From: Escherichia coli | Lineage (GTDB): Bacteria; Pseudomonadota; Gammaproteobacteria; Enterobacterales; Enterobacteriaceae | Assembly: GCF_016026235.1 (NCBI RefSeq) | Contig: NZ_CP065613.1 | Length of the DNA stretch: 64,000 nucleotides | Reading direction: 5' to 3' (one strand) | Shown here: piece after piece, positions 1 through 64,000 of the stretch | Numbering within the stretch: the stretch's first letter is position 1 | Layout: each line of letters opens with the position of its first letter | Notes under the pieces: generated by a model | Databases searched by the model: none | Seen by the model: only the letters and a program-made list of their open reading frames with translations | Told to the model about the DNA's origin: nothing | Position numbers and translations under genes: made by a program

Positions 1-11640: not shown

Positions 11641-12693
11641 ATGAAAAAAATACCCTGCGTGATGATGCGAGGTGGAACCTCGAGGGGCGCGTTCCTGTTA
11701 GCGGAACATTTACCCGAAGATCAAACGCAGCGCGATAAAATATTGATGGCAATTATGGGTTCCGGTAACGATCTGGAAATTGACGGTATTGGCGGCGGTA
11801 ATCCGCTGACCAGTAAAGTCGCCATTATTAGCCGCTCCAGCGATCCGCGTGCAGATGTCGATTATCTGTTTGCTCAAGTTATCGTCCATGAGCAACGTGT
11901 CGATACCACGCCTAACTGCGGCAATATGCTGTCTGGCGTTGGGGCATTCGCCATTGAAAATGGTTTGATTGCAGCGACTTCGCCAGTTACCCGCGTACGT
12001 ATCCGCAACGTCAATACGGGTACGTTCATCGAAGCTGATGTGCAAACGCCAAATGGTGTTGTCGAGTACGAGGGTAGCGCCAGAATTGACGGCGTACCGG
12101 GTACTGCCGCACCGGTTGCGCTCACTTTCCTGAATGCCGCCGGAACGAAAACCGGAAAAATCTTCCCAACGGATAATCAGATTGATTATTTTGACGATGT
12201 CCCGGTGACCTGTATCGATATGGCGATGCCAGTTGTCATTATTCCGGCTGAATATCTGGGAAAAACAGGTTATGAATTACCGGCGGAACTGGATGCCGAC
12301 AAAGCATTATTAGCCCGCATTGAATCTATCCGTCTACAAGCGGGTAAAGCAATGGGCTTAGGTGATGTCAGTAATATGGTTATCCCTAAACCTGTGCTTA
12401 TTTCTCCAGCGCAGAAAGGCGGGGCAATTAATGTGCGTTATTTTATGCCGCATTCTTGCCATCGCGCGCTGGCGATAACCGGTGCTATTGCTATTTCCAG
12501 TAGTTGTGCATTGGAAGGCACCGTCACCCGACAAATCGTCCCTTCTGTAGGATATGGCAATATCAATATTGAACACCCCAGTGGTGCGCTCGACGTTCAT
12601 TTAAGTAATGAAGGTCAGGATGCCACGACGTTACGCGCATCTGTTATTCGGACGACCAGAAAAATATTTTCCGGTGAAGTTTATCTTCCCTGA
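11641..12693 (+). CDS. ybhH: PrpF/AcnD-accessory-like putative isomerase
   Basis: 350 aa; conserved position and size. Confidence 0.8.
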   Translation: MKKIPCVMMRGGTSRGAFLLAEHLPEDQTQRDKILMAIMGSGNDLEIDGIGGGNPLTSKVAIISRSSDPRADVDYLFAQVIVHEQRVDTTPNCGNMLSGVGAFAIENGLIAATSPVTRVRIRNVNTGTFIEADVQTPNGVVEYEGSARIDGVPGTAAPVALTFLNAAGTKTGKIFPTDNQIDYFDDVPVTCIDMAMPVVIIPAEYLGKTGYELPAELDADKALLARIESIRLQAGKAMGLGDVSNMVIPKPVLISPAQKGGAINVRYFMPHSCHRALAITGAIAISSSCALEGTVTRQIVPSVGYGNINIEHPSGALDVHLSNEGQDATTLRASVIRTTRKIFSGEVYLP

Positions 12694-12768
12694 AAAAATT
12701 CGTTGTCAGGATAAGGACAATCAATAAAGGACTTCTGTATGAGTCATACAGAAAGAACAGGATTTTAA

Positions 12769-14202
12769 ATGAATAAGAAATCGTTATGGAAGCTAATTCT
12801 GATATTAGCGATCCCATGTATTATTGGCTTTATGCCAGCTCCGGCAGGATTAAGCGAACTGGCGTGGGTGCTTTTTGGTATTTACCTGGCGGCCATTGTG
12901 GGGCTGGTTATCAAGCCTTTCCCGGAACCTGTCGTACTGTTAATTGCCGTTGCTGCCTCCATGGTGGTGGTCGGTAACTTATCCGACGGTGCGTTTAAGA
13001 CCACCGCCGTATTAAGCGGTTACTCTTCAGGTACTACCTGGCTGGTGTTCTCGGCGTTTACCTTAAGCGCCGCATTTGTGACCACCGGTTTAGGTAAACG
13101 TATTGCCTATCTGCTGATTGGTAAAATCGGTAACACCACGCTGGGTCTGGGTTACGTTACGGTATTCCTCGATCTGGTATTGGCTCCGGCAACACCGTCT
13201 AACACCGCGCGTGCGGGCGGCATTGTGTTACCGATCATCAACAGCGTGGCGGTGGCTTTGGGGTCCGAACCGGAAAAAAGTCCGCGTCGTGTCGGACATT
13301 ACCTGATGATGTCCATTTACATGGTCACCAAAACCACCAGCTATATGTTCTTTACCGCAATGGCGGGGAACATTCTGGCGCTGAAAATGATCAACGACAT
13401 TCTGCACCTGCAAATTAGCTGGGGTGGATGGGCGCTGGCCTCCGGATTGCCGGGCATCATTATGCTGCTGGTCACCCCGCTGGTGATTTACACCATGTAT
13501 CCACCAGAAATTAAGAAGGTGGATAACAAAACCATCGCTAAAGCGGGTCTTGCCGAACTGGGACCGATGAAAATCCGCGAAAAAATGCTGCTCGGTGTCT
13601 TTGTGCTGGCGCTGCTGGGCTGGATTTTCAGTAAGTCTCTGGGGGTTGATGAATCTTCAGTGGCTATTGTTGTTATGGCGACCATGCTGCTGCTGGGTAT
13701 CGTTACCTGGGAAGACGTGGTTAAAAATAAAGGCGGCTGGAATACCTTAATCTGGTACGGCGGTATTATCGGCTTAAGTTCCTTATTATCGAAAGTTAAA
13801 TTCTTCGAATGGTTAGCTGAAGTCTTTAAAAATAACCTGGCATTTGATGGTCACGGAAACGTTGCTTTCTTCGTTATTATTTTCCTCAGCATCATCGTGC
13901 GTTATTTCTTCGCTTCCGGTAGTGCCTATATCGTTGCTATGTTACCGGTATTTGCCATGCTGGCGAACGTCTCCGGCGCACCGTTAATGTTAACCGCGCT
14001 GGCACTGTTGTTCTCCAACTCCTATGGCGGCATGGTTACTCACTATGGCGGCGCGGCAGGTCCGGTCATCTTTGGCGTGGGTTATAACGATATTAAATCC
14101 TGGTGGTTGGTCGGTGCGGTACTGACGATATTAACCTTCCTGGTGCATATCACCCTCGGAGTGTGGTGGTGGAATATGCTGATCGGCTGGAACATGCTGT
14201 AA
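12769..14202 (+). CDS. ybhI: Putative anion transporter (DASS/CitT-like permease)
   Basis: 477 aa, strongly hydrophobic multi-span membrane protein. Confidence 0.8.
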   Translation: MNKKSLWKLILILAIPCIIGFMPAPAGLSELAWVLFGIYLAAIVGLVIKPFPEPVVLLIAVAASMVVVGNLSDGAFKTTAVLSGYSSGTTWLVFSAFTLSAAFVTTGLGKRIAYLLIGKIGNTTLGLGYVTVFLDLVLAPATPSNTARAGGIVLPIINSVAVALGSEPEKSPRRVGHYLMMSIYMVTKTTSYMFFTAMAGNILALKMINDILHLQISWGGWALASGLPGIIMLLVTPLVIYTMYPPEIKKVDNKTIAKAGLAELGPMKIREKMLLGVFVLALLGWIFSKSLGVDESSVAIVVMATMLLLGIVTWEDVVKNKGGWNTLIWYGGIIGLSSLLSKVKFFEWLAEVFKNNLAFDGHGNVAFFVIIFLSIIVRYFFASGSAYIVAMLPVFAMLANVSGAPLMLTALALLFSNSYGGMVTHYGGAAGPVIFGVGYNDIKSWWLVGAVLTILTFLVHITLGVWWWNMLIGWNML

Positions 14203-14384
14203 ATATACTCGTCATACTTCAAGTTGCATGTGCTGAGTCTGCGTTCGCTCACCCCAGTCACTTACTTATGTAAGCTCCTGGGGATTCACTCGCTTGTCGC
14301 CTTCCTGCAACTCGAATTATTTAGAGTATATCCATTTATTATCTTTCTGCGCACTTCACGGTGCGCAGATATCTGGAGCATTTA

Positions 14385-16646
14385 ATGATCAAGTTATCTG
14401 AAAAAGGCGTGTTTCTCGCCAGTAATAACGAAATAATTGCCGAAGAACATTTCACCGGCGAAATTAAAAAAGAAGAAGCCAAAAAAGGCACTATTGCCTG
14501 GTCTATTCTCTCTTCTCATAATACGTCCGGAAATATGGATAAACTTAAAATTAAGTTTGATTCATTAGCCTCTCACGATATTACCTTTGTTGGTATTGTA
14601 CAGACCGCTAAAGCGTCCGGTATGGAACGTTTCCCGCTGCCGTATGTGCTGACCAACTGCCATAACTCACTTTGCGCCGTCGGCGGCACCATTAACGGTG
14701 ATGACCATGTTTTTGGTTTATCGGCGGCCCAGCGTTATGGCGGTATTTTTGTGCCTCCGCATATTGCGGTCATCCATCAATATATGCGTGAAATGATGGC
14801 AGGCGGCGGCAAAATGATCCTCGGGTCAGACAGCCACACCCGTTACGGTGCATTAGGGACAATGGCAGTCGGTGAGGGCGGCGGTGAATTGGTAAAACAG
14901 CTGCTTAATGACACCTGGGATATCGACTATCCGGGAGTTATTGCGGTGCATCTGACCGGAAAACCAGCGCCGTATGTCGGGCCGCAGGATGTGGCGCTGG
15001 CTATCATCGGTGCCGTGTTCAAAAACGGCTACGTCAAAAACAAAGTGATGGAATTCGTAGGTCCCGGTGTTGCTGCGCTCTCTACCGATTTCCGTAACAG
15101 TGTTGACGTTATGACCACTGAAACGACCTGTTTAAGTTCTGTCTGGCAAACCGATGAAGAAGTGCATAACTGGCTGGCGCTGCACGGTCGCGGCCAGGAT
15201 TACTGCCAGCTTAACCCTCAACCGATGGCGTACTACGATGGCTGCATCAGCGTTGATTTAAGCGCCATCAAACCAATGATTGCGCTGCCGTTCCACCCGA
15301 GCAACGTGTATGAAATCGACACACTGAACCAGAACCTGACCGACATTCTGCGTGAGATTGAAATTGAGTCCGAACGCGTGGCGCACGGTAAAGCCAAACT
15401 CTCGCTGCTGGACAAAGTGGAAAATGGTCGCCTGAAAGTGCAGCAGGGGATTATCGCGGGCTGTTCTGGCGGTAACTACGAAAACGTTATCGCGGCGGCG
15501 AATGCACTGCGCGGTCAATCCTGTGGCAATGACACCTTCTCGTTAGCGGTTTACCCGTCATCACAGCCAGTATTTATGGATTTAGCCAAAAAAGGTGTGG
15601 TAGCAGATTTGATTGGCGCAGGCGCAATCATCAGAACCGCGTTCTGCGGCCCATGCTTTGGCGCGGGCGATACGCCAATCAACAACGGTTTAAGTATTCG
15701 CCACACCACGCGTAACTTCCCGAACCGCGAAGGCTCTAAGCCAGCTAATGGGCAGATGTCAGCGGTGGCGTTGATGGACGCTCGTTCTATCGCTGCGACT
15801 GCGGCAAACGGTGGCTATTTAACTTCTGCCAGCGAACTCGATTGCTGGGACAACGTGCCGGAGTACGCCTTCGATGTAACGCCGTATAAAAACCGTGTTT
15901 ATCAGGGCTTTGTGAAAGGGGCAACTCAGCAACCGCTGATTTACGGACCGAACATTAAAGACTGGCCGGAATTAGGTGCGCTGACTGACAATATCGTCCT
16001 CAAAGTGTGCTCGAAGATCCTCGACGAAGTGACCACCACCGACGAATTGATTCCTTCCGGTGAAACCTCTTCTTATCGTTCAAATCCGATTGGTCTGGCG
16101 GAGTTTACCCTGTCTCGCCGCGATCCCGGTTATGTTGGCAGAAGTAAAGCGACTGCTGAGCTGGAAAATCAGCGTCTGGCGGGGAATGTCAGCGAGCTGA
16201 CAGAGGTGTTTGCGCGCATTAAGCAGATTGCTGGTCAGGAGCATATTGATCCGCTGCAAACTGAAATTGGCAGCATGGTCTATGCGGTGAAACCAGGCGA
16301 TGGTTCTGCGCGTGAACAGGCGGCGAGCTGCCAGCGTGTGATTGGCGGTTTGGCGAATATTGCCGAGGAGTACGCGACTAAACGCTACCGTTCTAACGTC
16401 ATCAACTGGGGGATGTTACCGCTGCAGATGGCGGAAGTGCCAACCTTTGAAGTGGGGGATTACATTTACATCCCTGGCATTAAAGCGGCGCTGGATAATC
16501 CGGGTAGGACGTTTAAAGGTTATGTGATCCATGAAGATGCGCCGGTAACGGAAATTACGCTCTATATGGAAAGTCTGACTGCTGAAGAGCGCGAGATTAT
16601 CAAGGCGGGTAGTTTGATTAACTTCAATAAAAACCGTCAGATGTAA
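14385..16646 (+). CDS. ybhJ: Aconitase-family protein
   Basis: About 753 aa from ATG 14385; aconitase-like Cys/Gly-rich motifs. Confidence 0.8.
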
Positions 16647-16659
16647 AAAGCGCCATGTG

Positions 16660-16866
16660 AATGTAGGTCGCATTCGGCACTTATTGTCGGATGCGATGCT
16701 TGCGCATCTTATCCGACCTACGAATCGCATCGAATCTGTAGGCCAGATAAGGCATTTACGCAGCATCCGGCACTTATTGTCGGATGCGATGCTGGCGCAT
16801 CTTATCCGACCTACAAATCGCATCGAACCGTAGGCCGGATAAGGTGTTTACGCCGCATCCGGCAAA
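16660..16866. repeat. REP/BIME cluster, two tandem units of about 93 bp
   Basis: Two direct copies of ...GGCACTTATTGTCGGATGCGATGCT.GCGCATCTTATCCGACCTAC... with imperfect palindromes. Confidence 0.6.
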
Positions 16867-16879
16867 TAGTTAATAGCTC

Positions 16880-18163
16880 TTACTTCTTCGCCTCTGCAAC
16901 CACTTTGCTACCCACGCCGCGGTTATTGTATTCCCACATGCGGTTGTAGTTAGTGTCATTCAGATTGCGCTGTATTTCGTCGCTATCGTCAACGCTGCCG
17001 GTATTACCCGCAAACGGACGATTAGAGATCACCGCATCGCCCCACGGTTTAACCGTGTTAAAACCTTCGTTGATGGCGCTATCACGGATCACCACCTGAC
17101 CGTTGGTATTGGCATCAACATCCAGCGAGCGGCCCAGTTGCGCCACGCCATCACCGGAAGCATTGAAACGGCTGTTTACGGCGAGGAAACCGTAATAGAT
17201 GTTGGACAGCGTAGCCGGTGCAAACACATACGCTTCTTGCTGAGTACGTGAGTTCACCACGCGGAATTCGGTGTTATCGAACACCACTGCACCGCGACCA
17301 GAAACGATATCCACATCCCCTTCAATATAGCTGTTGGTCACCAGCGTACGTGGCTGACGATTGGTTTCCAGACGGTTCTGCACACCGCTGTTGGTGACAA
17401 AGAAGGTGTTCTGACGACCGAGAATGTTAACGTTGTTAATCTGTACCTGGTCACCATCAGTACGCAGTGCCACCGCCGGATGGTTACCTGCATCTACGCT
17501 ATCGCCCAGCGTGTTTTCGATGGTCAGATTTTGCAGTTGCAGGCCATTGTTTTGTGACCAGAAGACCGCAGAACAGAGAACACCGATACTGTCGCTGCGT
17601 TTGCTCTGGCAGCTATCGTACATATACCACGCTGGTTTACCTGGCATATATTTGCCGCGCGGGTTGACGTCGTGACGCCAGTCGGCAGGGCTCATGCCAC
17701 CATCAAGGGAAAGCCCAATCTTCACATCAATCGGTTTTTCACCTGTACCGTACAGAGTAATTCCACCCGGAGCGGCAGGGACATATACCGTTCCCTGATA
17801 CTCACCAGGCATCACGGCAATATACTGGCGCTTGTTGGTACGCTTGATAATTGCCGCATCTACCGCCGCCTGAATCGTGGTATGCGTTACACCTTGAGTG
17901 CCCGCCGGGCCGACAACAAAGTCAGGTTGCGCAGGCAGGGTAATCGGGGACGGATTCCACGCTGCAGCACCTGGTGTCAGGGATGCAAAATAGTGTTGAG
18001 CATCGAAATTCTGCGCTTCTTTTGCCGACAGAATCGGGCGAGAAGAGGTACCAGGCGCAGTTTGATCAGAAGGACGTTGATCGGGTGGTGTTGAGCTACA
18101 GGCGGTCAGCGTCACGCCAAAAGCCAATGCCAGCGCCAGACGGGAAACTGAAAATGTGTTCAC
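16880..18163 (-). CDS. ybhC: Pectinesterase-fold outer-membrane lipoprotein
   Basis: 427 aa; N-terminal signal peptide with lipobox (LTAC); last core gene before att-lambda. Confidence 0.8.
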   Translation of the reverse strand: MNTFSVSRLALALAFGVTLTACSSTPPDQRPSDQTAPGTSSRPILSAKEAQNFDAQHYFASLTPGAAAWNPSPITLPAQPDFVVGPAGTQGVTHTTIQAAVDAAIIKRTNKRQYIAVMPGEYQGTVYVPAAPGGITLYGTGEKPIDVKIGLSLDGGMSPADWRHDVNPRGKYMPGKPAWYMYDSCQSKRSDSIGVLCSAVFWSQNNGLQLQNLTIENTLGDSVDAGNHPAVALRTDGDQVQINNVNILGRQNTFFVTNSGVQNRLETNRQPRTLVTNSYIEGDVDIVSGRGAVVFDNTEFRVVNSRTQQEAYVFAPATLSNIYYGFLAVNSRFNASGDGVAQLGRSLDVDANTNGQVVIRDSAINEGFNTVKPWGDAVISNRPFAGNTGSVDDSDEIQRNLNDTNYNRMWEYNNRGVGSKVVAEAKK

Positions 18164-18208
18164 AGGTTGCTCCGGGCTATGAAATAGAAAAATGAATCTG
18201 TTGAAGCC

Positions 18209-18300
18209 TGCTTTTTATACTAAGTTGGCATTATAAAAAAGCATTGCTTATCAATTTGTTGCAACGAACAGGTCATTATCAGTCAAAATAAAATCATTAT
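18209..18300. other. attL: lambda-type core plus phage P' arm
   Basis: GCTTTTTATACTAA core followed by GTTGGCATTATAAAAAAGCATTGCTTATCAATTTGTTGCAACGAACAGGTCA... with Int arm-type site CAGTCAAAAT. Confidence 0.8.
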
Positions 18301-19367
18301 TTGATTTCAATTTTGTCCCACTCCCTGCCTCTGTCATCACGATACTGTGATGCCATGGTGTCCGACTTGTGCCCGAGAAGATGTTGAGCAAACTTATCGC
18401 TTATCTGCTTCTCATAGAGTCTTGCAGACAAACTGCGCAACTCGTGAAAGGTAGGTGGATCCCCTTCGAAGGAAAGACCTGATGCTTTTCGTGCGCGCAT
18501 AAAATACCTTGATACTGTGCCGGATGAAAGCGGTTCACGACGAGTAGATGCAATTATGGTTTCTCCGCCAAGAATCTCTTTGCATTTATCAAGTGTTTCC
18601 TTCATTGATATCCCGAGAGCATCAACATGCAATGTTGTAGGGATGGCAATTTTTACGCCTGTTTTGCTTTGCTCGACATAAAGATATCCATCTACGATAT
18701 CAGACCACTTCATTTCGCATAAATCACCAACTCGTTGCCCGGTAACAACAGCCAGTTCCATTGCAAGTCTGAGCCAACATGGTGATGATTCTGCTGCTTG
18801 ATAAATTTTCAGGTATTCGTCAGCCGTAAGTCTTGATCTCCTTACCTCTGATTTTGCTGCGCGAGTGGCAGCGACCGGGTTTGTTGTTATATGGCCTTCA
18901 GCTATTGCCTCTCGGAATGCATCGCTCAGTGTTGATCTGATTAACTTGGCTGATGCCGCCTTGCCCTCGTCTATGTATCCATTGAGCATTGCCGCAATTT
19001 CTTTTGTGGTGATGTCTTCAAGTGGAGCATCAGGCAGCCCCCTCCTTATTGCTTTAATTTTGCTCATGTAATTTATGAGTGTCTTCTGCTTGATTCCTCT
19101 GCTGGCGAGGATTTTTTCGTAGCGATCAAGCCATGAATGTAACGTAACAGAATTATCACTGTTGATTCTCGCTGTCAGAGGCTTGTGTTTGTGTCCTGAA
19201 AATAACTCAATGTTGGCCTGTATAGCTTCAGTGATTGCGATTCGCCTGTCTCGGCCTAATCCAAACTCTTTACCCGTCCTTGGGTCCCTGTAGCAGTAAT
19301 ATCCATTGTTTCTTATATAAAGGTTAGGGGGTAAATCCCGGCGCTCATGACTTCGCCTTCTTCCCAT
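18297..19367 (-). CDS. int: Integrase (tyrosine recombinase), lambda Int type
   Basis: 356 aa starting MGRRRSHERRDLPPNLYIRNNGYYCYRDPRTGKEFGLGRDRR..., recognised as lambda Int. Confidence 0.95.
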   Translation of the reverse strand: MGRRRSHERRDLPPNLYIRNNGYYCYRDPRTGKEFGLGRDRRIAITEAIQANIELFSGHKHKPLTARINSDNSVTLHSWLDRYEKILASRGIKQKTLINYMSKIKAIRRGLPDAPLEDITTKEIAAMLNGYIDEGKAASAKLIRSTLSDAFREAIAEGHITTNPVAATRAAKSEVRRSRLTADEYLKIYQAAESSPCWLRLAMELAVVTGQRVGDLCEMKWSDIVDGYLYVEQSKTGVKIAIPTTLHVDALGISMKETLDKCKEILGGETIIASTRREPLSSGTVSRYFMRARKASGLSFEGDPPTFHELRSLSARLYEKQISDKFAQHLLGHKSDTMASQYRDDRGREWDKIEIK

Positions 19368-19563
19368 TTCTGATCCTCTTCAAAAGGCTACCTGTTACTG
19401 GTCGATTTAAGTCAACCTTTACCGCTGATTCGTGGAACAAATACTCTCTTCCATCCTTAACCGGAGGAGGGAATATCCTGCACTCGCGTACCCATCGACG
19501 AACTGTTTCAAGGCTCCTTGGGCGTCGCTGGCGTGCGTTCCACTCCTGAAGTGTCAAGTACAT
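19345..19563 (-). CDS. xis: Excisionase
   Basis: 72 aa MYLTLQEWNARQRRPRSLETVRRWVRE..., lambda Xis; overlaps the int start. Confidence 0.9.
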   Translation of the reverse strand: MYLTLQEWNARQRRPRSLETVRRWVRECRIFPPPVKDGREYLFHESAVKVDLNRPVTGSLLKRIRNGKKAKS

Positions 19564-19647
19564 CGCAAAGTCTCCGCAATTACTCGCAAGGGAGCGAGTA
19601 TTGGTTTATTTTCTCCAACAAAAAAGGAGCCGAAGCTCCTTTGATGA

Positions 19648-20271
19648 TTAAAATTCGAATTGTCTCGCCCGAAGGCTTTTCAGCATTGGTTTTGCCCGTT
19701 CGAAAAGGGCGCTTGCTTGGTCAAGTCGTGTCGCCTCCCTTAGCAGTACATCTCTGTTTTTCGTCACCGTGTAAAAAGTTTCAAACGCGATGTCATACAG
19801 CTTGCTCGTGTATGATGAGTTCAGTTCCTTCAATATCGGGTACAGACGTTTGCAGATGTCCTGCGCATTCTCCATCTGTACCTGCATATAGCAAAGGAGG
19901 ATGATTTCTTCGTCTGTGAATTGCTGCGCTGGTTGCATGCTGCGAAGTTTCTTTTCGCACTCGATGAAGTATCGGCGTATCTGGCGGCCTTTTTCGTTAC
20001 GCTCGACCATCGCCGTTTCTTTGGCTGTATCGAGGGTGAGGTGATAGTCTTTGCTACGGCGATCGCCTCCACGTCCTTTGATCCCCCTGTTTTGGTGAAC
20101 CAAAATGTAATCGACATCAACGGCAAAGCCGTATTCTGTTATGCGATTTTTAATCCATGTAGAGAAGTCACGACGTACTTCCAAAAATTCGTGTAAATCA
20201 CGGGCATTAACGAGAAGAGTTGTTTCGTTGGATATAGTGCCGTTGAATACGGGGATGAGTTGACTGGTCAT
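19648..20271 (-). CDS. AntA/AntB-type antirepressor-like protein
   Basis: 207 aa; LLVNARDLHEFLEV...DFSTWIK motif typical of the AntA domain. Confidence 0.45.
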   Translation of the reverse strand: MTSQLIPVFNGTISNETTLLVNARDLHEFLEVRRDFSTWIKNRITEYGFAVDVDYILVHQNRGIKGRGGDRRSKDYHLTLDTAKETAMVERNEKGRQIRRYFIECEKKLRSMQPAQQFTDEEIILLCYMQVQMENAQDICKRLYPILKELNSSYTSKLYDIAFETFYTVTKNRDVLLREATRLDQASALFERAKPMLKSLRARQFEF

Positions 20272-20592
20272 TTTTATGTCCTTTGCATTTGTTCAGATAG
20301 CCCTGTGTTCAGCAGGGCGGTCAGGTACTTGAACACCGTGCAAAGTCGGCCCGTATCCTTAACCTTTCGGCTGTTTTTCGGTATACGCGCTACCCGACCA
20401 TATCTGAAAAATGGACATAAAAAATCCGCATGACTGACGGGTGCGGTTTCCGCTTTGCAAGGTGTGTTCAGCACCATGAAGCGGAATATAGCCCCGTTAA
20501 TGCGGTGTTGTCAAATCATGTAGGCCTTATCTTGCTGTAAGCCGCGCCATTCGGGCTTTTCCCCACATTTGGGGAAAACTATCTTGTCAAAA

Positions 20593-21375
20593 TCATGCAG
20601 CCTTTCGCCCTCCTTCGATGAGTTCCTCTATTTTGTGCACTCCAGCCTCGTTGTACCGAAATGTTTCAACCTGCTTGTCATTGTGCGCCGATTTGTCGAT
20701 GAACCACTTCCCGTACTTTTCTGTTTTGAGCATGTAGGTGTTGGCTATGCGTCCTACCTTGTTGGCTGAAATACCGTAGCGCTGGCCGACTTCCGTAGCA
20801 GAGTAGTAGTGCTCTGAGATAGCTGGCAGAGGTACAACATCGCGACCAACAATCGGGTTGAACACTCCAGCTACTGCTGCCTGCTTTGATTCTGAGGACA
20901 GATTCGGGAACATATTCACCAGTCGATCCGCCACGTTCAAAGCTATTTCCATGGTTCGCGCACGGTCTAGGCTACTTTCTGGTTGCGGTACTGGTTGAGG
21001 ATGGTTGGCAACCTTTTCGCGCTGATTGAAGTAGCCGTCCTCCAGTTTTTCGAACACGTCCCATGCCTGATCCGTTTCGAGCATCTTCGCGTGACGGGCG
21101 GCTCCGCGCTCTGTCCAGAGGATGAGGTGGCGTGCATTTGGGGCAATTTTCACAAAGTAGTTTAAAGCTACTTTGTGTTTTAGCGCGCGCAGCTCGTCAC
21201 CAACGACCTTGTAGAAGTGTACCCCCTCAACAAAGCGCGACTTGTTTTCATGATGGTTTTGCCGGATGCGCACAACATCCGTTCCGTACAACTGCGCCAA
21301 TAGTTCGCTGGTGATGACGTTGGTTTGTTTGTAGGTGATTGGTGAAAGTGTTTCAACAGAAATTTGAGCATTCAT
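20593..21375 (-). CDS. Phage antirepressor (ORF6N-domain protein)
   Basis: 260 aa; N-terminal region paralogous to the ORF at 36834-37520. Confidence 0.55.
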   Translation of the reverse strand: MNAQISVETLSPITYKQTNVITSELLAQLYGTDVVRIRQNHHENKSRFVEGVHFYKVVGDELRALKHKVALNYFVKIAPNARHLILWTERGAARHAKMLETDQAWDVFEKLEDGYFNQREKVANHPQPVPQPESSLDRARTMEIALNVADRLVNMFPNLSSESKQAAVAGVFNPIVGRDVVPLPAISEHYYSATEVGQRYGISANKVGRIANTYMLKTEKYGKWFIDKSAHNDKQVETFRYNEAGVHKIEELIEGGRKAA

Positions 21376-21499
21376 AGCGTCCTCACATTGGCTTTTGCAT
21401 TGAAGAAAGCTTGACGGTGAACTCGCCGTAACGAGTTCAGATAAAAGAAATCCCCGCGAGTGCGAGGATTGTTATTTACCTTTGACGGCAAGTTGCAGG

Positions 21500-22030
21500 T
21501 TAGCCACGGTTAACCTCCTGCGGCGGTTCTGGTAGCTGCATCCAGTGGGTTACCTCTTTGAGATACAGGTCTTCGCCATCACCGTCATCCCAAGTGGGAT
21601 TGCCATCATTAAACCAGTCGCCATATACGCCGACCTGAGTGTTGGGGATGTTTGGTGGGTAGTTGTTTTTAAAGTCAGCTGCTAACACATAGCATTGTCG
21701 CTCTCCCATTTCTGGCATTCGCTCACTACAGCTTATCCAGGCATCCGGAGTTACCGGCACTGGCTGGGCGGTATAAAGCGGTGTTATATCTGCCCGAAAA
21801 TTACATGCTTTATGCAGCCGCACCCACCGTTCGACTTCTGCTTTGTCAGAATACATACCAGTGAACGTGTTATATTCACGGTCAATTTGCGTGAAGGTTA
21901 CCTTCCACGCCACCGGCTCTGCTGTCAGCGATGCCAGAGCAATTTCATAAGCACGGCGTTCAACATTGTCTCGCACATCCAAACTGCTGATACGCTCTTT
22001 GATTTCTTTAATCAGTTCTTTGTCGTTCAC
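21500..22030 (-). CDS. DUF551-like phage protein
   Basis: 176 aa with the characteristic C-terminal VTHWMQLPEPP motif. Confidence 0.5.
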   Translation of the reverse strand: MNDKELIKEIKERISSLDVRDNVERRAYEIALASLTAEPVAWKVTFTQIDREYNTFTGMYSDKAEVERWVRLHKACNFRADITPLYTAQPVPVTPDAWISCSERMPEMGERQCYVLAADFKNNYPPNIPNTQVGVYGDWFNDGNPTWDDGDGEDLYLKEVTHWMQLPEPPQEVNRG

Positions 22031-22102
22031 TTATGCCTCCGATTCCCGGATGTCACCCAAATCAACGCTACAATGCCAACCAGTGCAACGAGCGCAAAAC
22101 TA

Positions 22103-22606
22103 TCAAGCATCTCCAACCTCTTTAACGGTAACTGTCTGTGCCTCCAGTTCTGCTATGCGCTTTTCTGAGGCTTCAAGTAACGCCTGCTTATCGCGTAGCG
22201 CTTCTTCCAGTTCAGCAACATGGCATTCACTATCAATAAGGTTGTTCTCTGCTGCTTCCAGCTCAACACGCAACTTCCCTACCGTTAGCGCAATTTCCTC
22301 GTTCTCCTGATCGCGGCTTTTGATGTATTGCAGGTTTCTTTCCCGTTCATCCAGTAGTGCCAGCGCAACATTTGGATTAAAAGCAGCAATAAATTCAGCG
22401 TTTGCATAAGCCTGAACATCTGTTTCAACCAGGCAGTTAACATGACATTCCGCAATCACACCACCGGGTTCTCCTTTCCATTTTTGACAAACAAAAACTC
22501 CTGTTATATTCCCATGCTGATTGCCCGATGTATGCCCTACGATGTAGCTCCCTTTCGTTGCCTTTTCTGCCGCATCACGCAGTGCCTGATAATTAATTTC
22601 GCTCAC
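22103..22606 (-). CDS. Ead/Ea22-like protein
   Basis: 167 aa; conserved N-terminal domain and coiled-coil C-terminus; position matches lambda ea22. Confidence 0.5.
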   Translation of the reverse strand: MSEINYQALRDAAEKATKGSYIVGHTSGNQHGNITGVFVCQKWKGEPGGVIAECHVNCLVETDVQAYANAEFIAAFNPNVALALLDERERNLQYIKSRDQENEEIALTVGKLRVELEAAENNLIDSECHVAELEEALRDKQALLEASEKRIAELEAQTVTVKEVGDA

Positions 22607-22728
22607 TTCGAACCTCTCTGTTTACTGATAAGCTCCAGATCTGCATTAAGCGCAGCAAAAATCTCTGGTGGTGTGCGCCAGCTGTCGCGATGTTCGGCAG
22701 GAGTATTGCTTCCGGTGAAATCAGTCAT
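22603..22728 (-). pseudogene. Putative remnant of a phage adenine methyltransferase N-terminus
   Basis: 41-codon [36 protein letters not shown]... resembling the Dam-type N-terminus, then stop. Confidence 0.3.
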
Positions 22729-22883
22729 ACAGCCCCCCGTTTATTATTTATCTCCTCAGCCAGCCGCTGTGCTTTCAGTGGATTTCTGATAACAGAAAGG
22801 CCGGGAAATACCCAGCCTCGCTTTGTAACGGAGTAGATGAAAGTGATCGCACCTACCCGGATATTATCGCGAGGATGCTTCAT
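22725..22883 (-). CDS. Small phage protein (lambda orf60a position)
   Basis: 52-aa ORF; start overlaps the exo stop (ATGA), stop overlaps the next start. Confidence 0.3.
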
Positions 22884-32031: not shown

Positions 32032-34938
32032 ATGAGGCCAAGTGAACTTAGCGACCTGCTTTGGGCGCAGGTTGACAGGGTGGCTCCGCACCTGTTGCCA
32101 AATGGCAAGAAAGAGGGGCATGAGTGGGTTGCCGGTAACGTCAACGGTGACAAGGGAAACAGCCTTAAGGTCAACCTTAGCGGCAAGAAAAAATGGGCTG
32201 ATTTCGCTGAGGGAGACGGCGGTGACATGCTTGATTTGTGGATGGCATGTCGTGGAATTAACCTGCATCAGGCTATGCAGGAAGCGAAAGCATTTCTCGG
32301 TATCAAGGATGACGATCACCATTTCGATGCCAGACGTGAGAAGAAATTCTCCAGACCTGATCGCAAGAAAATCGCCCGCTACGTTACCAGAACAGAATCC
32401 CATCTTGAGTACCTGCAATCGCGTGGCATATCGCCAGAAGTCGTAAAGCGCTACGAGGTTGTCAGCGGCAAGGTGTGGAATGGAGAACGAGAACTGGATG
32501 CTCTGGTGCTTCCGTACAAACGCGATGGTGAGTTGTTGCAGGTCAAGCGAATCAGCACTGAGCGCCCGGACGGGAAGAAAGTCATTATGGCAGAAGGTGA
32601 TTGCGAACCTTGTCTGTTCGGATGGCAGGCTCTGGACGCTGGCGTGAGGGCGGTTGTACTTTGCGAAGGCGAAATTGATTGTATGAGCTATGCGCAATAC
32701 GGCATCTCGGCGTTATCCGTGCCGTTTGGTGGCGGGAAAGGCGCTAAGCAACAGTGGATTGAGTTTGAGTATCACAACCTCGACAGGTTTGAGGAAATAT
32801 TCATCTCGATGGACGTTGATGATGTTGGTCGTGAAGCCGCAAGGGAAATCGCAAGCCGACTCGGTGAACATCGTTGCCGTCTTGTTACTCTGCCGTACAA
32901 AGACATCAACGAATGCCTGATGAACGGTGTTACCGAGGATGAAATCTGGCAGTACATCGGCACGGCATCCTACTTTGATCCTGAAGAACTCTACAGCGCG
33001 CGAGAGTTTTACCAGGACACTATCAACGCTTTCTACAGCAAGCAGCAGTATCTGTTTAATCCACCGTGGGAATCTCTGGCAGATAAATTCCAGTTCCGTG
33101 AGGCCGAGTTGACGCTGGTCAATGGTGTGAACGGTCACGGAAAGGCATGCCCACTGAATGAGCCTATTCTTTTAGCTGATGGGACATGGACTACTCACGG
33201 GAATGTAAAAATTGGCGATCAGGTGGCGTCAGTAGACGGCAATCCGTCAACTGTCACTGGGATATTCCCGCAGGGTGTTAGAGATGTTTACCGAGTCACA
33301 TTTGAAGATGGTCGTTATGTTGATTGCGCAGGCGATCACCTATGGGAGGTCACTAGTCGTGGATTCACGAAAGGCGAGAAACGCCGCGTGATAGATACCT
33401 TCGGGTTGAAGCGGTTGAGTGAAACGAAGAGGCACAAAAATGGCGTTAGGATTCCTGAAATAACTGGTGACTTTGGCGACCACTCAGAGCCATTAGCATG
33501 GGTTATCGGCTCCCTTCTCGGGGATGGTAGTCTTAGCAATGGGAGCGTGAAGTTTTCAAACGTCGAGCCATACATGATCGAGCGTATGAAGGCTGAACTG
33601 CCTGATTACAACTTCTCTGGAGATGGTAAGGACTGGCTGATATCAACGGCGCGTGGTCAGGTAAATCCACTCATGGAGACCCTGCGAGGTTATGGACTAA
33701 TGGGGTGCACAGCAAAAAACAAATTCATCCCTCGTGTGTTTTTTTCCGCAAATAAATCAACGCGTATAGGCATGCTGTGTGGTCTGCTTGAAACGGATGG
33801 GTATGTCGAGAAGGATGGAACGCTTGTTTTTTCCTCAGCAAGTGAAGAACTGCGCAATGGGGTTGTTCAACTGGTTAACTCACTCGGCGGGTCATGCCGG
33901 ACGCGAGTTAAAACTGGCGTGACATACACATACAAGGACGATAAGCGGCATGGGATGGATTCATACGAGGCAAGAATCAGACTGACAAGAGAAATCAGGG
34001 AGGCCATCCGTTCACCACGACTCAATGGCAGATTAACTGCGCATCGATTCGAGGGCTGTGGGGTATTCGTCAGGAATGTTGAAAAAATCGGCAATGCAGA
34101 ATGCTTGTGTATTATGGTCGATCACCCTCGCCACCTGTATGTAACCAGGGGATATGTGGCGACGCATAACACCGAGGTTGTCGGGCATATGGCACTTGAG
34201 GCAATGCGTCAGGGTGTGAAGACGTGCATCGCGTCACTTGAGCTGAAGCCTGGTATTCTCCTTAAGCGCCTTACCCGTCAGGCGACGTGCTGCAAGATTC
34301 CGCCAGTGCTGGAAATTGACTCTGCATTTAAATTTTATGACGAAAGACTTTGGGTGTTTGGCCTGACCGGAACGGCGAAAGCCGACAGGCTGATCGAAAT
34401 ATTCGACTACGCTCGCCGCCGATACGGGATCCAGTTATTCATCATCGACAGCCTGATGAAATGTGGCATAGGCGACGATGACTATAACGGGCAGAAGGCG
34501 TTTGTTGACTCGATTTGCGACTTCAAAAACAAAACAAACTCCCACGTCATTCTCGTTACTCACTCGCGAAAAGGAGACAGCGAAGAAAAACCAACCGGGA
34601 AAATGGACGTAAAAGGCTCTGGAGCGATAACAGACCTGACAGACAACCTTTTCATCATCTGGCGTAACAAGGCTCGCGAGAGAGCGTTACAGAGAGTTCA
34701 GAGTGGTGAAAAGATGTCAGAGAAGGACGAACAGCTACTGGCATCTCCGGCATCTGTTTTAATGCTTGAAAAACAACGTAACGGCGAAGGTTGGGAAGGT
34801 GGTGTCCCGTTGTTCCTTGACGAGCAATCGCACCAGTTCCTGCAACTTGAATCAGGATCGCCATATAGCTACATCGCCAATATGCCGAAATCGGAATATG
34901 ACGAGGCGTGGCGACAGGAAAACGTGACGGAGTATTAA
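32032..34938 (+). CDS. Primase-helicase (toprim primase plus DnaB-like helicase) containing an intein
   Basis: 968 aa; toprim motifs (VVLCEGEIDCMS, FISMDVDDVG); helicase P-loop GVNGHGKA and Walker B-like LFIIDSL; intein inserted after GKA. Confidence 0.8.
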   Translation: MRPSELSDLLWAQVDRVAPHLLPNGKKEGHEWVAGNVNGDKGNSLKVNLSGKKKWADFAEGDGGDMLDLWMACRGINLHQAMQEAKAFLGIKDDDHHFDARREKKFSRPDRKKIARYVTRTESHLEYLQSRGISPEVVKRYEVVSGKVWNGERELDALVLPYKRDGELLQVKRISTERPDGKKVIMAEGDCEPCLFGWQALDAGVRAVVLCEGEIDCMSYAQYGISALSVPFGGGKGAKQQWIEFEYHNLDRFEEIFISMDVDDVGREAAREIASRLGEHRCRLVTLPYKDINECLMNGVTEDEIWQYIGTASYFDPEELYSAREFYQDTINAFYSKQQYLFNPPWESLADKFQFREAELTLVNGVNGHGKACPLNEPILLADGTWTTHGNVKIGDQVASVDGNPSTVTGIFPQGVRDVYRVTFEDGRYVDCAGDHLWEVTSRGFTKGEKRRVIDTFGLKRLSETKRHKNGVRIPEITGDFGDHSEPLAWVIGSLLGDGSLSNGSVKFSNVEPYMIERMKAELPDYNFSGDGKDWLISTARGQVNPLMETLRGYGLMGCTAKNKFIPRVFFSANKSTRIGMLCGLLETDGYVEKDGTLVFSSASEELRNGVVQLVNSLGGSCRTRVKTGVTYTYKDDKRHGMDSYEARIRLTREIREAIRSPRLNGRLTAHRFEGCGVFVRNVEKIGNAECLCIMVDHPRHLYVTRGYVATHNTEVVGHMALEAMRQGVKTCIASLELKPGILLKRLTRQATCCKIPPVLEIDSAFKFYDERLWVFGLTGTAKADRLIEIFDYARRRYGIQLFIIDSLMKCGIGDDDYNGQKAFVDSICDFKNKTNSHVILVTHSRKGDSEEKPTGKMDVKGSGAITDLTDNLFIIWRNKARERALQRVQSGEKMSEKDEQLLASPASVLMLEKQRNGEGWEGGVPLFLDEQSHQFLQLESGSPYSYIANMPKSEYDEAWRQENVTEY
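33148..34170 (+). other. Intein (341 aa) with LAGLIDADG homing-endonuclease domain
   Basis: Starts CPLNEPILLADGTW...IGDQVASVDG, two LAGLIDADG-type blocks (LAWVIGSLLGDGSL, GMLCGLLETDGYV), ends ...VATHN followed by Thr. Confidence 0.75.
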
Positions 34939-34967
34939 ATGACCATCTACATCACTGAGCTTGTAAC

Positions 34968-34998
34968 AGGCCTGCTGGTAATCGCAGGCCTTTTTATT
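34968..34998 (+). terminator. Rho-independent terminator after the primase-helicase
   Basis: Stem AGGCCTGC/GCAGGCCT followed by TTTTTATTT. Confidence 0.5.
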
Positions 34999-35012
34999 TG
35001 GGGGAGAGGGAA

Positions 35013-35291
35013 GTGAACGATAGCTACCGACAGTTTGAAAACTGGTGGTCAAAAGACAAAAGCCAGTTCACAGGAGACGATGAATTAAAAGAGTTTGCCT
35101 GGGTGATATGGCAGGCATCGCGAGCAGCTATTGAACTGGATATCGACTGGCCCGAATCGAATGACGACTTTTGGAAAGATGGTGAAGAAGGTGCTTATGC
35201 GATGGGTTATGAGGATGGGCGTGACAAAACGGTAATTGCAGTAATGAAAGCTATCAGAGCCGCTGGAATTAAAGAGAAGAATTTTCGATGA
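35013..35291 (+). CDS. Hypothetical nin-region protein
   Basis: GTG 35013 with GGGAGAGGGAA upstream (ORF track starts at TTG 34998); acidic, Trp-rich 92 aa. Confidence 0.4.
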   Translation: MNDSYRQFENWWSKDKSQFTGDDELKEFAWVIWQASRAAIELDIDWPESNDDFWKDGEEGAYAMGYEDGRDKTVIAVMKAIRAAGIKEKNFR

Positions 35292-35698
35292 AGCAAACAA
35301 TCTTCCTCCGAACTAAGCAACAACAGCAAGCCGCAATAAATGCCATCCTCTCAACTCCTCTCGATAAAGACAAGCCAGTCACCATCCGCATTACTGACTA
35401 CAAGCGAAATCTTGACCAGAACGCAAAATTTCACGCGATGCTGGCGGATATCGCTCGTCAGGTTCAATGGTGCGGCAAATGGTTAAAACCGGAACAATGG
35501 AAGGTTTTGTTGATCAGCGGTCATGCAGTGGCAACAAAACAGGAAGCTGATGTTTTGCCCGGGCTTGAAGGCGAATACGTCAACATTCGCGAAAGCAGCG
35601 CGCAGATGAGTGTGAAGCGTATGGCAAGTCTGATTGAGTACACGACAGCATGGGCTATTGGTCAGGGTGTCAGATTTACCGACAGGAGGTACGAATGA
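35288..35698 (+). CDS. ninB: NinB recombination protein
   Basis: 136 aa resembling lambda NinB; start overlaps upstream stop. Confidence 0.8.
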
Positions 35699-35871
35699 GA
35701 CGACAGCGACGAAGTATCACCGACATCATCTGCGAAAACTGCAAATACCTTCCAACGAAACGCTCCAGAAATAAACGCAAGCCAATCCCAAAAGAATCTG
35801 ACGTAAAAACCTTCAACTACACGGCTCACCTGTGGGATATCCGGTGGCTAAGACATCGTGCGAGGAAATGA
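35695..35871 (+). CDS. ninE: NinE
   Basis: 58 aa [58 protein letters not shown]. Confidence 0.75.
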
Positions 35872-35914
35872 CAATGGTGCTCGACAAGCCCCGCCGTTCA
35901 GGGCGGGGAAATTG

Positions 35915-36219
35915 TTAAGGATGAGGCTGAATTTCTTCAGGTCGGTATTTTGTTGAGAGATGAGAGATGTCAACTTCTCTCTCTGCTTTTTCAAGACTCC
36001 ATGCCATCTGAAGACGAATCCATGAGGCCGGAGTTCCTCCAAGAACGGCGGCGAGACGAACAGCCATTTCAGGAGAGATTGCCGCATTTCCTGAAACCAG
36101 TCGCTGAACAGTGGAAGGCGCAACATCAAGCGCTCTTGCCAGCTCTCTGATCCCAATATTCTGATCTTCCAGAATATCCGCAATAATTTCTCCTGGATGA
36201 GGGGGTTAAACATCGTCAT
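35915..36219 (-). pseudogene. higA: HigA antitoxin (HTH), frameshifted near its start
   Basis: HTH frame encodes PPHPGEIIADILEDQNIGIRELARALDVAPSTVQRLVSG... but the only start codon is one base out of frame across a C5 run; the 123-aa ORF-track product is the out-of-frame read-through. Confidence 0.6.
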
Positions 36220-36497
36220 TAATGGTAATCCTCGTAGTTAAGAATATAAGCGTCACCGTCACGAAACTCGAAGGTGATCCTCCAGTTACCGGAGACGGAG
36301 ACAGACCACGTATCGGCCCTGTCTCCTTGCAACTGGTGCAGCCTGTAACCGGCAAGGTTAATATCATCAATGATTTCGGCTTGATCTATCACCTGAAGGC
36401 GCATTCTAAGGCGTTTAACATGATTGGGATTTACGCCTGATGCACTTCCAGTTTCAAAGAAACGTTGAAGTCCTTTGTGTTTCCAGCTTTTTATCAT
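36219..36497 (-). CDS. higB: HigB toxin (RelE/ParE superfamily)
   Basis: 92 aa from ATG 36497 with AGGAAACA upstream; MIKSWKHKGLQRFFETGSASGV...GNWRITFEFRDGDAYILNYEDYH matches HigB. Confidence 0.8.
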   Translation of the reverse strand: MIKSWKHKGLQRFFETGSASGVNPNHVKRLRMRLQVIDQAEIIDDINLAGYRLHQLQGDRADTWSVSVSGNWRITFEFRDGDAYILNYEDYH

Positions 36498-36833
36498 GTT
36501 TGTTTCCTGTTGCGTTACGCGAATCATTATAGAGTGTGTTGTGTCATTCGCAACCGTTGGTTTGACAAAAACACATATCCGGGGCTATATTCCCTGAACG
36601 CCAGCAAATCTGGCGTCGGGATTGGCGTCCCGGATATCGAAACGGTGCATAACCGCGCTGGCGGTTTTTTTATGCGCTAAGCACAGTCACATTCGCGATT
36701 TATGGTGGGCTGTGTGGGGGAGTTGAGAGACTCGCCGGATGTTTCGACCGGTTACGCCAACCCTGCACAGTTCACCACCCAGCGATTGGCGTCGCAGGTG
36801 GTGAGTTAAAAACCATCGAAACGCGAGGTCGTT

Positions 36834-37520
36834 ATGACTGTTCAGATTTCTGTCAAAAACCTTTCCCCTGTTACCTATAACCAGATTCCGGTAATCACAA
36901 CTGAGTTGCTTGCCCGCCTTTATGGAACAGAAACAATCCGTATACAGCAGAATCACCATGAAAATAAATCTCGGTTTATTGAGGGAAAGCACTTCTTTAA
37001 AGCTGTTGGTGATGAACTCAGAAATTTGCGACTAGTTTTAAACGAGTCGCAAAATGAGGTGAAAATCTCTCCCAAAACCCGCTCGCTCATCCTCTGGACA
37101 GAACGAGGCGCAGCCCGCCACGCAAAAATGCTCGAAACCGATCAGGCGTGGGAAGTGTTCGAAAAACTGGAAGACTGCTATTTCAGCCAGACTTCGAAAA
37201 GCGCAGGTCATCACGAGAAGAAAACCAGCGAGCTTTCTGCAAAAGATGCAAACAGTCTGGTATGGTTGTGGGATTATGCCAACCGCTCACAGGCATTATT
37301 CCGCGAACTGTATCCGGCGCTAAGACAAATTCAGTCTAACTATTCCGGCAGATGCCACGACTACGGTCATGAGTTCTCGTATGTTATCGGAATGGCGAGA
37401 GACGTTTTAATCAATCACACACGAGATGTTGATATTAATGAGCCAGACGGACCAACGAATCTTTCTGCATGGGTAAGACTTAAGAACAAAGAATTACCTC
37501 CTTCACTACATCACTACTGA
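36834..37520 (+). CDS. ORF6N-domain protein (antirepressor N-terminal domain family)
   Basis: 228 aa; N-terminal 120 aa paralogous to the ORF at 20593-21375. Confidence 0.5.
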
Positions 37521-37587
37521 CAGATTGCCAACGCAACGACCCAGCTTCGGCTGGGTTTTTATTGCTGAATTTTCAATATGAGAGGAC

Positions 37588-37848
37588 ATGACAATGAACG
37601 AGCTGATAAATAGCAACGCCATTAAAATGACCAGCATTGAAATCGCTGAGTTGGTGGGTAAGCGTCATGACAATGTGAAACGTACCATCGAAACGCTGGT
37701 TAAAAGTGGAGTTATCCGGCTTCCTCAAATTGAGGTTTCCGAAAGAATCAATAACTTAGGGTTCAATGTTCAGTACGAGCATTACGTCTTCGAAGGCGAA
37801 CAAGGTAAGCGCGACAGCATTATTGTCGTTGAAGGAGGTGTTGCATGA
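37588..37848 (+). CDS. Rha-like small regulatory protein
   Basis: 86 aa with MTSIEIAELVGKRHDNVKRTIETL motif. Confidence 0.4.
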   Translation: MTMNELINSNAIKMTSIEIAELVGKRHDNVKRTIETLVKSGVIRLPQIEVSERINNLGFNVQYEHYVFEGEQGKRDSIIVVEGGVA

Positions 37849-38615
37849 ATGCCGTAATTATTGCCAACGCAGAAATCGTGCCGATTGAGTTTAATGGCGA
37901 GCGTGTTGTTACGTATCAAATGATTGCTGATATTCACGGGGTTCCAGTAGCCACTATTCAAAATGGCTATGCGCGAAACTCTGAGTATTTCATAGACAGG
38001 GAAGATACATATTTTATTGATTTTCATGAAAATACCTTTAGAAGGGGTTTTGAAATTCCTCCTCGTGGCATGCGAGTTTTCACTGAATCAGGCTATTTGA
38101 TGCTGGTTAAAACCCTGCGCGACGAGACGGCGTGGAGAGTGCAACGTGAGCTTGTTCGCAATTATTTTCGTGGCCAAAAAGAAGATAAGTCAGCCTTGCC
38201 CGACTTCACAAACCCTGCTGAAGCCGCCAGAGCGTGGGCAAACGAATATGAGCAGAAAGTGAAGCTGGAGCAACAACTCGCGATTGCCGCACCTAAAGTT
38301 GAGTTTGCCGATCGCGTTGGCGAGGCCAGCGGAATTTTGATTGGAAACTTTGCAAAGGTTGTTGGTATTGGCCCAAACAAACTGTTTGCGTGGATGCGTG
38401 ATCACAAAATCCTTATTGCTTCAGGTTCCCGGCGCAATGTGCCAATGCAGGAATATATGGATCGCGGCTATTTCACAGTGAAAGAAACAGCGGTCAACAC
38501 AAATCACGGAATACAGATATCGTTCACCACAAAAATCACCGGGCGTGGTCAACAGTGGCTGACCAGAAAGCTGCTCGATAACGGAATGCTGAAAGTAACA
38601 GGGGAGGCTGCATGA
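37845..38615 (+). CDS. Phage antirepressor (ORF6N N-terminus plus KilAC-like C-terminus)
   Basis: 256 aa; coupled to neighbouring genes. Confidence 0.55.
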   Translation: MNAVIIANAEIVPIEFNGERVVTYQMIADIHGVPVATIQNGYARNSEYFIDREDTYFIDFHENTFRRGFEIPPRGMRVFTESGYLMLVKTLRDETAWRVQRELVRNYFRGQKEDKSALPDFTNPAEAARAWANEYEQKVKLEQQLAIAAPKVEFADRVGEASGILIGNFAKVVGIGPNKLFAWMRDHKILIASGSRRNVPMQEYMDRGYFTVKETAVNTNHGIQISFTTKITGRGQQWLTRKLLDNGMLKVTGEAA

Positions 38616-38974
38616 ATGAGTACAGATTCACGCTTCCATACCCACCATCGCTGAATACCTACTGGCGAAGACGGGGAAGCCAATACTACATCAGCGATAA
38701 AGGCCAGAAATACCGAAAAGACGTTCAGCAAATCATCCGCCAACTCAAGTTAGATATTTTCACCAAAGCACGACTCCGCATCAAAGTCATCGCAGACGTT
38801 CCAGACTCCCGCCGCCGCGACCTCGACAACATCCTGAAGGGGCTACTCGACTCTCTTATCCACGCCGGATTTGCGGAAGACGACGAGCAATTCGATGACA
38901 TTCGCGTAATTCGTGGTGTGAAAGTACCAGGCGGAAGGCTTGGAATAAAAATCACCGAACTGGAGAACGTATGA
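38612..38974 (+). CDS. rusA: Holliday junction resolvase RusA
   Basis: 120 aa; MNEYRFTLPYPPSLNTYWRRRG... and conserved acidic residues. Confidence 0.85.
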   Translation: MNEYRFTLPYPPSLNTYWRRRGSQYYISDKGQKYRKDVQQIIRQLKLDIFTKARLRIKVIADVPDSRRRDLDNILKGLLDSLIHAGFAEDDEQFDDIRVIRGVKVPGGRLGIKITELENV

Positions 38975-39159
38975 ACGCCACAATTCAAACGATACCAGAG
39001 CTTCTTATCCAGACACGAGGCAATCAGACCGAAGTGGCGAGGATGCTTTCCTGCGCAAGAGGAACAGTGCTCAAGTACAACCGAGACAGCAAAGGCGAGC
39101 GTCACGTAATAGTTAACGGCGTCCTGATGGTCAAACAGGGCAAGAGGGGAAGACGATGA
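38971..39159 (+). CDS. ninH: NinH
   Basis: 62 aa; GNQTEVARMLSCARGTVLKY motif as in lambda NinH. Confidence 0.7.
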   Translation: MNATIQTIPELLIQTRGNQTEVARMLSCARGTVLKYNRDSKGERHVIVNGVLMVKQGKRGRR

Positions 39160-39779
39160 GACTCGAAAGCGTAGCTAAATTTCATTCGCCAAAAAGCCCG
39201 ATGATGAGCGACTCACCACGGGCTACGGCTTCTGACTCTCTTTCCGGTACTGATGTGATGGCTGCTATGGGGATGGCGCAATCACAAGCCGGATTCGGAA
39301 TGGCTGCATTTTGCGGTAAGCATGAACTCAGCCAGAACGACAAACAAAAGGCTATCAACTATCTGATGCAATTTGCACACAAGGTATCGGGGAAATACCG
39401 TGGTGTGGCAAAGCTCGAAGGAAATACTAAGGCAAAGGTACTGCAAGTGCTCGCAACATTCGCTTATGCGGATTATTGCCGTAGTGCCGCGACGCCGGGC
39501 GCAAGATGCAGAGATTGCCACGGAACAGGTCTGGCAGTTGATATAGCCAAAACAGAGCAGTGGGGGAGAGTTGTCGAGAAAGAGTGCGGAAGATGCAAAG
39601 GTGTCGGCTATTCAAGGATGCCAGCAAGTGCAGCATATCGCGCTGTAACGATGCTAATCCCAAACCTCACCCAACCCACATGGTCACGCACTGTTAAGCC
39701 GCTGTATGACGCTCTGGTGGTGCAATGCCACAAAGAAGAGTCAATCGCAGACAACATTTTGAATGCGGTCACACGTTAG
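39156..39779 (+). CDS. Q: Late antiterminator Q (lambda type)
   Basis: 207 aa MRLESVAKFHSPKSPMMSDSPRATASDSLSG..., recognised as lambda Q. Confidence 0.95.
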   Translation: MRLESVAKFHSPKSPMMSDSPRATASDSLSGTDVMAAMGMAQSQAGFGMAAFCGKHELSQNDKQKAINYLMQFAHKVSGKYRGVAKLEGNTKAKVLQVLATFAYADYCRSAATPGARCRDCHGTGLAVDIAKTEQWGRVVEKECGRCKGVGYSRMPASAAYRAVTMLIPNLTQPTWSRTVKPLYDALVVQCHKEESIADNILNAVTR

Positions 39780-39820
39780 CGGCATGATTGCCACGGATGG
39801 CAACATCTTAACGGCATGAT

Positions 39821-39860
39821 ATTGACTTTTTGAATAAAGTTGGGTAAATTTGACTCAAGA
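39821..39860 (+). promoter_or_regulatory. Late promoter PR' / qut region
   Basis: TTGACTTTTTGAATAAAGTTGGGTAAATTTGACTCAAG matches the lambda PR' -35/-10 and Q-utilisation site as recalled. Confidence 0.6.
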
Positions 39861-40039
39861 ATGGCAGGTTTATATCCGTTCACATTCTTTCGGTTTTTTA
39901 CCCACCTCATCTTTAAGTTGTGACTGCTCCCCGCCCTGTCGGGCGAGGGTTTACGGCGTTTTTCGCTAAGCGCACTGACATGCGCATCATAAACTCGGGA
40001 GCACATAGGAATAGAGCCTGCTTTCGGGATTTTTTATTT

Positions 40040-40114
40040 GGGTCAGTCGTATAAAGGTCATTACGGAAGGCTGTTAACCTTCTTATCGTGGTTCGAGTCC
40101 ACGCTGTCCCGCCA
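40040..40114 (+). tRNA. tRNA-like gene, anticodon GTT (Asn) by manual fold; possibly degenerate
   Basis: Cloverleaf: acceptor GGGTCAG/CTGTCCC (one mismatch), 3-bp D stem, anticodon stem GAAGG/CCTTC with loop CTGTTAA, T arm CGTGG-TTCGAGT-CCACG, 3' CCA. Confidence 0.45.
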
Positions 40115-40119
40115 AATAT

Positions 40120-40195
40120 GCTGGTTTAGCTCTAATGGTAGAGCAGTCGCCTTGTAAGCGAATGGGTAGCGGTTCAAGTCCGTTAACCAGCACCA
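40120..40195 (+). tRNA. tRNA, anticodon TGT (Thr) by manual fold
   Basis: Perfect acceptor stem GCTGGTT/AACCAGC, D arm GCTC-TAATGGTA-GAGC, anticodon loop CTTGTAA, T arm AGCGG-TTCAAGT-CCGTT, 3' ACCA. Confidence 0.55.
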
Positions 40196-40311
40196 TAACT
40201 GAGCCGTAGCCACTGGCTATCCTGAATTCATCAGTGACAGTTACGCTGCGGCCTTCTTTTCCCCTTCCCAATATAAGAACTACGCCATCCGTTATTTGCG
40301 GAGGTGAGGCT

Positions 40312-40527
40312 ATGAAATCCATGGACAAAATTTCAACGGGCATTGCCTACGGCACCTCCGCCGGCAGTGCCGGCTACTGGTTTTTGCAGTGGTTGGATCA
40401 GGTCAGTCCGTCACAGTGGGCTGCGATTGGTGTGCTGGGAAGTCTGCTTCTGGGGCTTCTGACTTATCTGACAAATCTGTATTTCAAAATAAGAGAAGAC
40501 AAGCGTAAGGCTGCGCGGGGAGAGTAA
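40312..40527 (+). CDS. S: Pinholin (phage 21 S-type holin)
   Basis: 71 aa [30 protein letters not shown]... with dual-start motif; GGAGGTGAGG upstream. Confidence 0.85.
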
Positions 40528-40531
40528 TTCA

Positions 40532-41062
40532 ATGACACAAAACTATGAACTGATTGTGAAAGGGATCCGCAATTTTGAGAATAAAGTTGCGGTAACTTTA
40601 GCGTTACGGGACAAAAAACGCTTTGACGGTGAAATTTTTGACCTGGACATCTCGCTGGACCGTGTTGAAGGTGCCGCGCTGGAGTTTTATGAGGCAGCGG
40701 CCAGAATGAGAATCAGACAGGTATTCCTGGATGTTGCTGCCGGGTTATGTGAAGGGGATGAGCAGTCGCCGGAAAAGCGCCCCATAATTTTAGAGGCGCA
40801 GAATGTGTGGATAACCTACAAAGGAAAGCTACCGGGAAGAATTACTGGTTCTCTGAAGACGCCACCGACGGCATTGCGGTCAGAAAAAGATGATATTGAA
40901 TCGCCCATTGAAAAACTGGAGAAAAAATTGTCGGTGCTGATTCCTTCTGAAGATGAAAAAAAACGCCGCGATGAGCAGTTTGCGGCGTTTTACGATTATT
41001 GCATTGAAGTTACTCGCAGGAATTTTGTGAAGATTTTTGAGGAGGGTAAATCTCTTCAGTAA
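40532..41062 (+). CDS. Hypothetical protein (176 aa) inserted between holin and endolysin
   Basis: Starts 5 nt after the holin stop; charged, Lys/Glu-rich C-terminus; no family recognised. Confidence 0.45.
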   Translation: MTQNYELIVKGIRNFENKVAVTLALRDKKRFDGEIFDLDISLDRVEGAALEFYEAAARMRIRQVFLDVAAGLCEGDEQSPEKRPIILEAQNVWITYKGKLPGRITGSLKTPPTALRSEKDDIESPIEKLEKKLSVLIPSEDEKKRRDEQFAAFYDYCIEVTRRNFVKIFEEGKSLQ

Positions 41063-41276
41063 GCTTAATGGCGGACGCTGCAATTAATTCAGGAAGGTCC
41101 GCAAGGTCATCTGTCAGTGGATATGATGAAAAATCGGCGGCAGTTCTGTTAAGAAGCGCTTTAACTAATTCCTTTTCCTTCTCCGGCAACAAGTTGATTA
41201 GAGCTACGACTGCTTGCCTGAGTGCGATTAAATCAGCAAAAGTTTGTTTTGGTAGATTTGTGTAATCCGTAGTCAC
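41010..41276 (-). CDS. Hypothetical small protein, convergent with the preceding gene
   Basis: 88-aa ORF with GTG start and weak RBS; overlaps the 3' end of the 176-aa gene. Confidence 0.2.
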   Translation of the reverse strand: MTTDYTNLPKQTFADLIALRQAVVALINLLPEKEKELVKALLNRTAADFSSYPLTDDLADLPELIAASAIKLTEEIYPPQKSSQNSCE

Positions 41277-41383
41277 CTCTGTGTTTATCAGATTGACATC
41301 CTCCTCCCGCCAGTGCCCATCACTGGCGAGGTAAGATTTAACATATCCGGGGATTTGAAGCCGATAAATCCTGATAAATATCC

Positions 41384-41917
41384 ATGAACGTAAAAATCAG
41401 ATATGGCCTGTCGGCTGCCGTTCTGGCACTGATTGCTATCGGTGCGCCTGCGCCTGATATTCTCGACCAGTTTCTGGATGAAAAAGAAGGTAACCACACT
41501 ACGGCATACCGCGATGGTTCCGGCATCTGGACCATCTGTCGGGGTGCCACGATGGTGGATGGTAAACCCGTTTTTCCCGGTATGAAACTGTCGAAGGAAA
41601 AATGCGACCAGGTTAACGCCATTGAACGTGATAAGGCGCTGGCATGGGTGGAGCGCAATATTAAAGTACCACTGACCGAACCACAAAAAGCGGGTATAGC
41701 GTCATTTTGCCCCTATAACATTGGCCCCGGTAAGTGTTTCCCGTCGACGTTTTATAAGCGGCTGAATGCCGGTGATCGTAAGGGCGCATGCGAGGCGATT
41801 CGCTGGTGGATAAAAGATGTTGGGCGCGATTGCCGCATACGTTCAAATAACTGCTATGGACAGGTTATTCGTCGTGACCAGGAAAGCGCATTAGCCTGTT
41901 GGGGGATAGATCAATGA
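41384..41917 (+). CDS. R: SAR endolysin (GH24 lysozyme with N-terminal signal-anchor-release helix)
   Basis: 177 aa; hydrophobic Ala/Gly-rich N-terminus ([15 protein letters not shown]) then lysozyme catalytic region. Confidence 0.85.
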
Positions 41918-42351
41918 GCAGAGTCACCGCGATTATCTCCGCTCTGGTTATCTGCATCATCGTCTGCCTGTCATGGGCTGTTAATCATTACCGTGATAAC
42001 GCCATTACCTACAAAGAGCAGCGCGATAAGGCCACATCCATCATCTCTGATATGCAGAAGCGTCAACGTGATGTAGCAGAACTCGACGCCAGATACACAA
42101 AGGAGCTTGCTGATGCTAACGCGACTATCGAAAGTCTCCGTGCTGATGTTTCTGCTGGTCGTAAGCGCCTGCAAGTCGCCGCCACCTGTGCAAAGTCAAC
42201 GACCGGAGCCAGCAGCATGGGCTATGGAGAAAGCCTAGGACTTACAGCAGATGCTGAACTCAATTATTACCGTCTCCGAAGTGGAATCGACAGGATAACC
42301 GCGCAGGTTAACTACCTGCAGGAATACATCAGGACGCAATGCCTGAAATAA
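41914..42351 (+). CDS. Rz: Spanin, inner-membrane subunit (Rz)
   Basis: ATG overlaps the endolysin stop; N-terminal TM helix then coiled coil. Confidence 0.8.
42113..42238 (+). CDS. Rz1: Spanin, outer-membrane lipoprotein subunit (Rz1), embedded in Rz in the +1 frame
   Basis: 41 codons [33 protein letters not shown]... with lipobox-like VSAC and proline-rich mature region. Confidence 0.55.
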
Positions 42352-42553
42352 TTTTTTTGCAAATCACAAAGTCAATTTAATGAGCCTCGCACTTGCGGGG
42401 CTTTTATATGTCCGCAGTAAACCGCGCATCGCAGCGCGTAACAATCCCGAGTCTTTCAGAAAGCTGAGCCTGAGAACTGCCGTATATGGTGGCGACCATC
42501 TCGGGGCGGCTTTTCTGTGCGAACAGGCTCATCTTTCTAAAAGGTAAGACGCT

Positions 42554-42614
42554 ATGAATATCGTTCCACTGAATTACAAAGGCGAACCTATCCGCTTCAA
42601 TACTGATGGCTGGA
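42554..42614 (+). pseudogene. KilA-N/Bro-N domain protein, 5' portion (split by IS600)
   Basis: MNIVPLNYKGEPIRFNTDGW then the IS left end. Confidence 0.55.
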
Positions 42615-42657
42615 TGAGGTGTACTGGCAATAGCGGACACTACCATTTGTTCTTTTT

Positions 42658-43476
42658 TTAAGCAGCCATCTGATGATATTTTTCCCTGAAGGCTGCCGGG
42701 GAGATATTCCCCAGACGAGAGTGACGACGCTGACGATTGTAGAAAATCTCAATGTATTCCCGTATTACTGAGATGGCTTCATCCCGGTTATTAAAACGAT
42801 AGTGGCTCAGGCTCTCATTTTTCAGCGTTCCCCAGAAGCTTTCCATCGGAGCGTTGTCGTAACAGTTACCTTTACGCGACATTGATGTTTTCAGACCAAA
42901 CTGCTCCTGTATGACCCGGTAATCGTATGCGCAGTACTGTGAACCTCGATCAGAGTGGTGGATTAGCCCGGCAGGTGGGCGCTGGCTCCTGAGCGCCATA
43001 AACAGGGCTTTACCTGTCAGCTCTTTTGTCATGCGCTCTCCCATGGCGTAGCCGACAATTTCGCACGTATAAACATCTTTGATGCCAGCGAGGTACAACC
43101 ATCCCTCCTGTGTGGCAACATACGTCAGGTCCGCCACCCAGACCTGATTTGGTGCTGTAGGAGCGAACGTCTGGTTCAGCAGATTTGGCGCAACTGGCAG
43201 ATTGTGGTTCGGGTTCGTAGTCGCTCTGAACTTGCGTTTCTGCTTACAGCGTAGCCTTAGCTCCTTACGAAGACGTGCCAGTCGGTCACGACCAACGATG
43301 ATGCCATTCTCTGCCAGCTCCGTCTGGAGCCGCCGGGTTCCATATGTTTCGCGAGTGCGGATATGTGCCACCTTAATCTCCAGTTTTAGCCGCTCATCAC
43401 TTTGTTTTCTGTCTGAGGGTTCATGCTGTACCCAGTTGTAATAACCGCTCCTGGATACACCAAATACCTGACACAT
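42658..43476 (-). CDS. IS3-family transposase OrfB (DDE integrase domain)
   Basis: 272-aa ORF with DDE motif region; normally expressed as an OrfAB fusion by -1 frameshift. Confidence 0.85.
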   Translation of the reverse strand: MCQVFGVSRSGYYNWVQHEPSDRKQSDERLKLEIKVAHIRTRETYGTRRLQTELAENGIIVGRDRLARLRKELRLRCKQKRKFRATTNPNHNLPVAPNLLNQTFAPTAPNQVWVADLTYVATQEGWLYLAGIKDVYTCEIVGYAMGERMTKELTGKALFMALRSQRPPAGLIHHSDRGSQYCAYDYRVIQEQFGLKTSMSRKGNCYDNAPMESFWGTLKNESLSHYRFNNRDEAISVIREYIEIFYNRQRRHSRLGNISPAAFREKYHQMAA

Positions 43477-43525
43477 CGCTTCAATGGGAAATTGTTGTCG
43501 CCATTGTTCGATTAACGCGTATTTT

Positions 43526-43813
43526 TCAGCGACTCCTGTGCAAAATACGCTGTTGCTTTTTTAATATATCTCGCTCAAGGCGAGCTTCATTTAACGCCTT
43601 ACGCAGTTGCAGAATTTCAGATTCCAGTTCAGCCACCGTGCGGGAGCCAGGAGTACCGAGCCCTTTTCTGGCGGCGGTAACCCATTGTCCTAAAGTGCCT
43701 TCAGGAAGGGATAATCGGGAAGCGCCTTCACTGATCGAAAGTTGATTTTCAAGAACCGTTCTGACAGCTTCGGCTTTGAACTCTTTAGAGTAACGTTGGG
43801 TTTTTCTGCTCAT
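43526..43813 (-). CDS. IS3-family transposase OrfA (HTH)
   Basis: 95 aa with HTH and leucine zipper; slippery TTAAAAAAG near its 3' end. Confidence 0.85.
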   Translation of the reverse strand: MSRKTQRYSKEFKAEAVRTVLENQLSISEGASRLSLPEGTLGQWVTAARKGLGTPGSRTVAELESEILQLRKALNEARLERDILKKQQRILHRSR

Positions 43814-43877
43814 TATTAGCTCCTTCTGATGCCATTCTATTTCAGGAAGGAGTGTCCGTTAAACTCAGGCTACCTCA

Positions 43878-44341
43878 GGATTAATGCCACTGATATTGCA
43901 AAACGTTTCGGGAAGCGTCTGGATCACTGGTTGTCCAACGCTGAAACTCTCGAATACGTTAGAGCTCTGGATGAGGTTTATTCAGGTGAACCATCGAAAA
44001 TTCTACATACCCGTGATTCCGGGTATGTAAAAACAAGCAAGGCACGAAAGGACAGGGGCGGCGGAACATGGCAGCATCCAAAGTTATCAGTTGCCTTTGC
44101 AAGATGGTGCGATCCGAAATTCTCCGTATGGTGCGACCTGCACATTGATAGTCTGCTTCGCGGTGAACTGACTGAGCAGCAGAAATATGAGCAAGCATGT
44201 CGCATTCGCGATGACCGGAAATCAAAAGCCAGCAATGGGGCAAGAGAGATGGCTCGCTGGCGATGGGATAAGCCGGTTATTGAAGCAAATGTCGAGTACT
44301 GGCGCGAGCAACTGCAGTTGACTCTCGATATCGCGTGCTGA
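43878..44341 (+). pseudogene. KilA-N/Bro-N domain protein, 3' portion
   Basis: Continues in frame after the IS and one TSD copy: INATDIAKRFGKRLDHWLSNAETLEYV... Confidence 0.55.
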
Positions 44342-45014
44342 TGGCAAACGCAAAACTGCGTTATCGGAAAAATCAAAGCATTACGAGAACTGAGCAACAG
44401 CTATCCATTACAAAGTCCATCTACGGGTGGGCTTGATAATGGCTTATACCCTACACGGGATAACTTAACTGATATCCCTTTTAACGGATAAAGGTATTCA
44501 GGCCTGACACATCATGCGCTGTATCGTCGCTGTATTCCCGCATTAACCATGACCGTAGCCCGACGGGGAACTCCTTCTGCGCGAGTGTGCGGGAATAATC
44601 AAAAACGATGCACACCGGGTTTTTACCGCGTTTATGGTTCGCGGGTTTGTCCCTCATGCTCGCCAGTCCTGTGCGGGGGTGGAAGAAACAGGACACTTAC
44701 ACTGATTCTTGTGGGTACGATGCTATTCCTTTCTGGATTATCCCGATGTCATTCATGCAGGGCGCTGTATCAGACGTTCGTCATGGCTGTCAGGCTGACG
44801 GGTCCTCCCGGTGGGGTGGCCTGCCACGGGGCGGGAGCGGCGCGGAAAAAGGCTAGTTTTTGAAATTTCATTCGTCATCACCACTACTGTAATGTATTGA
44901 TATTACAGTGGTTTTATTTTTGTGCTGTCGGTTTTGATTGTTTTTTGTTCATCACTAACACCGTTTGCCTAAAGTTGTTCGCAAGATGCATGTTTAAAAC
45001 ATTCTGGAGCGGGT

Positions 45015-45508
45015 ATGGATCGAGAGTTAAAAAATCTGACGCTGAATATCAGTCAACTGGCGGCACTGTCAGGTGTACATCGCCAGACTGCTGCGGCAAG
45101 GCTGCAAAATCTACCCGTTGCAGGGGGCATGAAAGCAACCTCAAGCTTTATCGGGTGGTTGATATTGTGTCGGCATTTCTGGCATTACCACCGCCGGTTG
45201 CAGAAGGCGAAATGGACGCGCATGAGCGCAAAGCCTGGTATCAGTCTGAACGTGAGCGTCTTAAGTTCGAACAGGAAACGGCACAACTCATTCCGGCCAG
45301 TGATGTCAGACGGGAGTTTGCCATCTGGGCAAAAGCGGTCGTGCAGGTGCTGGAGACATTACCGGATATTCTTGAACGTGACTGCGGTCTGCAGCCTGCC
45401 GCTGTGAGCCGTGTTCAGTCCATTATTGATGATCTGCGCGATCAGATAGCCCTGCGGGTGACTGAAGCAGGTGCGGATGATGAGGAGGAATTACAGCAGG
45501 AGGAGTAA
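45015..45508 (+). pseudogene. Terminase small subunit, apparently frameshifted at a G5 run
   Basis: N-terminal HTH part (MDRELKNLTLNISQLAALSGVHRQTAAARLQNLPVAGG) in one frame, acidic C-terminal part ending at 45508 in another; switch near GCAGGGGGCATG about 45125. Confidence 0.5.
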
Positions 45509-47610
45509 TGCTGAATCAGGAAACCGCAAAGGCAGCACGAACCGATTCAGGTTATATCCTTCGCGCACCAAGACGAATGCGGGTTGCTGATGCCGTTGCT
45601 CAGTATATGCGGGTGCCCATGGGGGCAGGGAACTCAGTCCCGTGGGATCCGCTGGTGGCACCGTATGTTATTGAGCCGATGAACTGCCTGGCCTCGCGTG
45701 AATACGACGCAGTGATATTTGTTGGCCCGGCACGAACCGGCAAGACTATCGGCCTGATTGACGGCTGGGTGATTTACAACGTGATTTGCGATCCTGCTGA
45801 TATGCTGATCATTCAGATGACGGAGGAAAAAGCCCGCGAACACTCCAAAAAACGACTCGCCAGAACGTTTCGCGTCAGCCCGGAAGTGGTCAGTCGCCTG
45901 AGTCCGAACAAAAATGACAACAACGTTTATGACAGAACATTCCTTGCTGGCAACTACCTGAAAATCGGCTGGCCGTCAGTCAATATCATGTCCTCATCAG
46001 ATTATAAATGCGTCGCGCTGACGGATTATGACCGTTTTCCGGAAGATATTGATGGTGAGGGGGATGCTTTCTCTCTTGCCTCAAAACGTACCACAACATT
46101 TATGTCCAGTGGTATGACGCTGGTGGAGAGTTCCCCCGGCAGGGATGTGAAGGATGTGAAATGGCGACGGACTTCACCGCATGAGGCTCCACCAACCACG
46201 GGGATACTGTCGCTCTATAACCGTGGCGATCGCCGTCGCTGGTACTGGCCCTGTCCACACTGTGGTGAGTATTTTCAGCCCTGCGGCGATGTGGTTGCTG
46301 GTTTCCGTGATATTGCCGATCCCGTGCTGGCAAGTGAGGCGGCTTATATTCAGTGTCCTTCCTGTTCAGGACGGATTATGCCTGAACAAAAACGTGAGCT
46401 GAACGGACGTGGGGTCTGGTTGCGGGATGGTGAATCCATCAATGCGGATGGCAGTCGTTATGGTGATCCCAGGCGTTCACGTATTGCGTCATTCTGGATG
46501 GAGGGTCCGGCAGCTGCTTACCAGACACTCTCGCAACTCGTTTACAAACTGCTTACTGCAGAACAGGAATACGAGACAACCGGAAGTGAAGAAACACTCA
46601 GGGCGGTTATCAACACCGACTGGGGATTACCTTATCTTCCCCGCGCCAGCATGGAGCAACGAAAAAGTGAACTGCTTGAGCAGCGGGCAGAGCCTGTTCC
46701 TCCCCGCTGCGTGCCGGATGGTGTTAATTTCCTGGCGGCGACAGTGGATGTGCAGGCGGGACGTCATCGCCGTTTTGTGGTTCAGGTAACGGGTTATGGT
46801 TGCCGTGGCGAACGCTGGATTATTGATCGTTACAACATCACGCAGTCATTGCGTTGTGACAACAACGGAGAAAGCCTGCGAATTGATCCTGCTGGTTATC
46901 CTGAGGACTGGGATGTCCTGCTGACGGATGTTTTTCATAAAAGCTGGCCGTTGGCCTCCGATCCTTCTCAACAAATGCGACTGATGGCAATGGCGGTGGA
47001 CTCCGGCGGTGAAGACGGGGTCACTGATAATGCCTATAAATTCTGGCGTCGTTGCCGTCGTGATGGCCTTGGTAAACGTATTTACCTGTTTAAGGGCGAC
47101 AGCATCCGGCGCGCAAAACTGATCACCCGTACATTCCCTGATAACACCGGACGAACGGGCCGACGGGCGCAGGCCGCAGGTGATGTGCCGCTCTGGCTTC
47201 TTCAGACGGATGCCCTGAAAGACCGGGTGAATAACGCGTTATGGCGTGACTCGCCAGGTCCCGGCTATGTGCATTTCCCTGACTGGCTGGGGAGCTGGTT
47301 TTACGACGAACTGACGTATGAAGAGCGGAGCAGTGACGGGAAATGGAGTAAGCCGGGTCGAGGTGCCAACGAAGCTTTTGACCTGATGGTGTATGCCGAG
47401 GCTCTGGTCATTCTGCATGGTTACGAGAAAATTCAGTGGCCGGATGCGCCGGAATGGGCATGCAGGGAAACCTGGCTGGAGCGTGTCAGGGACGATGCCG
47501 GACTGTCAGCCTCGCCGGAGCCGGTATCCGTGTCCGTTAAAAAAAAGAAACGAAAAAAAGTGGTGCCTGATGAAGAAAACCCATGGGTGACTTCCGGAGG
47601 ATGGTTGTGA
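45508..47610 (+). CDS. Terminase large subunit (GpA family)
   Basis: 700 aa; Walker A (VGPARTGKT), large size, position before the portal gene. Confidence 0.9.
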   Translation: MLNQETAKAARTDSGYILRAPRRMRVADAVAQYMRVPMGAGNSVPWDPLVAPYVIEPMNCLASREYDAVIFVGPARTGKTIGLIDGWVIYNVICDPADMLIIQMTEEKAREHSKKRLARTFRVSPEVVSRLSPNKNDNNVYDRTFLAGNYLKIGWPSVNIMSSSDYKCVALTDYDRFPEDIDGEGDAFSLASKRTTTFMSSGMTLVESSPGRDVKDVKWRRTSPHEAPPTTGILSLYNRGDRRRWYWPCPHCGEYFQPCGDVVAGFRDIADPVLASEAAYIQCPSCSGRIMPEQKRELNGRGVWLRDGESINADGSRYGDPRRSRIASFWMEGPAAAYQTLSQLVYKLLTAEQEYETTGSEETLRAVINTDWGLPYLPRASMEQRKSELLEQRAEPVPPRCVPDGVNFLAATVDVQAGRHRRFVVQVTGYGCRGERWIIDRYNITQSLRCDNNGESLRIDPAGYPEDWDVLLTDVFHKSWPLASDPSQQMRLMAMAVDSGGEDGVTDNAYKFWRRCRRDGLGKRIYLFKGDSIRRAKLITRTFPDNTGRTGRRAQAAGDVPLWLLQTDALKDRVNNALWRDSPGPGYVHFPDWLGSWFYDELTYEERSSDGKWSKPGRGANEAFDLMVYAEALVILHGYEKIQWPDAPEWACRETWLERVRDDAGLSASPEPVSVSVKKKKRKKVVPDEENPWVTSGGWL

Positions 47611-47819
47611 ACCAGAATGATATTGAAGCCATGATCCATCGTTATATCAATGCGGAAATGGCAGTGCTGGACGGAAAGTCCATTACTTTTAATGGTCAGC
47701 AGATGACCATGGAAAACTTATCCGAGATCCGACAGGGGCGGCAGGAGTGGGAACGTCGCCTTGCGACTCTGGCTGCGCGGCGACGGGGGACGCCGGGCTA
47801 TAAACTGGCGAGGTTCTGA
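47601..47819 (+). CDS. Head-tail joining protein W-like
   Basis: 72 aa from ATG 47601 with GGAGG upstream; overlaps the terminase stop. Confidence 0.65.
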   Translation: MVVNQNDIEAMIHRYINAEMAVLDGKSITFNGQQMTMENLSEIRQGRQEWERRLATLAARRRGTPGYKLARF

Positions 47820-49324
47820 TGGCAATTCTTGATGATGTGATTGGTGTTTTTTCACCTGGCTGGAAAGCTGCGAGATTGCGCTCAAGGGCATTAATTCGTG
47901 CCTATGAGGCAGTGAAGCCTACTCGTACACATAAAGCCCGGCGGGAAAATCGTTCTGCCGACCAGCTCAGTAAGTACGGTGCAGTTTCCCTGCGGGAGCA
48001 GGCTCGTTTTCTGGACATCAATCATGATCTGGTAATCGGTGTTTTCGACAAACTTGAGGAACGGGTGATTGGTGCAAAAGGGATCGTTGTCGAACCCCAG
48101 CCATTACTGAAGAACGGTGATATAGCCACAGAGCTGGCAATGATTATCCGTCGCTTGTGGGTGGAATGGTCTGTCAGTCCGGATGTGACCGGGCAGTATA
48201 CGCGCCCCATGCTCGAGCGTCTGCTGCTGCGTACCTGGTTACGTGATGGTGAAGTGTTTGCCCAGCTGGTTCGTGGTGCCGGCGGCGGGCTGGTGCGGAC
48301 TGCTGGCGTGCCTTTCTGGATCGAGGCAATGGAGCCGGATTTTGTGCCCATGCTCAGTGATGAATCTGTGGGGTTGAATCAGGGTGTTTTTCTGGATGAC
48401 TGGGGCAGACCGAAAAAATACCTGGTTTATAAAAATCATCCGACTACCGGGCGGCTGAGTGATACCAAAGAGATCGTTGCCGAAAATATGGTGCATCTGA
48501 AATTTACCCGTCGTCTGCATCAGACGCGTGGTACATCCATGTTGTCAGGTGTGCTGATGCGGATCAGTGCGCTTAAGGAATATGAAGATGCTGAGCTGAC
48601 AGCGGCGCGTGTTGCTGCGGCTCTGGGGCTGTATATCCGTAAAGGAGATGGGCAGGATTATGAAGACGCCACGATAAATAAAGATAATGACCGGGAACTG
48701 CATATCACCCCTGGCATTATTTATGACGATTTGCGCAAGGGGGAAGATATTGGCATGGTCAAATCTGATCGGCCCAATCCTAACCTTGAAACTTTTCGTA
48801 ACGGGCAGCTGCGTGCGGTGGCCGCAGGCAGTCGTATGAGTTTTTCCAGTGCGGCGCGCAATTACAACGGTACCTACAGCGCTCAGCGACAGGAGCTGGT
48901 CGAGTCCACTGACGGGTATCTGATCCTGCAGGACTGCTTTATTGGTGCTGTAACCCGTCCCGTGTACCGGACGTGGCTGAACATGGTGGTAGCAGCAGGT
49001 CTGCTGAAAATCCCGTCGGATGTGGATATGAAAACGTTGTGTAACGCAACATATTCCGGTCCGGTCATGCCGTGGATTGATCCGGTTAAGGAGGCTGAGG
49101 CCTGGAAAATCCAGATTCGCGGTGGAGCGGCGACAGAATCAGACTGGGTGCGAGCAGGTGGGCGTAATCCGGATGATGTCAAACGTCGGCGCAAGGCTGA
49201 AATTGATGAAAACCGCAAGCTGGGTCTGATATTTGATACCGATCCGGCCAGTGATAAAGGAGGCAGCAGTGTCGCAACGAAACGACAGGAGCCGCAGCAC
49301 ACCGACGGCCAGTCCGAAGAATAA
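47819..49324 (+). CDS. Portal protein
   Basis: 501 aa; position and size typical of lambda gpB-type portals. Confidence 0.85.
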   Translation: MAILDDVIGVFSPGWKAARLRSRALIRAYEAVKPTRTHKARRENRSADQLSKYGAVSLREQARFLDINHDLVIGVFDKLEERVIGAKGIVVEPQPLLKNGDIATELAMIIRRLWVEWSVSPDVTGQYTRPMLERLLLRTWLRDGEVFAQLVRGAGGGLVRTAGVPFWIEAMEPDFVPMLSDESVGLNQGVFLDDWGRPKKYLVYKNHPTTGRLSDTKEIVAENMVHLKFTRRLHQTRGTSMLSGVLMRISALKEYEDAELTAARVAAALGLYIRKGDGQDYEDATINKDNDRELHITPGIIYDDLRKGEDIGMVKSDRPNPNLETFRNGQLRAVAAGSRMSFSSAARNYNGTYSAQRQELVESTDGYLILQDCFIGAVTRPVYRTWLNMVVAAGLLKIPSDVDMKTLCNATYSGPVMPWIDPVKEAEAWKIQIRGGAATESDWVRAGGRNPDDVKRRRKAEIDENRKLGLIFDTDPASDKGGSSVATKRQEPQHTDGQSEE

Positions 49325-49337
49325 TTCCTGGTTCAGG

Positions 49338-51329
49338 ATGCAGGCAGGTCACCAGAGTGACGCGGATATTTATATTTATGACGAGATTGGTTTCTGGGGT
49401 GTTACGGCGAAGCAGTTTATCAGCGATCTGAATGCACTGGGCGATATCACCCACATTAATCTCCATATCAATTCACCGGGTGGCGATGTCTTTGAAGGCA
49501 TCGCCATTTTTAATGCACTGAAAACACATGGTGCGTCCATTACCGTTTATGTCGACGGTGTGGCGGCATCAATGGCGTCGGTCATTGCGATGGTGGGAAA
49601 CCCGGTCATTATGCCGGAAAACACCTTCATGATGATTCATAAACCATTTGGCTTTACGGGCGGTGATGCGGAGGACATGCGCACCTATGCCGACCTGCTC
49701 GATAAAGTTGAGGCGGTTCTGTTACCCGCTTATGCACAGAAAACCGGGAAAACCACCGATGAAGTTGCTGCCATGCTGGCGGATGAGACCTGGATGTCCG
49801 GTGCCGAATGTCTGGCACATGGATTTGCTGATCAGGTGACGCCAGCCGTTAAGGCAATGGCATGTATTCAGTCAAAACGTACAGAGGAATTTAAAAAGAT
49901 GCCGGAATCCATTCGAAACATGATTACTCCGCCACGCAACAGTGCAACGCGTGAACCTGAAAACAAAAATACTGCATCTCAGACACAGGAGCAGACTACG
50001 GCTCAGGTTGCCACAACCGCGACCACCACAAATGCACCTTCCGCAGATGAAAGCAGTATCCGTGCGCAGGTACTGGCAGAGCAAAAAGCACGTGTGAGTG
50101 GTATTAATGAACTGTTTGGTATGTTTGGCGGGCGTTATCAGACATTGCAGGCCAGTTGTCTTTCCGATCCGGAGTGCTCGCTTGAGCAGGCCCGTGAGAA
50201 ATTACTTAACGAAATGGGTAAGGAATTTTCACCATCAAATAAAAATACCCCGGCCCATATTTATGCCGGAAACGGTAATTTTGTGGGGGACGGGATCCGC
50301 CAGGCGCTGATGGCGCGTGCCGGGTTTGAAAAAACTGAACGTGATAATGTCTACAACGGGATGACCCTGCGTGAATATGCCCGTATGTCACTGACTGAAC
50401 GGGGTATTGGGGTTTCCGGTTATAACCCGATGCAGATGGTCGGGGCAGCGTTCACACACAGTACGTCTGACTTCGGTAATATTCTGCTGGATGTTGCGAA
50501 CAAAGCCATTCTGCAGGGCTGGGAAGATGCCCCTGAAACCTATGAACAGTGGACGCGGAAAGGTCAGCTGTCTGATTTTAAAATTGCCCATCGTGTGGGT
50601 ATGGGGGGCTTCAGTGCTCTGCGTCAGGTGCGTGAAGGAGCGGAATATAAATACGTTACTACCGGAGATAAACAGGCCACGATTGCACTGGCGACCTATG
50701 GTGAACTGTTCAGTATCACCCGTCAGGCCATTATCAACGATGATCTGAATATGCTGACCGATGTCCCGATGAAACTGGGCCGTGCGGCAAAATCCACTAT
50801 TGCCGATCTGGTTTATGCCATTCTGACGTCTAACCCGAAAATCTCCACAGATAATGTAAGTCTGTTCGATAAAGCGAAACATGCAAACGTACTGGAGAGC
50901 GCTGCAATGGACGTGGCATCGCTGGATAAAGCCCGCCAGTTGATGCGTGTTCAGAAAGAGGGTGAGCGTCATCTGAATATTCGTCCTGCGTTCGTACTGG
51001 TACCGACGGCGATGGAGTCTGTTGCTAACCAGGTCATTCGCTCCTCAAGTGTCAAGGGGGCTGACATTAACGCCGGTATTATTAACCCGGTGAAAGATTT
51101 TGCGACCGTTATTGCAGAGCCTCGTCTTGATGATAACAGCCAGACCACCTTCTACCTGGCTGCGTCCAAAGGCTCCGATACGATTGAAGTGGCTTATCTC
51201 AACGGTGTGGATACGCCATATATTGATCAGATGGAGGGCTTCAGTGTGGATGGCGTGACAACGAAAGTGCGTATTGACGCTGGTGTCGCGCCAGTTGATC
51301 ACCGCGGTCTGGTGAAATGTACGGCGTAA
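49338..51329 (+). CDS. Prohead protease / major capsid fusion protein
   Basis: N-terminal ClpP/S49-like protease motifs (SPGGDVFEGIAIFNAL..), C-terminal 300 aa Mu gpT-like capsid domain. Confidence 0.75.
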   Translation: MQAGHQSDADIYIYDEIGFWGVTAKQFISDLNALGDITHINLHINSPGGDVFEGIAIFNALKTHGASITVYVDGVAASMASVIAMVGNPVIMPENTFMMIHKPFGFTGGDAEDMRTYADLLDKVEAVLLPAYAQKTGKTTDEVAAMLADETWMSGAECLAHGFADQVTPAVKAMACIQSKRTEEFKKMPESIRNMITPPRNSATREPENKNTASQTQEQTTAQVATTATTTNAPSADESSIRAQVLAEQKARVSGINELFGMFGGRYQTLQASCLSDPECSLEQAREKLLNEMGKEFSPSNKNTPAHIYAGNGNFVGDGIRQALMARAGFEKTERDNVYNGMTLREYARMSLTERGIGVSGYNPMQMVGAAFTHSTSDFGNILLDVANKAILQGWEDAPETYEQWTRKGQLSDFKIAHRVGMGGFSALRQVREGAEYKYVTTGDKQATIALATYGELFSITRQAIINDDLNMLTDVPMKLGRAAKSTIADLVYAILTSNPKISTDNVSLFDKAKHANVLESAAMDVASLDKARQLMRVQKEGERHLNIRPAFVLVPTAMESVANQVIRSSSVKGADINAGIINPVKDFATVIAEPRLDDNSQTTFYLAASKGSDTIEVAYLNGVDTPYIDQMEGFSVDGVTTKVRIDAGVAPVDHRGLVKCTA

Positions 51330-51353
51330 ACGTCGCAGATAACAACTCTGATG

Positions 51354-51372
51354 GCCCGTAAGGGCTTTTTTT
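51354..51372 (+). terminator. Rho-independent terminator after the capsid gene
   Basis: GCCCGTAAGGGC hairpin followed by TTTTTTT. Confidence 0.5.
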
Positions 51373-51415
51373 GTACCTGAAATCAGCCCCTGAACGGGGC
51401 TGTGCGGAGACAGTT

Positions 51416-51739
51416 ATGGCAAAGAATTTTGTAGAAGAAGGGAAAACGGTGGCGATTGTTGCCAGTGCAGCCATCAGCAGCGGAGATCTGGTGCAGGTGG
51501 GTGATGTTTTTGCGGTGGCGCTGACCGATATTCCACAGGGTGAAACAGGCGACGGCCTGACCGAAGGTGTGTTTATGCTGCCTAAGCTGAAAACGGATGA
51601 CATGAAAACGGGTAAGAAGGTTTTTCTGAAGTCCGGAAAAGTTCAGCTGACTAACAGCGGCTCTGATCCGCTGGTCGGGGTTGTCTGGGCAGATGCCGGA
51701 GCTGGTGCAGAAGAAGTGCCGGTAAAACTCAATGTCTGA
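51416..51739 (+). CDS. DUF2190-like small head protein
   Basis: 107 aa from ATG 51416; Gly/Val-rich. Confidence 0.45.
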   Translation: MAKNFVEEGKTVAIVASAAISSGDLVQVGDVFAVALTDIPQGETGDGLTEGVFMLPKLKTDDMKTGKKVFLKSGKVQLTNSGSDPLVGVVWADAGAGAEEVPVKLNV

Positions 51740-52007
51740 TCCCTTTTCCCGGCTGGCAGCGCGTATGGATGCGATCACGGTCAGAAAGATGGGAAAGATG
51801 GCCTCGATTAATGATGTTTATATGCCTGTGCTCCCGGGAGAAACTCTGGCAGAGCTGAACGCTCTGTCCGGACCGGCGGTCTCTCTGGTGGTGTTTTCTT
51901 CGGGATACCGCCCACGGCGCGGGGACCGCGTTGTTTATGACGGACAACAATGGACGGTCACACGGCATGAACGCTTTAACGGTAAACCAATGATCTTTAT
52001 TGAGTAA
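51732..52007 (+). CDS. Putative head completion / head-tail connector protein
   Basis: 91-aa ORF between head and tail modules. Confidence 0.35.
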   Translation: MSDPFSRLAARMDAITVRKMGKMASINDVYMPVLPGETLAELNALSGPAVSLVVFSSGYRPRRGDRVVYDGQQWTVTRHERFNGKPMIFIE

Positions 52008-52018
52008 AGAGGTGTGGG

Positions 52019-52603
52019 ATGAAGGGGCTTGAGAATGCCATCCGTAATCTGAACAGCCTCGATACCCGCATGGTGCCACAGGCCAGCGCATGGGCGGTAA
52101 ACCGTGTGGCGGCAAAGATTATTTCTGTCGCCACACGGCAGGTTGCGCAGAATACCGTTGCCGGGGATAACCAGGTGAAAGGTATTCCCCTGAAAACGGT
52201 CAGGGAGCGTGTCAGGCTGCTTAAAGCCAGCCCCTCAGGAAAAATGTATGCCCGCATGCGTGTTAACCGGGGTAACCTGCCCGCCATTAAGCTGGGTACC
52301 GCACAGGTCAGACTGGCCCGCTCCCGGCATGGCAGCAACTCACGTCATCGTGGCAGCGTACTGAAAGTGGGGAAATACCTTTTCCGGGATGCGTTTATTC
52401 AGCAACTGGCGAATGGTCGCTGGCATGTGATGCGGCGTATTGACGGCAAAAATCGTTACCCCATTGATGTGGTGAAAATCCCGCTGTCCGGACCGCTGAC
52501 ACAGGCATTTGAAGATGCCCGCGACCGCATCATTGCTGCGGAAATGCCGAAACAGCTGGGGTATGCACTGAAACAACAACTGAGGTTATGGCTGACCCGA
52601 TGA
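52019..52603 (+). CDS. Z: Minor tail protein Z
   Basis: 194 aa; resembles lambda gpZ (GRWHVMRRIDGKNRYPIDVVKIP). Confidence 0.8.
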   Translation: MKGLENAIRNLNSLDTRMVPQASAWAVNRVAAKIISVATRQVAQNTVAGDNQVKGIPLKTVRERVRLLKASPSGKMYARMRVNRGNLPAIKLGTAQVRLARSRHGSNSRHRGSVLKVGKYLFRDAFIQQLANGRWHVMRRIDGKNRYPIDVVKIPLSGPLTQAFEDARDRIIAAEMPKQLGYALKQQLRLWLTR

Positions 52604-53001
52604 ACCGACATACACAGATCCGCCAGGTCGTACTGGCACGCCTTCGGGAACAGTGTGGAGACAGCGCCACGTTTTTTGACGGGCTTCCGGCATTTGTTGA
52701 TGCGCAGGAACTGCCTGCCGTGGCGGTGTGGCTGAGTGATGCTCAGTACACCGGAAAAATGACGGATGAAGATGACTGGCAGGCTGTTCTGCATATTGCT
52801 GTCTTCATCCGGGCACAGGCACCGGATTCAGAGCTGGATATGTGGATGGAGAGCACCATTTTCCCGGCCCTGAATGATGTACCGGCACTTTCCGGACTCA
52901 TCGACACCATGAACCCACTCGGTTTTAACTATCAACGTGATAATGAGATGGCCACCTGGGCGATGGCGGAAATCACGTACCAGATCACGTACACGAATTA
53001 A
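52588..53001 (+). CDS. U: Tail terminator protein U
   Basis: 137 aa; resembles lambda gpU. Confidence 0.8.
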   Translation: MADPMNRHTQIRQVVLARLREQCGDSATFFDGLPAFVDAQELPAVAVWLSDAQYTGKMTDEDDWQAVLHIAVFIRAQAPDSELDMWMESTIFPALNDVPALSGLIDTMNPLGFNYQRDNEMATWAMAEITYQITYTN

Positions 53002-53011
53002 GGAGGTGGCA

Positions 53012-53752
53012 ATGACCACACCAAATCCACTGGCAAAAACGAAAGGTGCGGGAACGACGTTCTGGATGTACACCGGCAAGGGCGATGCGTTTGCGAACCC
53101 TTTGTCGGACACTGACTGGCTGCGTCTTGCGATGGTGAAGGATCTGCAACCTGGCGAAATGACCGCTGATGCAGAAGATGACACTTATCTCGATGATGAA
53201 GATGCAGACTGGAAAACGACAACCCAGGGGCAGAAATCCGTCGGTGATACTTTGGCGACGCTGGCCTGGCGTCCGGGTGACAGCGGGCAGAAAAAACTGG
53301 TTCAGTTGTTCGATTCCGGTGAAGTCTGCGCGTTTCGTATCAAATACCCCAACGGTACGGTTGATGTTTTCCGTGGCTGGCTGAGTTCACTGGGTAAAAC
53401 CATTACCTCAAAAGAGGTGATGACCCGTACTGTAAAAATCAGCGGTGTGGGGCGTCCGTATCTGGCAGAGGAGGGCGCTGAAACCGTGGGTGTTACCGGA
53501 CTGACGGTGGCACCGGCATCTGTCAGTGTCAAAGCGGGAGCAACCACCACACTGACCTTTACAGTAAAACCTGACGGGGCCAGTGACAAAGCGATCAGTG
53601 TGCATTCGTCAGATCCTCAGACTGCTTCGGTGACCCTGAGCGGGCTTGTGGCCACGGTGAAAGGCGTGAAGCAGGGCAGTGTCAGCATCGTGGGCATGAC
53701 CTCTGACGGAGAGTTTGTGGCAGTGGCTGCGGTGACCGTCAGCGCACCATAA
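53012..53752 (+). CDS. V: Major tail protein V (with C-terminal Ig-like domain)
   Basis: ATG 53012 with AGGAGGTGG upstream; 246 aa. Confidence 0.85.
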   Translation: MTTPNPLAKTKGAGTTFWMYTGKGDAFANPLSDTDWLRLAMVKDLQPGEMTADAEDDTYLDDEDADWKTTTQGQKSVGDTLATLAWRPGDSGQKKLVQLFDSGEVCAFRIKYPNGTVDVFRGWLSSLGKTITSKEVMTRTVKISGVGRPYLAEEGAETVGVTGLTVAPASVSVKAGATTTLTFTVKPDGASDKAISVHSSDPQTASVTLSGLVATVKGVKQGSVSIVGMTSDGEFVAVAAVTVSAP

Positions 53753-53792
53753 CAGGACGATACTCATCATTGCCCCGGTTATCCGGGGCTTT

Positions 53793-54197
53793 TTGCATCC
53801 GGAGAACATGATGTTTCTGAAACAGGATACGTTTAATTATGAAAAACAGTCCGTGGTGCTCAGTGAGCTGTCCGGGCTGCAGAGAATTGAATATCTGACG
53901 TTTGTTCAGCAGCGAACGGCAAAGTTTGATGCACAGGAGGGAGAACTGCCGGAGGCTGAACGACAGATTGCTTTTCTGCGTATGGGAATGGATATCAATG
54001 CCTGGCTGGTTTCCCGCTCACTGTGGAATGCTGAGCAGTCTCAGGATGTTGAGACGCTTTGCGCATCCATTATGACAACATGGTCGTATGATGCGCTGGG
54101 CGCGGGGGCGGAGAGGGTTCTGTCGCTGAGCGGTATGGGGACCATTGAGAATGCCGGGGATGATGATCATGAGGCGCTGACGCCGGAAAAGTCCTGA
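53793..54197 (+). CDS. G: Tail assembly chaperone G
   Basis: About 130 aa; MFLKQDTFNYEKQSVVLSELSGLQRIEYL resembles lambda gpG. Confidence 0.75.
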   Translation: MHPENMMFLKQDTFNYEKQSVVLSELSGLQRIEYLTFVQQRTAKFDAQEGELPEAERQIAFLRMGMDINAWLVSRSLWNAEQSQDVETLCASIMTTWSYDALGAGAERVLSLSGMGTIENAGDDDHEALTPEKS

Positions 54198-54205
54198 CGC
54201 GGGAA

Positions 54206-54535
54206 ATGCAGTTTGTCATGCGGCTTGCCCGGGAGTTCCGGCGGGCAGACTGGCGGCGGATGCTGTCGGAAATGTCGGCCACTGAGCTTGGTGAGTGGGG
54301 CGATTATTTCCGGATGCAGAGCTTCAGTGATGTGTGGATGGATGCGCAGTTTGCCTCGCTGAAGGCATTGATCGTGAGAATGGTGTCCGGCAGCAGCGAT
54401 GCTGCGGTGGCTGATTTCAGCCTTTTACCGGAAGAGAACGGGATACCGGAGCGAACGGACGAAGAACTGATGCATCTTGGGGAAGGTATTTCCGGAGGTG
54501 TGCGTTATGGACCAGATAGCCAACCTGGTCATTGA
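54206..54535 (+). CDS. T: T portion of the G-T tail assembly chaperone (-1 frameshift product)
   Basis: ORF in the -1 frame relative to G; G-frame stop preceded by CCGGAAAAG, a candidate slippery region. Confidence 0.55.
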   Translation: MQFVMRLAREFRRADWRRMLSEMSATELGEWGDYFRMQSFSDVWMDAQFASLKALIVRMVSGSSDAAVADFSLLPEENGIPERTDEELMHLGEGISGGVRYGPDSQPGH

Positions 54536-57462
54536 TTTGGGGATTGATGCGGCAGAGTTTAAAAATGAAATTCCCCGTATCAAAAACCTTCTGAATGGTG
54601 CAGCCAGCGATGCAGAACGGTCTTCTGCCCGTATGCAGCGTTTTATGGAGCGTCAGACTCAGGCCGCCCGGCAGACAACGCAGGCGGCTTCTTCGGCTGC
54701 AACAGCCGCATCCGTCCATGCGCAGACGGTGGAGAAGAACGCACAGGCTCATGAACGCATGGCCCGCGAGGTGGAGAAAACCCGCCAGCGCATGGAGGCG
54801 CTGAGCCAGAAAATGCGCGAGGAACAGGCGCAGGCCAGGGCACTGGCGGAGGCGCAGGATAAAGCGGCTGCCGCCTTTTATCGCCAGATTGACAGTGTGA
54901 AACAGGCCGGTGCGGGGCTTCAGGAATTACAGCGTATTCAGCAGCAGATCCGACAGGCCAGAAACAGTGGCGGGGTTGGTCAGCAGGATTATCTGGCGCT
55001 GATTTCGGAGATCACGGCGAAAACCCGTGCCCTGACGCAGGCAGAGGAACAGGCCACCCGGCAGAAAGCGGCGTTTATCCGCCAGCTTAAAGAGCAGGCA
55101 ACCCGCCAGAATCTGTCGTCTTCTGAGTTGCTTCGCGCCAGGGCGGCTCAGCTGGGGGTAAGCAGTGCTGCAGAAGTGTATATCCGCAAAATGGAGCGGG
55201 CAGGAAAAGCCACACATTCGCTGGGGCTGAAAAGTGCGGCAGCCCGGCGGGAGCTGGGGGTGTTAATCAGTCAGATGGCGCGCGGCAATTTTGGTGCGCT
55301 GAGGGGATCCGGGATAACGCTGGCTAACCGTGCCGGATGGACAGGCGCACTGATGTCGCCGAAAGGCATGATGACTGGCGGCGTTATTGGCGGACTTGTC
55401 GCGGCGGTCCTGGGTCTGGGTAAAGCCTGGCATGACGGCCGGAAGGAGGGCGAGGAATTTAACCGTCAGCTGGCGCTGACGGGACATTATGCCGGTGTCA
55501 CTGTCGGGCAGTGGGGCATTTCATGGAAACGATATTGGTATGGTGGCGAAAGCTGCCGCACAGATGGAGCGATCGGTTGGCCAGTCGGTCAGCGATACCA
55601 TAAATCAGTTTAAGCGGCTGAAGGATGATCCTGTAAATGCCGCGAAGGCGCTGGACAATGCGCTGCATTTTTGACTGCCACTCAGCTTGAGCAGATACGC
55701 GTCCTTGGGGAGCAGGGGCGGTCCAGTGATGCGGCCCGGATCGCCATGTCTGCGCTGGCAGAGGAAACCGGTAAACGCACATCTGATATTGATAATAATC
55801 TCAATGCGCTGGGTAGTACGCTGCAAACCTTGTCTGACTGGTGGAAGCAGTTCTGGGATGCGGCCATGAATATTGGTCGTGAAGACTCGCTGGATGCGCA
55901 GATTGATGCGTTACAGGAAAAAATTCAGCGCGCGAAAAAATATCCGTGGACAAACGCCTCCACACAGGTGGAGTACGATCAGCAGCGTCTTAACGATCTT
56001 CAGGAGAAAAAACGCCGGAAGGATTTGCAGGATGCAAAAGCGCAGGCAGAACGGAATTACCAGGAGCAACAGAAACGCCGGAATGCTGAAAATGCCGCGC
56101 TGAACCGGATGAATGAAACGGAAGCTGCACGACATCAGCGGGAAATTGCGCGTATTAATGCCATGCAGTACGCCGACCAGGCTGTCAGGGATGCGGCGAT
56201 ACAGCGTGAAAATGAACGTTACGAAAAAGCCATTAAGAAAAATACACGGGCAACCCGTAATGATGAGGCCACCCGGTTATTGCTGCAGTACAGTCAGCAG
56301 CAGGCACAGGTGGAAGGGCAGATTGCTGCTGCCAGACAGTCAGCAGGCATTGCCACTGAAAGGATGACTGAAGCGCATAAACAGCTTCTGGCCCTGCAGC
56401 AGCGCATCAGCGACCTGGGCGGGAAAAAGCTGACGGCAGATGAAAAGAGTGTGCTGGCCCGTAAGAATGAGCTGATTCAGGCGCTGACGCTGCTGGATGT
56501 GAAACAGCAGGAGCTGCAGAAACAGACAGCGCTTAACGACCTGAGAAAAAAACGGTTCAGCTGACCAGCCAGCTGGCAGACAAAGAACGTGCACTGCGTG
56601 AGCAGCACAATCTGGATATTGCCACTGCAGGTATGGGGGATAAGCAGCGGCAGCGCTACCAGGCACAGTTGCGCATCCGGCAGGAATACCGGCAACAGTT
56701 GCAACAGCTTGAGAATGACAGTCGCCAGAAAGGCACTTACGGGACGGAGGACTACCGGAGGGCTGAGGAGGTGCTGAAGGGGAGCCTGAAGCGACAACTG
56801 AATGAAAACAAACGCTACTGGCAGGAACTGGAAGTGGCGCAGGGCGACTGGAAAAACGGTGCCATGCGGGCGTTTCAGAATTTTACGGCGGATGCGGATA
56901 ATGCGGCGGGAACGGCAGAACAGATGTTTACAGTGGCATTCAGCAGTGCCGGTAATGCACTGGCGACATTCTGTACCACCGGTAAGCTGAATTTTAAATC
57001 CTTTACCTCTTCCCTGTTGTCAGATATGGCCAGAATTATGGCACAGATGGCCATGATGCAGGCGGTAAAGGGCGTCGGTTCTTTATTCGGCTTCACGACT
57101 AATGCTGATGGCGGTGTTTACCAGTCTGCTGATTTGAGTCGCTACAGTGGCACGGTGGTTAACCGTCCGACGTTTTTTGCTTTTGCAAAAGGCGCGGGTG
57201 TGATGGGGGAAGCGGGACCTGAAGCCATTCTGCCACTGCGTCGCGGTGCTGATGGTAAGCTGGGGGTGTGGCGGATACTGGTGGTTCAGGCATGGTGATG
57301 TTTGCCCCGCAGTACAACATTGAGATCAATAACGATGGCACGAACGGGCAGATAGGTCCGGCTGCCCTGAAGGTGGTTTATGACCTCGGGAAAAAAGCGG
57401 CCGCGGACTTTATGCAACAGCAGGCCCGTGATGGTGGCCGGTTAAGTGGAGCATACCGGTAA
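54507..57462 (+). pseudogene. H: Tail tape measure protein H, fragmented by about four frameshifts
   Basis: Tape-measure-like Ala/Gln-rich sequence distributed over five frames (ORFs 54477-55613, 55489-55674, 55671-56564, 56633-57298, 57268-57462); switches at G-run about 55505, T5 at 55672, A7 at 56555, G5 at 57280. Confidence 0.7.
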
Positions 57463-57791
57463 TGGAGACGTTTCACTGGAAAGTGCGCCCGGATATGAAT
57501 GTGGTATCAGAGCCGAAAGTGGTGACAGTGAAGCTGGGCGATGGTTATGAACAGCGTCGTGCGGCGGGACTGAATAACCAGTTGTCGACTTACAGCGTGA
57601 CGATACGTGTTCGTAAAGGTGAACACCCATCTTTAAAAGCCTTTCTGGAACGGCACGGTGGCGTCCGCGCATTTCAGTGGACGCCACCTTATGACTGGAA
57701 ACCGATCAGGGTGGTTTGTCGTAAATGGTCGGCAAGCGTGGGGGCGTTATGGGTGACTGTAACGGCCGATTTTGAACAGGTGGTGAACTGA
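57462..57791 (+). CDS. M: Minor tail protein M
   Basis: 109 aa; C-terminus ...FEQVVN as in lambda gpM. Confidence 0.85.
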   Translation: METFHWKVRPDMNVVSEPKVVTVKLGDGYEQRRAAGLNNQLSTYSVTIRVRKGEHPSLKAFLERHGGVRAFQWTPPYDWKPIRVVCRKWSASVGALWVTVTADFEQVVN

Positions 57792-58489
57792 TGCAGGATA
57801 TCCGGCAGGAAACACTGAATGAATGCACCCGTGCGGAGCAGTCAGTCCGGGTGGAGCTCTGGGAAATCGATCTGACAGAGGTCGGTGGTGAGCGTTATTT
57901 TTTCTGTAATGAGCAGAACGAAAAAGGTGAGCCGGTCACCTGGCAGGGGCGGCAGTATCAGGCATACCCCATTCAGGGGTCGGGGTTTGAACTGAACGGC
58001 AGGGGCTGTGCTGCCCGTCCGACACTGACGGTCTCTAACCTGCACGGCATGGTCACCGGTATGGCGGAAGATCTGCAGAGTCTGGTCGGCGGAACGGTGG
58101 TCAGGCGTAAGGTTTACGCCCGTTTTCTGGATGCGGTGAACTTCGTCAACGGAAACAGCGACGCCGATCCGGAACAGGAGGTGATCAGCCGCTGGCGCAT
58201 CGAGCAGTGCAGCGAACTGAGCGCGGTCAGTGCCTCTTTTGTGCTGGCCACACCAACGGAGACGGATGGCGCGGTTTTCCCGGGGCGTATCATGCTGGCG
58301 AATACCTGTATGTGGACTTACCGTTCTGATGAGTGTGGTTACACGGGCAGGGCAGTGGCTGACGAGTTCGACAAACCAACGACGGATATCCGGAAGGACA
58401 AATGCAGCAAGTGTATGCGCGGGTGTGAGTTGCGCAACAATACCGGTAATTTCGGCGGTTTCCTTTCCATCAATAAACTTTCTCAGTAA
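57791..58489 (+). CDS. L: Minor tail protein L
   Basis: 232 aa, lambda gpL-like. Confidence 0.85.
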   Translation: MQDIRQETLNECTRAEQSVRVELWEIDLTEVGGERYFFCNEQNEKGEPVTWQGRQYQAYPIQGSGFELNGRGCAARPTLTVSNLHGMVTGMAEDLQSLVGGTVVRRKVYARFLDAVNFVNGNSDADPEQEVISRWRIEQCSELSAVSASFVLATPTETDGAVFPGRIMLANTCMWTYRSDECGYTGRAVADEFDKPTTDIRKDKCSKCMRGCELRNNTGNFGGFLSINKLSQ

Positions 58490-58493
58490 ATCC

Positions 58494-59237
58494 ATGACAC
58501 AGACAGAATCAGCGATTCTGGCGCACGCCCGGCGATGTGCGCCAGCGGAGTCGTGTGGCTTCGTGGTGAGAACGCCGGAGGGAGACAGGTATCTTCCCAG
58601 CGAGAATATCTCCGGTGAGCCGGAGGAACGGTTCCGGATGGCTCCGGAGGACTGGCTGCGGGCACAAATGCTGGGTGAGATTGTGGCGCTGGTCCACAGT
58701 CATCCCGGTGGTCTGCCCTGGCTGAGTGAGGCTGACCGGCGGCTGCAGGTGCAGAGTGATTTGCCGTGGTGGCTGGTCTGCCGGGGTGAGATTCATAAAT
58801 TCCGCTGTGTGCCGCATCTCACCGGGCGGCGCTTTGAGCACGGGGTGACGGACTGTTACACGCTGTTCCGGGATGCTTATCATCTGGCGGGGATTGAGAT
58901 GCCGGATTTTCATCGCGGGGATGACTGGTGGCGTAACGGTCAGAATCTCTATCTTGACAATATGGAGGTGACGGGTTTTTACCGTGTCGCACTGACAGAG
59001 GCGCAGCCGGGCGATGTGCTGCTGTGCTGTTTTGGTTCATCGGTGCCGAATCATGCCGCCATTTACTGCGGTGACGGCGGGCTGCTGCACCATATTCCTG
59101 AACAACTGAGCAAACGAGAGAGGTACACCGACAAATGGCAGCGACGCACACACTCCCTCTGGCGTCACCGGGCATGGCGCGCATCTGCCTTTACGGGGAT
59201 TTACAACGATTTGGTCGCCGCATCGACCTTCGTGTGA
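58494..59237 (+). CDS. K: Tail assembly protein K (JAB/MPN plus NlpC/P60 domains)
   Basis: 247 aa from ATG 58494; HSHP motif and Cys-His peptidase motif. Confidence 0.85.
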   Translation: MTQTESAILAHARRCAPAESCGFVVRTPEGDRYLPSENISGEPEERFRMAPEDWLRAQMLGEIVALVHSHPGGLPWLSEADRRLQVQSDLPWWLVCRGEIHKFRCVPHLTGRRFEHGVTDCYTLFRDAYHLAGIEMPDFHRGDDWWRNGQNLYLDNMEVTGFYRVALTEAQPGDVLLCCFGSSVPNHAAIYCGDGGLLHHIPEQLSKRERYTDKWQRRTHSLWRHRAWRASAFTGIYNDLVAASTFV

Positions 59238-59776
59238 AAACGGGGGCTGAAGCCATCCGGGCACTGGCCACACAGCTCCCGGCGTTTCGTCAGAAACTGA
59301 GTGACGGCTGGTATCAGGTGCGCATTGCCGGGCGTGATGCAGGTGAAACCGAATTGTCTGCCCGTCTTAATGAGCCGCTGGCAAATGGTGCAGTGATCCA
59401 CATAGTACCGCGTCTGGTGGGAGCTAAAAGTGGCGGTGTGTTTCAGGCGGTGCTGGGGGCGGCTGTTATGGCGGTTGCTATATGGATGCCGGGGGTAGGA
59501 ATTATGGCGAGTAATCTGCTGTTTTCTCTCGGTGCCAGTATGACGCTTGGCGGTGTTGCACAGATGCTGGCACCGAAAGCCAGAACTCCCCGTACACAGA
59601 CAACGGATAACGGTAAGCAGAACACGTATTTCTCGTCACTGGATAACATGGTTGCCCAGGGCAATGTTCTGCCCGTTCTGTACGGTGAAATGCGCGTGGG
59701 GTCACGTGTGGTTTCTCAGGAGATCAGCACGGCAGACGAAGGGGATGGTGGTCAGGTTGTGGTGATTGGTCGCTGA
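59135..59776 (+). CDS. I: Tail assembly protein I
   Basis: 213 aa, lambda gpI-like. Confidence 0.8.
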   Translation: MAATHTLPLASPGMARICLYGDLQRFGRRIDLRVKTGAEAIRALATQLPAFRQKLSDGWYQVRIAGRDAGETELSARLNEPLANGAVIHIVPRLVGAKSGGVFQAVLGAAVMAVAIWMPGVGIMASNLLFSLGASMTLGGVAQMLAPKARTPRTQTTDNGKQNTYFSSLDNMVAQGNVLPVLYGEMRVGSRVVSQEISTADEGDGGQVVVIGR

Positions 59777-59836
59777 TGCAAAATGTTTTATGTGAAACCG
59801 CCTGCGGGCGGTTTTGTCGTTTATGGAGCGTGAGGA

Positions 59837-62800
59837 ATGGGTAAAGGCAGCAGTAAGGGGCATACCCCGCGCGAAGCGAAGGACAACCTGAAATCCACGC
59901 AGTTGCTGAGTGTGATTGATGCCATCAGCGAAGGGCCGGTTGACGGTCCGGTGGATGGATTAAAAAGCGTGCTGCTGAACGGTACGCCGGTCCTGGACAG
60001 CGAGGGGAAGACAAACTTTTCCGGTGTTACGGTGGTGTTCCGCGCCGGCGAGCAGGAGCAGACACCGCCGGAGGGGTTTGAATCTTCCGGCTCCGAGACG
60101 GTGCTGGGTACGGAAGTGAAATACGACACGCCGATCACCCGGACCATCACGTCGGCAAACATTGATCGTCTGCGCCTGACCTTCGGTGTGCAGGCACTGG
60201 TGGAAACCACCTCAAAGGGGGACCGGAATCCGTCGGAAGTCCGCCTGCTGGTTCAGATACAGCGTAACGGTGGCTGGGTGACGGAAAAAGACATCACCAT
60301 TAAGGGCAAAACCACTTCGCAGTATCTGGCCTCGGTGGTGGTGGGTAACCTGCCGCCGCGCCCGTTTAATATCCGGATGCGCAGGATGACACCGGACAGC
60401 ACCACAGACCAGCTGCAGAACAAAACGCTCTGGTCGTCGTACACCGAAATCATCGATGTGAAACAGTGCTACCCGAACACGGCGCTGGTCGGCGTGCAGG
60501 TGGATTCAGAGCAGTTCGGTAACCAGCAGGTGAGTCGCAATTATCATCTTCGCGGGCGCATTCTGCAGGTGCCGTCGAACTATAACCCGCAGACGCGGCA
60601 ATACAGCGGTATCTGGGACGGAACGTTTAAGCCAGCATACAGCAACAATATGGCCTGGTGTCTGTGGGATATGCTGACCCACCCGCGCTACGGCATGGGG
60701 AAACGTCTTGGTGCGGCGGATGTGGATAAATGGGCGCTGTATGTCATCGGCCAGAATTGCGATCAGTCGGTGCCGGACGGCTTTGGCGGCACGGAGCCGC
60801 GCATCACCTGTAATGCGTACCTGACCACACAGCGCAAGGCGTGGGATGTGCTCAGTGATTTCTGCTCGGCGATGCGCTGTATGCCGGTATGGAACGGGCA
60901 GACGCTGACGTTCGTGCAGGACCGACCGTCGGATAAGGTGTGGACCTATAACCGCAGTAATGTGGTGATGCCGGATGATGGCGCGCCGTTCCGCTACAGC
61001 TTCAGCGCCCTGAAGGACCGCCATAATGCCGTTGAGGTGAACTGGATTGACCCGGATAACGGCTGGGAGACGGCGACAGAGCTTGTTGAAGATACGCAGG
61101 CCATTGCCCGTTACGGTCGTAATGTCACGAAGATGGATGCCTTTGGCTGTACCAGTCGGGGGCAGGCACACCGCGCCGGGCTGTGGCTGATTAAAACGGA
61201 GCTGCTGGAAACGCAGACCGTGGACTTCAGCGTGGGTGCTGAAGGGCTTCGCCATGTACCGGGCGATGTCATTGAAATCTGCGATGATGACTATGCCGGT
61301 ATCAGCACCGGCGGGCGCGTGCTGGCGGTAAACAGCCAGACCCGGACGCTGACGCTCGACCGTGAAATCACGCTGCCATCTTCCGGCACCACGCTGATAA
61401 GCCTGGTTGACGGGCAGGGGAGTCCGGTCAGCGTGGAGGTTCAGTCCGTCACCGACGGCGTGAAGGTGAAAGTGAGCCGGGTTCCTGACGGCGTTGCAGA
61501 ATACAGCGTGTGGGGGCTGAAGCTGCCGACGCTGCGCCAGCGCCTGTTCCGCTGCGTGAGTATCCGTGAGAACGACGACGGCACGTATGCCATCACCGCC
61601 GTGCAGCATGTGCCGGAAAAAGAGGCCATCGTGGATAACGGGGCACACTTTGACGGTGACCGGCGCGGCACGGTGAATGGTGTCACGCCGCCAGCGGTGC
61701 AGCATCTGACCGCCGAAGTCACCGCAGACAGCGGGGAATATCAGGTGCTGGCGCGATGGGACACGCCGAAGGTGGTGAAGGGAGTGAGCTTCCTGCTTCG
61801 CCTGACCGTGGCAGCGGACGACGGCAGTGAGCGGCTGGTCAGCACAGCCCGGACGACGGAAACCACATACCGCTTCAGGCAGCTGGCGCTGGGGAATTAC
61901 AGTCTGACAGTCCGGGTGGTAAATGCCCGGGGGCAGCAGGGCGATCCGGCGTCGGTATCGTTCCGGATTGCGGCACCGGCAGCGCCTGTCACTATTGAAC
62001 TGATACCGGGGTATTTTCAGATAACGGCGGTCCCGAAACTGGCTGTATATGACCCGACGGTGCAGTTTGAGTTCTGGTTTTCGGAAAAGCGGATTGCGGA
62101 TATCAGGCAGGTTGAAACCAGCGCCCGCTATCTTGGCACGGCGCTGTACTGGATAGCCGCCAGTATCAATATCAGGCCGGGCCATGATTATTATTTTTAC
62201 GTTCGCAGTGTGAACACCGTTGGCAAATCGGCATTTGTGGAGGCCGTCGGTCGGGCGAGCGATGATGCGGAAGGTTATCTGAGTTTTTATAAAGGGTTGA
62301 TCAATAAAACGCATCTCGGCAAGGAGTTGTGGACGCAGATTGATAACGGTCAGCTTGCGCCGGACCTGACTGAAATCAGGACGTCCATTACGAATGTCAG
62401 CAATGAAATCACGCAAACCGTCAATAAAAAACTGGAAAATCAGAGTGCTGCAATCCAGCAGATACAGAAAGTTCAGGTTGATACAAATAATAACCTGAAC
62501 AGCATGTGGGCTGTGAAGCTGCAACAGATGAAGGACGGACGCCTTTATATTGCGGGTATCGGTGCCGGTATTGAGAATACGCCAGCAGGAATGCAGAGTC
62601 AGGTGCTGCTGGCGGCAGACAGGATTGCGATGATTAATCCTGCGAATGGCAACACAAAGCCGATGTTTGTTGGTCAGGGCGATCAGATATTCATGAACGA
62701 CGTGTTCCTGAAACGCCTGACGGCTCCGACCATTACCAGCGGCGGTAATCCTCCGGCATTTTCCCTGACACCTGGCGGACGGCTGACGGCGAAAAATGCC

Positions 62801-63310
62801 GATATCAGCGGTAACGTGAACTCCGGGACGCTCAACAACGTCACGATTAATAAGAACTGTCGGGTTCTGGGAAAATTGTCCGCGAACCAGATTGAAGGCG
62901 ATCTCGTTAAAACAGTGGGCAAACCTTTCCCACGGGACTCCCGTGCACCGGAGAGGTGGCCATCAGGGACCATTACCGTCAGGGTTTATGACGATCAGCC
63001 GTTTGATCGGCAAATTGTTATTCCCGCGGTGGCGTTTCGCGGTGCTAAACATGAGCGGAAGAATAACAATATTTATTCGTCATGCCGCCTGATAGTGAAG
63101 AAAAACGGTGCTGAAATTTATAACCGAACGACCCTGGATAATACGCTGATATATACGGGTGTTATTGATATGCCTGCCGGTCACGGTCACATGACGCTGG
63201 AGTTTTCTGTATCGGCATGGCTGGTAAATGGCTGGTATCCCACAGCAAGTATCAGCGATTTGCTGGTTGTTGTGATGAAGAAATCCACAGCAGGTATCAG
63301 TATCAGCTGA
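59837..63310 (+). CDS. J: Tail tip / host specificity protein J
   Basis: 1157 aa; size and conserved N-terminal region of lambda gpJ. Confidence 0.9.
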
Positions 63311-63377
63311 ATTTTATAACCCAGATACGGGCACCAGAAATGGTGCCTTTTTTATTGCAGAAAAGCGAGAGGTAATT

Positions 63378-63977
63378 ATGCGTAAACTTTATGCTGCCAT
63401 TTTGTCCGCAGCCATCTGTCTGGCTGTATCCGGTGCGCCTGCATGGGCGTCTGAACATCAGTCCACGCTGAGCGCGGGGTATCTTCATGCCTCGACGAAC
63501 GCTCCCGGCAGTGATGATCTGAACGGGATTAACGTGAAATACCGTTATGAGTTTACGGACACGCTGGGGCTGGTGACGTCATTCAGCTATGCCAACGCTG
63601 AAGATGAGCAAAAAACGCATTACAGCGATACCTGCTGGCATGAGGATTCCGTGCGTAACCGCTGGTTCAGCGTGATGGCGGGGCCGTCTGTGCGCGTGAA
63701 TGAATGGTTCAGCGCGTATGCGATGGCGGGCGTGGCTTACAGCCGTGTGTCGACCTTCTCCGGGGATTATCTCCGCGTAACTGACAACAAGGGGAAAACG
63801 CACGATGTGCTGACCGGAAGTGATGACGGTCGCCACAGCAACACGTCTCTGGCGTGGGGAGCTGGCGTGCAGTTTAACCCGACCGAATCCGTGGCCGTTG
63901 ACCTTGCTTATGAAGGTTCCGGCAGTGGCGACTGGCGCACTGACGGTTTCATCGTGGGTGTCGGTTATAAGTTCTGA
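63378..63977 (+). CDS. lom: Outer membrane protein Lom (Ail/Lom family)
   Basis: 199 aa with signal peptide and C-terminal ...GVGYKF beta-barrel motif. Confidence 0.9.
   Translation: MRKLYAAILSAAICLAVSGAPAWASEHQSTLSAGYLHASTNAPGSDDLNGINVKYRYEFTDTLGLVTSFSYANAEDEQKTHYSDTCWHEDSVRNRWFSVMAGPSVRVNEWFSAYAMAGVAYSRVSTFSGDYLRVTDNKGKTHDVLTGSDDGRHSNTSLAWGAGVQFNPTESVAVDLAYEGSGSGDWRTDGFIVGVGYKF

Positions 63978-64000: not shown

Follow-up and report, generated by a model that had tools for sequence, protein, structure and literature searches.

Why should one prophage carry as many as five genes of the antirepressor family, and does each of them offer a separate route to its induction? All five open reading frames listed in the initial annotation were found in the 64-kb stretch of Escherichia coli DNA analyzed here (the window), and their claimed domains were backed by Pfam. 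AntA_207 (19648..20271, minus strand) joins an AntA domain (92.8 bits) to P22_AR_C (38.6 bits) and matched PHROG 377, "anti-repressor Ant" (E = 4e-90); ORF6N_260 (20593..21375, minus strand) pairs an ORF6N domain (71.5 bits, residues 12 to 98) with a C-terminal half that has no Pfam name and matched PHROG 1726, "anti-repressor" (E = 4e-91). ORF6N_228 (36834..37520, plus strand) joins ORF6N (75.3 bits) to P22_AR_C (98.6 bits), Rha_86 (37588..37848, plus strand) matched only positions 1 to 27 of the 91 in the Phage_pRha model (30.3 bits; cutoff, 29.9 bits), and ORF6N/KilAC_256 (37845..38615, plus strand) joins ORF6N (41.4 bits) to ANT/KilAC (114.8 bits). Every one of the five matched PHROG families labelled anti-repressor; no solved structure was sequence-related to the Ant proteins. 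The reading that we consider likely as a whole is a mosaic lambdoid prophage whose chimeric genes arose by recombination, two of them being probable antirepressors gated by c4-type RNAs. What is newly seen is that only the two genes with a P22 Ant C-terminal domain (19648-20271 and 36834-37520) form self-contained units.

The nin-region unit, encoded on the plus strand throughout, starts at a sigma-70 promoter (36562..36591; TTGACA, an 18-nt spacer, TATATT; 11 of 12 consensus positions) followed by an IsrK-type leader RNA, the equivalent of a1b1 (36598..36671; Rfam RF01394, 68.3 bits; cutoff, 50), in which complementarity located the targets a1, TTGGCGT (36622-36628), and b1, TCGAAAC (36637-36643), ahead of an intrinsic terminator (36651-36671). 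Next comes a C4 antisense RNA (36698..36782; RF01695, 68.7 bits; cutoff, 45) with element b', GTTTCGA (36741-36747), in the loop of hairpin 2 and element a', ACGCCAA (36754-36760), again located by complementarity. The downstream target region (36783..36833) holds second copies of both targets, a2 (TTGGCGT, 36786-36792) and b2 (TCGAAAC, 36816-36822), the latter ending 2 nt 5' of the Shine-Dalgarno sequence GAGG, and an intrinsic terminator (37538..37557) ends the unit. A 35-codon open reading frame (36702-36809) starts at the conserved AUG at the C4 5' end; because it stops 25 nt before the ATG of ORF6N_228, translational coupling of the orf45/icd type is uncertain.

The b-region unit, on the minus strand, has the same layout. 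Its sigma-70 promoter (20485..20514) likewise consists of TTGACA, an 18-nt spacer and TATATT (11 of 12 consensus positions), and the motif TTTGACAA...CGGGGCTATATTCC is common to both units. The leader (20419..20484) carries the targets a1, TGAACAC (20464-20470), and b1, TGCAAAG (20453-20459), both located by complementarity, and then an intrinsic terminator made up of a hairpin and a T-run (about 20419-20446). Here the c4-type antisense RNA belongs to the sRNA-Xcc1 family (20311..20399; RF02221, 68.3 bits; cutoff, 53), with b', CTTTGCA (20339-20345), in the hairpin-2 loop and a', GTGTTCA (20330-20336), complementary to its target. In the downstream target region (20272..20311), a2 (TGAACAC, 20305-20311) lies 3' of the antisense elements and b2 (TGCAAAG, 20281-20287) overlaps the AntA_207 Shine-Dalgarno sequence AAGGA; the unit's intrinsic terminator lies at 19623..19642. 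What the proposed upstream search for shared repressor-binding motifs revealed instead is a promoter and RNA-cassette architecture common to both units. Since the recognition sequences differ, with TTGGCGT/TCGAAAC and TGAACAC/TGCAAAG not overlapping, the units constitute independent gates, one on the PL-side early arm and the other on the PR-side arm.

No target-antisense-target triplet was found upstream of ORF6N_260, Rha_86 or ORF6N/KilAC_256. ORF6N_260, in the distal part of the leftward (PL) early operon, has no RNA cassette upstream, and Rfam at E<=1 gave no match there. The earlier suggestion of multiple induction-control inputs is borne out in part: two of the genes have separate antisense-RNA gates, the other three have none, and neither LexA boxes nor CI operators lie close to the five genes. 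The "Rha-like protein" of the initial annotation is a Rha-type match, yet not an intact gene: Rha_86 is an 86-residue stump left from the N-terminal part of roi, sharing 75% identity with residues 1 to 81 of VT2-Sakai Roi, and its homologue in E. coli FDAARGOS_943 is a PGAP pseudogene with its C terminus missing. Blastn breakpoints against VT2-Sakai, CP-1639 and PA28 delimit a 418-bp segment (37832..38249, plus strand) that replaces 119 bp of roi and supplies its own Shine-Dalgarno sequence (GGAGG), ATG and ORF6N domain, so rebuilding the gene as ORF6N/KilAC_256, whose start overlaps the Rha_86 stop codon (ATGA) and whose residues 125 to 256 are 90% identical to Roi 111 to 242. That all five genes are working antirepressors, and hence five separate induction inputs, is improbable: the KilAC domain of ORF6N/KilAC_256 is 54% identical to P1 Ant1 and the five PHROG labels agree, but such labels are similarity-based annotation, one gene is a stump, only two of the five are preceded by an RNA gate of the kind usual for ant genes, none has a LexA box or CI operator nearby, and published accounts present Roi as binding DNA and affecting lytic growth rather than as binding a repressor (PMC3430580, PMC4587872). 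For ORF6N_260 and the products of the rebuilt roi, a role as DNA-binding accessory proteins of the Roi type is more likely than one as dedicated antirepressors. AntA_207 and ORF6N_228 are, by analogy, probably true antirepressors: the phi24B homologue, whose last 104 residues show 82% identity to P22 Ant, enhances induction, and after norfloxacin the late-promoter (pR') reporter output of its deletion mutant dropped to 27-56% of wild type (Fogg 2011, PMC3064807).

How secure are the gates themselves? In both units every antisense 7-mer has exact complements on both sides, upstream and downstream. In the nin unit, shuffling rarely reproduced this arrangement, whether it was applied to the RNA (P = 0.0045) or to the flanks (P = 5e-5). 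Of 41 distinct regions upstream of AntA-type homologues, 35 had one or more target-antisense-target triplets, compared with 1.7% of shuffles, and of 41 upstream of ORF6N_228 homologues, 37 did, compared with 1.4%; the former comprise 12 different Shine-Dalgarno-proximal specificities and the latter 8 distal ones. Targets and antisense elements co-vary over about 80 related loci. A lone triplet is weak evidence, since single triplets occurred in 9 of 47 sequences of a coding-region control. The a and b elements have been reassorted among the window, FDAARGOS_943, VT2-Sakai, PA28 and F451, and upstream of AntA-type genes C4 and Xcc1 cassettes are interchangeable. It is quite unlikely that the cassettes are chance matches, or trans-acting small RNAs with host targets in place of any role in regulating the downstream gene. 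Such a role in trans has been described for sRNA-Xcc1 as an integron RNA, which in Xanthomonas sits upstream of symE (bioRxiv 10.1101/2025.06.18.660453), and IsrK was originally tied to virulence conditions; against this, the targets lie at fixed positions on either side of the RNA and overlap the ant Shine-Dalgarno sequence, they covary with the antisense elements through the 12 and 8 specificities, no further paired targets were found elsewhere in the 64-kb window, and the geometry is that of P1 c4, whose mechanism is established. The RNAs may have host targets as well.

The immI region of P1 and P7, covered by the Rfam models RF01695 and RF03163, reportedly has the order a1 b1, c4 antisense RNA, a2 b2, icd, ant1/2 (Citron & Schuster 1990). 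In the nin unit the C4 RNA scores 68.7 bits against 68.8 for P1's own c4, the antisense elements occupy the same RNA positions (44-50 and 57-63), the duplicate targets flank the RNA at matching distances, and b2 adjoins or overlaps the first downstream open reading frame's Shine-Dalgarno sequence; the b-region unit follows this layout with another RNA family. Unlike P1, a plasmid prophage with a KilAC-containing Ant1, the prophage in the window is lambdoid and its CI cleavable; the gated protein is ORF6N+P22_AR_C or AntA+P22_AR_C, neither unit has an icd homologue and the unit promoters have no C1-type operator. The Rfam c4-a1b1 model reached its gathering score in four related loci and was not reported for the window, where isrK matched instead. 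The Ant protein of Salmonella phage P22 (immI) is regulated by Arc, Mnt and the sar RNA. Its C terminus is 87.5% identical to the last 104 residues of ORF6N_228 (125 to 228), and P22_AR_C recurs in AntA_207, but the window proteins have no P22_AR_N domain, and with neither arc or mnt genes nor a sar-type antisense arrangement in the window, their regulation appears from sequence to be c4-type.

The nin unit also resembles isrK-orf45(STnc1160)-anrP-isrJ of Gifsy-1, whose mechanism has been described (Hershko-Shalev et al. 2016, PMC4825925): both lie close to Q in a lambdoid prophage, and in both a promoter precedes a terminated IsrK RNA, beyond which read-through would cover a small open reading frame and a processed RNA before an antirepressor-like gene and a terminator. 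The small frame of the nin unit is positioned like orf45 (PMC4825925); it differs in having 35 codons and in ending 25 nt upstream of the ant start codon. Among Stx phages, ant-roi is a recognized nin-region pair (Smith 2012, PMC3430580), and in phi24B, VT2-Sakai and 933W-type phages, as here, ant and then roi follow ninB and precede the Q antiterminator, with the same upstream isrK/C4 cassette. VT2-Sakai Ant and CP-1639 Ant share 73% and 81% identity, respectively, with ORF6N_228, and identity to VT2-Sakai Roi is 75% for one half of roi and 90% for the other; the differences are that roi is split here by the replacement that adds an ORF6N domain, and that the pair TTGGCGT+TCGAAAC occurred, among the 41 distinct upstream regions, only in its own contig. 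The Stx2a-converting phage Stx2a_F451 (NC_049924) shows the same overall pattern: its five features annotated as antirepressors fall into the same two clusters, and it has two Xcc1 cassettes in the b region as well as a single isrK/C4 cassette in the nin region; AntA_207 shares 173 of 204 residues with gp06, and ORF6N_228 162 of 225 with gp43. F451 differs in its integrase, attachment site and recognition elements, in its intact roi and in having stx2.

What the sequences show directly is domain content, homology, breakpoints, matches to RNA families, and complementarity with its covariation. How each unit works is inferred by analogy with P1 c4 and Gifsy-1 IsrK, the postulated steps being repression of ant translation, processing of the RNA and binding of Ant to CI. 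The near-consensus, presumably constitutive promoter would yield a short terminated leader RNA bearing the 7-nt targets a1 and b1, and read-through past the leader terminator would add the structured c4-type RNA, presenting b' in the hairpin-2 loop and a' in the 3' junction, followed by a2, then b2 on or beside the Shine-Dalgarno sequence, and finally ant and the terminator. In a lysogen, the antisense RNA would pair with a2 and b2 and leave ant untranslated, as for P1 c4 and Gifsy-1 IsrK; the sign of the leader's regulation is uncertain, since the short leader RNA of Gifsy-1 activates rather than represses translation. Ant would be produced once its mRNA outruns the antisense RNA, whether upon infection of a cell with no matching antisense RNA, by induction-time read-through from the early operon or by IsrK-type trans-activation, and may then bind CI-type repressors and speed derepression of its own or co-resident prophages. 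Because an IS110-family transposase gene (30063-31259) interrupts the replication gene, the prophage may be defective, and the ant units may therefore act on other phages only, or not at all.

The prophage is a single, mosaic, Stx-phage-like lambdoid element in the lambda attachment site. It is very unlikely that its gene set represents two tandem or merged prophages, each with its own antirepressors: the second recombinase-like gene inside the region is that IS110-family transposase, not an integrase, and although mosaicism is high, the best database record covering no more than 57% of the region, there is just one integrase, one CI/Cro/OR/OL set and one Q-lysis region. Moreover, the b-region and nin-region set recurs within the single phage record of F451, and FDAARGOS_943 has the same five-feature layout at the same chromosomal site. 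Of the recombination between prophages proposed earlier, mosaicism at the level of modules and domains is borne out and a merger of two prophages is not.

The "near-identical" N termini of ORF6N_260 and ORF6N_228 proved to be homologous, not near-identical. Their similarity is genuine rather than a short low-complexity stretch (BLASTP E = 4e-61), with 84 of 115 aligned residues identical in the ORF6N domains (73%), the domain DNA 69.5% identical and the C-terminal halves unrelated (18%); identity of the third ORF6N domain to each of these two is just 28%. A recent duplication within the prophage, with the C termini diverging afterwards, is contradicted and hardly credible: despite the clear N-domain homology, a core of about 90-100 bp with higher DNA identity and a matching stretch 92% identical across the two loci of FDAARGOS_943, the domain DNA is too dissimilar, the C-terminal halves differ, the flanks are unlike, only one of the two genes has an RNA cassette, and other phages or viral contigs hold closer relatives of each gene at 75-100% identity.

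The set thus consists of four two-domain chimeras and one gene stump, built by modular recombination and not by duplication. Its modules are old, shuffled and frequent in Shiga-toxin-type phages, and their types were already known; the finding is real, and the prophage an ordinary mosaic. Besides the replacement within roi and the reassorted RNA recognition elements, the P22 Ant C-domain follows an ORF6N N-domain in one gene and an AntA N-domain in another, and the C-terminal half of ORF6N_260 is 66% identical to that of F451 gp08, which has a different N-terminal half.

The domains that the initial annotation had assigned to five open reading frames of this prophage were upheld by Pfam, and its observation on these antirepressor-family genes was real but overstated. 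On the minus strand, AntA_207 (19648-20271) joins an N-terminal AntA domain to a C-terminal P22_AR_C domain, and ORF6N_260 (20593-21375) has an N-terminal ORF6N domain and an unassigned C-half. On the plus strand, ORF6N_228 (36834-37520) pairs ORF6N with P22_AR_C, Rha_86 (37588-37848) matches positions 1-27 of the 91 in Phage_pRha and has no C-domain, and ORF6N/KilAC_256 (37845-38615) combines a weak N-terminal ORF6N match (41 bits) with a C-terminal ANT/KilAC domain. All five proteins match PHROG families labelled anti-repressor, a label that is a similarity annotation and no evidence of function; NCBIfam gave four of the five no name, and ORF6N_228 and AntA_207 had no sequence matches among solved structures. 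The tblastn match of P22 Ant to ORF6N_228 was confined to residues 125-228, which are 87.5% identical to the P22 Ant C terminus; full-length P22 Ant comprises P22_AR_N and P22_AR_C, whereas the window proteins have P22_AR_C only, behind an ORF6N or AntA N-domain. Over its full length, ORF6N_228 is 73-81% identical to the “ant” products of phages VT2-Sakai and CP-1639. The phi24B protein of this group shares 82% identity with P22 Ant over the last 104 residues, and deletion of phi24B ant lowered late-promoter output after norfloxacin to 27-56% of wild type, which complementation largely restored (PMC3064807). The C-half of ORF6N_260 is 66% identical to that of gp08 of the Stx2a-converting phage F451, whose N-half differs.

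Rha_86 and ORF6N/KilAC_256 together are a rebuilt roi gene. Roi, a DNA-binding protein of HK022 and Stx phages, is a single protein of ~242 amino acids with a Rha-type N-domain and a KilAC C-domain, whereas the window has two ORFs: Rha_86 is 75% identical to VT2-Sakai Roi residues 1-81, and residues 125-256 of ORF6N/KilAC_256 are 90% identical to Roi 111-242 (its KilAC part shares 54% identity with P1 Ant1 as well). The Sakai ant-roi DNA, a pairing recognized as a feature of Stx-phage nin regions (PMC3430580), aligns with 36576-37831 and again from 38250; in between, 418 bp (37832-38249) stand in place of 119 bp of roi and supply their own GGAGG and an ATG that the Rha_86 stop codon overlaps. 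The Rha_86 homologue is annotated as a pseudogene by PGAP. Judged by domain make-up and homologies, the five genes thus comprise one stump and four chimeras of an N-domain with a C-domain, drawn from a shared domain pool; for annotation, the RNA gate to be expected of true antirepressors is present at the two P22-Ant-C genes only, and one of the five “genes” is the stump. Several antirepressor-family genes per prophage are normal for Stx-type lambdoid phages, with domain shuffling behind them, and the finding is ordinary for Stx-like lambdoid prophages, to which it adds a tidy detail of regulation.

Of the interpretations proposed for this gene set, recombination between prophages was right for modules and domains, and multiple induction-control inputs hold for the two RNA-gated units and for those only. 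The two strong ORF6N N-termini, described initially as near-identical, are homologous (BLASTP E = 4e-61; 84/115 residues, 73%) but not near-identical (69.5% at the DNA level); their C-halves are unrelated (18% identity), and the third ORF6N domain, in ORF6N/KilAC_256, is 28% identical to either. Recent duplication of the ORF6N genes is ruled out by that 69.5% DNA identity. The ~90-100 bp in which the two ORF6N domains are best conserved (21027-21126 and 37095-37190) lie inverted about 16 kb apart and are a possible short substrate for inversion or gene conversion; in the E. coli genome FDAARGOS_943 the counterpart stretch is 92% identical between its two loci. As for shared repressor-binding motifs, LexA boxes and CI operators are both absent from the vicinity of all five genes. 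The window's perfect CTGT-N8-ACAG boxes are at 6662, 26812, and 26829 only, unlike the setting of LexA-controlled antirepressors (Gifsy GfoA/GfhA, 186 Tum, and N15 AntC type), and within the prophage the consensus ATAAC-N4-GTTAT is confined to the OR and OL operators, which match it.

What the two P22_AR_C genes do have is a common upstream regulatory architecture, with one unit per early arm. In the nin unit (ORF6N_228, PR side, plus strand), a sigma-70 promoter (36562-36591, 11/12) is followed by an IsrK-type RNA (36598-36671; RF01394, 68.3 bits versus a cutoff of 50) that ends in a leader terminator (36651-36671), by a C4 antisense RNA (36698-36782; RF01695, 68.7 bits versus a cutoff of 45), and, after ant, by a closing terminator (37538-37557); P1 c4 scored with the same RF01695 model gave 68.8 bits. 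In the b-region unit (AntA_207, PL side, minus strand), a promoter (20514-20485, 11/12) leads into a short terminated leader and an sRNA-Xcc1-family RNA (20399-20311; RF02221, 68.3 bits versus a cutoff of 53), and a closing terminator follows ant (19642-19623). When 19500-21700 was searched against Rfam at permissive settings, no second RNA emerged ahead of ORF6N_260, and the Xcc1-type RNA gave no C4 match. The tails CCACCC and CCGCCC that follow the closing stems of the antisense RNAs are a hint, only suggestive, of release by RNase P. Small ORFs run through both cassettes: a 35-codon ORF (36702-36809) ends 25 nt before the nin ant ATG, and a 67-codon ORF (20274-20477, minus strand), all of which overlies the leader, its terminator, and the Xcc1-type RNA, stops 2 nt short of the AntA_207 ATG. 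The latter probably has no functional protein product and, by analogy with Gifsy-1 orf45, could act as a coupling ORF. An equivalent annotation over the isrK/C4 cassette of VT2-Sakai is “orf34”.

Pairing elements were sought as exact Watson-Crick stretches, ViennaRNA duplexfold having given uninformative full-length pairings. In the nin C4 RNA, the b' element GTTTCGA (hairpin-2 loop) has exact complements at 36637-36643 in the leader and at 36816-36822, and the a' element ACGCCAA (3' junction) at 36622-36628 in the leader and at 36786-36792; both downstream targets lie between the RNA and the start codon, that at 36816-36822 being 2 nt before the Shine-Dalgarno sequence. In the b-region unit, CTTTGCA complements TGCAAAG at 20453-20459 and at 20281-20287, the second copy overlapping the Shine-Dalgarno sequence, and GTGTTCA complements TGAACAC at 20464-20470 and 20305-20311. 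The same script applied to P1 recovered the published a and b elements (RNA positions 44-50 and 57-63), with target offsets equal to those of the nin unit and b2 over the icd Shine-Dalgarno sequence. The nin pattern had shuffle probabilities of P = 0.0045 (RNA shuffled) and 5e-5 (flanks shuffled). There was no cross-unit complementarity at these elements and no paired target elsewhere in the 64 kb; because their recognition sequences differ, the two units should be independent of one another.

Across five C4 cassettes, targets vary jointly with antisense elements, and the a and b elements are exchanged independently of each other: b' and a' are GTTTCGA and ACGCCAA in the window, GGTAG.. and GTGCTAA in FDAARGOS_943, GGTTTC and ACGCCAA in VT2-Sakai, CCTTTTTC and ACGCCAA in PA28, and GTTTCGA and GTGCTAA in F451. 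A model-free search for target-antisense-target 7-mer triplets in the 300-340 nt upstream of homologues on viral contigs extended this to both types. For the AntA_207 type, 35/41 distinct upstream regions had at least one triplet and 29/41 at least two (shuffles with at least one, 1.7%), giving 12 Shine-Dalgarno-proximal specificities; for the ORF6N_228 type the counts were 37/41 and 13/41 (shuffles, 1.4%), with 8 distal specificities. A single triplet is weak evidence, since a coding-region control had single triplets in 9/47 sequences. Triplets were absent upstream of ORF6N_260, Rha_86, and ORF6N/KilAC_256. Among 20 representative AntA-type loci, Rfam placed sRNA-Xcc1 ends ~40 nt before the ATG in 15 and isrK plus C4 in place of sRNA-Xcc1 in 2, and the two RNA classes are therefore interchangeable before AntA-type genes. 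Some phages have two tandem Xcc1-type cassettes (Stx2a_F451, locus L005, 3690-3775 and 4226-4315; also loci L037, L052, and L056), one of which precedes a truncated ant gene, a sign that cassettes may turn over one at a time.

The nin unit is a module of the P1-immI or Gifsy-isrK kind and part of the Stx-phage ant-roi block, and the b-region unit is of the same kind with an Xcc1-class RNA. As in P1 immI, the nin unit has a structured c4 RNA upstream of ant on the same strand, and both units have a' and b' elements with upstream and downstream target copies, b2 lying at the ribosome-binding site. In contrast to P1, the c4-a1b1 model (RF03163) was not reported in the window at gathering score, although it matched in FDAARGOS_943, VT2-Sakai, CP-1639, PA28, and F451; the window leader matches isrK, and a1 and b1 are recognized by complementarity. 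As in Gifsy-1 isrK-anrP, the nin IsrK RNA has its own promoter and terminator and lies directly upstream of an antirepressor-like gene. In Stx2a phage F451, the b-region and nin-region clusters likewise hold five features annotated as antirepressors, accompanied by two Xcc1 cassettes and a single isrK/C4 cassette.

Two analogies point to how such units most probably work: the P1 c4 model (Citron & Schuster 1990, as summarised in PMC12197685) and Gifsy-1 IsrK (PMC4825925). The promoter of each unit would be constitutive, and the leader terminator would stop most transcripts; read-through transcripts would yield the structured antisense RNA, whose pairing with a2 and b2 would leave ant untranslated in the lysogen. 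Ant would be made once its mRNA exceeded the antisense RNA, possibly upon entry into a cell without the matching RNA, upon arrival in the units, after induction, of antiterminated transcription from PL or PR, or upon an IsrK-like trans-activation. Ant would then inactivate CI-type repressors, resulting in stronger induction or in derepression of neighbouring prophages.

Xcc1 cassettes follow the a1b1/a'b'/a2b2 logic of P1 c4 with at least 12 recognition specificities. In the searchable literature, sRNA-Xcc1 figures either as an integron sRNA acting in trans or simply as an element located upstream of genes, and Rfam shows it without a clan; its c4-like logic may therefore have gone unrecognised so far. 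We consider it an even call whether sRNA-Xcc1 is, by structure, a second class of cis-encoded antisense “immunity” RNA of the c4 type and Stx-like lambdoid phages possess arrays in which one to three RNA-gated antirepressor units, mutually orthogonal and one per early arm, serve as a combinatorial heteroimmunity code setting which co-resident or superinfecting phages derepress each other. If the Xcc1-type cassette works like P1 c4, its recognition 7-mers could be read straight from sequence; they would predict cross-induction or cross-silencing among the prophages of polylysogens, such as EHEC with many lambdoid prophages, and would bear on Shiga-toxin phage induction.

The lambdoid prophage adjoins ybhC, the lambda attachment locus, where the chromosomal flank holds a naRNA4/REP-type element (16741-16811, plus strand). 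A lambda-type integrase (18297-19367, minus strand) with excisionase alongside is followed by Ead/Ea22, DUF551, Exo, Bet, and Gam, a CIII thermoregulator RNA (24951-25009) with an N-like antiterminator gene next, and CI (28077-28814) with Cro and CII next; CI looks cleavable, judging from its HTH and Peptidase_S24 domains. An IS110-family element (30042-31486; transposase 30063-31259, minus strand, with DEDD_Tnp_IS110 and Transposase_20 domains) interrupts the O-like replication gene, leaving two pieces (29721-30041 and 31487-31924), and the prophage is therefore probably replication-defective. A 968-amino-acid Toprim/AAA_25 primase-helicase (32032-34938, plus strand) contains an intein (roughly residues 379-634 or beyond) that includes Hint and LAGLIDADG homing-endonuclease domains, and a gene of equal length occurs in Stx2a_F451 and FDAARGOS_943. 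Next come NinB, a HigB-type toxin, the nin-region antirepressor cluster, RusA, NinH, Q, two tRNAs, and lysis genes. The tRNAs (Asn-GTT and Thr-TGT; 40040-40195, plus strand) lie between Q and the lysis genes, where Stx phages have tRNAs and stx. The toxin gene is intact (36219-36527, minus strand) and its higA antitoxin is out of frame (region 35900-36527): the ATG frame reads MTMFNP before leaving frame at a C5 run (about 36200-36204), and the HigA-like frame (PPHPGEIIADILEDQNIGIRELARAL...) lacks a start codon; the cause is a genuine frameshift or else a sequencing error in the homopolymer.

Coverage of the 17-41.5 kb region by any one phage record or complete E. coli genome did not exceed 57%. 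Pieces of the b-module occur in 2113 and of the nin-module in 1815 of 5426 complete E. coli genomes, and the exact combination of both in 2; the closest, a prophage at the same site in FDAARGOS_943, has the same five genes and a different immunity region. The IMG/VR contig UViG_2537561977_000031 (23,390 nt; loci L087 and L076), 100% identical over ORF6N_228 and over AntA_207 residues 1-102, probably comes from the window's own or a near-identical genome. Between OL and the cI-side genes, two perfect LexA boxes lie side by side (26812-26827 and 26829-26844, minus strand) directly upstream of the Shine-Dalgarno sequence and ATG of a 44-amino-acid ORF (26667-26801, minus strand; PHROG 21154, unknown function, E = 2e-31) with terminators on both sides, a candidate SOS-controlled small gene of the immunity region. 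By tblastn and protein-homologue search, its homologues comprise 3 phage records and 3 unnamed protein clusters only, limited to SH2026Stx1-type phages and a few unnamed Klebsiella and E. coli proteins.

Follow-up and report, generated by a model that had tools for sequence, protein, structure and literature searches.

Within the window analysed here, the whole 64,000-nucleotide stretch of contig NZ_CP065613.1 from Escherichia coli (assembly GCF_016026235.1), a 968-aa open reading frame at the lambdoid 'P' position raises the question of what lies inside the P-loop of the primase-helicase that it encodes, where that insert begins, and whether it is likely to be more than a relic. A preliminary description of the locus had proposed an intein of 341 codons that opens with Cys and carries two LAGLIDADG blocks, and had called such elements rare in enterobacterial chromosomes. 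Judged from sequence comparison, the segment at 33145-34170 is very probably a mobile class 3 intein with a LAGLIDADG homing endonuclease, inserted between Lys and Thr of the GxxGxGKT motif of a lambdoid prophage primase-helicase. It is also an element already known, the catalogued and published intein of Min27, phi24B and other Stx2 phages.

A primase-helicase interrupted within Walker A

The precursor, recognised in the preliminary description as a 968-aa replication protein and present as such in the ORF list, matches PHROG DNA primase/helicase families at E values of 1e-194 and 1e-164, and its Pfam matches outside the insert are Toprim_2 and AAA_25. Its layout, a Toprim primase fused to a RecA-like helicase with Walker A and Walker B motifs, is that of the T7 gp4 and Twinkle-type (SF4) enzymes. 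An identical 968-aa protein, recorded as E. coli, is held at NCBI as 'toprim domain-containing protein / putative replication protein P'. Once the insert is removed in silico, the resulting extein, of 626 aa and 71.2 kDa, aligns to T7 gp4 without a gap across Walker A (GHGKT versus GMGKS; E 1e-23), as the preliminary description had foreseen for gp4-type helicases; residues 192-539 of the spliced extein, Walker A included, align both to T7 gp4 (1e-23) and to Twinkle (5e-14), and AAA_25 becomes contiguous over residues 357-507.

Table 1. Features of the interrupted primase-helicase gene and its neighbourhood, in positions of the window.
Feature	Position (nt)	Strand	Remarks
O-like replication initiator gene, split by ISEc20	29721..31924 (pieces 29721..~30039, ~31487..31924)	+	PHROG 'replication initiation', 2e-55 and 2e-29
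ISEc20 (IS110 family), in iteron array of O-like gene	30040..31482	-	NCBIfam transpos_IS110, 1e-68; ends approximate within 3 nt
Precursor ORF, T7-gp4-like primase-helicase	32032..34938	+	968 aa, 109.2 kDa
N-extein, residues 1-371	32032..33144	+	DnaG-like N-terminal region, Toprim domain, start of Walker A
Toprim domain, residues 209-296	32656-32919	+	Pfam Toprim_2, E 2e-11 to 4e-11; T7 gp4 alignment
Walker A, first part, GVNGHGK	33124-33144	+	End of N-extein
Intein, Ala1..Asn342 (Ala372-Asn713)	33145..34170	+	342 codons, 38.0 kDa; intein-less alleles lack precisely this DNA
Block A, ACPLNEPILLADG	33145..33183	+	Ala1 is intein residue 1, Cys2 is Cys373; relatives' consensus A-Q-P-L
Block B, GRYVDCAGDHLWEV	33310..33351	+	Aligned to His65/Trp67 of class 3 MchDnaB1 intein, 6rix
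His65 (B:10)	33337-33339	+	Kept in 138/139 relatives
Trp67 (B:12), class 3 signature Trp	33343-33345	+	Kept in 139/139 relatives
LAGLIDADG motif 1, LAWVIGSLLGDGSL, intein residues 117-130	33493..33534	+	Catalytic Asp127; aligned to PI-SceI motif; Asp/Asn kept in relatives
LAGLIDADG motif 2, RIGMLCGLLETDGYV, intein residues 207-221	33763..33807	+	Catalytic Asp218; Pfam LAGLIDADG_3; aligned to PI-SceI LAGLIDSDGYV
Block F, ECLCIMVDHPRHLYVT	34099..34146	+	Aligned to catalytic Cys124 of MchDnaB1 (PMC7664689)
Cys322 (F:4), predicted initiating nucleophile	34108-34110	+	Kept in 138/139 relatives
Block G, GYVATHN, and Thr+1	34150..34173	+	Thr340 G:5, His341 G:6, Asn342 G:7; relatives T 137/139, H 138/139, N 138/139
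C-extein, residues 714-968 and stop codon	34171..34938	+	Remainder of SF4 helicase domain; T7 gp4/Twinkle alignment
Walker B-like IQLFIIDS	34429-34452	+	In C-extein

Intein-less alleles fix the boundaries

Four intein-less alleles, those of E. coli LR-24, Stx2_EH2086, mEp043 and ES18, were compared with the gene and are 86-99% identical to it. All four read GGAAAA/ACGGAG at the insertion point (marked by the slash; in the protein GK/T, within GVNGHGK/TEVVG), whereas five intein-containing alleles carry an extra 1026 nt there whose first codon is GCA (Ala). The insert is thus in frame and absent from close orthologues, and its removal restores a motif of the host: excision of Ala to Asn, 342 codons in all, gives GHGKT, a canonical GxxGxGKT. 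The empty site, in which CACGGAAAA is joined directly to ACGGAGGTT, is conserved in the intein-less phage alleles, where it reads CTGGTCAATGGTGTGAACGGTCACGGAAAAACGGAGGTTGTCGGGCATATG; over 60 nt it is nearly invariant among the four empty alleles, ES18 included. The +1 codon is ACC in 5/5 occupied alleles and ACG in 4/4 empty ones, and splicing from the Ala1 boundary is predicted to leave the junction peptide GVNGHGKTEVVGH.

The limits given in the preliminary description stand in part. Cys373 does start at nt 33148, Asn713 does end at nt 34170, and the insert does close with His-Asn followed by Thr, but its true start is Ala372, so that one codon has to be added to the 341. The ligated product that it had predicted, GVNGHGKA-TEVVG, falls with the old start, since taking out 341 codons would give GHGKAT, a string that does not conform to Walker A.

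A class 3 signature

Conservation was counted in an alignment of 139 full-length relatives. At intein position 1, 106 of these have Ala and three have Cys; at position 2, 103 have Gln and 30 have Leu; and at +1, 126 have Thr and 11 have Ser. On the extein side, -2 is G in 126 and -1 is K in 128. The block B His, the C-terminal His-Asn and the Thr at +1 that mark an intein are all present, together with a Hom_end_hint match and a HINT fold in the structural model. Moreover, Ala at position 1, the WCT triplet (Trp B:12, Cys F:4, Thr G:5) and Thr at +1, where class 3 inteins have Ser or Thr and rarely Cys, agree with the definition of that class (PMC5222942, PMC2807308). In the MchDnaB1 intein the residues aligned with Trp67, Cys322 and Thr340 are Trp67, Cys124 and Thr143 (PMC7664689). 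Class 2, the KlbA-type inteins with Ala1 in which Cys+1 attacks the N-terminal junction directly, does not fit by the criteria of PMC2807308, since +1 is Thr rather than Cys and the WCT triplet is present. The register of ILLADG/VLMADG against PI-SceI sets Ala372 opposite Cys1 of that intein, and Thr714 of the precursor occupies both the +1 nucleophile position and the Thr of Walker A. Two features count against the class 3 reading: block B position 7 is Ala, not Thr or Ser, and the Cys at position 2, beside the scissile bond, is unique among the relatives examined, 0/139 of which have it.

That Cys is also the basis of a competing account, in which the insert is a 341-residue intein of the standard class 1 type, Cys373 would carry out the N-S acyl shift and the spliced product would read GVNGHGKA-TEVVG. 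We consider this very unlikely, even though a block-A-like sequence opens with the Cys, an ungapped phmmer alignment puts Cys373 opposite residue 1 of the MchDnaB1 mini-intein, and three relatives have Cys at position 1. The one-residue offset from MchDnaB1 arises because block A holds an extra Thr14, which is absent from 74 of the 139 relatives, and A-C-P-L falls on the family consensus A-Q-P-L, which places the unconserved Cys373 at position 2. In addition, F:4 is Cys instead of the Asp usual in class 1, and the Trp/Cys/Thr triplet is complete. Because the intein-less alleles also lack the Ala codon, the class 1 route would leave an extra Ala in Walker A (GKAT), a form seen in no homologue, with T7 gp4 aligning as GKS. 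Cys373 as residue 1, the start assumed in the preliminary description, was accordingly dropped after comparison with the alleles that lack the intein and with the family alignment of 139 sequences.

Prophage context and the question of decay

The preliminary description was right that the adjacent initiator is disrupted by an insertion sequence. The element that splits the O-like gene is a copy of ISEc20 99.9% identical to annotated ISEc20 copies, and its junctions were taken from comparison with the uninterrupted prophage of E. coli FDAARGOS_943, the closest prophage, whose compared region holds IS600 copies; in L001 and L003 the O-like initiator gene is intact, at 777 nt. Because its O-like initiator is split, the prophage is probably replication-defective, and the primase-helicase gene may for that reason never be productively expressed here.

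One could then suppose that the insert is a decayed remnant that no longer splices, and that the defective prophage yields a dead 109-kDa precursor only. The degradation of the prophage is in keeping with this, ISEc20 having entered the O-like gene and a copy of IS600 lying elsewhere in the window; truncated versions of the primase-helicase gene are common in Shigella flexneri, partial '-n' inteins figure in PMC2807308, and inactive class 3 intein pseudogenes exist (PMC3196547). Nonetheless, we regard decay as most improbable. The ORF is full length, and His65, Trp67, Cys322, Thr340, His341, Asn342 and Thr+1 are all intact. The intein protein shows 0 differences from that of FDAARGOS_943 and three from those of phi24B and Xuzhou21, where D, E and A replace the N391, G458 and V544 found here (N391D, G458E, V544A), none of them at a conserved block position. 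Some carriers of the intein have been sequenced as phage genomes, which implies that functional helicase is made.

Endonuclease domain, fold and family

The two LAGLIDADG blocks reported in the preliminary description are both present. Each bears its catalytic Asp, as in two-motif single-chain LAGLIDADG enzymes, whose two helices, each closed by a catalytic acidic residue, belong to an alpha-beta-beta-alpha-beta-beta-alpha fold. Asp218 is kept in 138/139 relatives, and among the structural matches are I-DmoI, I-Tsp061I and the endonuclease domain of PI-SceI. The intein and endonuclease profiles expected there also match within the insert (Hom_end_hint 9.5e-5, LAGLIDADG_3 1.2e-5), while the NCBIfam search gave sub-threshold matches only, to intein-containing DnaB, RecA and RNR models, a dedicated model being absent from that collection. 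In the AlphaFold model of the intein (pLDDT 96.5), a HINT splicing domain is split by a LAGLIDADG domain, and Foldseek places closest to it PI-SceI (E 7e-18, TM about 0.7) and VMA inteins including TliVMA, and PI-PfuI, with class 3 DnaB inteins and I-DmoI also matched.

A word-indexed homologue search gave six matches, and the statistics rest instead on an exhaustive search of representative proteins, where the segment had 16,547 matches at E<=1e-3, 2,782 of them at E<=1e-30. The similarity is far beyond chance. The proposal of a P-loop intein in a prophage primase-helicase is thus borne out by Pfam and PDB sequence matches, by the AlphaFold model with its Foldseek matches, by the intein-less orthologues and by the T7 gp4 alignment. 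That the segment is instead an ordinary accessory domain of the helicase family, the case that the preliminary description had set against its own proposal, is vanishingly improbable and refuted by the intein-less alleles: the pipelines' label 'toprim domain-containing protein' for the whole ORF speaks for it, with no other support, but those E. coli genomes that lack the full-length gene, sampled across the ranking (217 genomes without the segment), mostly carry an allele of 98-99% identity that lacks exactly this segment, as do about 30 phage records, and the segment matches inteins hosted by unrelated P-loop proteins, DnaB and PhoH among them.

Relation to known inteins

The novelty implied by the preliminary description is unfounded. 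Smith et al. 2012 assigned residues 372-702 of phi24B P to an intein, noted an orthologue in a Shigella flexneri prophage, and stated that its function was not established by experiment (PMC3430580); a sentence in Tori et al. 2010 lists Shigella prophage primase inteins without an N-terminal nucleophile ('ShP-Sfv ... Primase', InBase; PMC2807308). Together with the sequence identity to Min27 and phi24B, the former paper and that one sentence of the latter are the grounds for our verdict that the element was already known. The account of Stx phage replication modules by Llarena et al. 2021 covers neither this gene type nor the intein (PMC8044961). In the literature searched we found no experimental work on this intein. 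Its InBase entry is presumably 'EP-Min27 Primase', a name with no occurrence in that literature.

The intein of the Min27/phi24B primase or protein P and its Shigella flexneri orthologues are the same element as the one described here, the host protein likewise being 968 aa long and interrupted at the same point. At the DNA level the intein is 99.4% identical to those of the Stx2 phages Min27, phi24B, Stx2a_F403 and Stx2a_F451; for Min27/phi24B, identity over the gene is 99.1%, and the whole protein differs from phi24B P at 10 aa. The carrier here is another lambdoid prophage, located at ybhC/att-lambda; the window holds no stx, and ISEc20 interrupts the O-like gene of this prophage. Nor does the rarity claimed for such inteins hold here: the element is common in lambdoid prophages, with the full-length gene in 78 of 5426 complete E. 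coli genomes and a 90%-identity cluster (n=1494) that spans E. coli, Shigella and Salmonella. Of the nearly identical Stx2a phages, Min27, phi24B and F403 carry it and EH2085 and EH2086 lack it.

For the splicing domain, the best PDB sequence matches are class 3 DnaB inteins. Those of mycobacteriophage Bethlehem DnaB, Msm DnaB1 (6bs8) and MchDnaB1 (6rix) occupy the same site after the Walker A GK of an SF4 helicase and share the lack of a position-1 nucleophile, His65, Trp67, Cys F:4, T-H-N and Thr+1; their host is cellular DnaB, whereas here it is a gp4-type primase-helicase, and the Msm and Mch DnaB1 inteins, of low sequence identity to this one, are mini-inteins without an endonuclease. The same architecture is seen in LAGLIDADG-bearing P-loop class 3 inteins of bacterial DnaB and PhoH (e.g. 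P0007, P0002 and P0004), which are 32-51% identical over all 342 residues and agree in signature and in the site between GK and T, but differ in host and have Gln or Leu at position 2 where this intein has Cys. The best structural match, PI-SceI (the yeast VMA1 intein), shares the HINT and LAGLIDADG layout, and both motifs align; it is nonetheless a larger, eukaryotic class 1 intein with Cys1 and Cys+1 and an extra DNA-recognition region, and identity to it is 15-16%.

Proposed mechanism

We infer the splicing chemistry from the MP-Be DnaB and Msm/Mch DnaB1 inteins, for which the class 3 pathway has been worked out. The 109-kDa precursor would fold first, and Cys322 (F:4), helped by His65 and Trp67, would attack the Lys371-Ala372 bond to form a thioester branched intermediate. 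The N-extein would then pass to the hydroxyl of Thr+1, cyclisation of Asn342 would free the 38-kDa intein, and an O-to-N shift would produce a 71-kDa helicase whose GVNGHGKT P-loop is intact. In MP-Be DnaB, block B position 7 is dispensable.

The motifs further suggest an active endonuclease and a target for it: the free intein is predicted to cut the empty site in intein-less phage alleles, so that the intein would be copied in during co-infection. We also considered whether a disulfide between Cys2 and Cys322, or Cys2 and Cys320, might make splicing of the phage helicase redox-sensitive, an idea drawn from analogy that we think unlikely. Redox control of the Msm DnaB1 intein would be a precedent. 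Another is the class 3 MchDnaB1 intein, in which H2O2 inhibits N-cleavage (PMC7664689).

Significance

Since the element is a catalogued, published intein, its recovery here carries little weight as a discovery, and its value is to some extent one of annotation: the label 'toprim domain-containing protein' applied by annotation pipelines conceals the intein and, with it, the real helicase of 626 aa. The Ala372 boundary and class 3 chemistry, with Cys322 as the predicted nucleophile, set the product masses to be expected and the mutants that would be informative. Were the disulfide to prove real, oxidative stress would modulate the replication, and hence the toxin gene dosage, of intein-carrying Stx2a phages. 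The presence/absence polymorphism among Stx2a phages offers a natural system for homing, and for the question of whether splicing limits Stx phage replication.

Limits of the intein and its predicted ligated product

Overall, the feature is genuine: the preliminary description, which placed an intein in the P-loop of the prophage primase-helicase (P), was right in outline and wrong on a one-codon boundary, the mechanistic class and the ligated sequence. Its coordinates for Cys373 (start, nt 33148) and Asn713 (end, nt 34170) are exact, and the intein and LAGLIDADG profile matches that it called for are found inside the insert. The insert's sequence resemblance to inteins is not a matter of chance: a full search of 1.84 billion representative proteins gives 16,547 hits at E<=1e-3, of which 2,782 reach E<=1e-30; the matching PDB sequences are the DnaB mini-inteins 6rix, 6riy and 6bs8, the gp41-1 intein and the endonuclease part of PI-SceI.

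Features of the primase-helicase ORF and of the surrounding prophage
Feature	Position	Strand	Basis or remark
Primase-helicase ORF, 968 aa	32032..34938	+	ORF list
Toprim_2	residues 209-296 of 968-aa ORF		Pfam
Hom_end_hint	residues 379-424 of 968-aa ORF		Pfam
LAGLIDADG_3	residues 579-634 of 968-aa ORF		Pfam
AAA_25 P-loop domain, its end	residues 789-849 of 968-aa ORF		Pfam
ISEc20 (IS110 family)	~30040-31482	-	splits O-like initiator upstream of P
ISEc20 transposase	31259..30063	-	matches NCBIfam 'IS110 family RNA-guided transposase'
isrK	36598-36671	+	Rfam
C4 antisense RNA	36698-36782	+	Rfam
lambda cIII thermoregulator element	24951-25009	-	Rfam, 88.5 bits; early-left operon
tRNA-Asn(GTT) + tRNA-Thr(TGT), phage-borne	40040-40195	+	downstream of Q-like antiterminator region
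Putative RelE/HigB-like toxin ORF	36219-36527	-	two-gene cassette 35848-36527
123-aa partner ORF	35848-36219	-	1-base overlap with toxin ORF
sRNA-Xcc1	20311-20399	-	Rfam gathering-score match, 68.3 bits; region adjoining integrase
naRNA4	16741-16811	+	Rfam gathering-score match, 60.4 bits, just over threshold; near ybhC

The P gene is present in 295 of 5,426 complete E. coli genomes, as a 2907-nt form in 78 and, in the other 217, mostly as a 1881-nt form whose sequence to either side of the insertion point is 98-99% identical, judging from a sample across the ranking. The phage collection holds nine records of the long form (including Min27, phi24B, Stx2a_F403, Stx2a_F451, Stx2_16002, phiXuzhou21 and Klebsiella phage phiKp_30) and about 30 of the short form, including Stx2_EH2085, EH2086, Sf101, mEp043, ES18, epsilon34, g341c and SEN22. 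Short alleles read …GTGAACGGTCACGGAAAA/ACGGAGGTTGTC…, or GVNGHGK/TEVVG (slash, junction), and long alleles read …GGAAAG/GCATGC…CATAAC/ACCGAG…; the inserted DNA thus spans 1026 nt, or 342 codons (33145-34170), with the Ala codon first. The C-terminal end assigned originally is retained, and the N-terminal start moves one codon upstream, to the Ala codon that had been missed. A 341-residue intein from Cys373 is very unlikely: the short alleles also lack the Ala codon, and removing 341 codons would leave GHGKAT in Walker A, whereas removing 342 gives GHGKT. The predicted ligated sequence is therefore not GVNGHGKA-T, as had been proposed, but that of the short alleles. The 626-aa product spliced in silico aligns, as anticipated, to gp4-type helicases (T7 gp4, E 1e-23; human Twinkle, 5e-14), with a gap-free junction that sets GHGKT opposite GMGKS in T7 gp4, and AAA_25 becomes a single contiguous match.

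Intein class and probable splicing route

As judged from its residues, the intein signature matches class 3, whose members lack a position-1 nucleophile, carry Trp(B:12), Cys(F:4) and Thr(G:5) as a dispersed triplet and are followed by Ser or Thr (+1) (PMC2807308, PMC5222942). When Ala372 is numbered 1, block B holds His65 and Trp67, F:4 is Cys322, and block G contains Thr340-His341-Asn342, with Thr+1 next. HMMER aligns these residues to their counterparts in MchDnaB1 (His65, Trp67, Cys124, Thr143 and Asn145), a class 3 intein whose residue roles are described in PMC7664689. The Cys formerly put forward as a catalytic Cys1 is residue 2, which is not conserved, and the class 3 triplet is present. 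The intein start, A-C-P-L, lies opposite a family consensus A-Q-P-L, and Cys1 of PI-SceI falls opposite Ala372 (ILLADG/VLMADG register).

Residues at diagnostic positions among 139 full-length relatives taken from the representative-protein search
Position	Here	Relatives
-2	Gly	G 126/139
-1	Lys	K 128/139
1	Ala	Ala 106/139, Cys 3/139
2	Cys	Gln 103, Leu 30, Cys 0 of 139
B:10	His	138/139
B:12	Trp	139/139
F:4	Cys	138/139
G:5	Thr	137/139
G:6	His	138/139
G:7	Asn	138/139
+1	Thr	Thr 126, Ser 11 of 139

Judged by match length and position, most relatives seem to be DnaB helicases, some 800 aa long, with the intein after the GK of Walker A; DnaB domains are confirmed in relatives P0002, P0005 and P0006, and a PhoH domain in P0004. 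The Cys at position 2 (33148-33150), directly past the scissile bond, is kept in all five of the occupied alleles compared, phiKp_30 included, and it could conceivably form a redox-sensitive disulfide with Cys320 or Cys322.

In the route we infer, Cys322 would attack the Lys371-Ala372 bond, the N-extein would then be handed to Thr+1, and cyclisation of Asn342 would follow, converting the precursor (computed mass 109.2 kDa) into a primase-helicase with an intact P-loop (71.2 kDa) and an intein-endonuclease (38.0 kDa). Indirect evidence that splicing works comes from the carriers that were sequenced as phage genomes.

Fold, endonuclease and possible homing

The AlphaFold model of the intein (mean pLDDT 96.5, built on 61 sequences) matches PI-SceI in a Foldseek search of the PDB (E 7e-18, TM ~0.7), as well as the Tli and Pho VMA inteins, PI-PfuI and PI-PkoII, with class 3 DnaB mini-inteins matched on the split HINT domain and I-DmoI and I-Tsp061I on the endonuclease core. 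Both LAGLIDADG motifs carry their catalytic aspartates, Asp127 (conserved in 116/139 relatives) and Asp218 (138/139).

Across 60 nt the empty site hardly varies, and this holds even for ES18, with just 87% identity in the gene. The +1 codon (34171-34173) is ACC in five of five occupied alleles and ACG in four of four empty ones, and the -1 codon (33142-33144) is AAG when occupied and AAA when empty, except in phiKp_30, which has the intein yet reads AAA. These silent differences could reflect co-conversion during homing, or an occupied allele shielded from cleavage. Together, the conserved empty site and the split at +1 fit a homing element that is, or until recently was, active, and we do not claim them as proof.

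Prophage context

The prophage adjoins ybhC and an integrase at 16.9-19.4 kb, and its closest relative, in E. coli FDAARGOS_943, differs by two amino acids in P. The IS-disrupted initiator reported earlier is borne out: ISEc20 lies within the iteron repeats GGGGCAGGAGCTGCCC of the O-like initiator gene, so the initiator is disrupted, and presumably the origin too. With its initiator split, the prophage probably cannot replicate; the P gene, which bears the intein, is itself intact. The ~220 nt from the transposase start to the ISEc20 end (31260-31482) would be the bridge/guide RNA site in the IS110 family.

Elsewhere, an IS600 (IS3 family) copy at 42615-43877, with the lysis genes on one side and the small terminase gene on the other, is 99.8% identical to both copies in the FDAARGOS_943 prophage, which shares the tRNA pair. 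That prophage also has, by annotation, adjacent genes for a RelE/ParE toxin and an HTH protein, in the part of its nin region where the two-gene cassette lies here. The isrK and C4 RNA matches lie directly upstream of an antirepressor-like ORF (36834-37520), a layout that resembles the P1/P7-type control of ant by a C4 immunity RNA.

Prior knowledge and spread

The intein is a published, widespread element that was already known. Its DNA shares 99.4% identity with the Min27 and phi24B inteins; the Min27 intein is probably InBase entry 'EP-Min27 Primase'. Of the 968 residues of P, 10 differ from phi24B P; three of these 10 lie inside the intein, all outside its block positions. Smith et al. 2012 placed the intein at residues 372-702 of phi24B P, a start that agrees with Ala372, and reported an orthologue in a Shigella flexneri prophage (PMC3430580). 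Primase inteins of Shigella prophages that have no N-terminal nucleophile are listed by Tori et al. 2010 (PMC2807308). An identical 968-aa protein is recorded in NCBI and UniRef (CAD7365468.1, A0A376FP44_ECOLX), and the 90% cluster of P counts 1,494 proteins, which come from E. coli, Shigella and Salmonella.

The same 968-aa intein gene, at 98.4% nucleotide identity and annotated only as 'hypothetical protein', is carried by the P22-like (Lederbergvirus) Klebsiella phage phiKp_30 (L004; LC768498.2, 782-3688), and members of the P cluster are recorded also from Salmonella enterica. Thus, the replication module, together with its intein, crosses genera.

Follow-up and report, generated by a model that had tools for sequence, protein, structure and literature searches.

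Gene content of the higBA locus

The window, a 64,000-nucleotide stretch of the Escherichia coli contig NZ_CP065613.1, contains a toxin-antitoxin gene pair of the higB-higA type on the minus strand of a lambdoid prophage. The toxin gene higB (36219–36497, minus strand) is intact and encodes a 92-aa protein of the Rts1/Proteus type within the RelE/ParE superfamily, its reading frame running from an ATG at 36497 to a TAA stop codon at 36221–36219. The sequence AGGA is located 7 nt upstream of the start codon. An ATG at 36527, which would give rise to a 102-aa HigB, was rejected as the higB start because it is situated within the -10 box and every homologue has a length of 92 aa. The antitoxin gene higA (35915–36219, minus strand) lies downstream in the same operon, with the higB stop codon and the higA ATG (36219–36217) overlapping as TAATG and a single promoter-like site upstream of the pair. 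That site, a sigma-70-like promoter on the minus strand at 36526–36553 (TTGCGA-16 nt-TATAAT), was identified by a consensus scan with 10/12 matches, and the promoter segment is conserved in E. coli relatives. Short inverted repeats (GTTGCG..CACAAC and GCGT-A-ACGC) extend over the promoter and are candidate HigA operators by analogy with O1 and O2 of Rts1 hig (PMC12266136).

To the left the pair is bordered by ninE (58 aa; 35695–35871, plus strand), which marks the nin region of the prophage and whose identical counterpart in relatives is annotated with PF05322, and to the right by a roi-like gene with ORF6N and P22_AR_C domains (228 aa; 36834–37520, plus strand). A minus-strand higB-higA pair in the nin region, with a full-length toxin gene and a good ribosome binding site, had been described in a first-pass annotation of this DNA and that description was borne out. 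A GC-rich hairpin at 35889–35908 (CCCCGCC-CTGAAC-GGCGGGG, no strand assigned) is located between the convergent higA and ninE genes and is probably a bidirectional terminator lacking a T tract; it went unreported by a terminator scan because it has no T run. Matches to Ralstonia phages (9 records, 97%) cover only 34–35 nt at this hairpin (35876–35910) and were set aside as irrelevant to higBA, the likeness probably being due to chance or to a convergent terminator-like hairpin.

The prophage integrase gene (18297–19367) adjoins ybhC, the lambda attachment site, and the prophage contains insertion sequences. The prophage is defective and occupies the lambda attachment site, and it carries higBA as additional genes between ninE and the roi-like gene. 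Elsewhere in the prophage, genes for tRNA-Asn(GTT) and tRNA-Thr(TGT) are found at 40040–40195, between the Q antiterminator and the lysis genes, and a 968-aa Toprim primase-like replication protein is encoded at 32032–34938. Annotations of identical relatives record a weak LAGLIDADG_3 match on the latter protein, which may carry a homing-endonuclease or intein-like insert.

The host flank (1–16.4 kb) is 99.9% identical to FDAARGOS_943, a strain recorded as E. coli that is ipaH-positive. In the window an ipaH E3-ligase effector gene (6760–8586) adjoins a baseplate/tail-fibre prophage remnant (1–6600). The ipaH gene together with the ipaH-positive nearest flank points to a Shigella/EIEC-like chromosome, despite the E. 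coli label of the nearest record.

The HigB toxin

Comparison of HigB to the Pfam family HigB-like_toxin (PF05015) resulted in alignment of residues 3–92 to positions 1–91 of the 91 model positions (E 3.3e-21), and 92 residues aligned without gaps to HigB of Rts1 from Proteus vulgaris (PDB 4mct_B, E 1.2e-30). [quoted passage not shown] All four are conserved in the alignment to 4mct_B, the C terminus of the protein reading ...NYEDYH. The first-pass annotation had made its reading conditional on HigB not being catalytically dead; judged by its sequence the toxin is not obviously dead and looks active, and it is predicted from its family to be a ribosome-dependent mRNA endonuclease. Real loss of HigA would consequently be expected to be harmful, which is consistent with the absence of the shortened higA run described below from all other copies. 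The identical HigB protein was found on 39 public contigs by exact protein look-up.

The higA reading frame

As recorded, the reading frame of higA is broken by a missing base in a run of C residues. From the higA ATG the sequence reads ATG ACG ATG TTT AAC CCC CTC ATC CAG GAG..., and this frame continues as a 123-aa ORF (35848–36219, minus strand) beginning MTMFNPLIQEKLL... that matched no NCBIfam family in a profile search. The ORF is, as had been proposed in the first-pass annotation, an out-of-frame read-through. The recognisable HigA (PPHPGEIIADILEDQNIGIRELARALDVAPSTVQRL...) is encoded in a frame that is open only from 36205 to a stop codon at 35917–35915, comprising 96 codons (PPHPGEIIADILEDQ...), with a TAA at 36208–36206 directly upstream. 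This frame has no ATG, GTG or TTG before residue 52, the first being that at 36067, from which an ORF of 50 aa would be read. An intact higA reading frame with a standard start codon is therefore not present in the recorded sequence.

The ATG frame and the HigA frame meet at a C5 run at 36201–36205 on the minus strand (G5 on the plus strand), which is the site of an apparent -1 deletion. Addition of one C to this run, a repair already suggested in the first-pass annotation, restored a 101-aa ORF beginning MTMFNPPHPGEII... that scored 89.1 bits on TIGR02607 antidote_HigA (cut-off 47.7). The repaired protein matched PDB 2icp_A with E 7e-28 and Rts1 HigA (4mcx_A) with E 6e-20, and the helix-turn-helix family PF01381 HTH_3 is recorded on an identical protein in relatives. 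By homology to Rts1 HigA, it would neutralise HigB and repress the hig promoter. The exact C6-repaired HigA was found on 38 public contigs by protein look-up. The 123-aa and 50-aa by-products of the C5 run and the 102-aa product were all absent from a collection of 15 billion proteins, which argues weakly against a C5 run in any other assembly.

If the C5 run were real, HigA could be supplied by two routes. One is initiation at the ATT codons at 36187–36185 and 36184–36182, which would result in proteins of 90 and 89 aa, respectively; AGGAG at 36194–36190 is positioned 2 nt before the former and 5 nt before the latter codon and constitutes a strong Shine-Dalgarno sequence. The 90-aa protein (MIADILEDQ...; 35915–36187, minus strand) is the HigA called for a C5-type allele in a public annotation (QPR12276.1 / WP_197933478.1), presumably that of the window's own genome. 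It is seen on one contig only, and it scores 74.9 bits on TIGR02607 but does so without profile positions 1–12; as read from the sequence, it may be translated. The other route is an occasional -1 slip of tRNA-Pro on AAC-CCC-C, in which the tRNA could move back by one base from CCC in the P site and still pair perfectly with the C run, so that full-length HigA would be made. Initiation at AUU is weak. Furthermore, the N-terminal segment of Rts1 HigA becomes ordered on HigB binding (PMC12266136), and neutralisation of HigB by the truncated protein is doubtful because this segment is missing from it. An active HigB restrained either by a 12-residue-shorter HigA started at AUU or by full-length HigA from a -1 slip is considered very unlikely. 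If it were true, the locus would represent a toxin-biased toxin-antitoxin module poised to fire, for instance on prophage induction or translational stress.

The geometry of the site might also be read as programmed -1 ribosomal frameshifting that tunes the ratio of toxin to antitoxin, as the shift from the ATG frame to the HigA frame is one of -1 and slipping back on CCC would yield exactly the wild-type protein. No X XXY YYZ heptamer is present however, and UUU AAC CCC CUC permits only a single-tRNA slip on CCC. Folding of the 91 nt downstream gave -24.2 kcal/mol at z = -0.74, with 51 of 200 shuffled sequences folding as well, and the two-frame arrangement is conserved in no relative, all of which carry higA in a single frame. 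Programmed frameshifting, lacking heptamer, structure and conservation, was rejected as barely credible.

Length of the C run in other copies of higBA

The run length at the higA site was compared to other copies of the locus, as the first-pass annotation had called for, and every one of them has an in-frame run of 6 or 7 bases. None of the complete E. coli genomes in the collection carries the higBA allele of the window, the best match being 91% identical. In three E. coli genomes the run is C6 or C7; E. coli relatives read TTTAACCCCCCTCAT (C6), while an orphan higA of Stx phages reads TTTACCCCCCCTCAT, a C7 run with the total length unchanged. All 19 loci with identical 14-nt flanks have a run of 6 at the higA site, and a viral contig (L006) has the window's own higBA allele, but with C6. 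HigA is called as 101 aa beside HigB in all nine places listed. Over kilobases the window DNA is identical to assemblies such as CP065611.1, JAALAC010000002.1, UFYN01000002.1 and the IMG/VR contig UViG_2537561977_000031.

IMG/VR viral contigs and metagenome contigs were additionally searched with a degenerate DNA pattern across the C run in which 0–2 extra bases were allowed. The extra base was present in all 11 matches to the pattern in IMG/VR and both of the matches in metagenome contigs had the longer in-frame run; the C5 length of the window had no match in any collection under this pattern. A metagenome scan with the window's own C5 allele likewise returned no match. Neither exact nor degenerate C-run patterns matched in species-representative genomes, a set that collapses Shigella into E. 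coli and is for that reason uninformative on this point.

These comparisons also bear on the possibility that the culture was mixed at the run, with slipped-strand variants of C6 and C5 from which the consensus called a minority or near-equal C5. Homopolymer runs are indeed prone to slippage. A 6-base run is however short for phase variation, no length polymorphism was seen at the higA site in any relative and a mixture at this site would leave seven other contractions in the window, some of them non-coding, unexplained. A mixed culture is accordingly regarded as extremely unlikely.

Homopolymer contractions across the window

The C run of higA is one of eight sites in the window at which a homopolymer is shortened by a single base (18211, 36200, 37555, 43556, 45122, 55667, 56545 and 57261). 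All eight are deletions, with no insertions, in runs that are 6–8 long in relatives. No other locus covering one of these sites shares the contraction, based on an exact-flank check where possible. At the higA site, a run of at least 6 elsewhere is shorter by 1 nt, and this contraction is confined to one assembly and accompanied by like errors.

Substitutions are nearly absent from the same alignments. Three loci (L006, L017 and L022) showed 0 substitutions to the window over 2.2–3.1 kb, with 1-nt gaps only at 36200 and 37555. Comparison to L026 over 20.3 kb resulted in 2 substitutions, one 21-bp repeat-unit indel and four 1-nt deletions in the window, at 36200, 37555, 43556 and 45122. An NCTC assembly (L042) aligned over 17,694 nt without a single substitution, the only gaps being those at 43556 and 45122. 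The 21-bp unit (GGTGGGGCAGGAGCTGCCCGG), present in L026 as the closest relative, is absent from the window at 30011, a site in the replication-gene region close to an inserted IS110.

The contractions fall in coding and non-coding sequence alike. Those at 18211 and 37555 are intergenic or non-coding. The latter, a T5 run at 37556–37560 on the plus strand, is the second contraction near higBA and all 17 other loci have T6. At 18205–18225 the lambda att core beside the integrase gene reads GCTTTTTATACTAA (T5), and FDAARGOS_943 reads GCTTTTTTATACTAA (T6), the canonical lambda core, at the att junction. The contraction at 43556 is inside an IS600 element (42615–43877, minus strand) with A6 on the coding strand at 43557–43562, where five other copies have A7. 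This A6 site is located about 44 nt before the orfA stop codon, where the programmed -1 frameshift motif of the IS3 family lies. A DUF1441 small-terminase-like gene (45015–45508) is frameshifted by a G5 run (45123–45127) that is G6 in 12 other loci; repair restored a 164-aa ORF just as repair of the C run restored that of higA. Finally, the tape-measure gene (54477–57298) is split into ORFs of 378, 297 and 221 aa, to which contractions at 55668–55672, 56546–56552 and 57262–57266 contribute. None of the three is found in other assemblies and an exact look-up of the 221-aa fragment returned no record.

A different pattern was observed for an 83-nt deletion in the tape-measure gene between GGGCAGT direct repeats (55506–55512). 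An independent NCTC assembly (L041) has the same lesion, which is for that reason probably real, meaning that the tail module is probably genuinely defective. The identity of the window to the higBA prophage of UGFA01000002.1 (L042) extends to 55512; past this point the window agrees instead with the second prophage in the same genome (L041). The switch at about 55500 is due either to an assembly chimera or to recombination between two prophages that are nearly identical. Two sister long-read assemblies (L037 and L041) have homopolymer indels of their own at other positions, and these serve as a positive control for this class of artefact.

The distribution of the contractions is uneven, with 1 in roughly 50 long runs before 36 kb as opposed to 7 in roughly 35 after it, and the first 16.4 kb of host sequence has no indel relative to FDAARGOS_943. 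The segment 44.5–55.5 kb is duplicated at >99.9% identity in a second prophage of related genomes (L039 and L041). Failure of short-read polishing in multi-copy IS600 and in the duplicated prophage explains the clustering in part. A model in which errors occur only in repeats that short reads cannot polish was rejected in its strict form; it explains 43556 in IS600 and the sites from 45122 to 57261, but does not obviously account for 18211, 36200 and 37555.

Origin of the C5 run

We consider it highly probable that the missing C at 36201–36205 is a consensus undercall of a 6-base homopolymer and that the higBA operon of the organism is a normal one with C6. This reading is based on the eight unshared deletions in long runs, without insertions and with 0–2 substitutions relative to the nearest genomes, and on a run length that differs from all other copies examined. 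It is further based on the different behaviour of the shared 83-nt deletion and on the occurrence of the same artefact class in L037 and L041. Single-base homopolymer deletions without substitutions are the typical error profile of long-read or poorly polished assemblies. Several observations weigh against an undercall. The run length is deduced by comparison rather than read from sequencing reads, and the host flank of 16.4 kb is without indels, so that the error rate would have to be uneven. An unpolished repeat does not obviously account for 36200 and 37555 in the higBA/nin segment. Among natural frameshifts, moreover, those by homopolymer slippage are the commonest, and Shigella prophages do decay, the present one having insertion sequences and a real 83-nt deletion.

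The rival reading is a genuine -1 deletion in higA, with the cell surviving by residual antitoxin, by poor higB expression or by a HigA paralogue elsewhere. The record does read C5, the public annotation calls the ATT-started HigA, the two ATT codons and the CCC slip site described above offer routes to some antitoxin and the prophage is defective already. On the other hand, the allele is found nowhere else while 38 other contigs have the intact pair, and seven further unshared contractions accompany it at approximately 0–2 substitutions. Natural mutation, even in a mutator, would not yield such a ratio of indels to substitutions or a bias of eight deletions out of eight. Natural decay in this family moreover took the opposite course, as Stx2a phages kept higA and lost higB. 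A genuine deletion is on this account improbable, and all readings in which C5 is real are, even when taken together, unlikely. A mismatch-repair mutator background was likewise judged unlikely. In a mutator, transitions would be expected to outnumber indels several-fold and the indels to include insertions as well as deletions, whereas here eight deletions, 0 insertions and 0–2 substitutions were found.

The first-pass annotation had implied that the cell lives with an intact toxin in the absence of any antitoxin, and this part of it is left unsupported by the in-frame state of the other copies and by the seven further contractions. With an undercall as the preferred reading, sequencing reads across the site would be expected to show C6, and full-length HigA of 101 aa is very probably produced in the cell. 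The underlying higBA is already known, with identical proteins in dozens of assemblies. By inference from the Rts1 family, one promoter would transcribe higB and then higA, and translation of the two genes would be coupled via TAATG. HigA dimers would bind HigB as well as operators over the promoter, and HigB that is left free would cleave ribosome-bound mRNA.

One miscounted base is in this way enough to make a routine toxin-antitoxin pair look like an orphan-toxin paradox. The miscount probably seeded the public record WP_197933478.1, a 90-aa ATT-started HigA that may not exist in nature. The seven other miscounts would falsely break the small-terminase gene, add frameshifts to the tape-measure gene and alter the lambda att core and the slippery site of IS600. 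Until the source assembly is re-polished, caution is advisable with pseudogene counts, toxin-antitoxin inventories and calls of prophage integrity drawn from it. Were the base truly missing, the locus would constitute a natural test of how much HigA, and which of its N-terminal residues, are needed to restrain HigB.

Comparison to known higBA systems

The HigB-HigA pair of the Proteus vulgaris plasmid Rts1 (PDB 4MCT/4MCX/6W6U) is likewise toxin-first with a 92-aa HigB, its HigA is likewise an Xre-type HTH protein of about 100 aa and its promoter is likewise overlapped by short inverted repeats. Unlike the plasmid-borne Rts1 pair, the pair in the window is prophage-borne on a chromosome and its operators are candidates. 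HigA of the window is nearer to PDB 2icp, recorded as 'antitoxin higa' (E 7e-28), than to Rts1 HigA, and the recorded higA of the window differs from that of Rts1 in being short of one base.

Assemblies with the identical allele, for example CP065611.1, have the same HigB in the same slot between ninE and a roi-like gene. They differ from the window in having C6, a 101-aa HigA and longer runs at the other contracted sites. The E. coli prophage higBA represented by WP_000597785.1 / WP_001240641.1 (strain S19-651 and phage GER2) is about 91% identical and shares the operon, the TAATG overlap, the C6 run and the location in a lambdoid early/nin region, but differs by about 9% nucleotide divergence and in its neighbouring genes.

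Stx2a-converting phages (PA2 and VT2phi_272) and O157:H7 prophages have an orphan in-frame higA that is about 90% identical to that of the window and follows a higB remnant of no more than the last ~24 nt. A gene for a ParD-family antitoxin is located near the orphan higA (L003, 2990–3330, and Stx2a phages). These phages have lost the toxin gene but retain the antitoxin gene, the reverse of what had been proposed for the window.

Follow-up and report, generated by a model that had tools for sequence, protein, structure and literature searches.

An Asn-Thr tRNA gene pair in the late leader of a lambda-like Escherichia coli prophage and its proposed role in resistance to tRNA-cutting nucleases

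Described tRNA pairs of lambdoid phages and nucleases that cut host tRNAs

The genome paper of phage SfI describes, downstream of the late antiterminator gene Q, the same pair of tRNA genes that is the subject of the current analysis (PMC3636060). One or both of these tRNAs have also been noted at the same position in the phages Sf6, ST64T, PS3 and P21 (PMC3636060). The late region of phage 21 was described as early as 1991 (Guo, Kainz & Roberts, cited in a passage of PMC3636060).

The nuclease P2-OLD is known to kill cells by cutting the anticodon stem of the host tRNA-ThrU, its sites being paired CNG motifs (Govande et al. 2025, PMC12445682). It is activated by co-expression of Gam, lambda Gam being the experimental trigger, and two phage-encoded Thr(UGU) tRNAs, referred to as tRNA-Thr21 and tRNA-Thr6, suppress P2-OLD and rescue the cells, the suppression of toxicity being partial only (PMC12445682). 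The tRNA-Thr of phage 21 is protective and is almost completely resistant at Site 1, which has been attributed to its shorter anticodon stem and to changes in the pairs at the cleavage site including C28U/G42A, whereas host thrU confers little or no protection (PMC12445682). The host tRNA-Asn(GUU) is among the tRNAs that were compared with tRNA-ThrU as substrates and is cleaved by P2-OLD more slowly, ThrU being the fastest (PMC12445682).

The PARIS defence nuclease AriB is known to target the Lys(UUU), Thr(UGU) and Asn(GUU) tRNAs at the site U36-A-A-U39-C40-N41, between C40 and N41 (Belukhina 2025, PMC12409363). The Asn and Thr targets are given in this 2025 follow-up and were not found in the PARIS paper in Nature (PMC11464382). 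Cleavage by AriB is abolished by the substitution U39A and impaired by A41C and by U16C (PMC12409363). Variants of the Lys, Thr and Asn tRNAs encoded by phage T5 jointly neutralise PARIS (PMC12409363; also Burman 2024), and tRNA-Lys(UUU) is necessary for T5 derivatives to bypass B185 PARIS (PMC12409363).

Anatomy of the late leader in the prophage

The window considered in the current analysis, i.e. the whole stretch of 64 kb of E. coli DNA, encodes exactly two tRNAs according to ARAGORN, both on the plus strand. They are situated in the region 39780-40311, which is the exact gap between the stop of Q (39779) and the start of the holin gene (40312). The features of this region and of its neighbourhood are listed in Table 1.

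Table 1. Features of the late-control region, with the Gam homologue encoded elsewhere in the same prophage
Feature	Position	Strand	Description	Evidence
Late antiterminator Q	39156-39779	+	lambda type, 207 aa	Pfam PF03589, E=3.1e-57
PR' late promoter	39822-39850	+	-35 TTGACT, 17-nt spacer, -10 TAAATT	promoter scan
tR'-like intrinsic terminator	39994-40039	+	hairpin 39994-40028 followed by AUUUUUUAUUU	RNA fold
tRNA-Asn(GUU)	40040-40114	+	100% identity with phage 21 and Sf6 tRNA-Asn	ARAGORN; Rfam; covariation
tRNA-Thr(UGU)	40120-40195	+	one D-loop difference from phage 21/Sf6	ARAGORN; Rfam; covariation
Conserved structured element	40203-40252	+	stable hairpin; a pyrimidine/T-rich run comes after it	RNA fold, -23.4 kcal/mol, z = -3.76
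Class II (pin)holin	40312-40527	+	phage-21 type, dual start M1/M4	Pfam PF04971, E=1.1e-35
DUF1327/YdfR-family gene	40532-41062		between holin and SAR endolysin	
Lambda Gam homologue (RecBCD inhibitor)	24348-24644	-	same prophage	Pfam PF06064, E=3.7e-65

Comparison with the Rfam tRNA family RF00005 assigns a score of 55.3 bits to tRNA-Asn (E = 6e-11) and of 63.2 bits to tRNA-Thr (E = 4e-13), the gathering score of the family being 29 bits, and no Rfam family other than tRNA is detected within 39500-40600 at E ≤ 1. It is confirmed that both genes are genuine tRNAs. The initial annotation of this DNA had proposed two tRNA genes with the anticodons GTT and TGT, placed them 3' of a lambda-type late promoter and 5' of a holin gene, and pointed to a mismatch in the acceptor stem of the first. 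The two genes and their anticodons are borne out by ARAGORN and Rfam, the former having been run as the software check that had been asked of such structures and having accepted both. Their location agrees with the alignment of PR' with lambda and with the PF04971 holin, and the mismatch is present as U4·U69.

Apart from this mismatch, tRNA-Asn has a second one in the D stem (U13·U22), and its discriminator base is G73. The tRNA-Thr is characterised by G1-C72, C2-G71 and A73, by an anticodon stem in whose top position G27 and A43 do not pair and by U, a non-A residue, at position 14 of the D-loop, where phage 21 and Sf6 have C. The 3' CCA is encoded in both genes. The identity elements of the synthetases include G34, U35, U36 and G73 for Asn and G1-C72, C2-G71, G35 and U36 for Thr, and all of these are found in the two prophage tRNAs.

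The surroundings of the pair resemble both lambda and phage 21. The 3' end of Q is near-identical to that of lambda Q at the DNA level, and PR' together with the early transcribed region matches its lambda counterpart at almost every base. Homology to lambda tR' extends over the T-run of the terminator and its 3' half. Its hairpin (-12.5 kcal/mol, z = -2.35) is weaker than those of lambda (-28.3) and phage 21 (-20.2), and it is not called by a simple terminator scan. The AUUUUUUAUUU run of tR' stops one base 5' of tRNA-Asn, and a promoter scan of the segment between tR' and tRNA-Asn has revealed no promoter belonging to the tRNAs. Since the genes start one base after tR' and no separate promoter is seen, the tRNAs are predicted to be transcribed from PR'.

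Following tRNA-Thr there are 116 nt up to the start of the holin gene. Only two ORFs of at least 40 aa are listed in this gap, one being the upstream extension of the holin frame and the other lying antisense and overlapping with the tRNAs. An element of about 60 nt after tRNA-Thr is conserved in sequence in phage 21 and in lambda, which has no tRNAs here. It is one of the segments that lambda and the window have in common, the others being the 3' end of Q, PR', the first transcribed bases and the 3' half of tR' with its T-run. Between tR' and the ~60-nt element, lambda has 162 nt without any tRNA signal, whereas the window and phage 21 have two tRNAs. The idea that the 162 nt of lambda represent decayed tRNAs was considered and rejected, as Rfam finds nothing tRNA-like in them even at E up to 10 and their global alignment with the tRNA pair, which scores 63 against 49.5±7.9 for shuffled sequences (28 of 500 shuffles as high), provides no convincing remnant.

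In the record of phage 21, S21-71/S21-68 are arranged in the same way as the dual start of this holin. A small antisense ORF is located, in addition to the DUF1327/YdfR-family gene, between the holin and the SAR endolysin, and the occurrence of these two at this place corresponds to the Qin-type arrangement. IS insertions are present in the prophage, which may be defective, and the tRNA module may no longer be under selection in its host.

Codon usage and cleavage determinants of the two tRNAs

Codons were counted in heuristically called genes of the window, and those of the prophage were compared with those of the flanking host DNA. ACA makes up 24.1% of the Thr codons in the prophage (178/738) and 8.8% in the flanking host genes (13/148; Fisher p = 1.5e-5), corresponding to 14.3 and 4.9 ACA codons per 1000, respectively. 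A similar enrichment has been reported for SfI, with ACA at 17.3% as against 7.1%, and there too the Thr tRNA matches the codon pattern and the Asn tRNA does not (PMC3636060). No bias is seen in the Asn codons of the prophage, the share of AAT being 0.47 as compared with 0.44 in the host (p = 0.56), and Asn codons as a whole occur at 40.5 per 1000 in the prophage and 52.9 per 1000 in the flanking host genes. A comparison of codon usage had been proposed with the initial annotation, and its outcome is divided: the Thr tRNA finds support in the roughly threefold enrichment of ACA, the Asn tRNA finds none.

These observations bear on the view that the pair serves codon supplementation purely, the tRNAs topping up codons that the phage uses above the level of the host and having no role in defence. 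We consider this unlikely as an account of the module. The enrichment of ACA in the prophage and in SfI, along with the presence of a single tRNA-Thr(UGU) gene in E. coli (PMC12445682), is what would be expected from it, and the enrichment alone could account for the retention of the Thr gene. The tRNA-Asn is left unexplained, because Asn codons are not enriched and four tRNA-Asn genes are present in K-12; the authors of the SfI study concluded likewise. Also at odds with pure supplementation are the failure of host thrU to protect appreciably against OLD, where the phage alleles do so, and the fact that the anticodon stems and D-loops of both prophage tRNAs differ from those of the host exactly at the published nuclease determinants (Table 2). 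Supplementation accounts at most for the Thr gene.

Table 2. Cleavage determinants in the host tRNAs and in the tRNAs of the window
tRNA	Anticodon stem	CNG at 28-30 and 40-42	Position 39	Position 16	27·43
host thrU	ACUGA / UCAGU	both	U	U	paired
host asnT	GCGGA / UCCGU	both	U	U	paired
window Thr	GUCGC / GCGAA	neither	G	A	G27·A43, unpaired
window Asn	GAAGG / CCUUC	neither	C	A	paired

The stems given in Table 2, which comprise positions 27-31 and 39-43, and the single positions were read directly from the sequences, position 16 being taken from the strings of the D-arm. The window tRNA-Thr possesses the sequence features published for tRNAs acting against OLD, namely the anticodon UGU, changes in both CNG motifs (28-30 and 40-42) and an anticodon stem of reduced length. 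Its anticodon arm is identical to that of tRNA-Thr21, including C28U/G42A and G27·A43, the two tRNAs differing in one position of the D-loop. The allele that was tested is that of phage 21, and the protection against P2-OLD demonstrated for it probably extends, by analogy of the identical anticodon arm, to the allele of the window. The window tRNA-Asn retains the GUU anticodon and has lost the determinants of its host counterpart, i.e. the CNG pair, U39, the C40/C41 context and U16, and on these grounds it is predicted to be resistant to nuclease cleavage as well.

The comparison with the PARIS-neutralising tRNAs of T5 points in the same direction for AriB. The anticodons of the window pair correspond to two of the three AriB targets, both window tRNAs are without U39 and U16, and the window tRNA-Thr shares with the tRNA-Thr of T5 the presence of G39-C40 in place of U39-C40. 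Resistance of the pair to AriB is suggested by these changes. The complete set known from T5 is not present, as no tRNA-Lys(UUU) is among the ARAGORN calls for the window, which comprise two tRNAs only. Because the prophage is without tRNA-Lys(UUU), the pair alone is probably unable to defeat B185 PARIS.

Other nucleases acting on tRNAs have also been considered. HepS, a nuclease encoded by a prophage of Salmonella, cleaves Thr tRNAs within their anticodon loop; this loop is unchanged, and the module would therefore not be obviously HepS-evading. Colicin E5 likewise cuts within the anticodon loop. Evasion of colicin E5 by tRNA-Asn was set aside, the anticodon loop CUGUUAA being that of the host.

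Conservation of the pair and its proposed role

The tRNA-Asn agrees with its counterparts in phage 21 and Sf6 at 75 of 75 positions and the tRNA-Thr at 75 of 76, with an identical anticodon arm. The 156-nt pair is encoded in 368 of 5426 complete E. coli genomes (~7%), usually in one copy. The query for this figure was the pair alone, whereas an earlier count of 1403 genomes was inflated because its query took in PR' and the downstream flanks. A longer intergenic query with flanks matched 156 phage records and, among the matches listed, the alignment covered the tRNA pair. By organism name, 72 of these records are Salmonella phages and 55 are Escherichia phages, and both lambda-like and P22-like phages are included. 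The closest E. coli genome, FDAARGOS_943, has a pair that is 100% identical, with both tRNAs already annotated in RefSeq.

The tRNA pair is a late-leader module conserved among lambda-like phages, phage 21 and Sf6 included. Much about it is already known: the genes are annotated both in RefSeq and in the records of phage 21, Sf6 and SfI, their location was described between 1991 and 2013, and the role of the Thr tRNA against P2-OLD was published in 2025. The value of the present locus as a discovery is accordingly small, and the role of the Asn partner is what we infer here.

Variants of the pair were gathered by scanning viral contigs for Asn(GTT) and Thr(TGT) genes in tandem, with the stems left unconstrained. 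Among 10 distinct phage-21-type variants of tRNA-Asn, 91% of the stem cells are standard pairs, and double changes have been identified in four pairs: A6-U67 to G-C, G7-C66 to A-U, A28-U42 to C-G (alignment columns 28/42) and U4·U69 to G·U or U·G. The covariation score of tRNA-Asn is reached by none of 500 shuffles, and sliding the pairing partners reduces the paired fraction to 34-54%. For tRNA-Thr (17 sequences) 95.8% of the cells are paired, nine pairs have double changes, and again none of 500 shuffles reaches the covariation score; in the slid-partner controls of both tRNAs taken together, 22-54% of the cells are paired. This pattern of compensatory change indicates that both tRNA genes are under selection.

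The irregular positions are themselves conserved. U4·U69 is retained in 8 of the 10 Asn variants and U13·U22 in all 10, and the G27·A43 non-pair is retained in each of 12 phage-21-type Thr variants. A second allele family, with ~70% identity to the pair (69% overall), has an identical sequence of the Asn acceptor stem, U4·U69 included, and occupies the same slot between terminator and holin in other viral contigs. One viral contig has a second-family Asn joined with a phage-21-type Thr. From the mixed contig and the shared slot it follows that the slot is conserved while alleles are exchanged.

It could be argued that the tRNAs, tRNA-Asn especially, are non-functional, being decaying relics or neutral hitch-hikers in a conserved regulatory region, and the initial annotation had suspected the first tRNA of being degenerate. 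The mismatches U4·U69 and U13·U22 in Asn, and G27·A43 and the non-A14 in Thr, might be taken in this sense, as might the few variants in which indels occur or the discriminator base is altered (L015, L029 and L103), the annotation of tRNA-Thr only in the RefSeq genome of H88 and the IS elements of the prophage. We regard such decay as very improbable. The mismatches are conserved, even in the allele family with 69% identity, double substitutions compensate one another in the acceptor and anticodon stems, and the scores lie far above the Rfam threshold. The identity elements and the CCA are intact, the Asn tRNA has one and the same sequence in phage 21, in Sf6 and in the window, and the Thr allele of phage 21 is active in vivo. 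The suspicion of degeneracy is contradicted by this identity, by the conserved U4·U69 and by the compensatory changes at other stem positions. In a BTP1 lysogen, both tRNA genes were excluded when the highly expressed genes were listed.

Stx phages carry Ile and Arg tRNAs and stx downstream of Q, PR' and tR' and upstream of the lysis genes. A passage of the SfI genome paper cites an ileX tRNA gene beside the Stx2 operon and, from Schmidt 1997, the proposal that the tRNAs of Stx phages supply rare codons (PMC3636060). That the window holds a virulence slot of this type, with the toxin lost or not yet gained and the tRNAs serving an absent cargo, is hardly credible in spite of the shared position and the tRNAs known there, since the anticodons are those of Asn (GTT) and Thr (TGT) and not of Ile and Arg, phage 21, Sf6 and SfI have the module at the same place without any toxin gene in the regions annotated there, and the 116-nt gap has neither an independent ORF nor a remnant of one and is homologous to phage 21 and partly to lambda. 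The initial annotation was right in stating that no stx gene is present. An absence of cargo of any kind holds for the gap between tRNA-Thr and the holin only, the DUF1327/YdfR gene and the small antisense ORF being located between holin and endolysin. Its description as a Stx slot minus the toxin is misleading, the module being a different one that has been described from the corresponding site of phage 21, Sf6, SfI, ST64T and PS3, and the absence of a toxin is no sign of a lost cassette.

The main role that we propose for the pair, with a probability of about 0.65, is to provide nuclease-resistant replacements for two host tRNAs, in addition to Thr capacity for the rare codon ACA, with expression driven by PR'. 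As suggested by the anatomy of the leader, transcription from PR' would reach the tRNAs whenever polymerase modified by Q, or now and then read-through, gets past tR', and the mature tRNAs would be released from the part of the late transcript that precedes the lysis genes. P2-OLD, and probably AriB of PARIS, encoded by competing P2/P4-type elements, would destroy the host tRNA-ThrU and tRNA-Asn. The phage copies would resist cleavage, and late proteins could still be made after the loss of the host tRNAs. The tRNA-Thr would also raise the decoding of ACA, which is rare in the host and used about three times more in the prophage.

A homologue of Gam is encoded in the same prophage, and therefore the trigger of OLD and its proposed antidote would be carried together. 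Several points run against the proposed role, among them the lack of a tRNA-Lys(UUU) and the possibly defective state of the prophage. As regards timing, the tRNAs are in the late operon and Gam is early. The rescue from OLD by Thr tRNAs is incomplete, and the Thr allele of the second family, as read from its sequence, keeps both CNG motifs; loss of these motifs is therefore not universal in the slot. The literature retrieved describes no experiments on a lambdoid tRNA-Asn.

In a wider and more tentative form, to which we give somewhat less than an even chance, the pair could be a two-tRNA counter-defence cassette of Gam-encoding lambda-like phages directed against the Toprim anticodon-stem nucleases of P2 and P4 elements (OLD and, in part, PARIS). 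The tRNA-Asn would then be no passenger, the odd features of the two tRNAs would be adaptations for evasion, and read-through of tR' might protect the lysogen. The odd conserved features concerned are U4·U69, U13·U22, A16 in both D-loops, the non-A14 of tRNA-Thr and G27·A43.

The locus serves as a worked example of the changed reading of tRNA genes in temperate phages. The Asn gene, for which codon usage offers no rationale, would make sense given the lost cleavage determinants in both copies and the presence of Gam in the prophage. Resistance of this kind is a testable prediction for a module present in ~7% of the complete E. coli genomes.

Among the known systems, the Stx-phage tRNAs (ileZ-argN-argO or ileX, upstream of stxAB) occupy the same slot as the pair of the window, and differ in that the window tRNAs have other identities and are followed by no toxin genes. 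T5 encodes its tRNAs in a cluster of 24 in a virulent phage, whereas the window has two genes in the late leader of a temperate phage. The closest similarity is to the pairs of phage 21, Sf6 and SfI (GenBank OL657228, AF547987 and JX509734), which have the same Asn-Thr order, the same 5-nt length of spacer and the same position after tR' and before the holin. In the window the pair goes together with a Q/PR'/qut of the lambda type and with a leader variant that is rare, whereas in phage 21 it goes with the Q21 system.

The leader and the 3' flank of the tRNA pair

The middle of the PR' leader upstream of the prophage genes for tRNA-Asn(GUU) and for tRNA-Thr(UGU), window 39880-39990 (+), is a rare variant. 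A GC-rich hairpin, CCCGCCC-UGUC-GGGCGAGGG, has been identified in this stretch and is followed by UUUACGGCGUUUUU. When the intergenic sequence between the Q and holin genes, inclusive of the flanks of the pair, was searched against 5426 complete E. coli genomes, at least 80% of the query was covered in only 7 of them and full coverage was found in only one.

Directly 3' of tRNA-Thr a further hairpin is encoded (see the table), the sequence of which is kept in phage 21 and also in lambda, which is without the tRNAs. This hairpin may serve as a second late-leader terminator or as a processing site.

Chromosomal setting and gene content of the prophage

The host chromosome carries ipaH and is Shigella/EIEC-like (window 1-9400 and 9465-18250), with E. 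coli FDAARGOS_943 as the best match (99.8%). Tail-fibre remnants occur together with ipaH at the left end. The Nmad5 and DUF3024 genes are accessory, and both are situated in the early region. To judge by its domain composition, the 968-aa ORF looks like a phage primase/helicase into which an intein has been inserted. Two IS elements are present in the prophage, which is probably defective in particle production; its Q-tRNA-lysis segment is intact.

Features of the prophage and of a related locus (window coordinates unless an accession is given)
Feature	Position	Strand	Remark
Lambda-type integrase	18297-19367	-	adjoins ybhC
Nmad5 (nucleotide-modification-associated) protein gene	25102-25785	-	adjoins N antiterminator gene
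DUF3024 protein gene	27698-28039	-	adjoins CI-like repressor gene
IS110-family transposase	30063-31259	-	early region
968-aa ORF	32032-34938	+	
Toprim_2 in 968-aa ORF	aa 209-296		
Hint domain in 968-aa ORF	aa 379-424		below curated Pfam cutoff
LAGLIDADG homing-endonuclease domain in 968-aa ORF	aa 579-634		
AAA_25 in 968-aa ORF	aa 789-849		below curated Pfam cutoff
Stable hairpin, then pyrimidine/T-rich run	40203-40252	+	RNA fold -23.4 kcal/mol, z = -3.8
DUF1327/YdfR-family gene and convergent 88-aa ORF	40532-41276		inserted between pinholin and SAR endolysin
IS3/IS600 element	42400-43800		between Rz and terminase genes
HNH endonuclease, example locus	NZ_CP158112.1 1500858-1502028		E. coli prophage

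Other alleles of the pair and comparison with known phages

The pair also exists as a second family of alleles, represented by the IMG/VR viral contigs L120 and L088. This family has the Asn acceptor stem exactly as in the window, including the U4·U69 mismatch, and differs elsewhere. Its Thr allele retains both CNG motifs, the paired anticodon-stem sites at which P2-OLD cuts host tRNA-ThrU, and its anticodon stem is fully paired; the alleles may therefore differ in the nuclease that they evade.

The DUF1327/YdfR-family product, with 176 residues, far exceeds the Pfam model of 93 positions, and no family match was obtained for the convergent ORF. In phage 21 the holin adjoins the endolysin, whereas these two ORFs intervene in the window prophage. 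In several E. coli prophages among the matches to the intergenic query (genomes H33-H37), the space from PR' to this same tRNA pair holds an HNH endonuclease gene, an arrangement that recalls the tRNA cluster of T5, in which HNH endonuclease genes are interspersed.

What the first reader, a model, noticed from the sequence alone, without database searches (positions are those of the whole stretch)
40532..41276. Cargo gene(s) inserted between holin and endolysin
Phage-21-type lysis cassettes are normally contiguous S-R-Rz/Rz1. Here a 176-aa ORF with no recognisable family starts 5 nt after the holin stop, with a possible convergent 88-aa ORF, before the endolysin. A gene here would be expressed with the late lysis genes.
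Basis: seen in the sequence. Interest (0 to 1): 0.55.

Follow-up and report, generated by a model that had tools for sequence, protein, structure and literature searches.

The report
YdfR-family gene in lysis cassette
The "unknown" gene between the phage holin and endolysin is a long form of YdfR, a catalogued but functionally uncharacterised prophage protein that sits in this slot in about three quarters of complete E. coli genomes, so the finding is largely ordinary.

Summary
Both ORFs exist at the stated coordinates and neither is a chance ORF. The 176-aa ORF (40532-41062, +) does have a family: residues 1-112 match Pfam DUF1327/YdfR (E 9e-40) and the whole protein matches phrog_2091. The identical protein occurs on 463 public contigs. 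E. coli K-12 carries ydfR in the same holin-endolysin slot. 4044 of 5426 complete E. coli genomes and 101 of 438 phage records with an S21-type holin carry the YdfR core.

The new detail is structural. Residues 113-176 are a helical tail that elsewhere is a free-standing 67-73-aa gene. That tail is almost always paired with a convergent, 3'-overlapping partner, the 88-aa ORF family (phrog_2572). The pair has low GC and a terminator-like hairpin, and it moves between unrelated lysis cassettes, as morons do.

In this window the 88-aa ORF has lost its ATG (now ACG), Rz1 carries an amber codon and an IS3 element follows Rz.

The finding is already catalogued and of low to moderate interest.

The parts
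40312..40527 (+). Class II (S21-type) holin, 71 aa, with a dual-start motif M1...M4
   Evidence: Matches phrog_20 and phrog_9876 'holin'. Homologous genes in related loci carry PF04971. The MKSM start is read directly from the sequence.
40532..41062 (+). ORF176: long-form YdfR-family protein, a DUF1327 core fused in frame to a helical tail
   Evidence: Pfam PF07041 at E 9e-40. phrog_2091 at E 1.6e-103 over the full length. The identical protein P0001 occurs on 463 contigs and is named 'YdfR family protein'.
40532..40867 (+). YdfR/DUF1327 core, aa 1-112. Residues 1-72 correspond to the K-12 YdfR fragment that bound RNase E.
   Evidence: Pfam match spans residues 1-112. 56 of 72 residues are identical to K-12 YdfR. 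AF2 predicts three strands and a helix for aa 1-73 at pLDDT 65-77. Omega is about 0.4-0.5.
40868..41062 (+). C-terminal tail, aa 113-176. It is homologous to free-standing 67-aa (E. coli) and 73-aa (Salmonella) proteins. This copy carries a 21-nt in-frame deletion relative to the 183-aa form.
   Evidence: Alignment A1. Protein search with A4. Genomic contexts. Pairwise blastp E 3e-5. All indels are in frame and synonymous changes are in excess.
41010..41276 (-). ORF88, phrog_2572 family, convergent partner of the tail. The canonical ATG (41270-41268) is ACG here, so the gene is probably poorly translated or not translated.
   Evidence: phrog_2572 at E 8e-53. Distant homologues P0140 and P0141 and alignment A5. 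Every haplotype outside the window group keeps the ATG. Amino-acid replacements are conservative in this frame but not in the overlapping + strand frame.
40956..40991 (-). Terminator-like hairpin for the ORF88 transcript: 10-bp stem, 12-nt loop and U8 tail, starting 19 nt after the ORF88 stop. It lies inside the tail codons KKRRDEQFAAFY.
   Evidence: RNA folds. The hairpin is present in all three lineages. There is one compensatory G-C to A-U change, which is not statistically significant.
41277..41383 (-). Upstream region of ORF88. Candidate weak sigma-70 promoter TTTATC (41368-41363), 17-nt spacer, TATGTT (41345-41340). 5'-UTR hairpin at 41328-41308. On the + strand the same DNA is the 5' region of R.
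   Evidence: Sequence. Alignment with Salmonella modules shows a conserved block and aligned hexamers. Hairpin z-score is -3.4. The consensus promoter scan did not report it.
41384..41917 (+). SAR-type endolysin R (lysozyme), 177 aa
   Evidence: phrog_7 'endolysin' at E 3e-62. PF00959 in homologous loci. The hydrophobic N-terminus [15 protein letters not shown] is read.
41914..42351 (+). Rz i-spanin, with embedded Rz1 o-spanin (42107-42238) cut short by an amber codon at 42236-42238
   Evidence: phrog_13. The codon is CAG in L017, L020 and phage Chlobot but TAG in the window.

Best explanation
ORF176 is an intact long form of the YdfR (DUF1327) family. This family is the usual optional occupant of the slot between an S21-type holin and its SAR endolysin in lambdoid prophages of E. 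coli, Shigella and Salmonella.

The protein is a fusion. Residues 1-112 are the YdfR core. Residues 113-176 are a helical tail that elsewhere is encoded as a separate 67-73-aa protein. That tail gene nearly always travels with a convergent partner whose 3' end overlaps it by 52-58 nt. ORF88 is this partner.

ORF176 lies 4 nt after the holin stop, behind its own Shine-Dalgarno sequence, so it should be made from the Q-dependent late transcript together with the lysis proteins. It has no membrane segment and is not part of the lysis machinery.

By homology with K-12 YdfR, whose first 72 residues bind the N-terminal catalytic half of RNase E and which co-purifies with RNA, the core most likely binds host RNase E and/or RNA late in infection and adjusts RNA decay.

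ORF88 is a separate minus-strand unit with a candidate promoter, a Shine-Dalgarno sequence and a terminator-like hairpin, much like a moron. In this window it is probably inactive because its start codon is mutated.

Shown here: identity, fusion architecture, pairing, mobility and the decay marks. Inferred: late expression, RNase E binding and independent transcription of ORF88.
For: Identity:
- Pfam DUF1327 at E 9e-40.
- phrog_2091 over the full length.
- RefSeq and NCBI names.

The slot is the usual one:
- K-12 Qin has essQ-ydfR-rrrQ.
- Phages mEp460, Stx2-86, PhiR5_1 and 2H10 show it.
- STEC prophages show it.
- 4044 of 5426 complete E. coli genomes match the core.
- 101 phage records carry the core, against 438 with this holin type.

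Fusion and pairing:
- Mosaic breakpoints are visible in alignment A1.
- Tail lengths vary across the family in alignment A2.
- The free-standing 67-aa tail P0158 sits directly after the holin with ORF88 and no YdfR core.
- Salmonella 73-aa plus 93-aa pairs sit after Rz, in cassettes with different holins and a GH19 endolysin.
- In 72 of the 74 loci with an ORF88-like match, the convergent partner ends in a homologous tail.

Coding signal:
- Omega is below 1 in the annotated frames and all tail indels are in frame.
- Replacements are conservative in the ORF88 frame.
- ORF88 homologues at 41-49% identity keep the same length.

Mobility and moron-like traits:
- Flanking holin and R genes differ by 10-25% between phages, while the module differs by 0-7%.
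- GC is 40-42% against 51%.
- A terminator-like hairpin with a U8 tail follows ORF88.

RNase E lead:
- PMC13232886 reports that K-12 YdfR binds RNase E residues 1-597 in two-hybrid assays, co-purifies with RNase E 1-598, and that residues 1-72 suffice.
- 56 of those 72 residues are identical in the window protein.
Against: - The RNase E interaction was shown only for K-12 YdfR. That protein differs at 16 of the 72 residues and carries a different tail. Its overexpression changed few transcripts, so any physiological role is unproven.
- AF2 gave only moderate confidence for the core and low confidence for the tail.
- A tail-linker-ORF88 fusion model gave no support for a complex (pTM 0.27).
- No structural or sequence match to any characterised protein was found.
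- The proposed ORF88 promoter is weak and the consensus scan missed it.
- The hairpin arms encode the conserved RR...AA protein motif, so protein constraint alone could explain their conservation. The covariation test was not significant.
- PGAP annotates the gene as an incomplete YdfR pseudogene in two genomes.
Confidence: 0.55

Rival explanations
1. ORF176, with or without ORF88, is a lysis regulator. It would act as an antiholin-like or endolysin-modulating factor that tunes lysis timing in S21/R21 cassettes.
For: - The gene sits between S and R and is tightly coupled to S.
- The YdfR core has been seen only in lysis cassettes with this holin type.
- PMC13232886 cites a genetic screen in which ydfR mattered for envelope integrity.
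Against: - The protein has no transmembrane or signal segment. It is soluble and acidic, with GRAVY -0.49.
- The holin keeps its own dual-start antiholin motif.
- Roughly three quarters of phage records with this holin lack YdfR, and S-R is contiguous in phages PA44 and 569R4.
- The tail/ORF88 pair also occurs after Rz in Salmonella cassettes that have unrelated holins and a GH19 endolysin.
- The envelope phenotype of a ydfR knockout could be a polar effect on the downstream SAR endolysin. This is my inference.
Confidence: 0.12
2. The tail gene and ORF88 form a self-contained moron that acts in the lysogen. It could be a superinfection-exclusion or defence function, or a toxin/antitoxin-like pair regulated through the convergent 3' overlap. 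On this view the fusion to YdfR is incidental.
For: - GC is low.
- ORF88 runs in the opposite orientation, with a candidate promoter and a terminator-like hairpin.
- The pair moves between unrelated lysis cassettes.
- The convergent overlap is kept across lineages.
- Other convergent small ORF families, phrog_2411 and phrog_1853, occupy the same place in other phages.
Against: - No PADLOC defence model matches either protein, and no Pfam or NCBIfam family matches ORF88.
- Either partner can be lost while the other stays intact, which argues against addiction. ORF88 has lost its start codon here and carries an IS insertion or a frameshift in L058 and L059. The ydfR-long gene carries an IS insertion in L010 and L082.
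- A fusion to YdfR-type sequence appears in a second tail lineage, in L067 and L082. That suggests a functional link rather than an accident.
Confidence: 0.2
3. The region is decaying junk: a truncated YdfR pseudogene reading through into foreign DNA, with ORF88 as a meaningless antisense ORF.
For: - PGAP marks only the first 336 nt as 'YdfR family protein, incomplete' and does not call ORF88 in the identical CFSAN029787 sequence.
- The prophage shows decay: an Rz1 amber codon, loss of the ORF88 start and an adjacent IS3 element.
- A 65-aa + strand ORF shadows ORF88 and gives the same omega.
Against: - The 176-aa ORF is intact and identical on 463 contigs.
- The 183-aa form is carried by deposited phage genomes, 2H10 and the PhiR series.
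- Tail indels of 21, 3 and 33 nt are all in frame, and omega is about 0.46.
- Both the tail and ORF88 have diverged homologues of matching length in Salmonella.
Confidence: 0.05

Closest known systems
E. coli K-12 Qin prophage YdfR (P76160, DUF1327, 103 aa)
   Same: It occupies the same slot, holin-ydfR-lysozyme, with the same 4-nt spacing after the holin stop. Residues 1-72 are 78% identical to the window protein. It belongs to the same Pfam family.
   Different: K-12 YdfR diverges after about residue 70 into a short unrelated tail, and its stop overlaps the endolysin start. The window protein keeps the 112-aa core and adds a 64-aa tail shared with free-standing small proteins. A convergent gene and a 107-nt spacer then precede R.
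Proteins that bind the catalytic half of RNase E (RapZ in PMC13232886; T4 Srd and RraA from my own knowledge)
   Same: If the K-12 result carries over, ORF176 would be a small soluble protein that contacts the RNase E N-terminal half. T4 Srd would be the phage precedent.
   Different: There is no sequence or fold similarity to any of them. Binding has not been tested for this protein. Whether the effect would be activating, inhibitory or targeting is unknown.
Lambdoid morons next to the lysis genes, such as lambda bor on the opposite strand after Rz (my own knowledge), and the antirepressor gene between R and Rz in Stx phage PA44
   Same: These are optional genes placed in or beside the lysis cassette. 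ORF88 runs on the opposite strand, has lower GC and has its own terminator-like hairpin.
   Different: ORF88 is not a lipoprotein and has no known function. It is always coupled to an overlapping convergent partner that is itself part of the late transcript.
S21 antiholin (S21-71, the dual-start product of the holin gene; my own knowledge)
   Different: The antiholin is encoded by the holin gene itself, and the M1/M4 dual start is present here. ORF176 has no membrane segment.

Membership tests
YdfR family / Pfam DUF1327 (PF07041) | Significant match to the family profile over its full length | tested here: met
   E 9e-40, residues 1-112 against model positions 1-92 of 93. Also phrog_406 at E 5e-66.
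YdfR family / Pfam DUF1327 (PF07041) | Position directly downstream of a class II (S21-type) holin and upstream of a lysozyme | tested here: met
   Same order as K-12 Qin and many phages.
YdfR family / Pfam DUF1327 (PF07041) | Single-domain protein of about 100-116 aa | tested here: not met
   The protein is 176 aa. Residues 113-176 are an added tail. This long form is itself catalogued as phrog_2091.
YdfR family / Pfam DUF1327 (PF07041) | Binding to the RNase E N-terminal half, the only experimentally reported property | not testable with these tools
   Reported for K-12 YdfR only (PMC13232886). 56 of 72 residues are conserved.
phrog_2572 (ORF88 family) | Full-length profile match, with a convergent overlapping partner that ends in the tail motif | tested here: met
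   E 8e-53. The partner rule holds in 72 of 74 loci.
phrog_2572 (ORF88 family) | Intact start codon with a Shine-Dalgarno sequence | tested here: not met
   ATG is replaced by ACG at 41270-41268 in the window group only.
Antiholin / lysis regulator | Membrane association (a transmembrane or SAR segment) or a known holin-binding domain | tested here: not met
   No hydrophobic segment, GRAVY -0.49. No lysis-category PHROG match.
Moron (autonomous accessory unit in a prophage) | Base composition distinct from neighbouring phage genes | tested here: met
   Tail 40% GC and ORF88 42% GC, against 51% for holin, R and Rz.
Moron (autonomous accessory unit in a prophage) | Own promoter and terminator | tested here: inconclusive
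   The terminator-like hairpin with U8 is convincing by sequence. The promoter is weak and known only from alignment. Covariation is not significant.
Moron (autonomous accessory unit in a prophage) | Expression in the lysogen | not testable with these tools
   No expression data were available.
Known anti-phage defence systems (PADLOC) and toxin-antitoxin pairs | Match to a defence or toxin model; partners mutually dependent | tested here: not met
   No PADLOC hit. Each partner is found disrupted while the other stays intact.

The most novel reading that the evidence does not exclude
The tail protein and ORF88 are a two-part switch. ORF88 would be made in the lysogen from its own promoter and silenced by convergent late transcription. 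It would control the tail-bearing protein, and fusing the tail to the YdfR core would place an RNase E-binding activity under that control. This would be a previously undescribed phage device that reprograms host RNA decay at the lysogeny-to-lysis transition.
Probability: 0.08. Interest if true: 0.6.

Novelty: already known. Interest (0 to 1): 0.25.

Why it matters
As given, the finding is a routine annotation gap. The gene belongs to a named family that is present in E. coli K-12 and in most E. coli genomes.

What remains open is the function of that family. It is one of the most common prophage genes in E. coli, it sits in the middle of the lysis operon, and its only experimental lead (2026) is binding to RNase E.

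The comparative result here gives concrete handles for experiments: a YdfR core recurrently joined to a small helical protein that always travels with a convergent overlapping partner. It does not by itself reveal a new mechanism.

Tried and rejected
- Structure of ORF176. AF2 gave mean pLDDT 50, and only residues 1-73 were moderately confident. Foldseek against PDB and BFVD found nothing below E 0.01, so I drew no fold inference.
- Test for a tail-ORF88 complex. I modelled tail plus GS linker plus ORF88 with a paired alignment. The result was pLDDT 49 and pTM 0.27: all helical, with no evidence for a complex.
- Sequence searches of PDB with profiles A2, A4 and A5 gave only weak hits such as the PARP1 BRCT domain at E 0.011. 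I judged these to be chance.
- Pfam, NCBIfam and PADLOC gave nothing significant for ORF88. DUF1823 scored E 0.24 and ABATE E 0.09. The 'DUF1823' label in the PhiR phage records is therefore not supported.
- The 975-aa TPR/CHAT protein P0139 hit ORF88 in eight repeats. I rejected it as motif-level similarity.
- A genome-contig scan for ORF88 relatives in one genome per species found none.
- hhalign of P0176 against the YdfR alignment gave probability 0.8%, so I make no claim that its N-terminus is YdfR-like.
- The covariation test on the terminator hairpin found one compensatory change, which is not significant.
- The + strand 65-aa ORF (41068-41265) was considered as the real gene in place of ORF88. 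It has the same omega. I rejected it because its replacements are radical (mean BLOSUM -1.0 against +0.12 for ORF88), its ATG is TTG in several haplotypes, and it has no Shine-Dalgarno sequence.
- Literature searches for DUF1327 or ydfR found no functional study other than PMC13232886.

Full report
**Observation**

- A 71-aa class II holin lies at 40312-40527 and has the M1/M4 dual-start motif.
- A 176-codon ORF follows at 40532-41062. Its ATG lies 4 nt after the holin stop, and a GGAG-type ribosome-binding site is embedded in the last holin codons.
- A convergent 88-codon ORF lies at 41010-41276 on the minus strand and overlaps the 176-codon ORF by 53 nt.
- A 107-nt spacer follows, then a SAR-type endolysin (41384-41917) and Rz with embedded Rz1 (41914-42351).

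The lysis genes match the expected PHROG lysis families. tRNA-Asn and tRNA-Thr genes lie just upstream of the holin.

**Identity of the 176-aa ORF**

The statement that it has no recognisable family is wrong.
- Residues 1-112 match Pfam DUF1327 (PF07041) at E 9e-40.
- The full length matches phrog_2091 at E 1.6e-103.
- The identical protein is on record from 463 contigs as 'YdfR family protein' of E. coli and Shigella.
- The window DNA is 100% identical to E. coli CFSAN029787.

YdfR is the gene between the holin essQ (labelled essD in the DH10B record) and the lysozyme rrrQ in the Qin prophage of E. coli K-12. The same order, S-YdfR-R, is annotated in many lambdoid and Stx phages, including mEp460, Stx2-converting phage 86, the PhiR series and 2H10. 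It is also found in STEC prophages downstream of nanS-p.

Frequencies are as follows.
- 4044 of 5426 complete E. coli genomes match at least the core.
- Among deposited phage genomes, 438 carry this holin type and 101 carry a YdfR core.

The gene is therefore a common but optional occupant of this slot. Minimal cassettes with S and R adjacent (4 nt apart in PA44, overlapping in 569R4) do exist, for example Stx phage PA44 and vB_EcoS-569R4.

**Architecture**

Alignment with relatives shows a mosaic.
- All family members share roughly the first 70 residues.
- K-12 YdfR then diverges into its own short tail.
- Most members share residues 1-112 and stop there, giving 114-116 aa.
- The window protein continues for 64 more residues.

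The commoner version of this long form is 183 aa. The window copy has a 21-nt in-frame deletion that removes seven residues (GSVADLN).

I collected 57 related loci, which give 37 haplotypes.
- All indels in the tail are multiples of three (21, 3 and 33 nt).
- Synonymous changes are in excess in the annotated frame, with omega about 0.46.

PGAP labels the first 336 nt as an 'incomplete' YdfR in two genomes. I read this as a consequence of comparing the gene with short-form references, not as evidence of decay.

**The tail is a separate protein elsewhere, and it comes with ORF88**

A phmmer scan of 1.84 billion representative proteins with ORF88 found true distant homologues of 89-93 aa at 41-57% identity.

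Their contexts show the same convergent arrangement. A small gene on the late strand meets the ORF88-like gene, and the 3' ends overlap by 58-59 nt. That small gene is 73 aa, and it is homologous to the ORF176 tail (pairwise blastp E 3e-5).

A profile search with tail variants then found two kinds of free-standing version.
- A 67-aa E. coli protein, P0158, on at least 393 contigs. It sits directly after the holin, with ORF88 convergent to it and no YdfR core present.
- 73-aa Salmonella proteins. They sit after a DUF2514 spanin in cassettes with different holins (Phage_holin_8 and holin_3_7) and a GH19 endolysin.

In 72 of the 74 loci with an ORF88-like match, the convergent partner ends in a homologous tail, whatever precedes that tail. 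A second tail lineage (L067, L082) is likewise fused to YdfR-type sequence and paired with an ORF88-like gene.

**Is ORF88 a real gene?**

Substitution counts alone cannot separate it from a 65-codon + strand ORF (41068-41265), because the two share third codon positions and both give omega about 0.6. Three other lines of evidence favour ORF88.
- Amino-acid replacements are conservative in the ORF88 frame (mean BLOSUM62 +0.12, against -0.33 expected at random). They are radical in the other frame (-1.0).
- The ATG of ORF88 and its GAGG ribosome-binding site are kept in every haplotype outside the window group. The + strand ATG is TTG in several haplotypes.
- E. coli and Salmonella versions align end to end at 41-49% identity with the same length.

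I conclude that ORF88 belongs to a real protein family, phrog_2572. It is present in 314 of 5426 complete E. coli genomes and in 8 phage records.

In this window its ATG has become ACG (position 41269 on the + strand). That leaves only a GTG that overlaps the ribosome-binding site, so the gene is probably not translated well here.

**Cargo-like traits of the tail plus ORF88 segment**

- GC is 40% for the tail and 42% for ORF88, against 51% for the holin, R and Rz.
- Between phages the flanking holin and endolysin differ by 10-25%, while the ydfR-long/ORF88 segment differs by 0-7%. This is the pattern expected for a unit that spreads by recombination.
- Nineteen nucleotides after the ORF88 stop, on its strand, lies a classic terminator shape: a 10-bp GC-rich stem, a 12-nt loop and eight U (40991-40956). 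The consensus scan missed it because of its loop-size limit.
- The hairpin is present in all three lineages. One G-C to A-U double change keeps the pairing, but this single event is not statistically significant. The arms also encode the conserved RR...AA motif of the tail, so protein constraint may explain the conservation.
- Upstream of ORF88, a block ATG(G/T)ATATTTATCAGGnTTTATC is shared by the E. coli and Salmonella modules. Aligned hexamers TTTATC-17-TATGTT (window) and TTTATC-17-TATTGT (Salmonella) form a weak candidate promoter.
- A stable 5'-UTR hairpin follows, with z-score -3.4.

These features fit a moron-type unit embedded antisense in the late operon. Promoter activity has not been shown.

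Other phages carry different convergent small ORFs in the same place: phrog_2411 in phage Chlobot and phrog_1853 in Stx2 phage 86. The position after the YdfR core therefore behaves as a variable cargo site.

**Function**

No defence model, NCBIfam model or solved structure matches either protein. Structure prediction was only moderately confident for residues 1-73, which form three strands and a helix, and poor elsewhere. Fold searches found nothing.

The single experimental lead is PMC13232886 (RNA Biology 2026). It reports the following for K-12 YdfR.
- It was recovered in a two-hybrid screen.
- It binds RNase E residues 1-597, and its first 72 residues suffice.
- It co-purifies with FLAG-tagged RNase E 1-598.
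- It brings down RNA.
- Its overexpression changes few transcripts.

The window protein is identical at 56 of those 72 residues. My best mechanistic guess is that ORF176 is a late-expressed cytoplasmic protein whose core contacts host RNase E and/or RNA, while the tail provides a helical module linked to ORF88. I put about one chance in three on the RNase E part.

A role as an antiholin or lysis-timing factor is less likely, for three reasons.
- The protein is soluble.
- The holin has its own dual-start antiholin.
- The tail/ORF88 pair also occurs with unrelated holin and endolysin types.

A strict toxin-antitoxin reading is unlikely because each partner is found disrupted while the other stays intact.

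**State of this prophage**

The lysis region shows decay marks.
- Rz1 carries an amber codon at 42236-42238, where close relatives have CAG.
- ORF88 has lost its start codon.
- An IS3-family element lies directly after Rz.

**Verdict**

The finding is already catalogued, with function unknown. The fusion-and-pair architecture is a useful comparative detail rather than a discovery of a new kind of system.

Noticed in passing
window 42107-42238 (stop at 42236-42238): The embedded o-spanin gene Rz1 ends at a TAG after ...AWAMEKA. Close relatives (L017, L020, phage Chlobot) have CAG there and continue for 19 more residues. The same C-to-T change turns a proline in Rz into leucine. The spanin of this prophage is probably defective.
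   Followed up: yes
window 42658-43813 (-): An IS3-family insertion sequence lies directly downstream of Rz, between the lysis genes and the terminase genes. OrfB is 272 aa (NF033516, E 8e-100) and orfA is 95 aa. The ORF88 remnant in L058 is preceded by the same sequence that borders this IS3 element in the window, so the same IS may sit in ORF88 there. IS elements with rve-type transposase domains interrupt the ydfR-long gene in L010 and L082.
   Followed up: partly
window 41068-41265 (+): A 65-codon + strand ORF starts 5 nt after the ORF176 stop and lies entirely inside ORF88 on the other strand. It stays open in all haplotypes and shows the same syn/nonsyn ratio as ORF88. I judged it a shadow ORF because its replacements are radical and its start is not conserved.
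   Followed up: yes
window 41385-41338 (-); L068 about 4575-4528 (-): A 15-codon upstream ORF precedes ORF88: [15 protein letters not shown] here and MYIYQALSALMLWLL in the Salmonella modules. The length, the start and the stop position are the same in both. In E. coli its ATG shares the CATG palindrome with the endolysin start codon. It overlaps the candidate promoter, so the two readings exclude each other.
   Followed up: partly
window 40040-40195 (+): tRNA-Asn (GTT) and tRNA-Thr (TGT) genes lie between the upstream 207-aa ORF and the holin. The otherwise identical ydfR region of CFSAN029787 has a different set there (Ile, Arg, Thr, Gly).
   Followed up: no
L079 (Stx phage PA44) 2554-3548: In phage PA44, where S and R are only 4 nt apart, an antirepressor gene sits between R and Rz. 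This is a second cargo slot inside the same type of lysis cassette.
   Followed up: no
proteins P0090, P0096, P0109: A few database proteins of 173-187 aa carry both the holin domain (PF04971) and DUF1327. They look like holin-YdfR read-through fusions or sequencing errors at the 4-nt junction.
   Followed up: no
window 40312-40527 and 41384-41917 versus L001, L004, L006: Holin and endolysin alleles differ by 10-25% between phages whose ydfR-long/ORF88 segment is 93-100% identical. Recombination breakpoints must lie at or near the gene boundaries of the slot.
   Followed up: partly
window 40360-40383 (+): The scan reports a terminator-like hairpin, GCCGGCAGTGCCGGC followed by a T-rich stretch, inside the holin coding sequence. 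It is probably incidental.
   Followed up: no

Follow-up and report, generated by a model that had tools for sequence, protein, structure and literature searches.

IS600 insertion in a prophage KilA-N gene of an ipaH-positive Escherichia coli genome

The window analyzed here, meaning the whole stretch of 64,000 nucleotides, holds a lambdoid prophage whose integrase, based on homology to the genome of FDAARGOS_943, adjoins ybhC. A Q antiterminator gene (39156-39779) is followed by tRNA-Asn and tRNA-Thr (40040-40195) and by genes for a P21-type holin (40234-40527), a lysozyme (41384-41917) and an Rz-type lysis protein (41899-42351). Next comes an interrupted KilA-N gene (42554-44341), and DUF1441, terminase, portal, capsid and tail genes up to J occupy the remainder of the window (44.9-64 kb). 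With the Rz lysis gene on one side and the DUF1441/terminase genes on the other, the KilA-N gene lies in the prophage late operon. Stx2 phages matched the early region of the prophage, and no stx gene was found between Q and the lysis genes. An intact ipaH gene coding for an effector with LRR_TTSS and NEL E3 ligase domains is encoded on the minus strand (6760-8586), beside tail-fibre and DNA-invertase remnants of another prophage and directly before pgl, ybhH, ybhI and ybhC. The presence of ipaH marks the host genome as being of the Shigella/EIEC type.

The KilA-N gene is split by an insertion sequence of 1263 bp as sequenced (42615-43877, minus strand), which starts with TGAGGTGTACTGG and ends with CAGGCTACCTCA. 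Its right terminal inverted repeat (IRR, orfB-distal, minus strand, 42615-42641) reads TGAGGTGTACTGGCAATAGCGGACACT on the plus strand and its left terminal inverted repeat (IRL, orfA-proximal, minus strand, 43851-43877) reads TGAGGTAGCCTGAGTTTAACGGACACT on the minus strand. The two repeats are imperfect, with 19 of the 27 outermost positions agreeing when aligned by hand, and have the form TGAGGT...ACCTCA with 5'-TG...CA-3' tips, which are typical of the IS3 family. An automated inverted-repeat search of the IS600 ends returned no match, the repeats being too imperfect for its 9-nt seed. On the plus strand, the trinucleotide GGA directly precedes (42612-42614) and directly follows (43878-43880) the element, and the empty site contains a single GGA. 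A duplication longer than GGA is ruled out, as extension to 4 nt gives TGGA on one side and GGAT on the other. Because a 3-nt match alone has a 1/64 probability of arising by chance, the decisive evidence for a target duplication is the empty site described below. In four other IS600 copies located in unrelated sequence contexts, flanking sequences part exactly at TGAGG and past CCTCA, and three of the four are bordered by 3-bp duplications of their own (GGC, AAC and CAG), so that both the boundaries and the 3-bp convention are empirically established. The ends (TGAGGTG...TACCTCA), the length of 1263 bp and the flanking GGA duplication given in a preliminary description of the locus are thus correct, and the TG...CA tips and 3-bp duplication follow IS3-family conventions in the same way as other IS600 copies, though it should be noted that each of the five other full copies examined measures 1264 bp and that the present element is short by one A.

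A search of 5426 complete E. coli genomes revealed 99.8% identity over the full length of the element (1263/1264 nt) to copies annotated as 'IS3-like element IS600 family transposase, programmed frameshift', with 1748 records containing a copy that spans at least 80% of the query. The element departs from the reference IS600 copy in only two places, by a single gap and by a synonymous G/A substitution at 43646. Judged by its nucleotide sequence against RefSeq copies annotated as IS600, the element is IS600 itself, which sharpens the earlier label of "IS600-like". IS600 belongs to the IS3 family, was first described in Shigella sonnei and is abundant in Shigella and EIEC. The element shares with IS600 not only its nucleotide sequence but also the orfA/orfB organization, the imperfect TG...CA inverted repeats and the 3-bp target duplication, and differs in its length of 1263 rather than 1264 bp, caused by one A fewer in a run of seven, and in the single synonymous substitution.

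Both open reading frames of the element are encoded on the minus strand. Frame analysis places orfA at 43526-43813 and its product matches HTH_Tnp_1 (Pfam PF01527, E 1.3e-20); as sequenced, it comprises 95 aa with an altered C-terminus, compared with 100 aa in the reference copy with seven A residues (A7). The orfB gene (42658-43476, counted from its first ATG at 43476) encodes an HTH_21 domain (E 1.5e-13) and an rve integrase/DDE core (E 3.2e-26), with Pfam matches to PF13276, PF00665 (rve), PF13683 and PF13333, rve_2 and rve_3 included. The orfB frame stays open upstream of this first ATG, back to the slippery site. An OrfAB fusion modeled with A7 scored 412.8 bits against the NCBIfam model NF033516 (IS3 family transposase), for which the cut-off is 160.

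The two flanks of the element represent the two parts of one gene, both on the plus strand. The 5' fragment (42554-42614) contains codons 1-20 plus one nucleotide and, as sequenced, continues from its 20 native residues into 15 IS-derived codons before reaching a stop. The 3' fragment (43881-44341) contains the rest of codon 21, codons 22-173 and the stop codon. When the element and one GGA are removed, a 173-aa open reading frame results that starts with the ATG at 42554, terminates at 44341 and reads ...FNTDGW|INATDIAKRFG... across the junction, bearing out the continuous KilA-N reading frame proposed in the preliminary description. The restored protein matches the Pfam KilA-N domain (PF04383) with 83.1 bits against a cut-off of 23.8 (E 1.5e-23), residues 7-114 aligning with positions 4-106 of the 107-position profile. 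It also matches PHROG 129, whose family label is 'transcriptional regulator', and has no match in NCBIfam.

Alignment to uninterrupted homologues confirmed this reconstruction. Intact alleles in E. coli prophages are colinear with the 553 nt restored in this way and align to them as one ungapped piece, with a best identity of 99.5%, and in 24 genomes at 99% identity or more the intact gene is annotated as 'KilA-N domain-containing protein'. The empty site of E. coli SCU-125, ...GATGGCTGGATTAATGCC..., contains GGA once only. The restored protein and the SCU-125 protein (WP_001028468.1) differ in a single residue (L85Q), and the SCU-125 gene likewise lies between lysis genes (Rz) and DUF1441/terminase genes. 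Compared with the KilA-N proteins of lambdoid prophages (PF04383), the present gene therefore occupies the same position and would encode an almost identical protein, but is broken after codon 20. Based on these alignments, the locus is a simple insertion into a formerly intact gene, whose sequence carries no other lesion.

The best overall explanation, to which we assign a probability of roughly 95%, is that IS600 transposed into codons 20/21 of a 173-codon prophage KilA-N gene and thereby inactivated it. By analogy with other members of the IS3 family, an OrfAB transposase would have been produced via -1 ribosomal frameshifting on the A-run, would have excised a copy of the element as a circular or figure-eight intermediate and would have pasted this copy into a staggered 3-bp cut, giving rise to the target duplication. 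Disruption of the KilA-N gene would be the direct consequence of this insertion.

The one-base deficit of the element falls on the very run on which frameshifting would depend. The slippery A-run that serves as the programmed -1 frameshift site is located at 43551-43556 on the minus strand and consists of six A residues (A6), whereas the five other full copies carry A7 (TT A AAA AAA G). Specifically, the reference reads TT A AAA AAA GCA and the present element TTAAAAAAGCA. The orfB of the reference copy occupies the -1 frame, and slippage by -1 on A AAA AAA leads to ...ILKKKSNSVFCTG...; in the element as sequenced, orfB stands at +1 with respect to orfA, which ends with ...ILKKQQRILHRSR followed by a stop codon. 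With A6 placing orfB at +1, the OrfAB transposase could not be made by the usual -1 route from the element as sequenced. A stem-loop, GCGUAUUUU...AAAAUACGC, is predicted at 43514-43549 (minus strand), a few nucleotides 3' of the slippery run, and is a candidate frameshift stimulator. A hairpin a few nucleotides past a slippery run is in the typical place for such a stimulator. The MFE and centroid structures share its 9-bp core, the signal of the whole 101-nt piece being statistically weak (z = -1.7).

The missing A, as far as can be judged by sequence comparison, probably reflects an error of the assembly and not a genuine inactivating mutation. The same insertion is found in the assembly of strain ATM460, which is based on PacBio reads polished with Illumina reads. 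The comparison with ATM460 covers 40830-47340, and over these 6.5 kb there are no substitutions and two 1-nt gaps, both of them in homopolymers of which the window has the shorter version: T7 to T6 at 43556, which is the slippery run itself, and G6 to G5 at 45122. The loss at 45122 disrupts the DUF1441 gene (about 44.9-45.5 kb), while ATM460, LSGJ01 and FDAARGOS_943 have G6. In comparison with two independent relatives, the tape-measure gene is broken by three further 1-nt deletions (55667, 56545 and 57266), and another is located at 18211 relative to relatives. Altogether, there are six 1-nt deletions, mostly in homopolymers, and the window is shorter every time. In addition, some assemblies show A6 at three or four different IS600 loci in one genome, and A6 in several copies per assembly is the pattern that would be expected of a systematic consensus error. 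The A7 run of ATM460, the broken phage genes, the consistent direction of the length differences and the multi-copy occurrence of A6 all argue for an assembly error. The source assembly thus appears to hold 1-nt deletion errors that create false pseudogenes, the IS600 frameshift site included.

Alternatively, the missing A could be real. This IS600 copy would then be non-autonomous, unable to make its own transposase, encoding a tail-altered OrfA and perhaps OrfB by itself, though no -1 OrfAB, and could move only by means of transposase supplied in trans or by rare +1/-2 or transcriptional slippage. The window does read A6 with orfB at +1, A6 copies are present elsewhere in that five E. coli records are 100% identical to an 83-nt probe, the 95-aa OrfA variant of the A6 type is found in 236 blocks of a public collection, and homopolymer runs are natural mutation hot spots. 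However, the A7 run in the Illumina-polished copy of the same insertion, with zero substitutions nearby, stands against a real mutation, as do the five further 1-nt deletions, several of which break conserved phage genes, and the simultaneous presence of three or four independent A6 copies in some assemblies. We therefore consider a genuine loss of the A unlikely. A broader version of the same idea is that IS600 copies with the shorter run represent a recurrent natural class of self-silenced elements, mobilized in trans or by unconventional slippage. Such a class would fit the occurrence of A6 across many assemblies, including several A6 copies within some genomes, but strikes us as very unlikely.

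Returning to the consequences of the insertion of IS600 into the KilA-N gene, the element lies inside the Q-dependent late operon and antisense to late transcription. The 5' part of the gene encodes only 20 native residues and the 3' fragment has neither a start codon nor a ribosome-binding site of its own. A 170-aa chimeric frame (43829-44341, plus strand) reaches across the orfA-proximal end of the element, and in it 17 IS-derived residues are joined in frame to KilA-N residues 21-173. This frame lacks a Shine-Dalgarno sequence, the CTCCTT upstream of the ATG at 43829 being the complement of the orfA ribosome-binding site, and a promoter scan detected no plus-strand promoter at the orfA-proximal end of the IS. 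The scan gave a promoter-like match on the minus strand (43862-43834), just 5' of orfA, and as a whole performed no better than on shuffled sequence. Taken together, the short native 5' part, the 3' part without a start and the chimeric frame without Shine-Dalgarno sequence or promoter indicate that the KilA-N gene is very probably null.

It is conceivable that the insertion left the gene active, with the 170-aa chimera being translated from the IS-internal ATG at 43829 to yield an N-terminally remodeled KilA-N protein that keeps some activity. The frame is open and retains residues 21-173, it is called as a gene in five public assemblies and its product still matches the Pfam KilA-N domain. 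Apart from the missing translation and transcription signals, though, the 20 residues lost reach into the KilA-N domain, as the Pfam alignment begins at residue 7, and we regard an active chimera as highly improbable. Gene callers nevertheless present the IS/KilA-N fusion as an intact KilA-N protein, an annotation artefact that hides the pseudogene.

That the gene was instead split by homologous recombination between two IS600 copies, the site being the end-point of an inversion or deletion, has next to no probability, and the colinear empty site effectively refutes it. Genomes of Shigella and EIEC are rich in IS and do rearrange across IS copies, and one IS600 copy of FDAARGOS_943 lacks a target duplication. 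Here, however, a single gene supplies both flanks, its two halves point the same way and the 3-bp duplication is perfect, and Rz upstream and DUF1441/terminase downstream are ordered as in the intact prophage of SCU-125. A search of the 64-kb window found no second IS600 or other long repeat, and a composite transposon or an in-window recombination end-point is thereby ruled out.

The chimeric reading frame also allowed the distribution of the insertion to be traced. An identical 170-aa frame is encoded in five other NCBI assemblies, and since it requires IS600 at exactly this site, these five assemblies carry the same insertion. JAALAC01 is the EIEC O143:H26 strain ATM460 (= 69-3363), which belongs to phylogroup E and EIEC clade 1 (PMC8354535), and JTCO01 is the EIEC O143:H26 strain 4608-58 of the Walter Reed collection (PMC4319576). 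The same insertion was found in 0 of the 5426 complete E. coli genomes, and no record of a phage collection contains the IS600 insertion in KilA-N. A partial match to the junction in FDAARGOS_943 was rejected, because its IS600 is at a different site, beside a different KilA-N gene.

Based on these sequence searches, the insertion is lineage-restricted and evolutionarily young, and, being common to long-standing collection strains, it is not private to one strain. The preliminary description had called it "recent", which holds in the evolutionary sense, given its absence from the complete genomes, but not in the sense of an event confined to one strain, as five other assemblies share it. The insertion has become fixed within a clonal lineage, to which EIEC O143:H26 belongs. 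With its occurrence in none of the 5426 complete E. coli genomes and in five other assemblies, two of them EIEC O143:H26, the junction sequence GATGGCTGGA|TGAGGTG and TACCTCA|GGATTAATGCC could serve as a PCR or in-silico marker of the EIEC O143:H26 lineage.

What is described here is already known biology: a known element showing known behavior in a lineage famous for such behavior. The inactivation of prophage and chromosomal genes by IS600 is a documented hallmark of Shigella/EIEC genome decay. IS600 is one of five IS that are expanded in all Shigella species and EIEC (PMC7373316), and IS-mediated pseudogenization in Shigella and EIEC includes gene-inactivating insertions that are lineage-fixed as well as others that vary between strains (Hawkey et al. 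2020, PMC7373316). The present insertion is consistent with this IS expansion and gene decay. The convergent losses reported by Hawkey et al. 2020 (PMC7373316) concern metabolic or virulence-modulating genes, whereas the gene hit here is an accessory one belonging to a prophage.

How IS content varies between strains is exemplified by FDAARGOS_943, an ipaH-positive genome labeled E. coli that is 99.9% identical to positions 1-20000 of the window. Relative to the window, it carries three extra insertions: a LysR gene holds an IS1, the ybhJ hydratase gene an element of the IS5 family and an antA/antB gene an IS600.

Further features of the prophage were observed in the course of the analysis. 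A terminator-like hairpin of 9 pairs followed by TTATATG (42382-42403, plus strand) is located just past Rz, about 150 nt short of the KilA-N start, and suggests that the KilA-N gene may be transcriptionally separate from the lysis cassette unless Q antitermination acts. Relative to FDAARGOS_943 and GCA_021505815.1, the tail tape-measure gene lacks 83 bp at about 55506-55512, an out-of-frame deletion with the 7-bp direct repeat GGGCAGT at its borders. On account of these flanking repeats the deletion looks real, and the prophage may be tail-defective from this lesion and thus defective anyway. Upstream of Q, a gene for a HigB-like toxin of the RelE family is encoded on the minus strand (36219-36527, Pfam E 4e-21). 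Three consecutive antirepressor-like genes are also located 5' of Q (36834-38615, plus strand), with ORF6N+P22_AR_C domains, a short Rha-like fragment and ORF6N+KilAC/ANT domains, respectively, so that the prophage has several Ant/KilA-type modules besides the interrupted KilA-N gene. Finally, a 968-aa replication protein with a Toprim domain is encoded at 32032-34938 (plus strand); it also matches LAGLIDADG_3 and, below the Pfam cut-off, Hom_end_hint, and the gene, of the prophage primase/helicase type, probably contains an intein with a homing endonuclease.

Follow-up and report, generated by a model that had tools for sequence, protein, structure and literature searches.

Among the lambda-like phages whose cos sites are described in PMC4669245, the 7 bp of cosQ are highly conserved, bp 7–12 of the cohesive ends commonly vary, and cosB, according to Feiss and colleagues, varies with packaging specificity. 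The cosN site of lambda has rotational symmetry in 10 of its 16 bp, and R3 spans bp 50–65 in lambda and bp 48–60 in N15 (PMC9026076), while the lambda IHF site I1 sits between R3 and R2 in the descriptions of both papers (PMC4669245, PMC9026076). The locus compared here with these systems lies in a 64,000-nt stretch of Escherichia coli DNA (contig NZ_CP065613.1), referred to as the window.

The lysis/packaging junction of the prophage

The interval 44342–45014 (673 bp) is the gap between a KilA-N gene and the terminase genes of a lambdoid prophage, whose late operon has the gene order Rz-type spanin, split KilA-N, the interval, DUF1441 small terminase and gpA-family large terminase (Table 1). 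It is likely the untranslated lysis/packaging junction of a defective lambdoid prophage, in which a putative cos site and a conserved element of about 180 nt lie independently of each other.

As aligned with the KilA-N genes of ev099 and SPN3UB, the first ~60 nt of the gene are found at 42554–42615 and the remainder from about 43877, on the two sides of an IS3-family insertion. An earlier interpretation made from the letters alone (the sequence-only reading) had named a KilA-N gene as the left border of the interval; the border stands, but the gene is not whole, as the reading frame at 43829–44341 covers only the 3′ part of the IS-split gene. The initial codons of this reading frame come from the IS and not from KilA-N. 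Exact matches to the IHF consensus, one of which is located just past the KilA-N stop codon, number seven in the window against 2.6 expected.

On the right side, the small-terminase gene differs from that of phage vB_EcoS-569R4 (G5 versus G6 in the G run at about 45123–45128), which results in a frameshift after residue 38. A PHROG match of its N-terminal part is the sole basis of its kinship to Nu1, and a query of the small terminase against the sequences of solved structures found no relative. The prophage is thus probably defective, with KilA-N split by an IS and the small terminase frameshifted; as a consequence of this frameshift it is probably unable to package DNA, and its cos copy is probably idle.

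The interval itself is very probably non-coding. The ORFs on both strands are all short (25–104 aa) and give no match in a Pfam scan, the interval homologues are set apart by indels of lengths not divisible by three, and of 38 sequences no more than nine keep any one frame open over the full conserved part. Two PHROG families, phrog_17397 and phrog_6954, match within the interval; these matches are ORF calls placed over conserved DNA. The RefSeq annotation leaves the interval blank in most E. coli genomes. The sequence-only reading had likewise seen no convincing ORF between KilA-N and the small terminase, and a conserved coding gene supported by homology, which would have spoken against it, was found neither by Pfam and PHROG searches nor by the analysis of frames and indels. 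The GC-rich tracts it had pointed out are also present, the homologue of cosQ and cosN being among them.

Table 1. Features of the junction and its neighbours, with window coordinates (slashes in sequences mark predicted nicks; slashes between coordinates separate the two strands of a helix)
Feature	Position	Strand	Basis or remark
IS3-family insertion splitting KilA-N	about 42616–43876		orfA 43526–43813 (−), orfB 42658–43476 (−)
KilA-N domain gene, 3′ part	43877–44341	+	Pfam KilA-N, E=1e-19; alignment to ev099 and SPN3UB KilA-N genes
KilA-N trailer	44342–44401	+	kept only in phages with this KilA-N gene (ev099, SPN3UB)
Small hairpin AACGCA-AAAC-TGCGTT in the trailer	44347–44362	+	
IHF consensus AATCAAAGCATTA	44371–44383	+	exact match
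Subfamily-specific leader ahead of the element (113 nt)	44402–44514	+	>90% identical in 569R4, Ayreon, ev099, 2851
Conserved structured element, ~180 nt	44515–44696	+	single copy in window
Helix P1	44521–44527/44605–44611	+	
Helix P2	44533–44543/44587–44597	+	
Variable hairpin P5	44626–44630/44640–44644	+	
Hairpin P6, loop GCGGGGGTGGAAGAA	44666–44672/44688–44694	+	
cosQ homologue GGGTCCT	44800–44806	+	identical to lambda heptamer; near-invariant in relatives
cosN homologue CG/GGGCGGGAGCGG/CG	44827–44842		lambda alignment; assembly breaks in relatives
Predicted cohesive-end sequence	44829–44840		homology to lambda
I2-like spacer CGCGG AAAAAGGCTAGTTTTTGAAATTTC	44841–44870		aligns to lambda bp 13–45 (GCTA.TTT.TGAAA.TTTC); kept in relatives
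Box A CATCACCACTAC, candidate small-terminase site (R3 equivalent)	44876–44887		bp 48–59 from predicted left end
Inverted repeat, arms ACTACTGTAAT and ATTACAGTGGT, then TTTATTTTT	44883–44912		repeat and fold analysis
IHF consensus TATCAATACATTA (WATCAANNNNTTR), I1 equivalent	44890–44902	−	exact match
T-run and box B TTGTTTTTTGTTCATCAC, second candidate small-terminase site	44938–44955		near-invariant; repeats CATCAC core of box A
DUF1441 small-terminase gene, frameshifted	45015–45508	+	intact 569R4 homologue matches Pfam DUF1441, E=3e-41
gpA-family large-terminase gene	45508–47610	+	Pfam GpA_ATPase E=9e-72, GpA_nuclease E=7e-84

A predicted lambda-type cos site

The region 44797–44960 is identified with high confidence, from homology, as a putative lambda-type cos site, and the packaging-related part of the interval is confined to about these positions. 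A comparison with the cos regions of GpA-terminase phages had been suggested along with the sequence-only reading; set against lambda cos, 44797–44870 proves homologous to cosQ-cosN-I2, with 59 of 88 positions identical (global alignment, first 95 nt) and an alignment score of 66 against 37.6 ± 4.9 in shuffles (maximum 58; z about 5.7). This homology was missed by a stringent local alignment to lambda and recovered by gentler scoring. The window contains a single GGGTCCT with ACGGGGCGG 18–26 nt further on, a combination that none of 100 shuffles contains. The lambda heptamer is located at 48473–48479, as placed by counting back from the right end of lambda, and the distance from cosQ to the predicted nick is 22 nt here versus 23 nt in lambda.

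Within cosN, bp 1–6 and both flanking CG are identical to those of lambda, while bp 7–9, 11 and 12 differ; the sequences ACG/GGGCGG and /CGCGG around the nicks are the same. The ends of lambda read ACGGGTCCTTTCCGGTGATCCGACAGGTTACG/GGGCGGCGACCT/CGCGGGTTTTCGCTATTTATGAAAATTTTC, and their counterpart in the window reads ACGGGTCCTCCCGGTGGGGTGGCCTGCCACG/GGGCGGGAGCGG/CGCGGAAAAAGGCTAGTTTTTGAAATTTC, where 8 of the 16 bp of cosN are rotationally symmetric by direct reading. At the level of sequence, the site thus fits the pattern described by Feiss, with cosQ and bp 1–6 identical and bp 7–12 variable. The nick positions and the 12-nt length of the overhang are predictions from homology alone. The predicted overhang differs by 2–3 nt among relatives, and in mEp460-type phages a 5′ overhang GGGCGGGAGCG(T/G) is predicted, whose first base corresponds to 44829. 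The site is located about 185 bp upstream of the small-terminase gene.

The sequence-only reading had suggested that the interval may carry a cos or pac site, of which the cos part is borne out by the cosQ and cosN homologues and the gpA-family terminase, and the pac part is not. A pac site for headful packaging would agree with the position upstream of the terminase genes and with nothing else, and is extremely unlikely next to a large terminase of the gpA family and homologues of cosQ and cosN.

The ends of sequence records in close relatives lend indirect support to cosN as the virion DNA end. For mEp460_4F5, whose genome assembly derives from virion DNA (PMC6969025), the record is linearised between ...GGCCTG and CCACGGGGCGGG, 5 nt from the predicted nick; the records of 2B8 and ev099, lambda-type genomes of the same study, break inside the lambda cosN; and the Ayreon record has a chimeric junction directly after CCACGGGG. 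In the last record (MF807953.1), positions 3431–3582 are a 150-nt chimeric insert containing a small-terminase fragment, exactly at cosN, and a CDS annotated as 'putative late gene regulator' crosses the chimeric junction. Positions 1–33 of the ev099 record (LR597635.1) are Nextera adapter.

Downstream of the I2-like spacer, an alignment of 15 relatives (75–98% identity) shows which parts of the cosB region are kept. The conserved blocks are cosQ, cosN, the I2-like spacer, the CATCACCAC box, TTGAT and the TGTTTTTTGTTCATCAC block. The inverted repeat that the sequence-only reading had placed at 44887–44908 is real and longer than stated, with arms of 11 nt (44883–44893 and 44902–44912) that are 91% complementary and 8 nt apart. 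Folded as DNA, it gives −6.3 kcal/mol (z = −2.5), and 3 of 200 shuffles fold as well. This cue to the packaging site is not what relatives conserve: the arms are not kept in those that are 76–79% identical (the L039, 1720a and L098 groups), whereas the TTGAT core and the CATCACCAC box are. The palindrome overlaps the R3/I1-equivalent part of cosB and is itself incidental and not required. A scan for terminators flags the same hairpin with 13 pairs including G-T, followed by TTTATTTTTG; a role as intrinsic terminator, or as insulator of the terminase genes from cos, is nevertheless very unlikely, as only three of the 13 pairs are G-C, one such site is at chance level in the region (0.8 expected), it is the TTGAT/IHF core and not the arms that relatives conserve, and the late operon would be cut ahead of its first packaging gene.

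No lambda-like 16-bp R repeats were found in the putative cosB, only short CATCAC boxes at bp 48–56 (44876–44884) and bp 122–127 (within box B, 44947–44955), which flank the IHF site. The former is the CATCACCAC box, within box A at 44876–44884 or bp 48–56 from the predicted left end. Box A occupies the position of R3 in lambda and N15 and is a candidate R3 equivalent. The IHF site, whose TTGAT core is invariant in the 15 relatives, aligns with TAATGTTTTTAT at bp 79–90 of lambda. Boxes A and B change jointly between groups, containing CATCAC in one set and CATCAT / GACATC in others; in the L039 and L098 groups they read CATCAT / GTTCGACATC. Such joint variation is the behaviour expected of small-terminase recognition sites, and it may be a sign that the boxes co-evolve with the small terminase and so bear on packaging specificity.

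By analogy with lambda, the small terminase would bind the cosB boxes and IHF would bend the DNA, while the gpA-type large terminase would nick cosN on either side of GGGCGGGAGCGG, generating 12-nt 5′ cohesive ends and starting packaging, which cosQ together with cosN would end. The cos site is an ordinary one, another member of a well-understood system, and the gain from it is small: one more pairing of cosB with a small terminase, in a prophage that is probably no longer able to package.

A conserved element after the lysis genes

When the interval was compared with phage records by BLAST, its positions 61–352 were found in common with hundreds of phages possessing different downstream genes, and alignment narrows the shared core to 44515–44696, with sharp borders and unrelated flanks. 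The 1720a, lambda and SPN3UB groups lack the leader ahead of this core. Ayreon, 569R4 and 4F5 contain a clear intrinsic terminator just upstream of the leader segment.

The element is present in 438 phage records, with one copy per genome, including lambda, HK629, DE3, 434, ES18, SPN3UB, phi24B and many Stx1 and Stx2 phages (933W-like). The lambda copy extends from about 46,867 (to 47,030) between bor and lambdap78, and the K-12 copy is located in DLP12 between borD and ybcV; the Qin prophage of K-12 contains no copy. Among 5426 complete E. coli genomes, 4634 (85%) contain the element, with a median of two and up to 11 copies, mostly unannotated. Of the 12,208 E. coli matches, 696 are on plasmids and are often partial; these may be phage-plasmids. 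Outside the phages of Escherichia and Salmonella, the element was found only in Intestinirhabdus alba, and a scan of a genome collection added only Escherichia, Intestinirhabdus, contaminant-like contigs and two matches taken as chance.

In about 140 loci, the element always lies on the strand of Rz and downstream of the lysis cassette, either directly after Rz (in the 1720a group, 10 nt past its stop codon) or after Rz plus KilA-N or bor. It is followed by at least five packaging modules (DUF1441 with gpA, Nu1/nohD, 1720a-type, HNH with a PBSX small terminase, and 933W-type terminase) and elsewhere by leftward genes such as ybcV and ylcI; in ES18 it is at the right end of the record. Phages whose packaging modules are of the HK97 type, of the 933W type or that of ES18 contain it equally. 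As it precedes several different packaging modules, the element, which lies in the left two thirds of the interval, is not part of cos.

The consensus fold of the plus strand obtained with RNAalifold contains the helices P1 and P2, small helices P3 and P4, a variable hairpin P5 and a hairpin P6. In an alignment of 46 sequences, which includes divergent variants from a second scan, 96.2% of the helix cells are paired. Pairs changed on both sides number 14, against 8.1 ± 1.4 in shuffles (none of 500 as high), and double-change cells number 71 against 15.8; controls in which the partners were slid reach at most 11 both-side-changed pairs, with much lower covariation. Compensation is seen in P6 (GTCCGGT/ACCGGAC to TCTCGAT/ATCGAGA) and in P2, where positions cycle through C-G, U·G, U-A and A-U, while the sequence of P5 is wholly replaced between copies with the hairpin retained. 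P3 is deleted in some Stx2a phages and is thus dispensable. Among 75 unique sequences, G·U is found in 239 cells and A·C in 59 (236 versus 27 without one doubtful P5 pair), and this excess of G·U points to the plus strand, which is the strand of the late transcript. Folded as a single sequence, neither strand is more stable than its shuffles (z = −0.4). The diversity of the element is narrow (Escherichia, Salmonella and Intestinirhabdus), and the double changes therefore trace to a handful of lineages. On this comparative evidence, it is somewhat more probable than otherwise that the element acts as a plus-strand RNA structure. Such an RNA would fold into a long interrupted stem (P1 and P2), the variable hairpin P5 and the conserved hairpin P6, with conserved single-stranded stretches joining the helices.

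It is improbable, in comparison, that the element is a shared 'linker' with no function, whose copies stay alike through frequent recombination where the lysis and packaging modules meet. The exact mosaic junction with its many flank combinations and the low overall diversity are what recombination would leave, but the flanks diverge completely while 180 nt stay 74–98% identical, substitutions preserve pairing on one strand, and P5 changes its sequence yet stays a hairpin. Rather unlikely, too, is a DNA-level regulatory sequence for leftward 'moron' genes, for example the promoter or control region of bor. Lambda-type copies contain TGGACA-N15-TACAAT on the minus strand about 115 nt upstream of bor, which the HK629 record annotates as a promoter, and the right border of the element is often where minus-strand genes (ybcV, ylcI and lambdap78) end. 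However, bor is absent from most copies and the same positions there read CGGTCA...TACAGC, no promoter-like site was found in the window copy, and neither double changes nor a bias of G·U over A·C are expected of protein-binding DNA. The near-consensus sigma-70 promoter toward bor is located at 1215–1241 of HK629, minus strand, equivalent to about 46,880–46,906 of lambda. The window sequence at the corresponding positions matches it poorly. A promoter of the HK629 type arises via few substitutions relative to other subfamilies; the sigma-70 site in the lambda-type copy may be the bor promoter, and this bor-directed promoter may have arisen secondarily, as an adaptation within the bor-carrying lambda subfamily.

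A small protein encoded by the element, be it the 81-aa vb_24B_26 of phi24B, the ORFs of phrog_6954 and phrog_17397 or a minus-strand ORF of 58–71 aa, is a highly improbable explanation. Annotators do call ORFs on either strand, PHROG matches exist, and 33 of 38 sequences keep a minus-strand frame open throughout the 5′ block. Against this, the called ORFs vary in strand and frame among records and have no Pfam match, the element lengths (163–182 nt) are mostly not multiples of three, the whole element is crossed by an open frame in at most nine of the 38 sequences, variability by codon position has no third-position excess, and in lambda a 1-nt deletion, seen by direct reading of the sequence, shifts the minus frame, the only one that is often open. 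In one Stx2a phage record, the match to the element is labelled 'Rz-like spanin'.

For the reading as a plus-strand RNA, no described RNA could be assigned. Rfam 15 gives no match at E≤1 in 43500–45600 of the window, and a permissive Rfam scan of the copies in lambda, phi24B, SPN3UB, Intestinirhabdus and 1720a gives nothing over the element. A lambda RIL-seq preprint names only three Hfq-dependent sRNAs of lambda, none of which is at the element. Several prophage RNAs were considered and rejected: PreS/LPR1, LPR2 and 6S of lambda are located elsewhere, the Pas sRNAs are neighbours of Q and the holin-lysozyme operon, STnc100, AgvB, AsxR and Esr41 are reported in the flanks of the Pas sRNAs, and IsrK is part of the separate orf45-anrP-isrK unit. 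A literature search for an sRNA at borD-ybcV and for vb_24B_26 found nothing, the element region is unmentioned in a TRIC-seq preprint, and the CRISPRi essentiality map of lambda contains nothing on the element.

It is possible, short of probable, that the element represents an undescribed family of structured RNAs built into the late transcripts that lambda and the majority of lambdoid phages and prophages produce, where it may serve as a cis-acting processing, stability or self-cleaving module that uncouples the expression of lysis genes from that of structural genes. The fixed site after the lysis genes, the untranslated read-through stretch, the stem of P1 and P2 and the missing terminator and U-tail suggest a cis-acting role in processing or stability; the more specific assignment, to a structure that directs in cis the processing or stability of the late mRNA where lysis genes give way to packaging genes, is tentative and of slightly lower probability still. 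In a promoter scan, neither the element nor the terminase genes are preceded by a plus-strand promoter.

Of the two findings, the element is the one of greater use, being sharply bounded, covarying, unannotated, and present in lambda itself and in Stx-converting phages. Should it prove to be a functional RNA, late-gene control would have a further layer that has escaped study, and the conflicting 'hypothetical protein' calls at the locus would be accounted for. It is directly testable in lambda, the best-developed phage genetic system.

Comparison with described systems

The element resembles the sib/RNase III retroregulation sites of lambda and intercistronic mRNA stabiliser hairpins, which likewise contain a conserved, untranslated, long interrupted stem located after a gene block in a read-through transcript. 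It has no sequence similarity to them, is larger, and possesses conserved single-stranded joints. With the known sRNAs of prophages it shares the putative nature of a non-coding RNA of lambdoid phages and prophages, but these sRNAs belong to the early left operon, the pR' region, the neighbourhood of Q or the holin gene, or the nin region, and the element, unlike prophage and phage sRNAs, contains no terminator hairpin with U-tail. Rfam holds AgvB, AsxR, Esr41 and STnc100, according to a preprint, and none of them matches the element.

The cos site shares with that of lambda the order and spacing of the subsites, an identical cosQ, the left half of cosN, the flanking CG and an I2-like spacer, as well as an IHF consensus at the position of I1 and genes for a small terminase and a gpA-type large terminase directly downstream. 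It differs in bp 7–9, 11 and 12 of the cohesive ends, in its small terminase (DUF1441 here, Nu1 in lambda), in CATCAC boxes in place of 16-bp R repeats, and in a distance between I2 and R3 that is shorter by about 17 nt. Although the pairing of this cosB with DUF1441 is absent from the cos sites discussed in PMC4669245, from which it is set apart by their description, the cos sites of 21, N15, Monarch and gifsy-1, as described in that paper, follow the same pattern, where cosQ and the left half of cosN are conserved, bp 7–12 are variable and cosB depends on the terminase.
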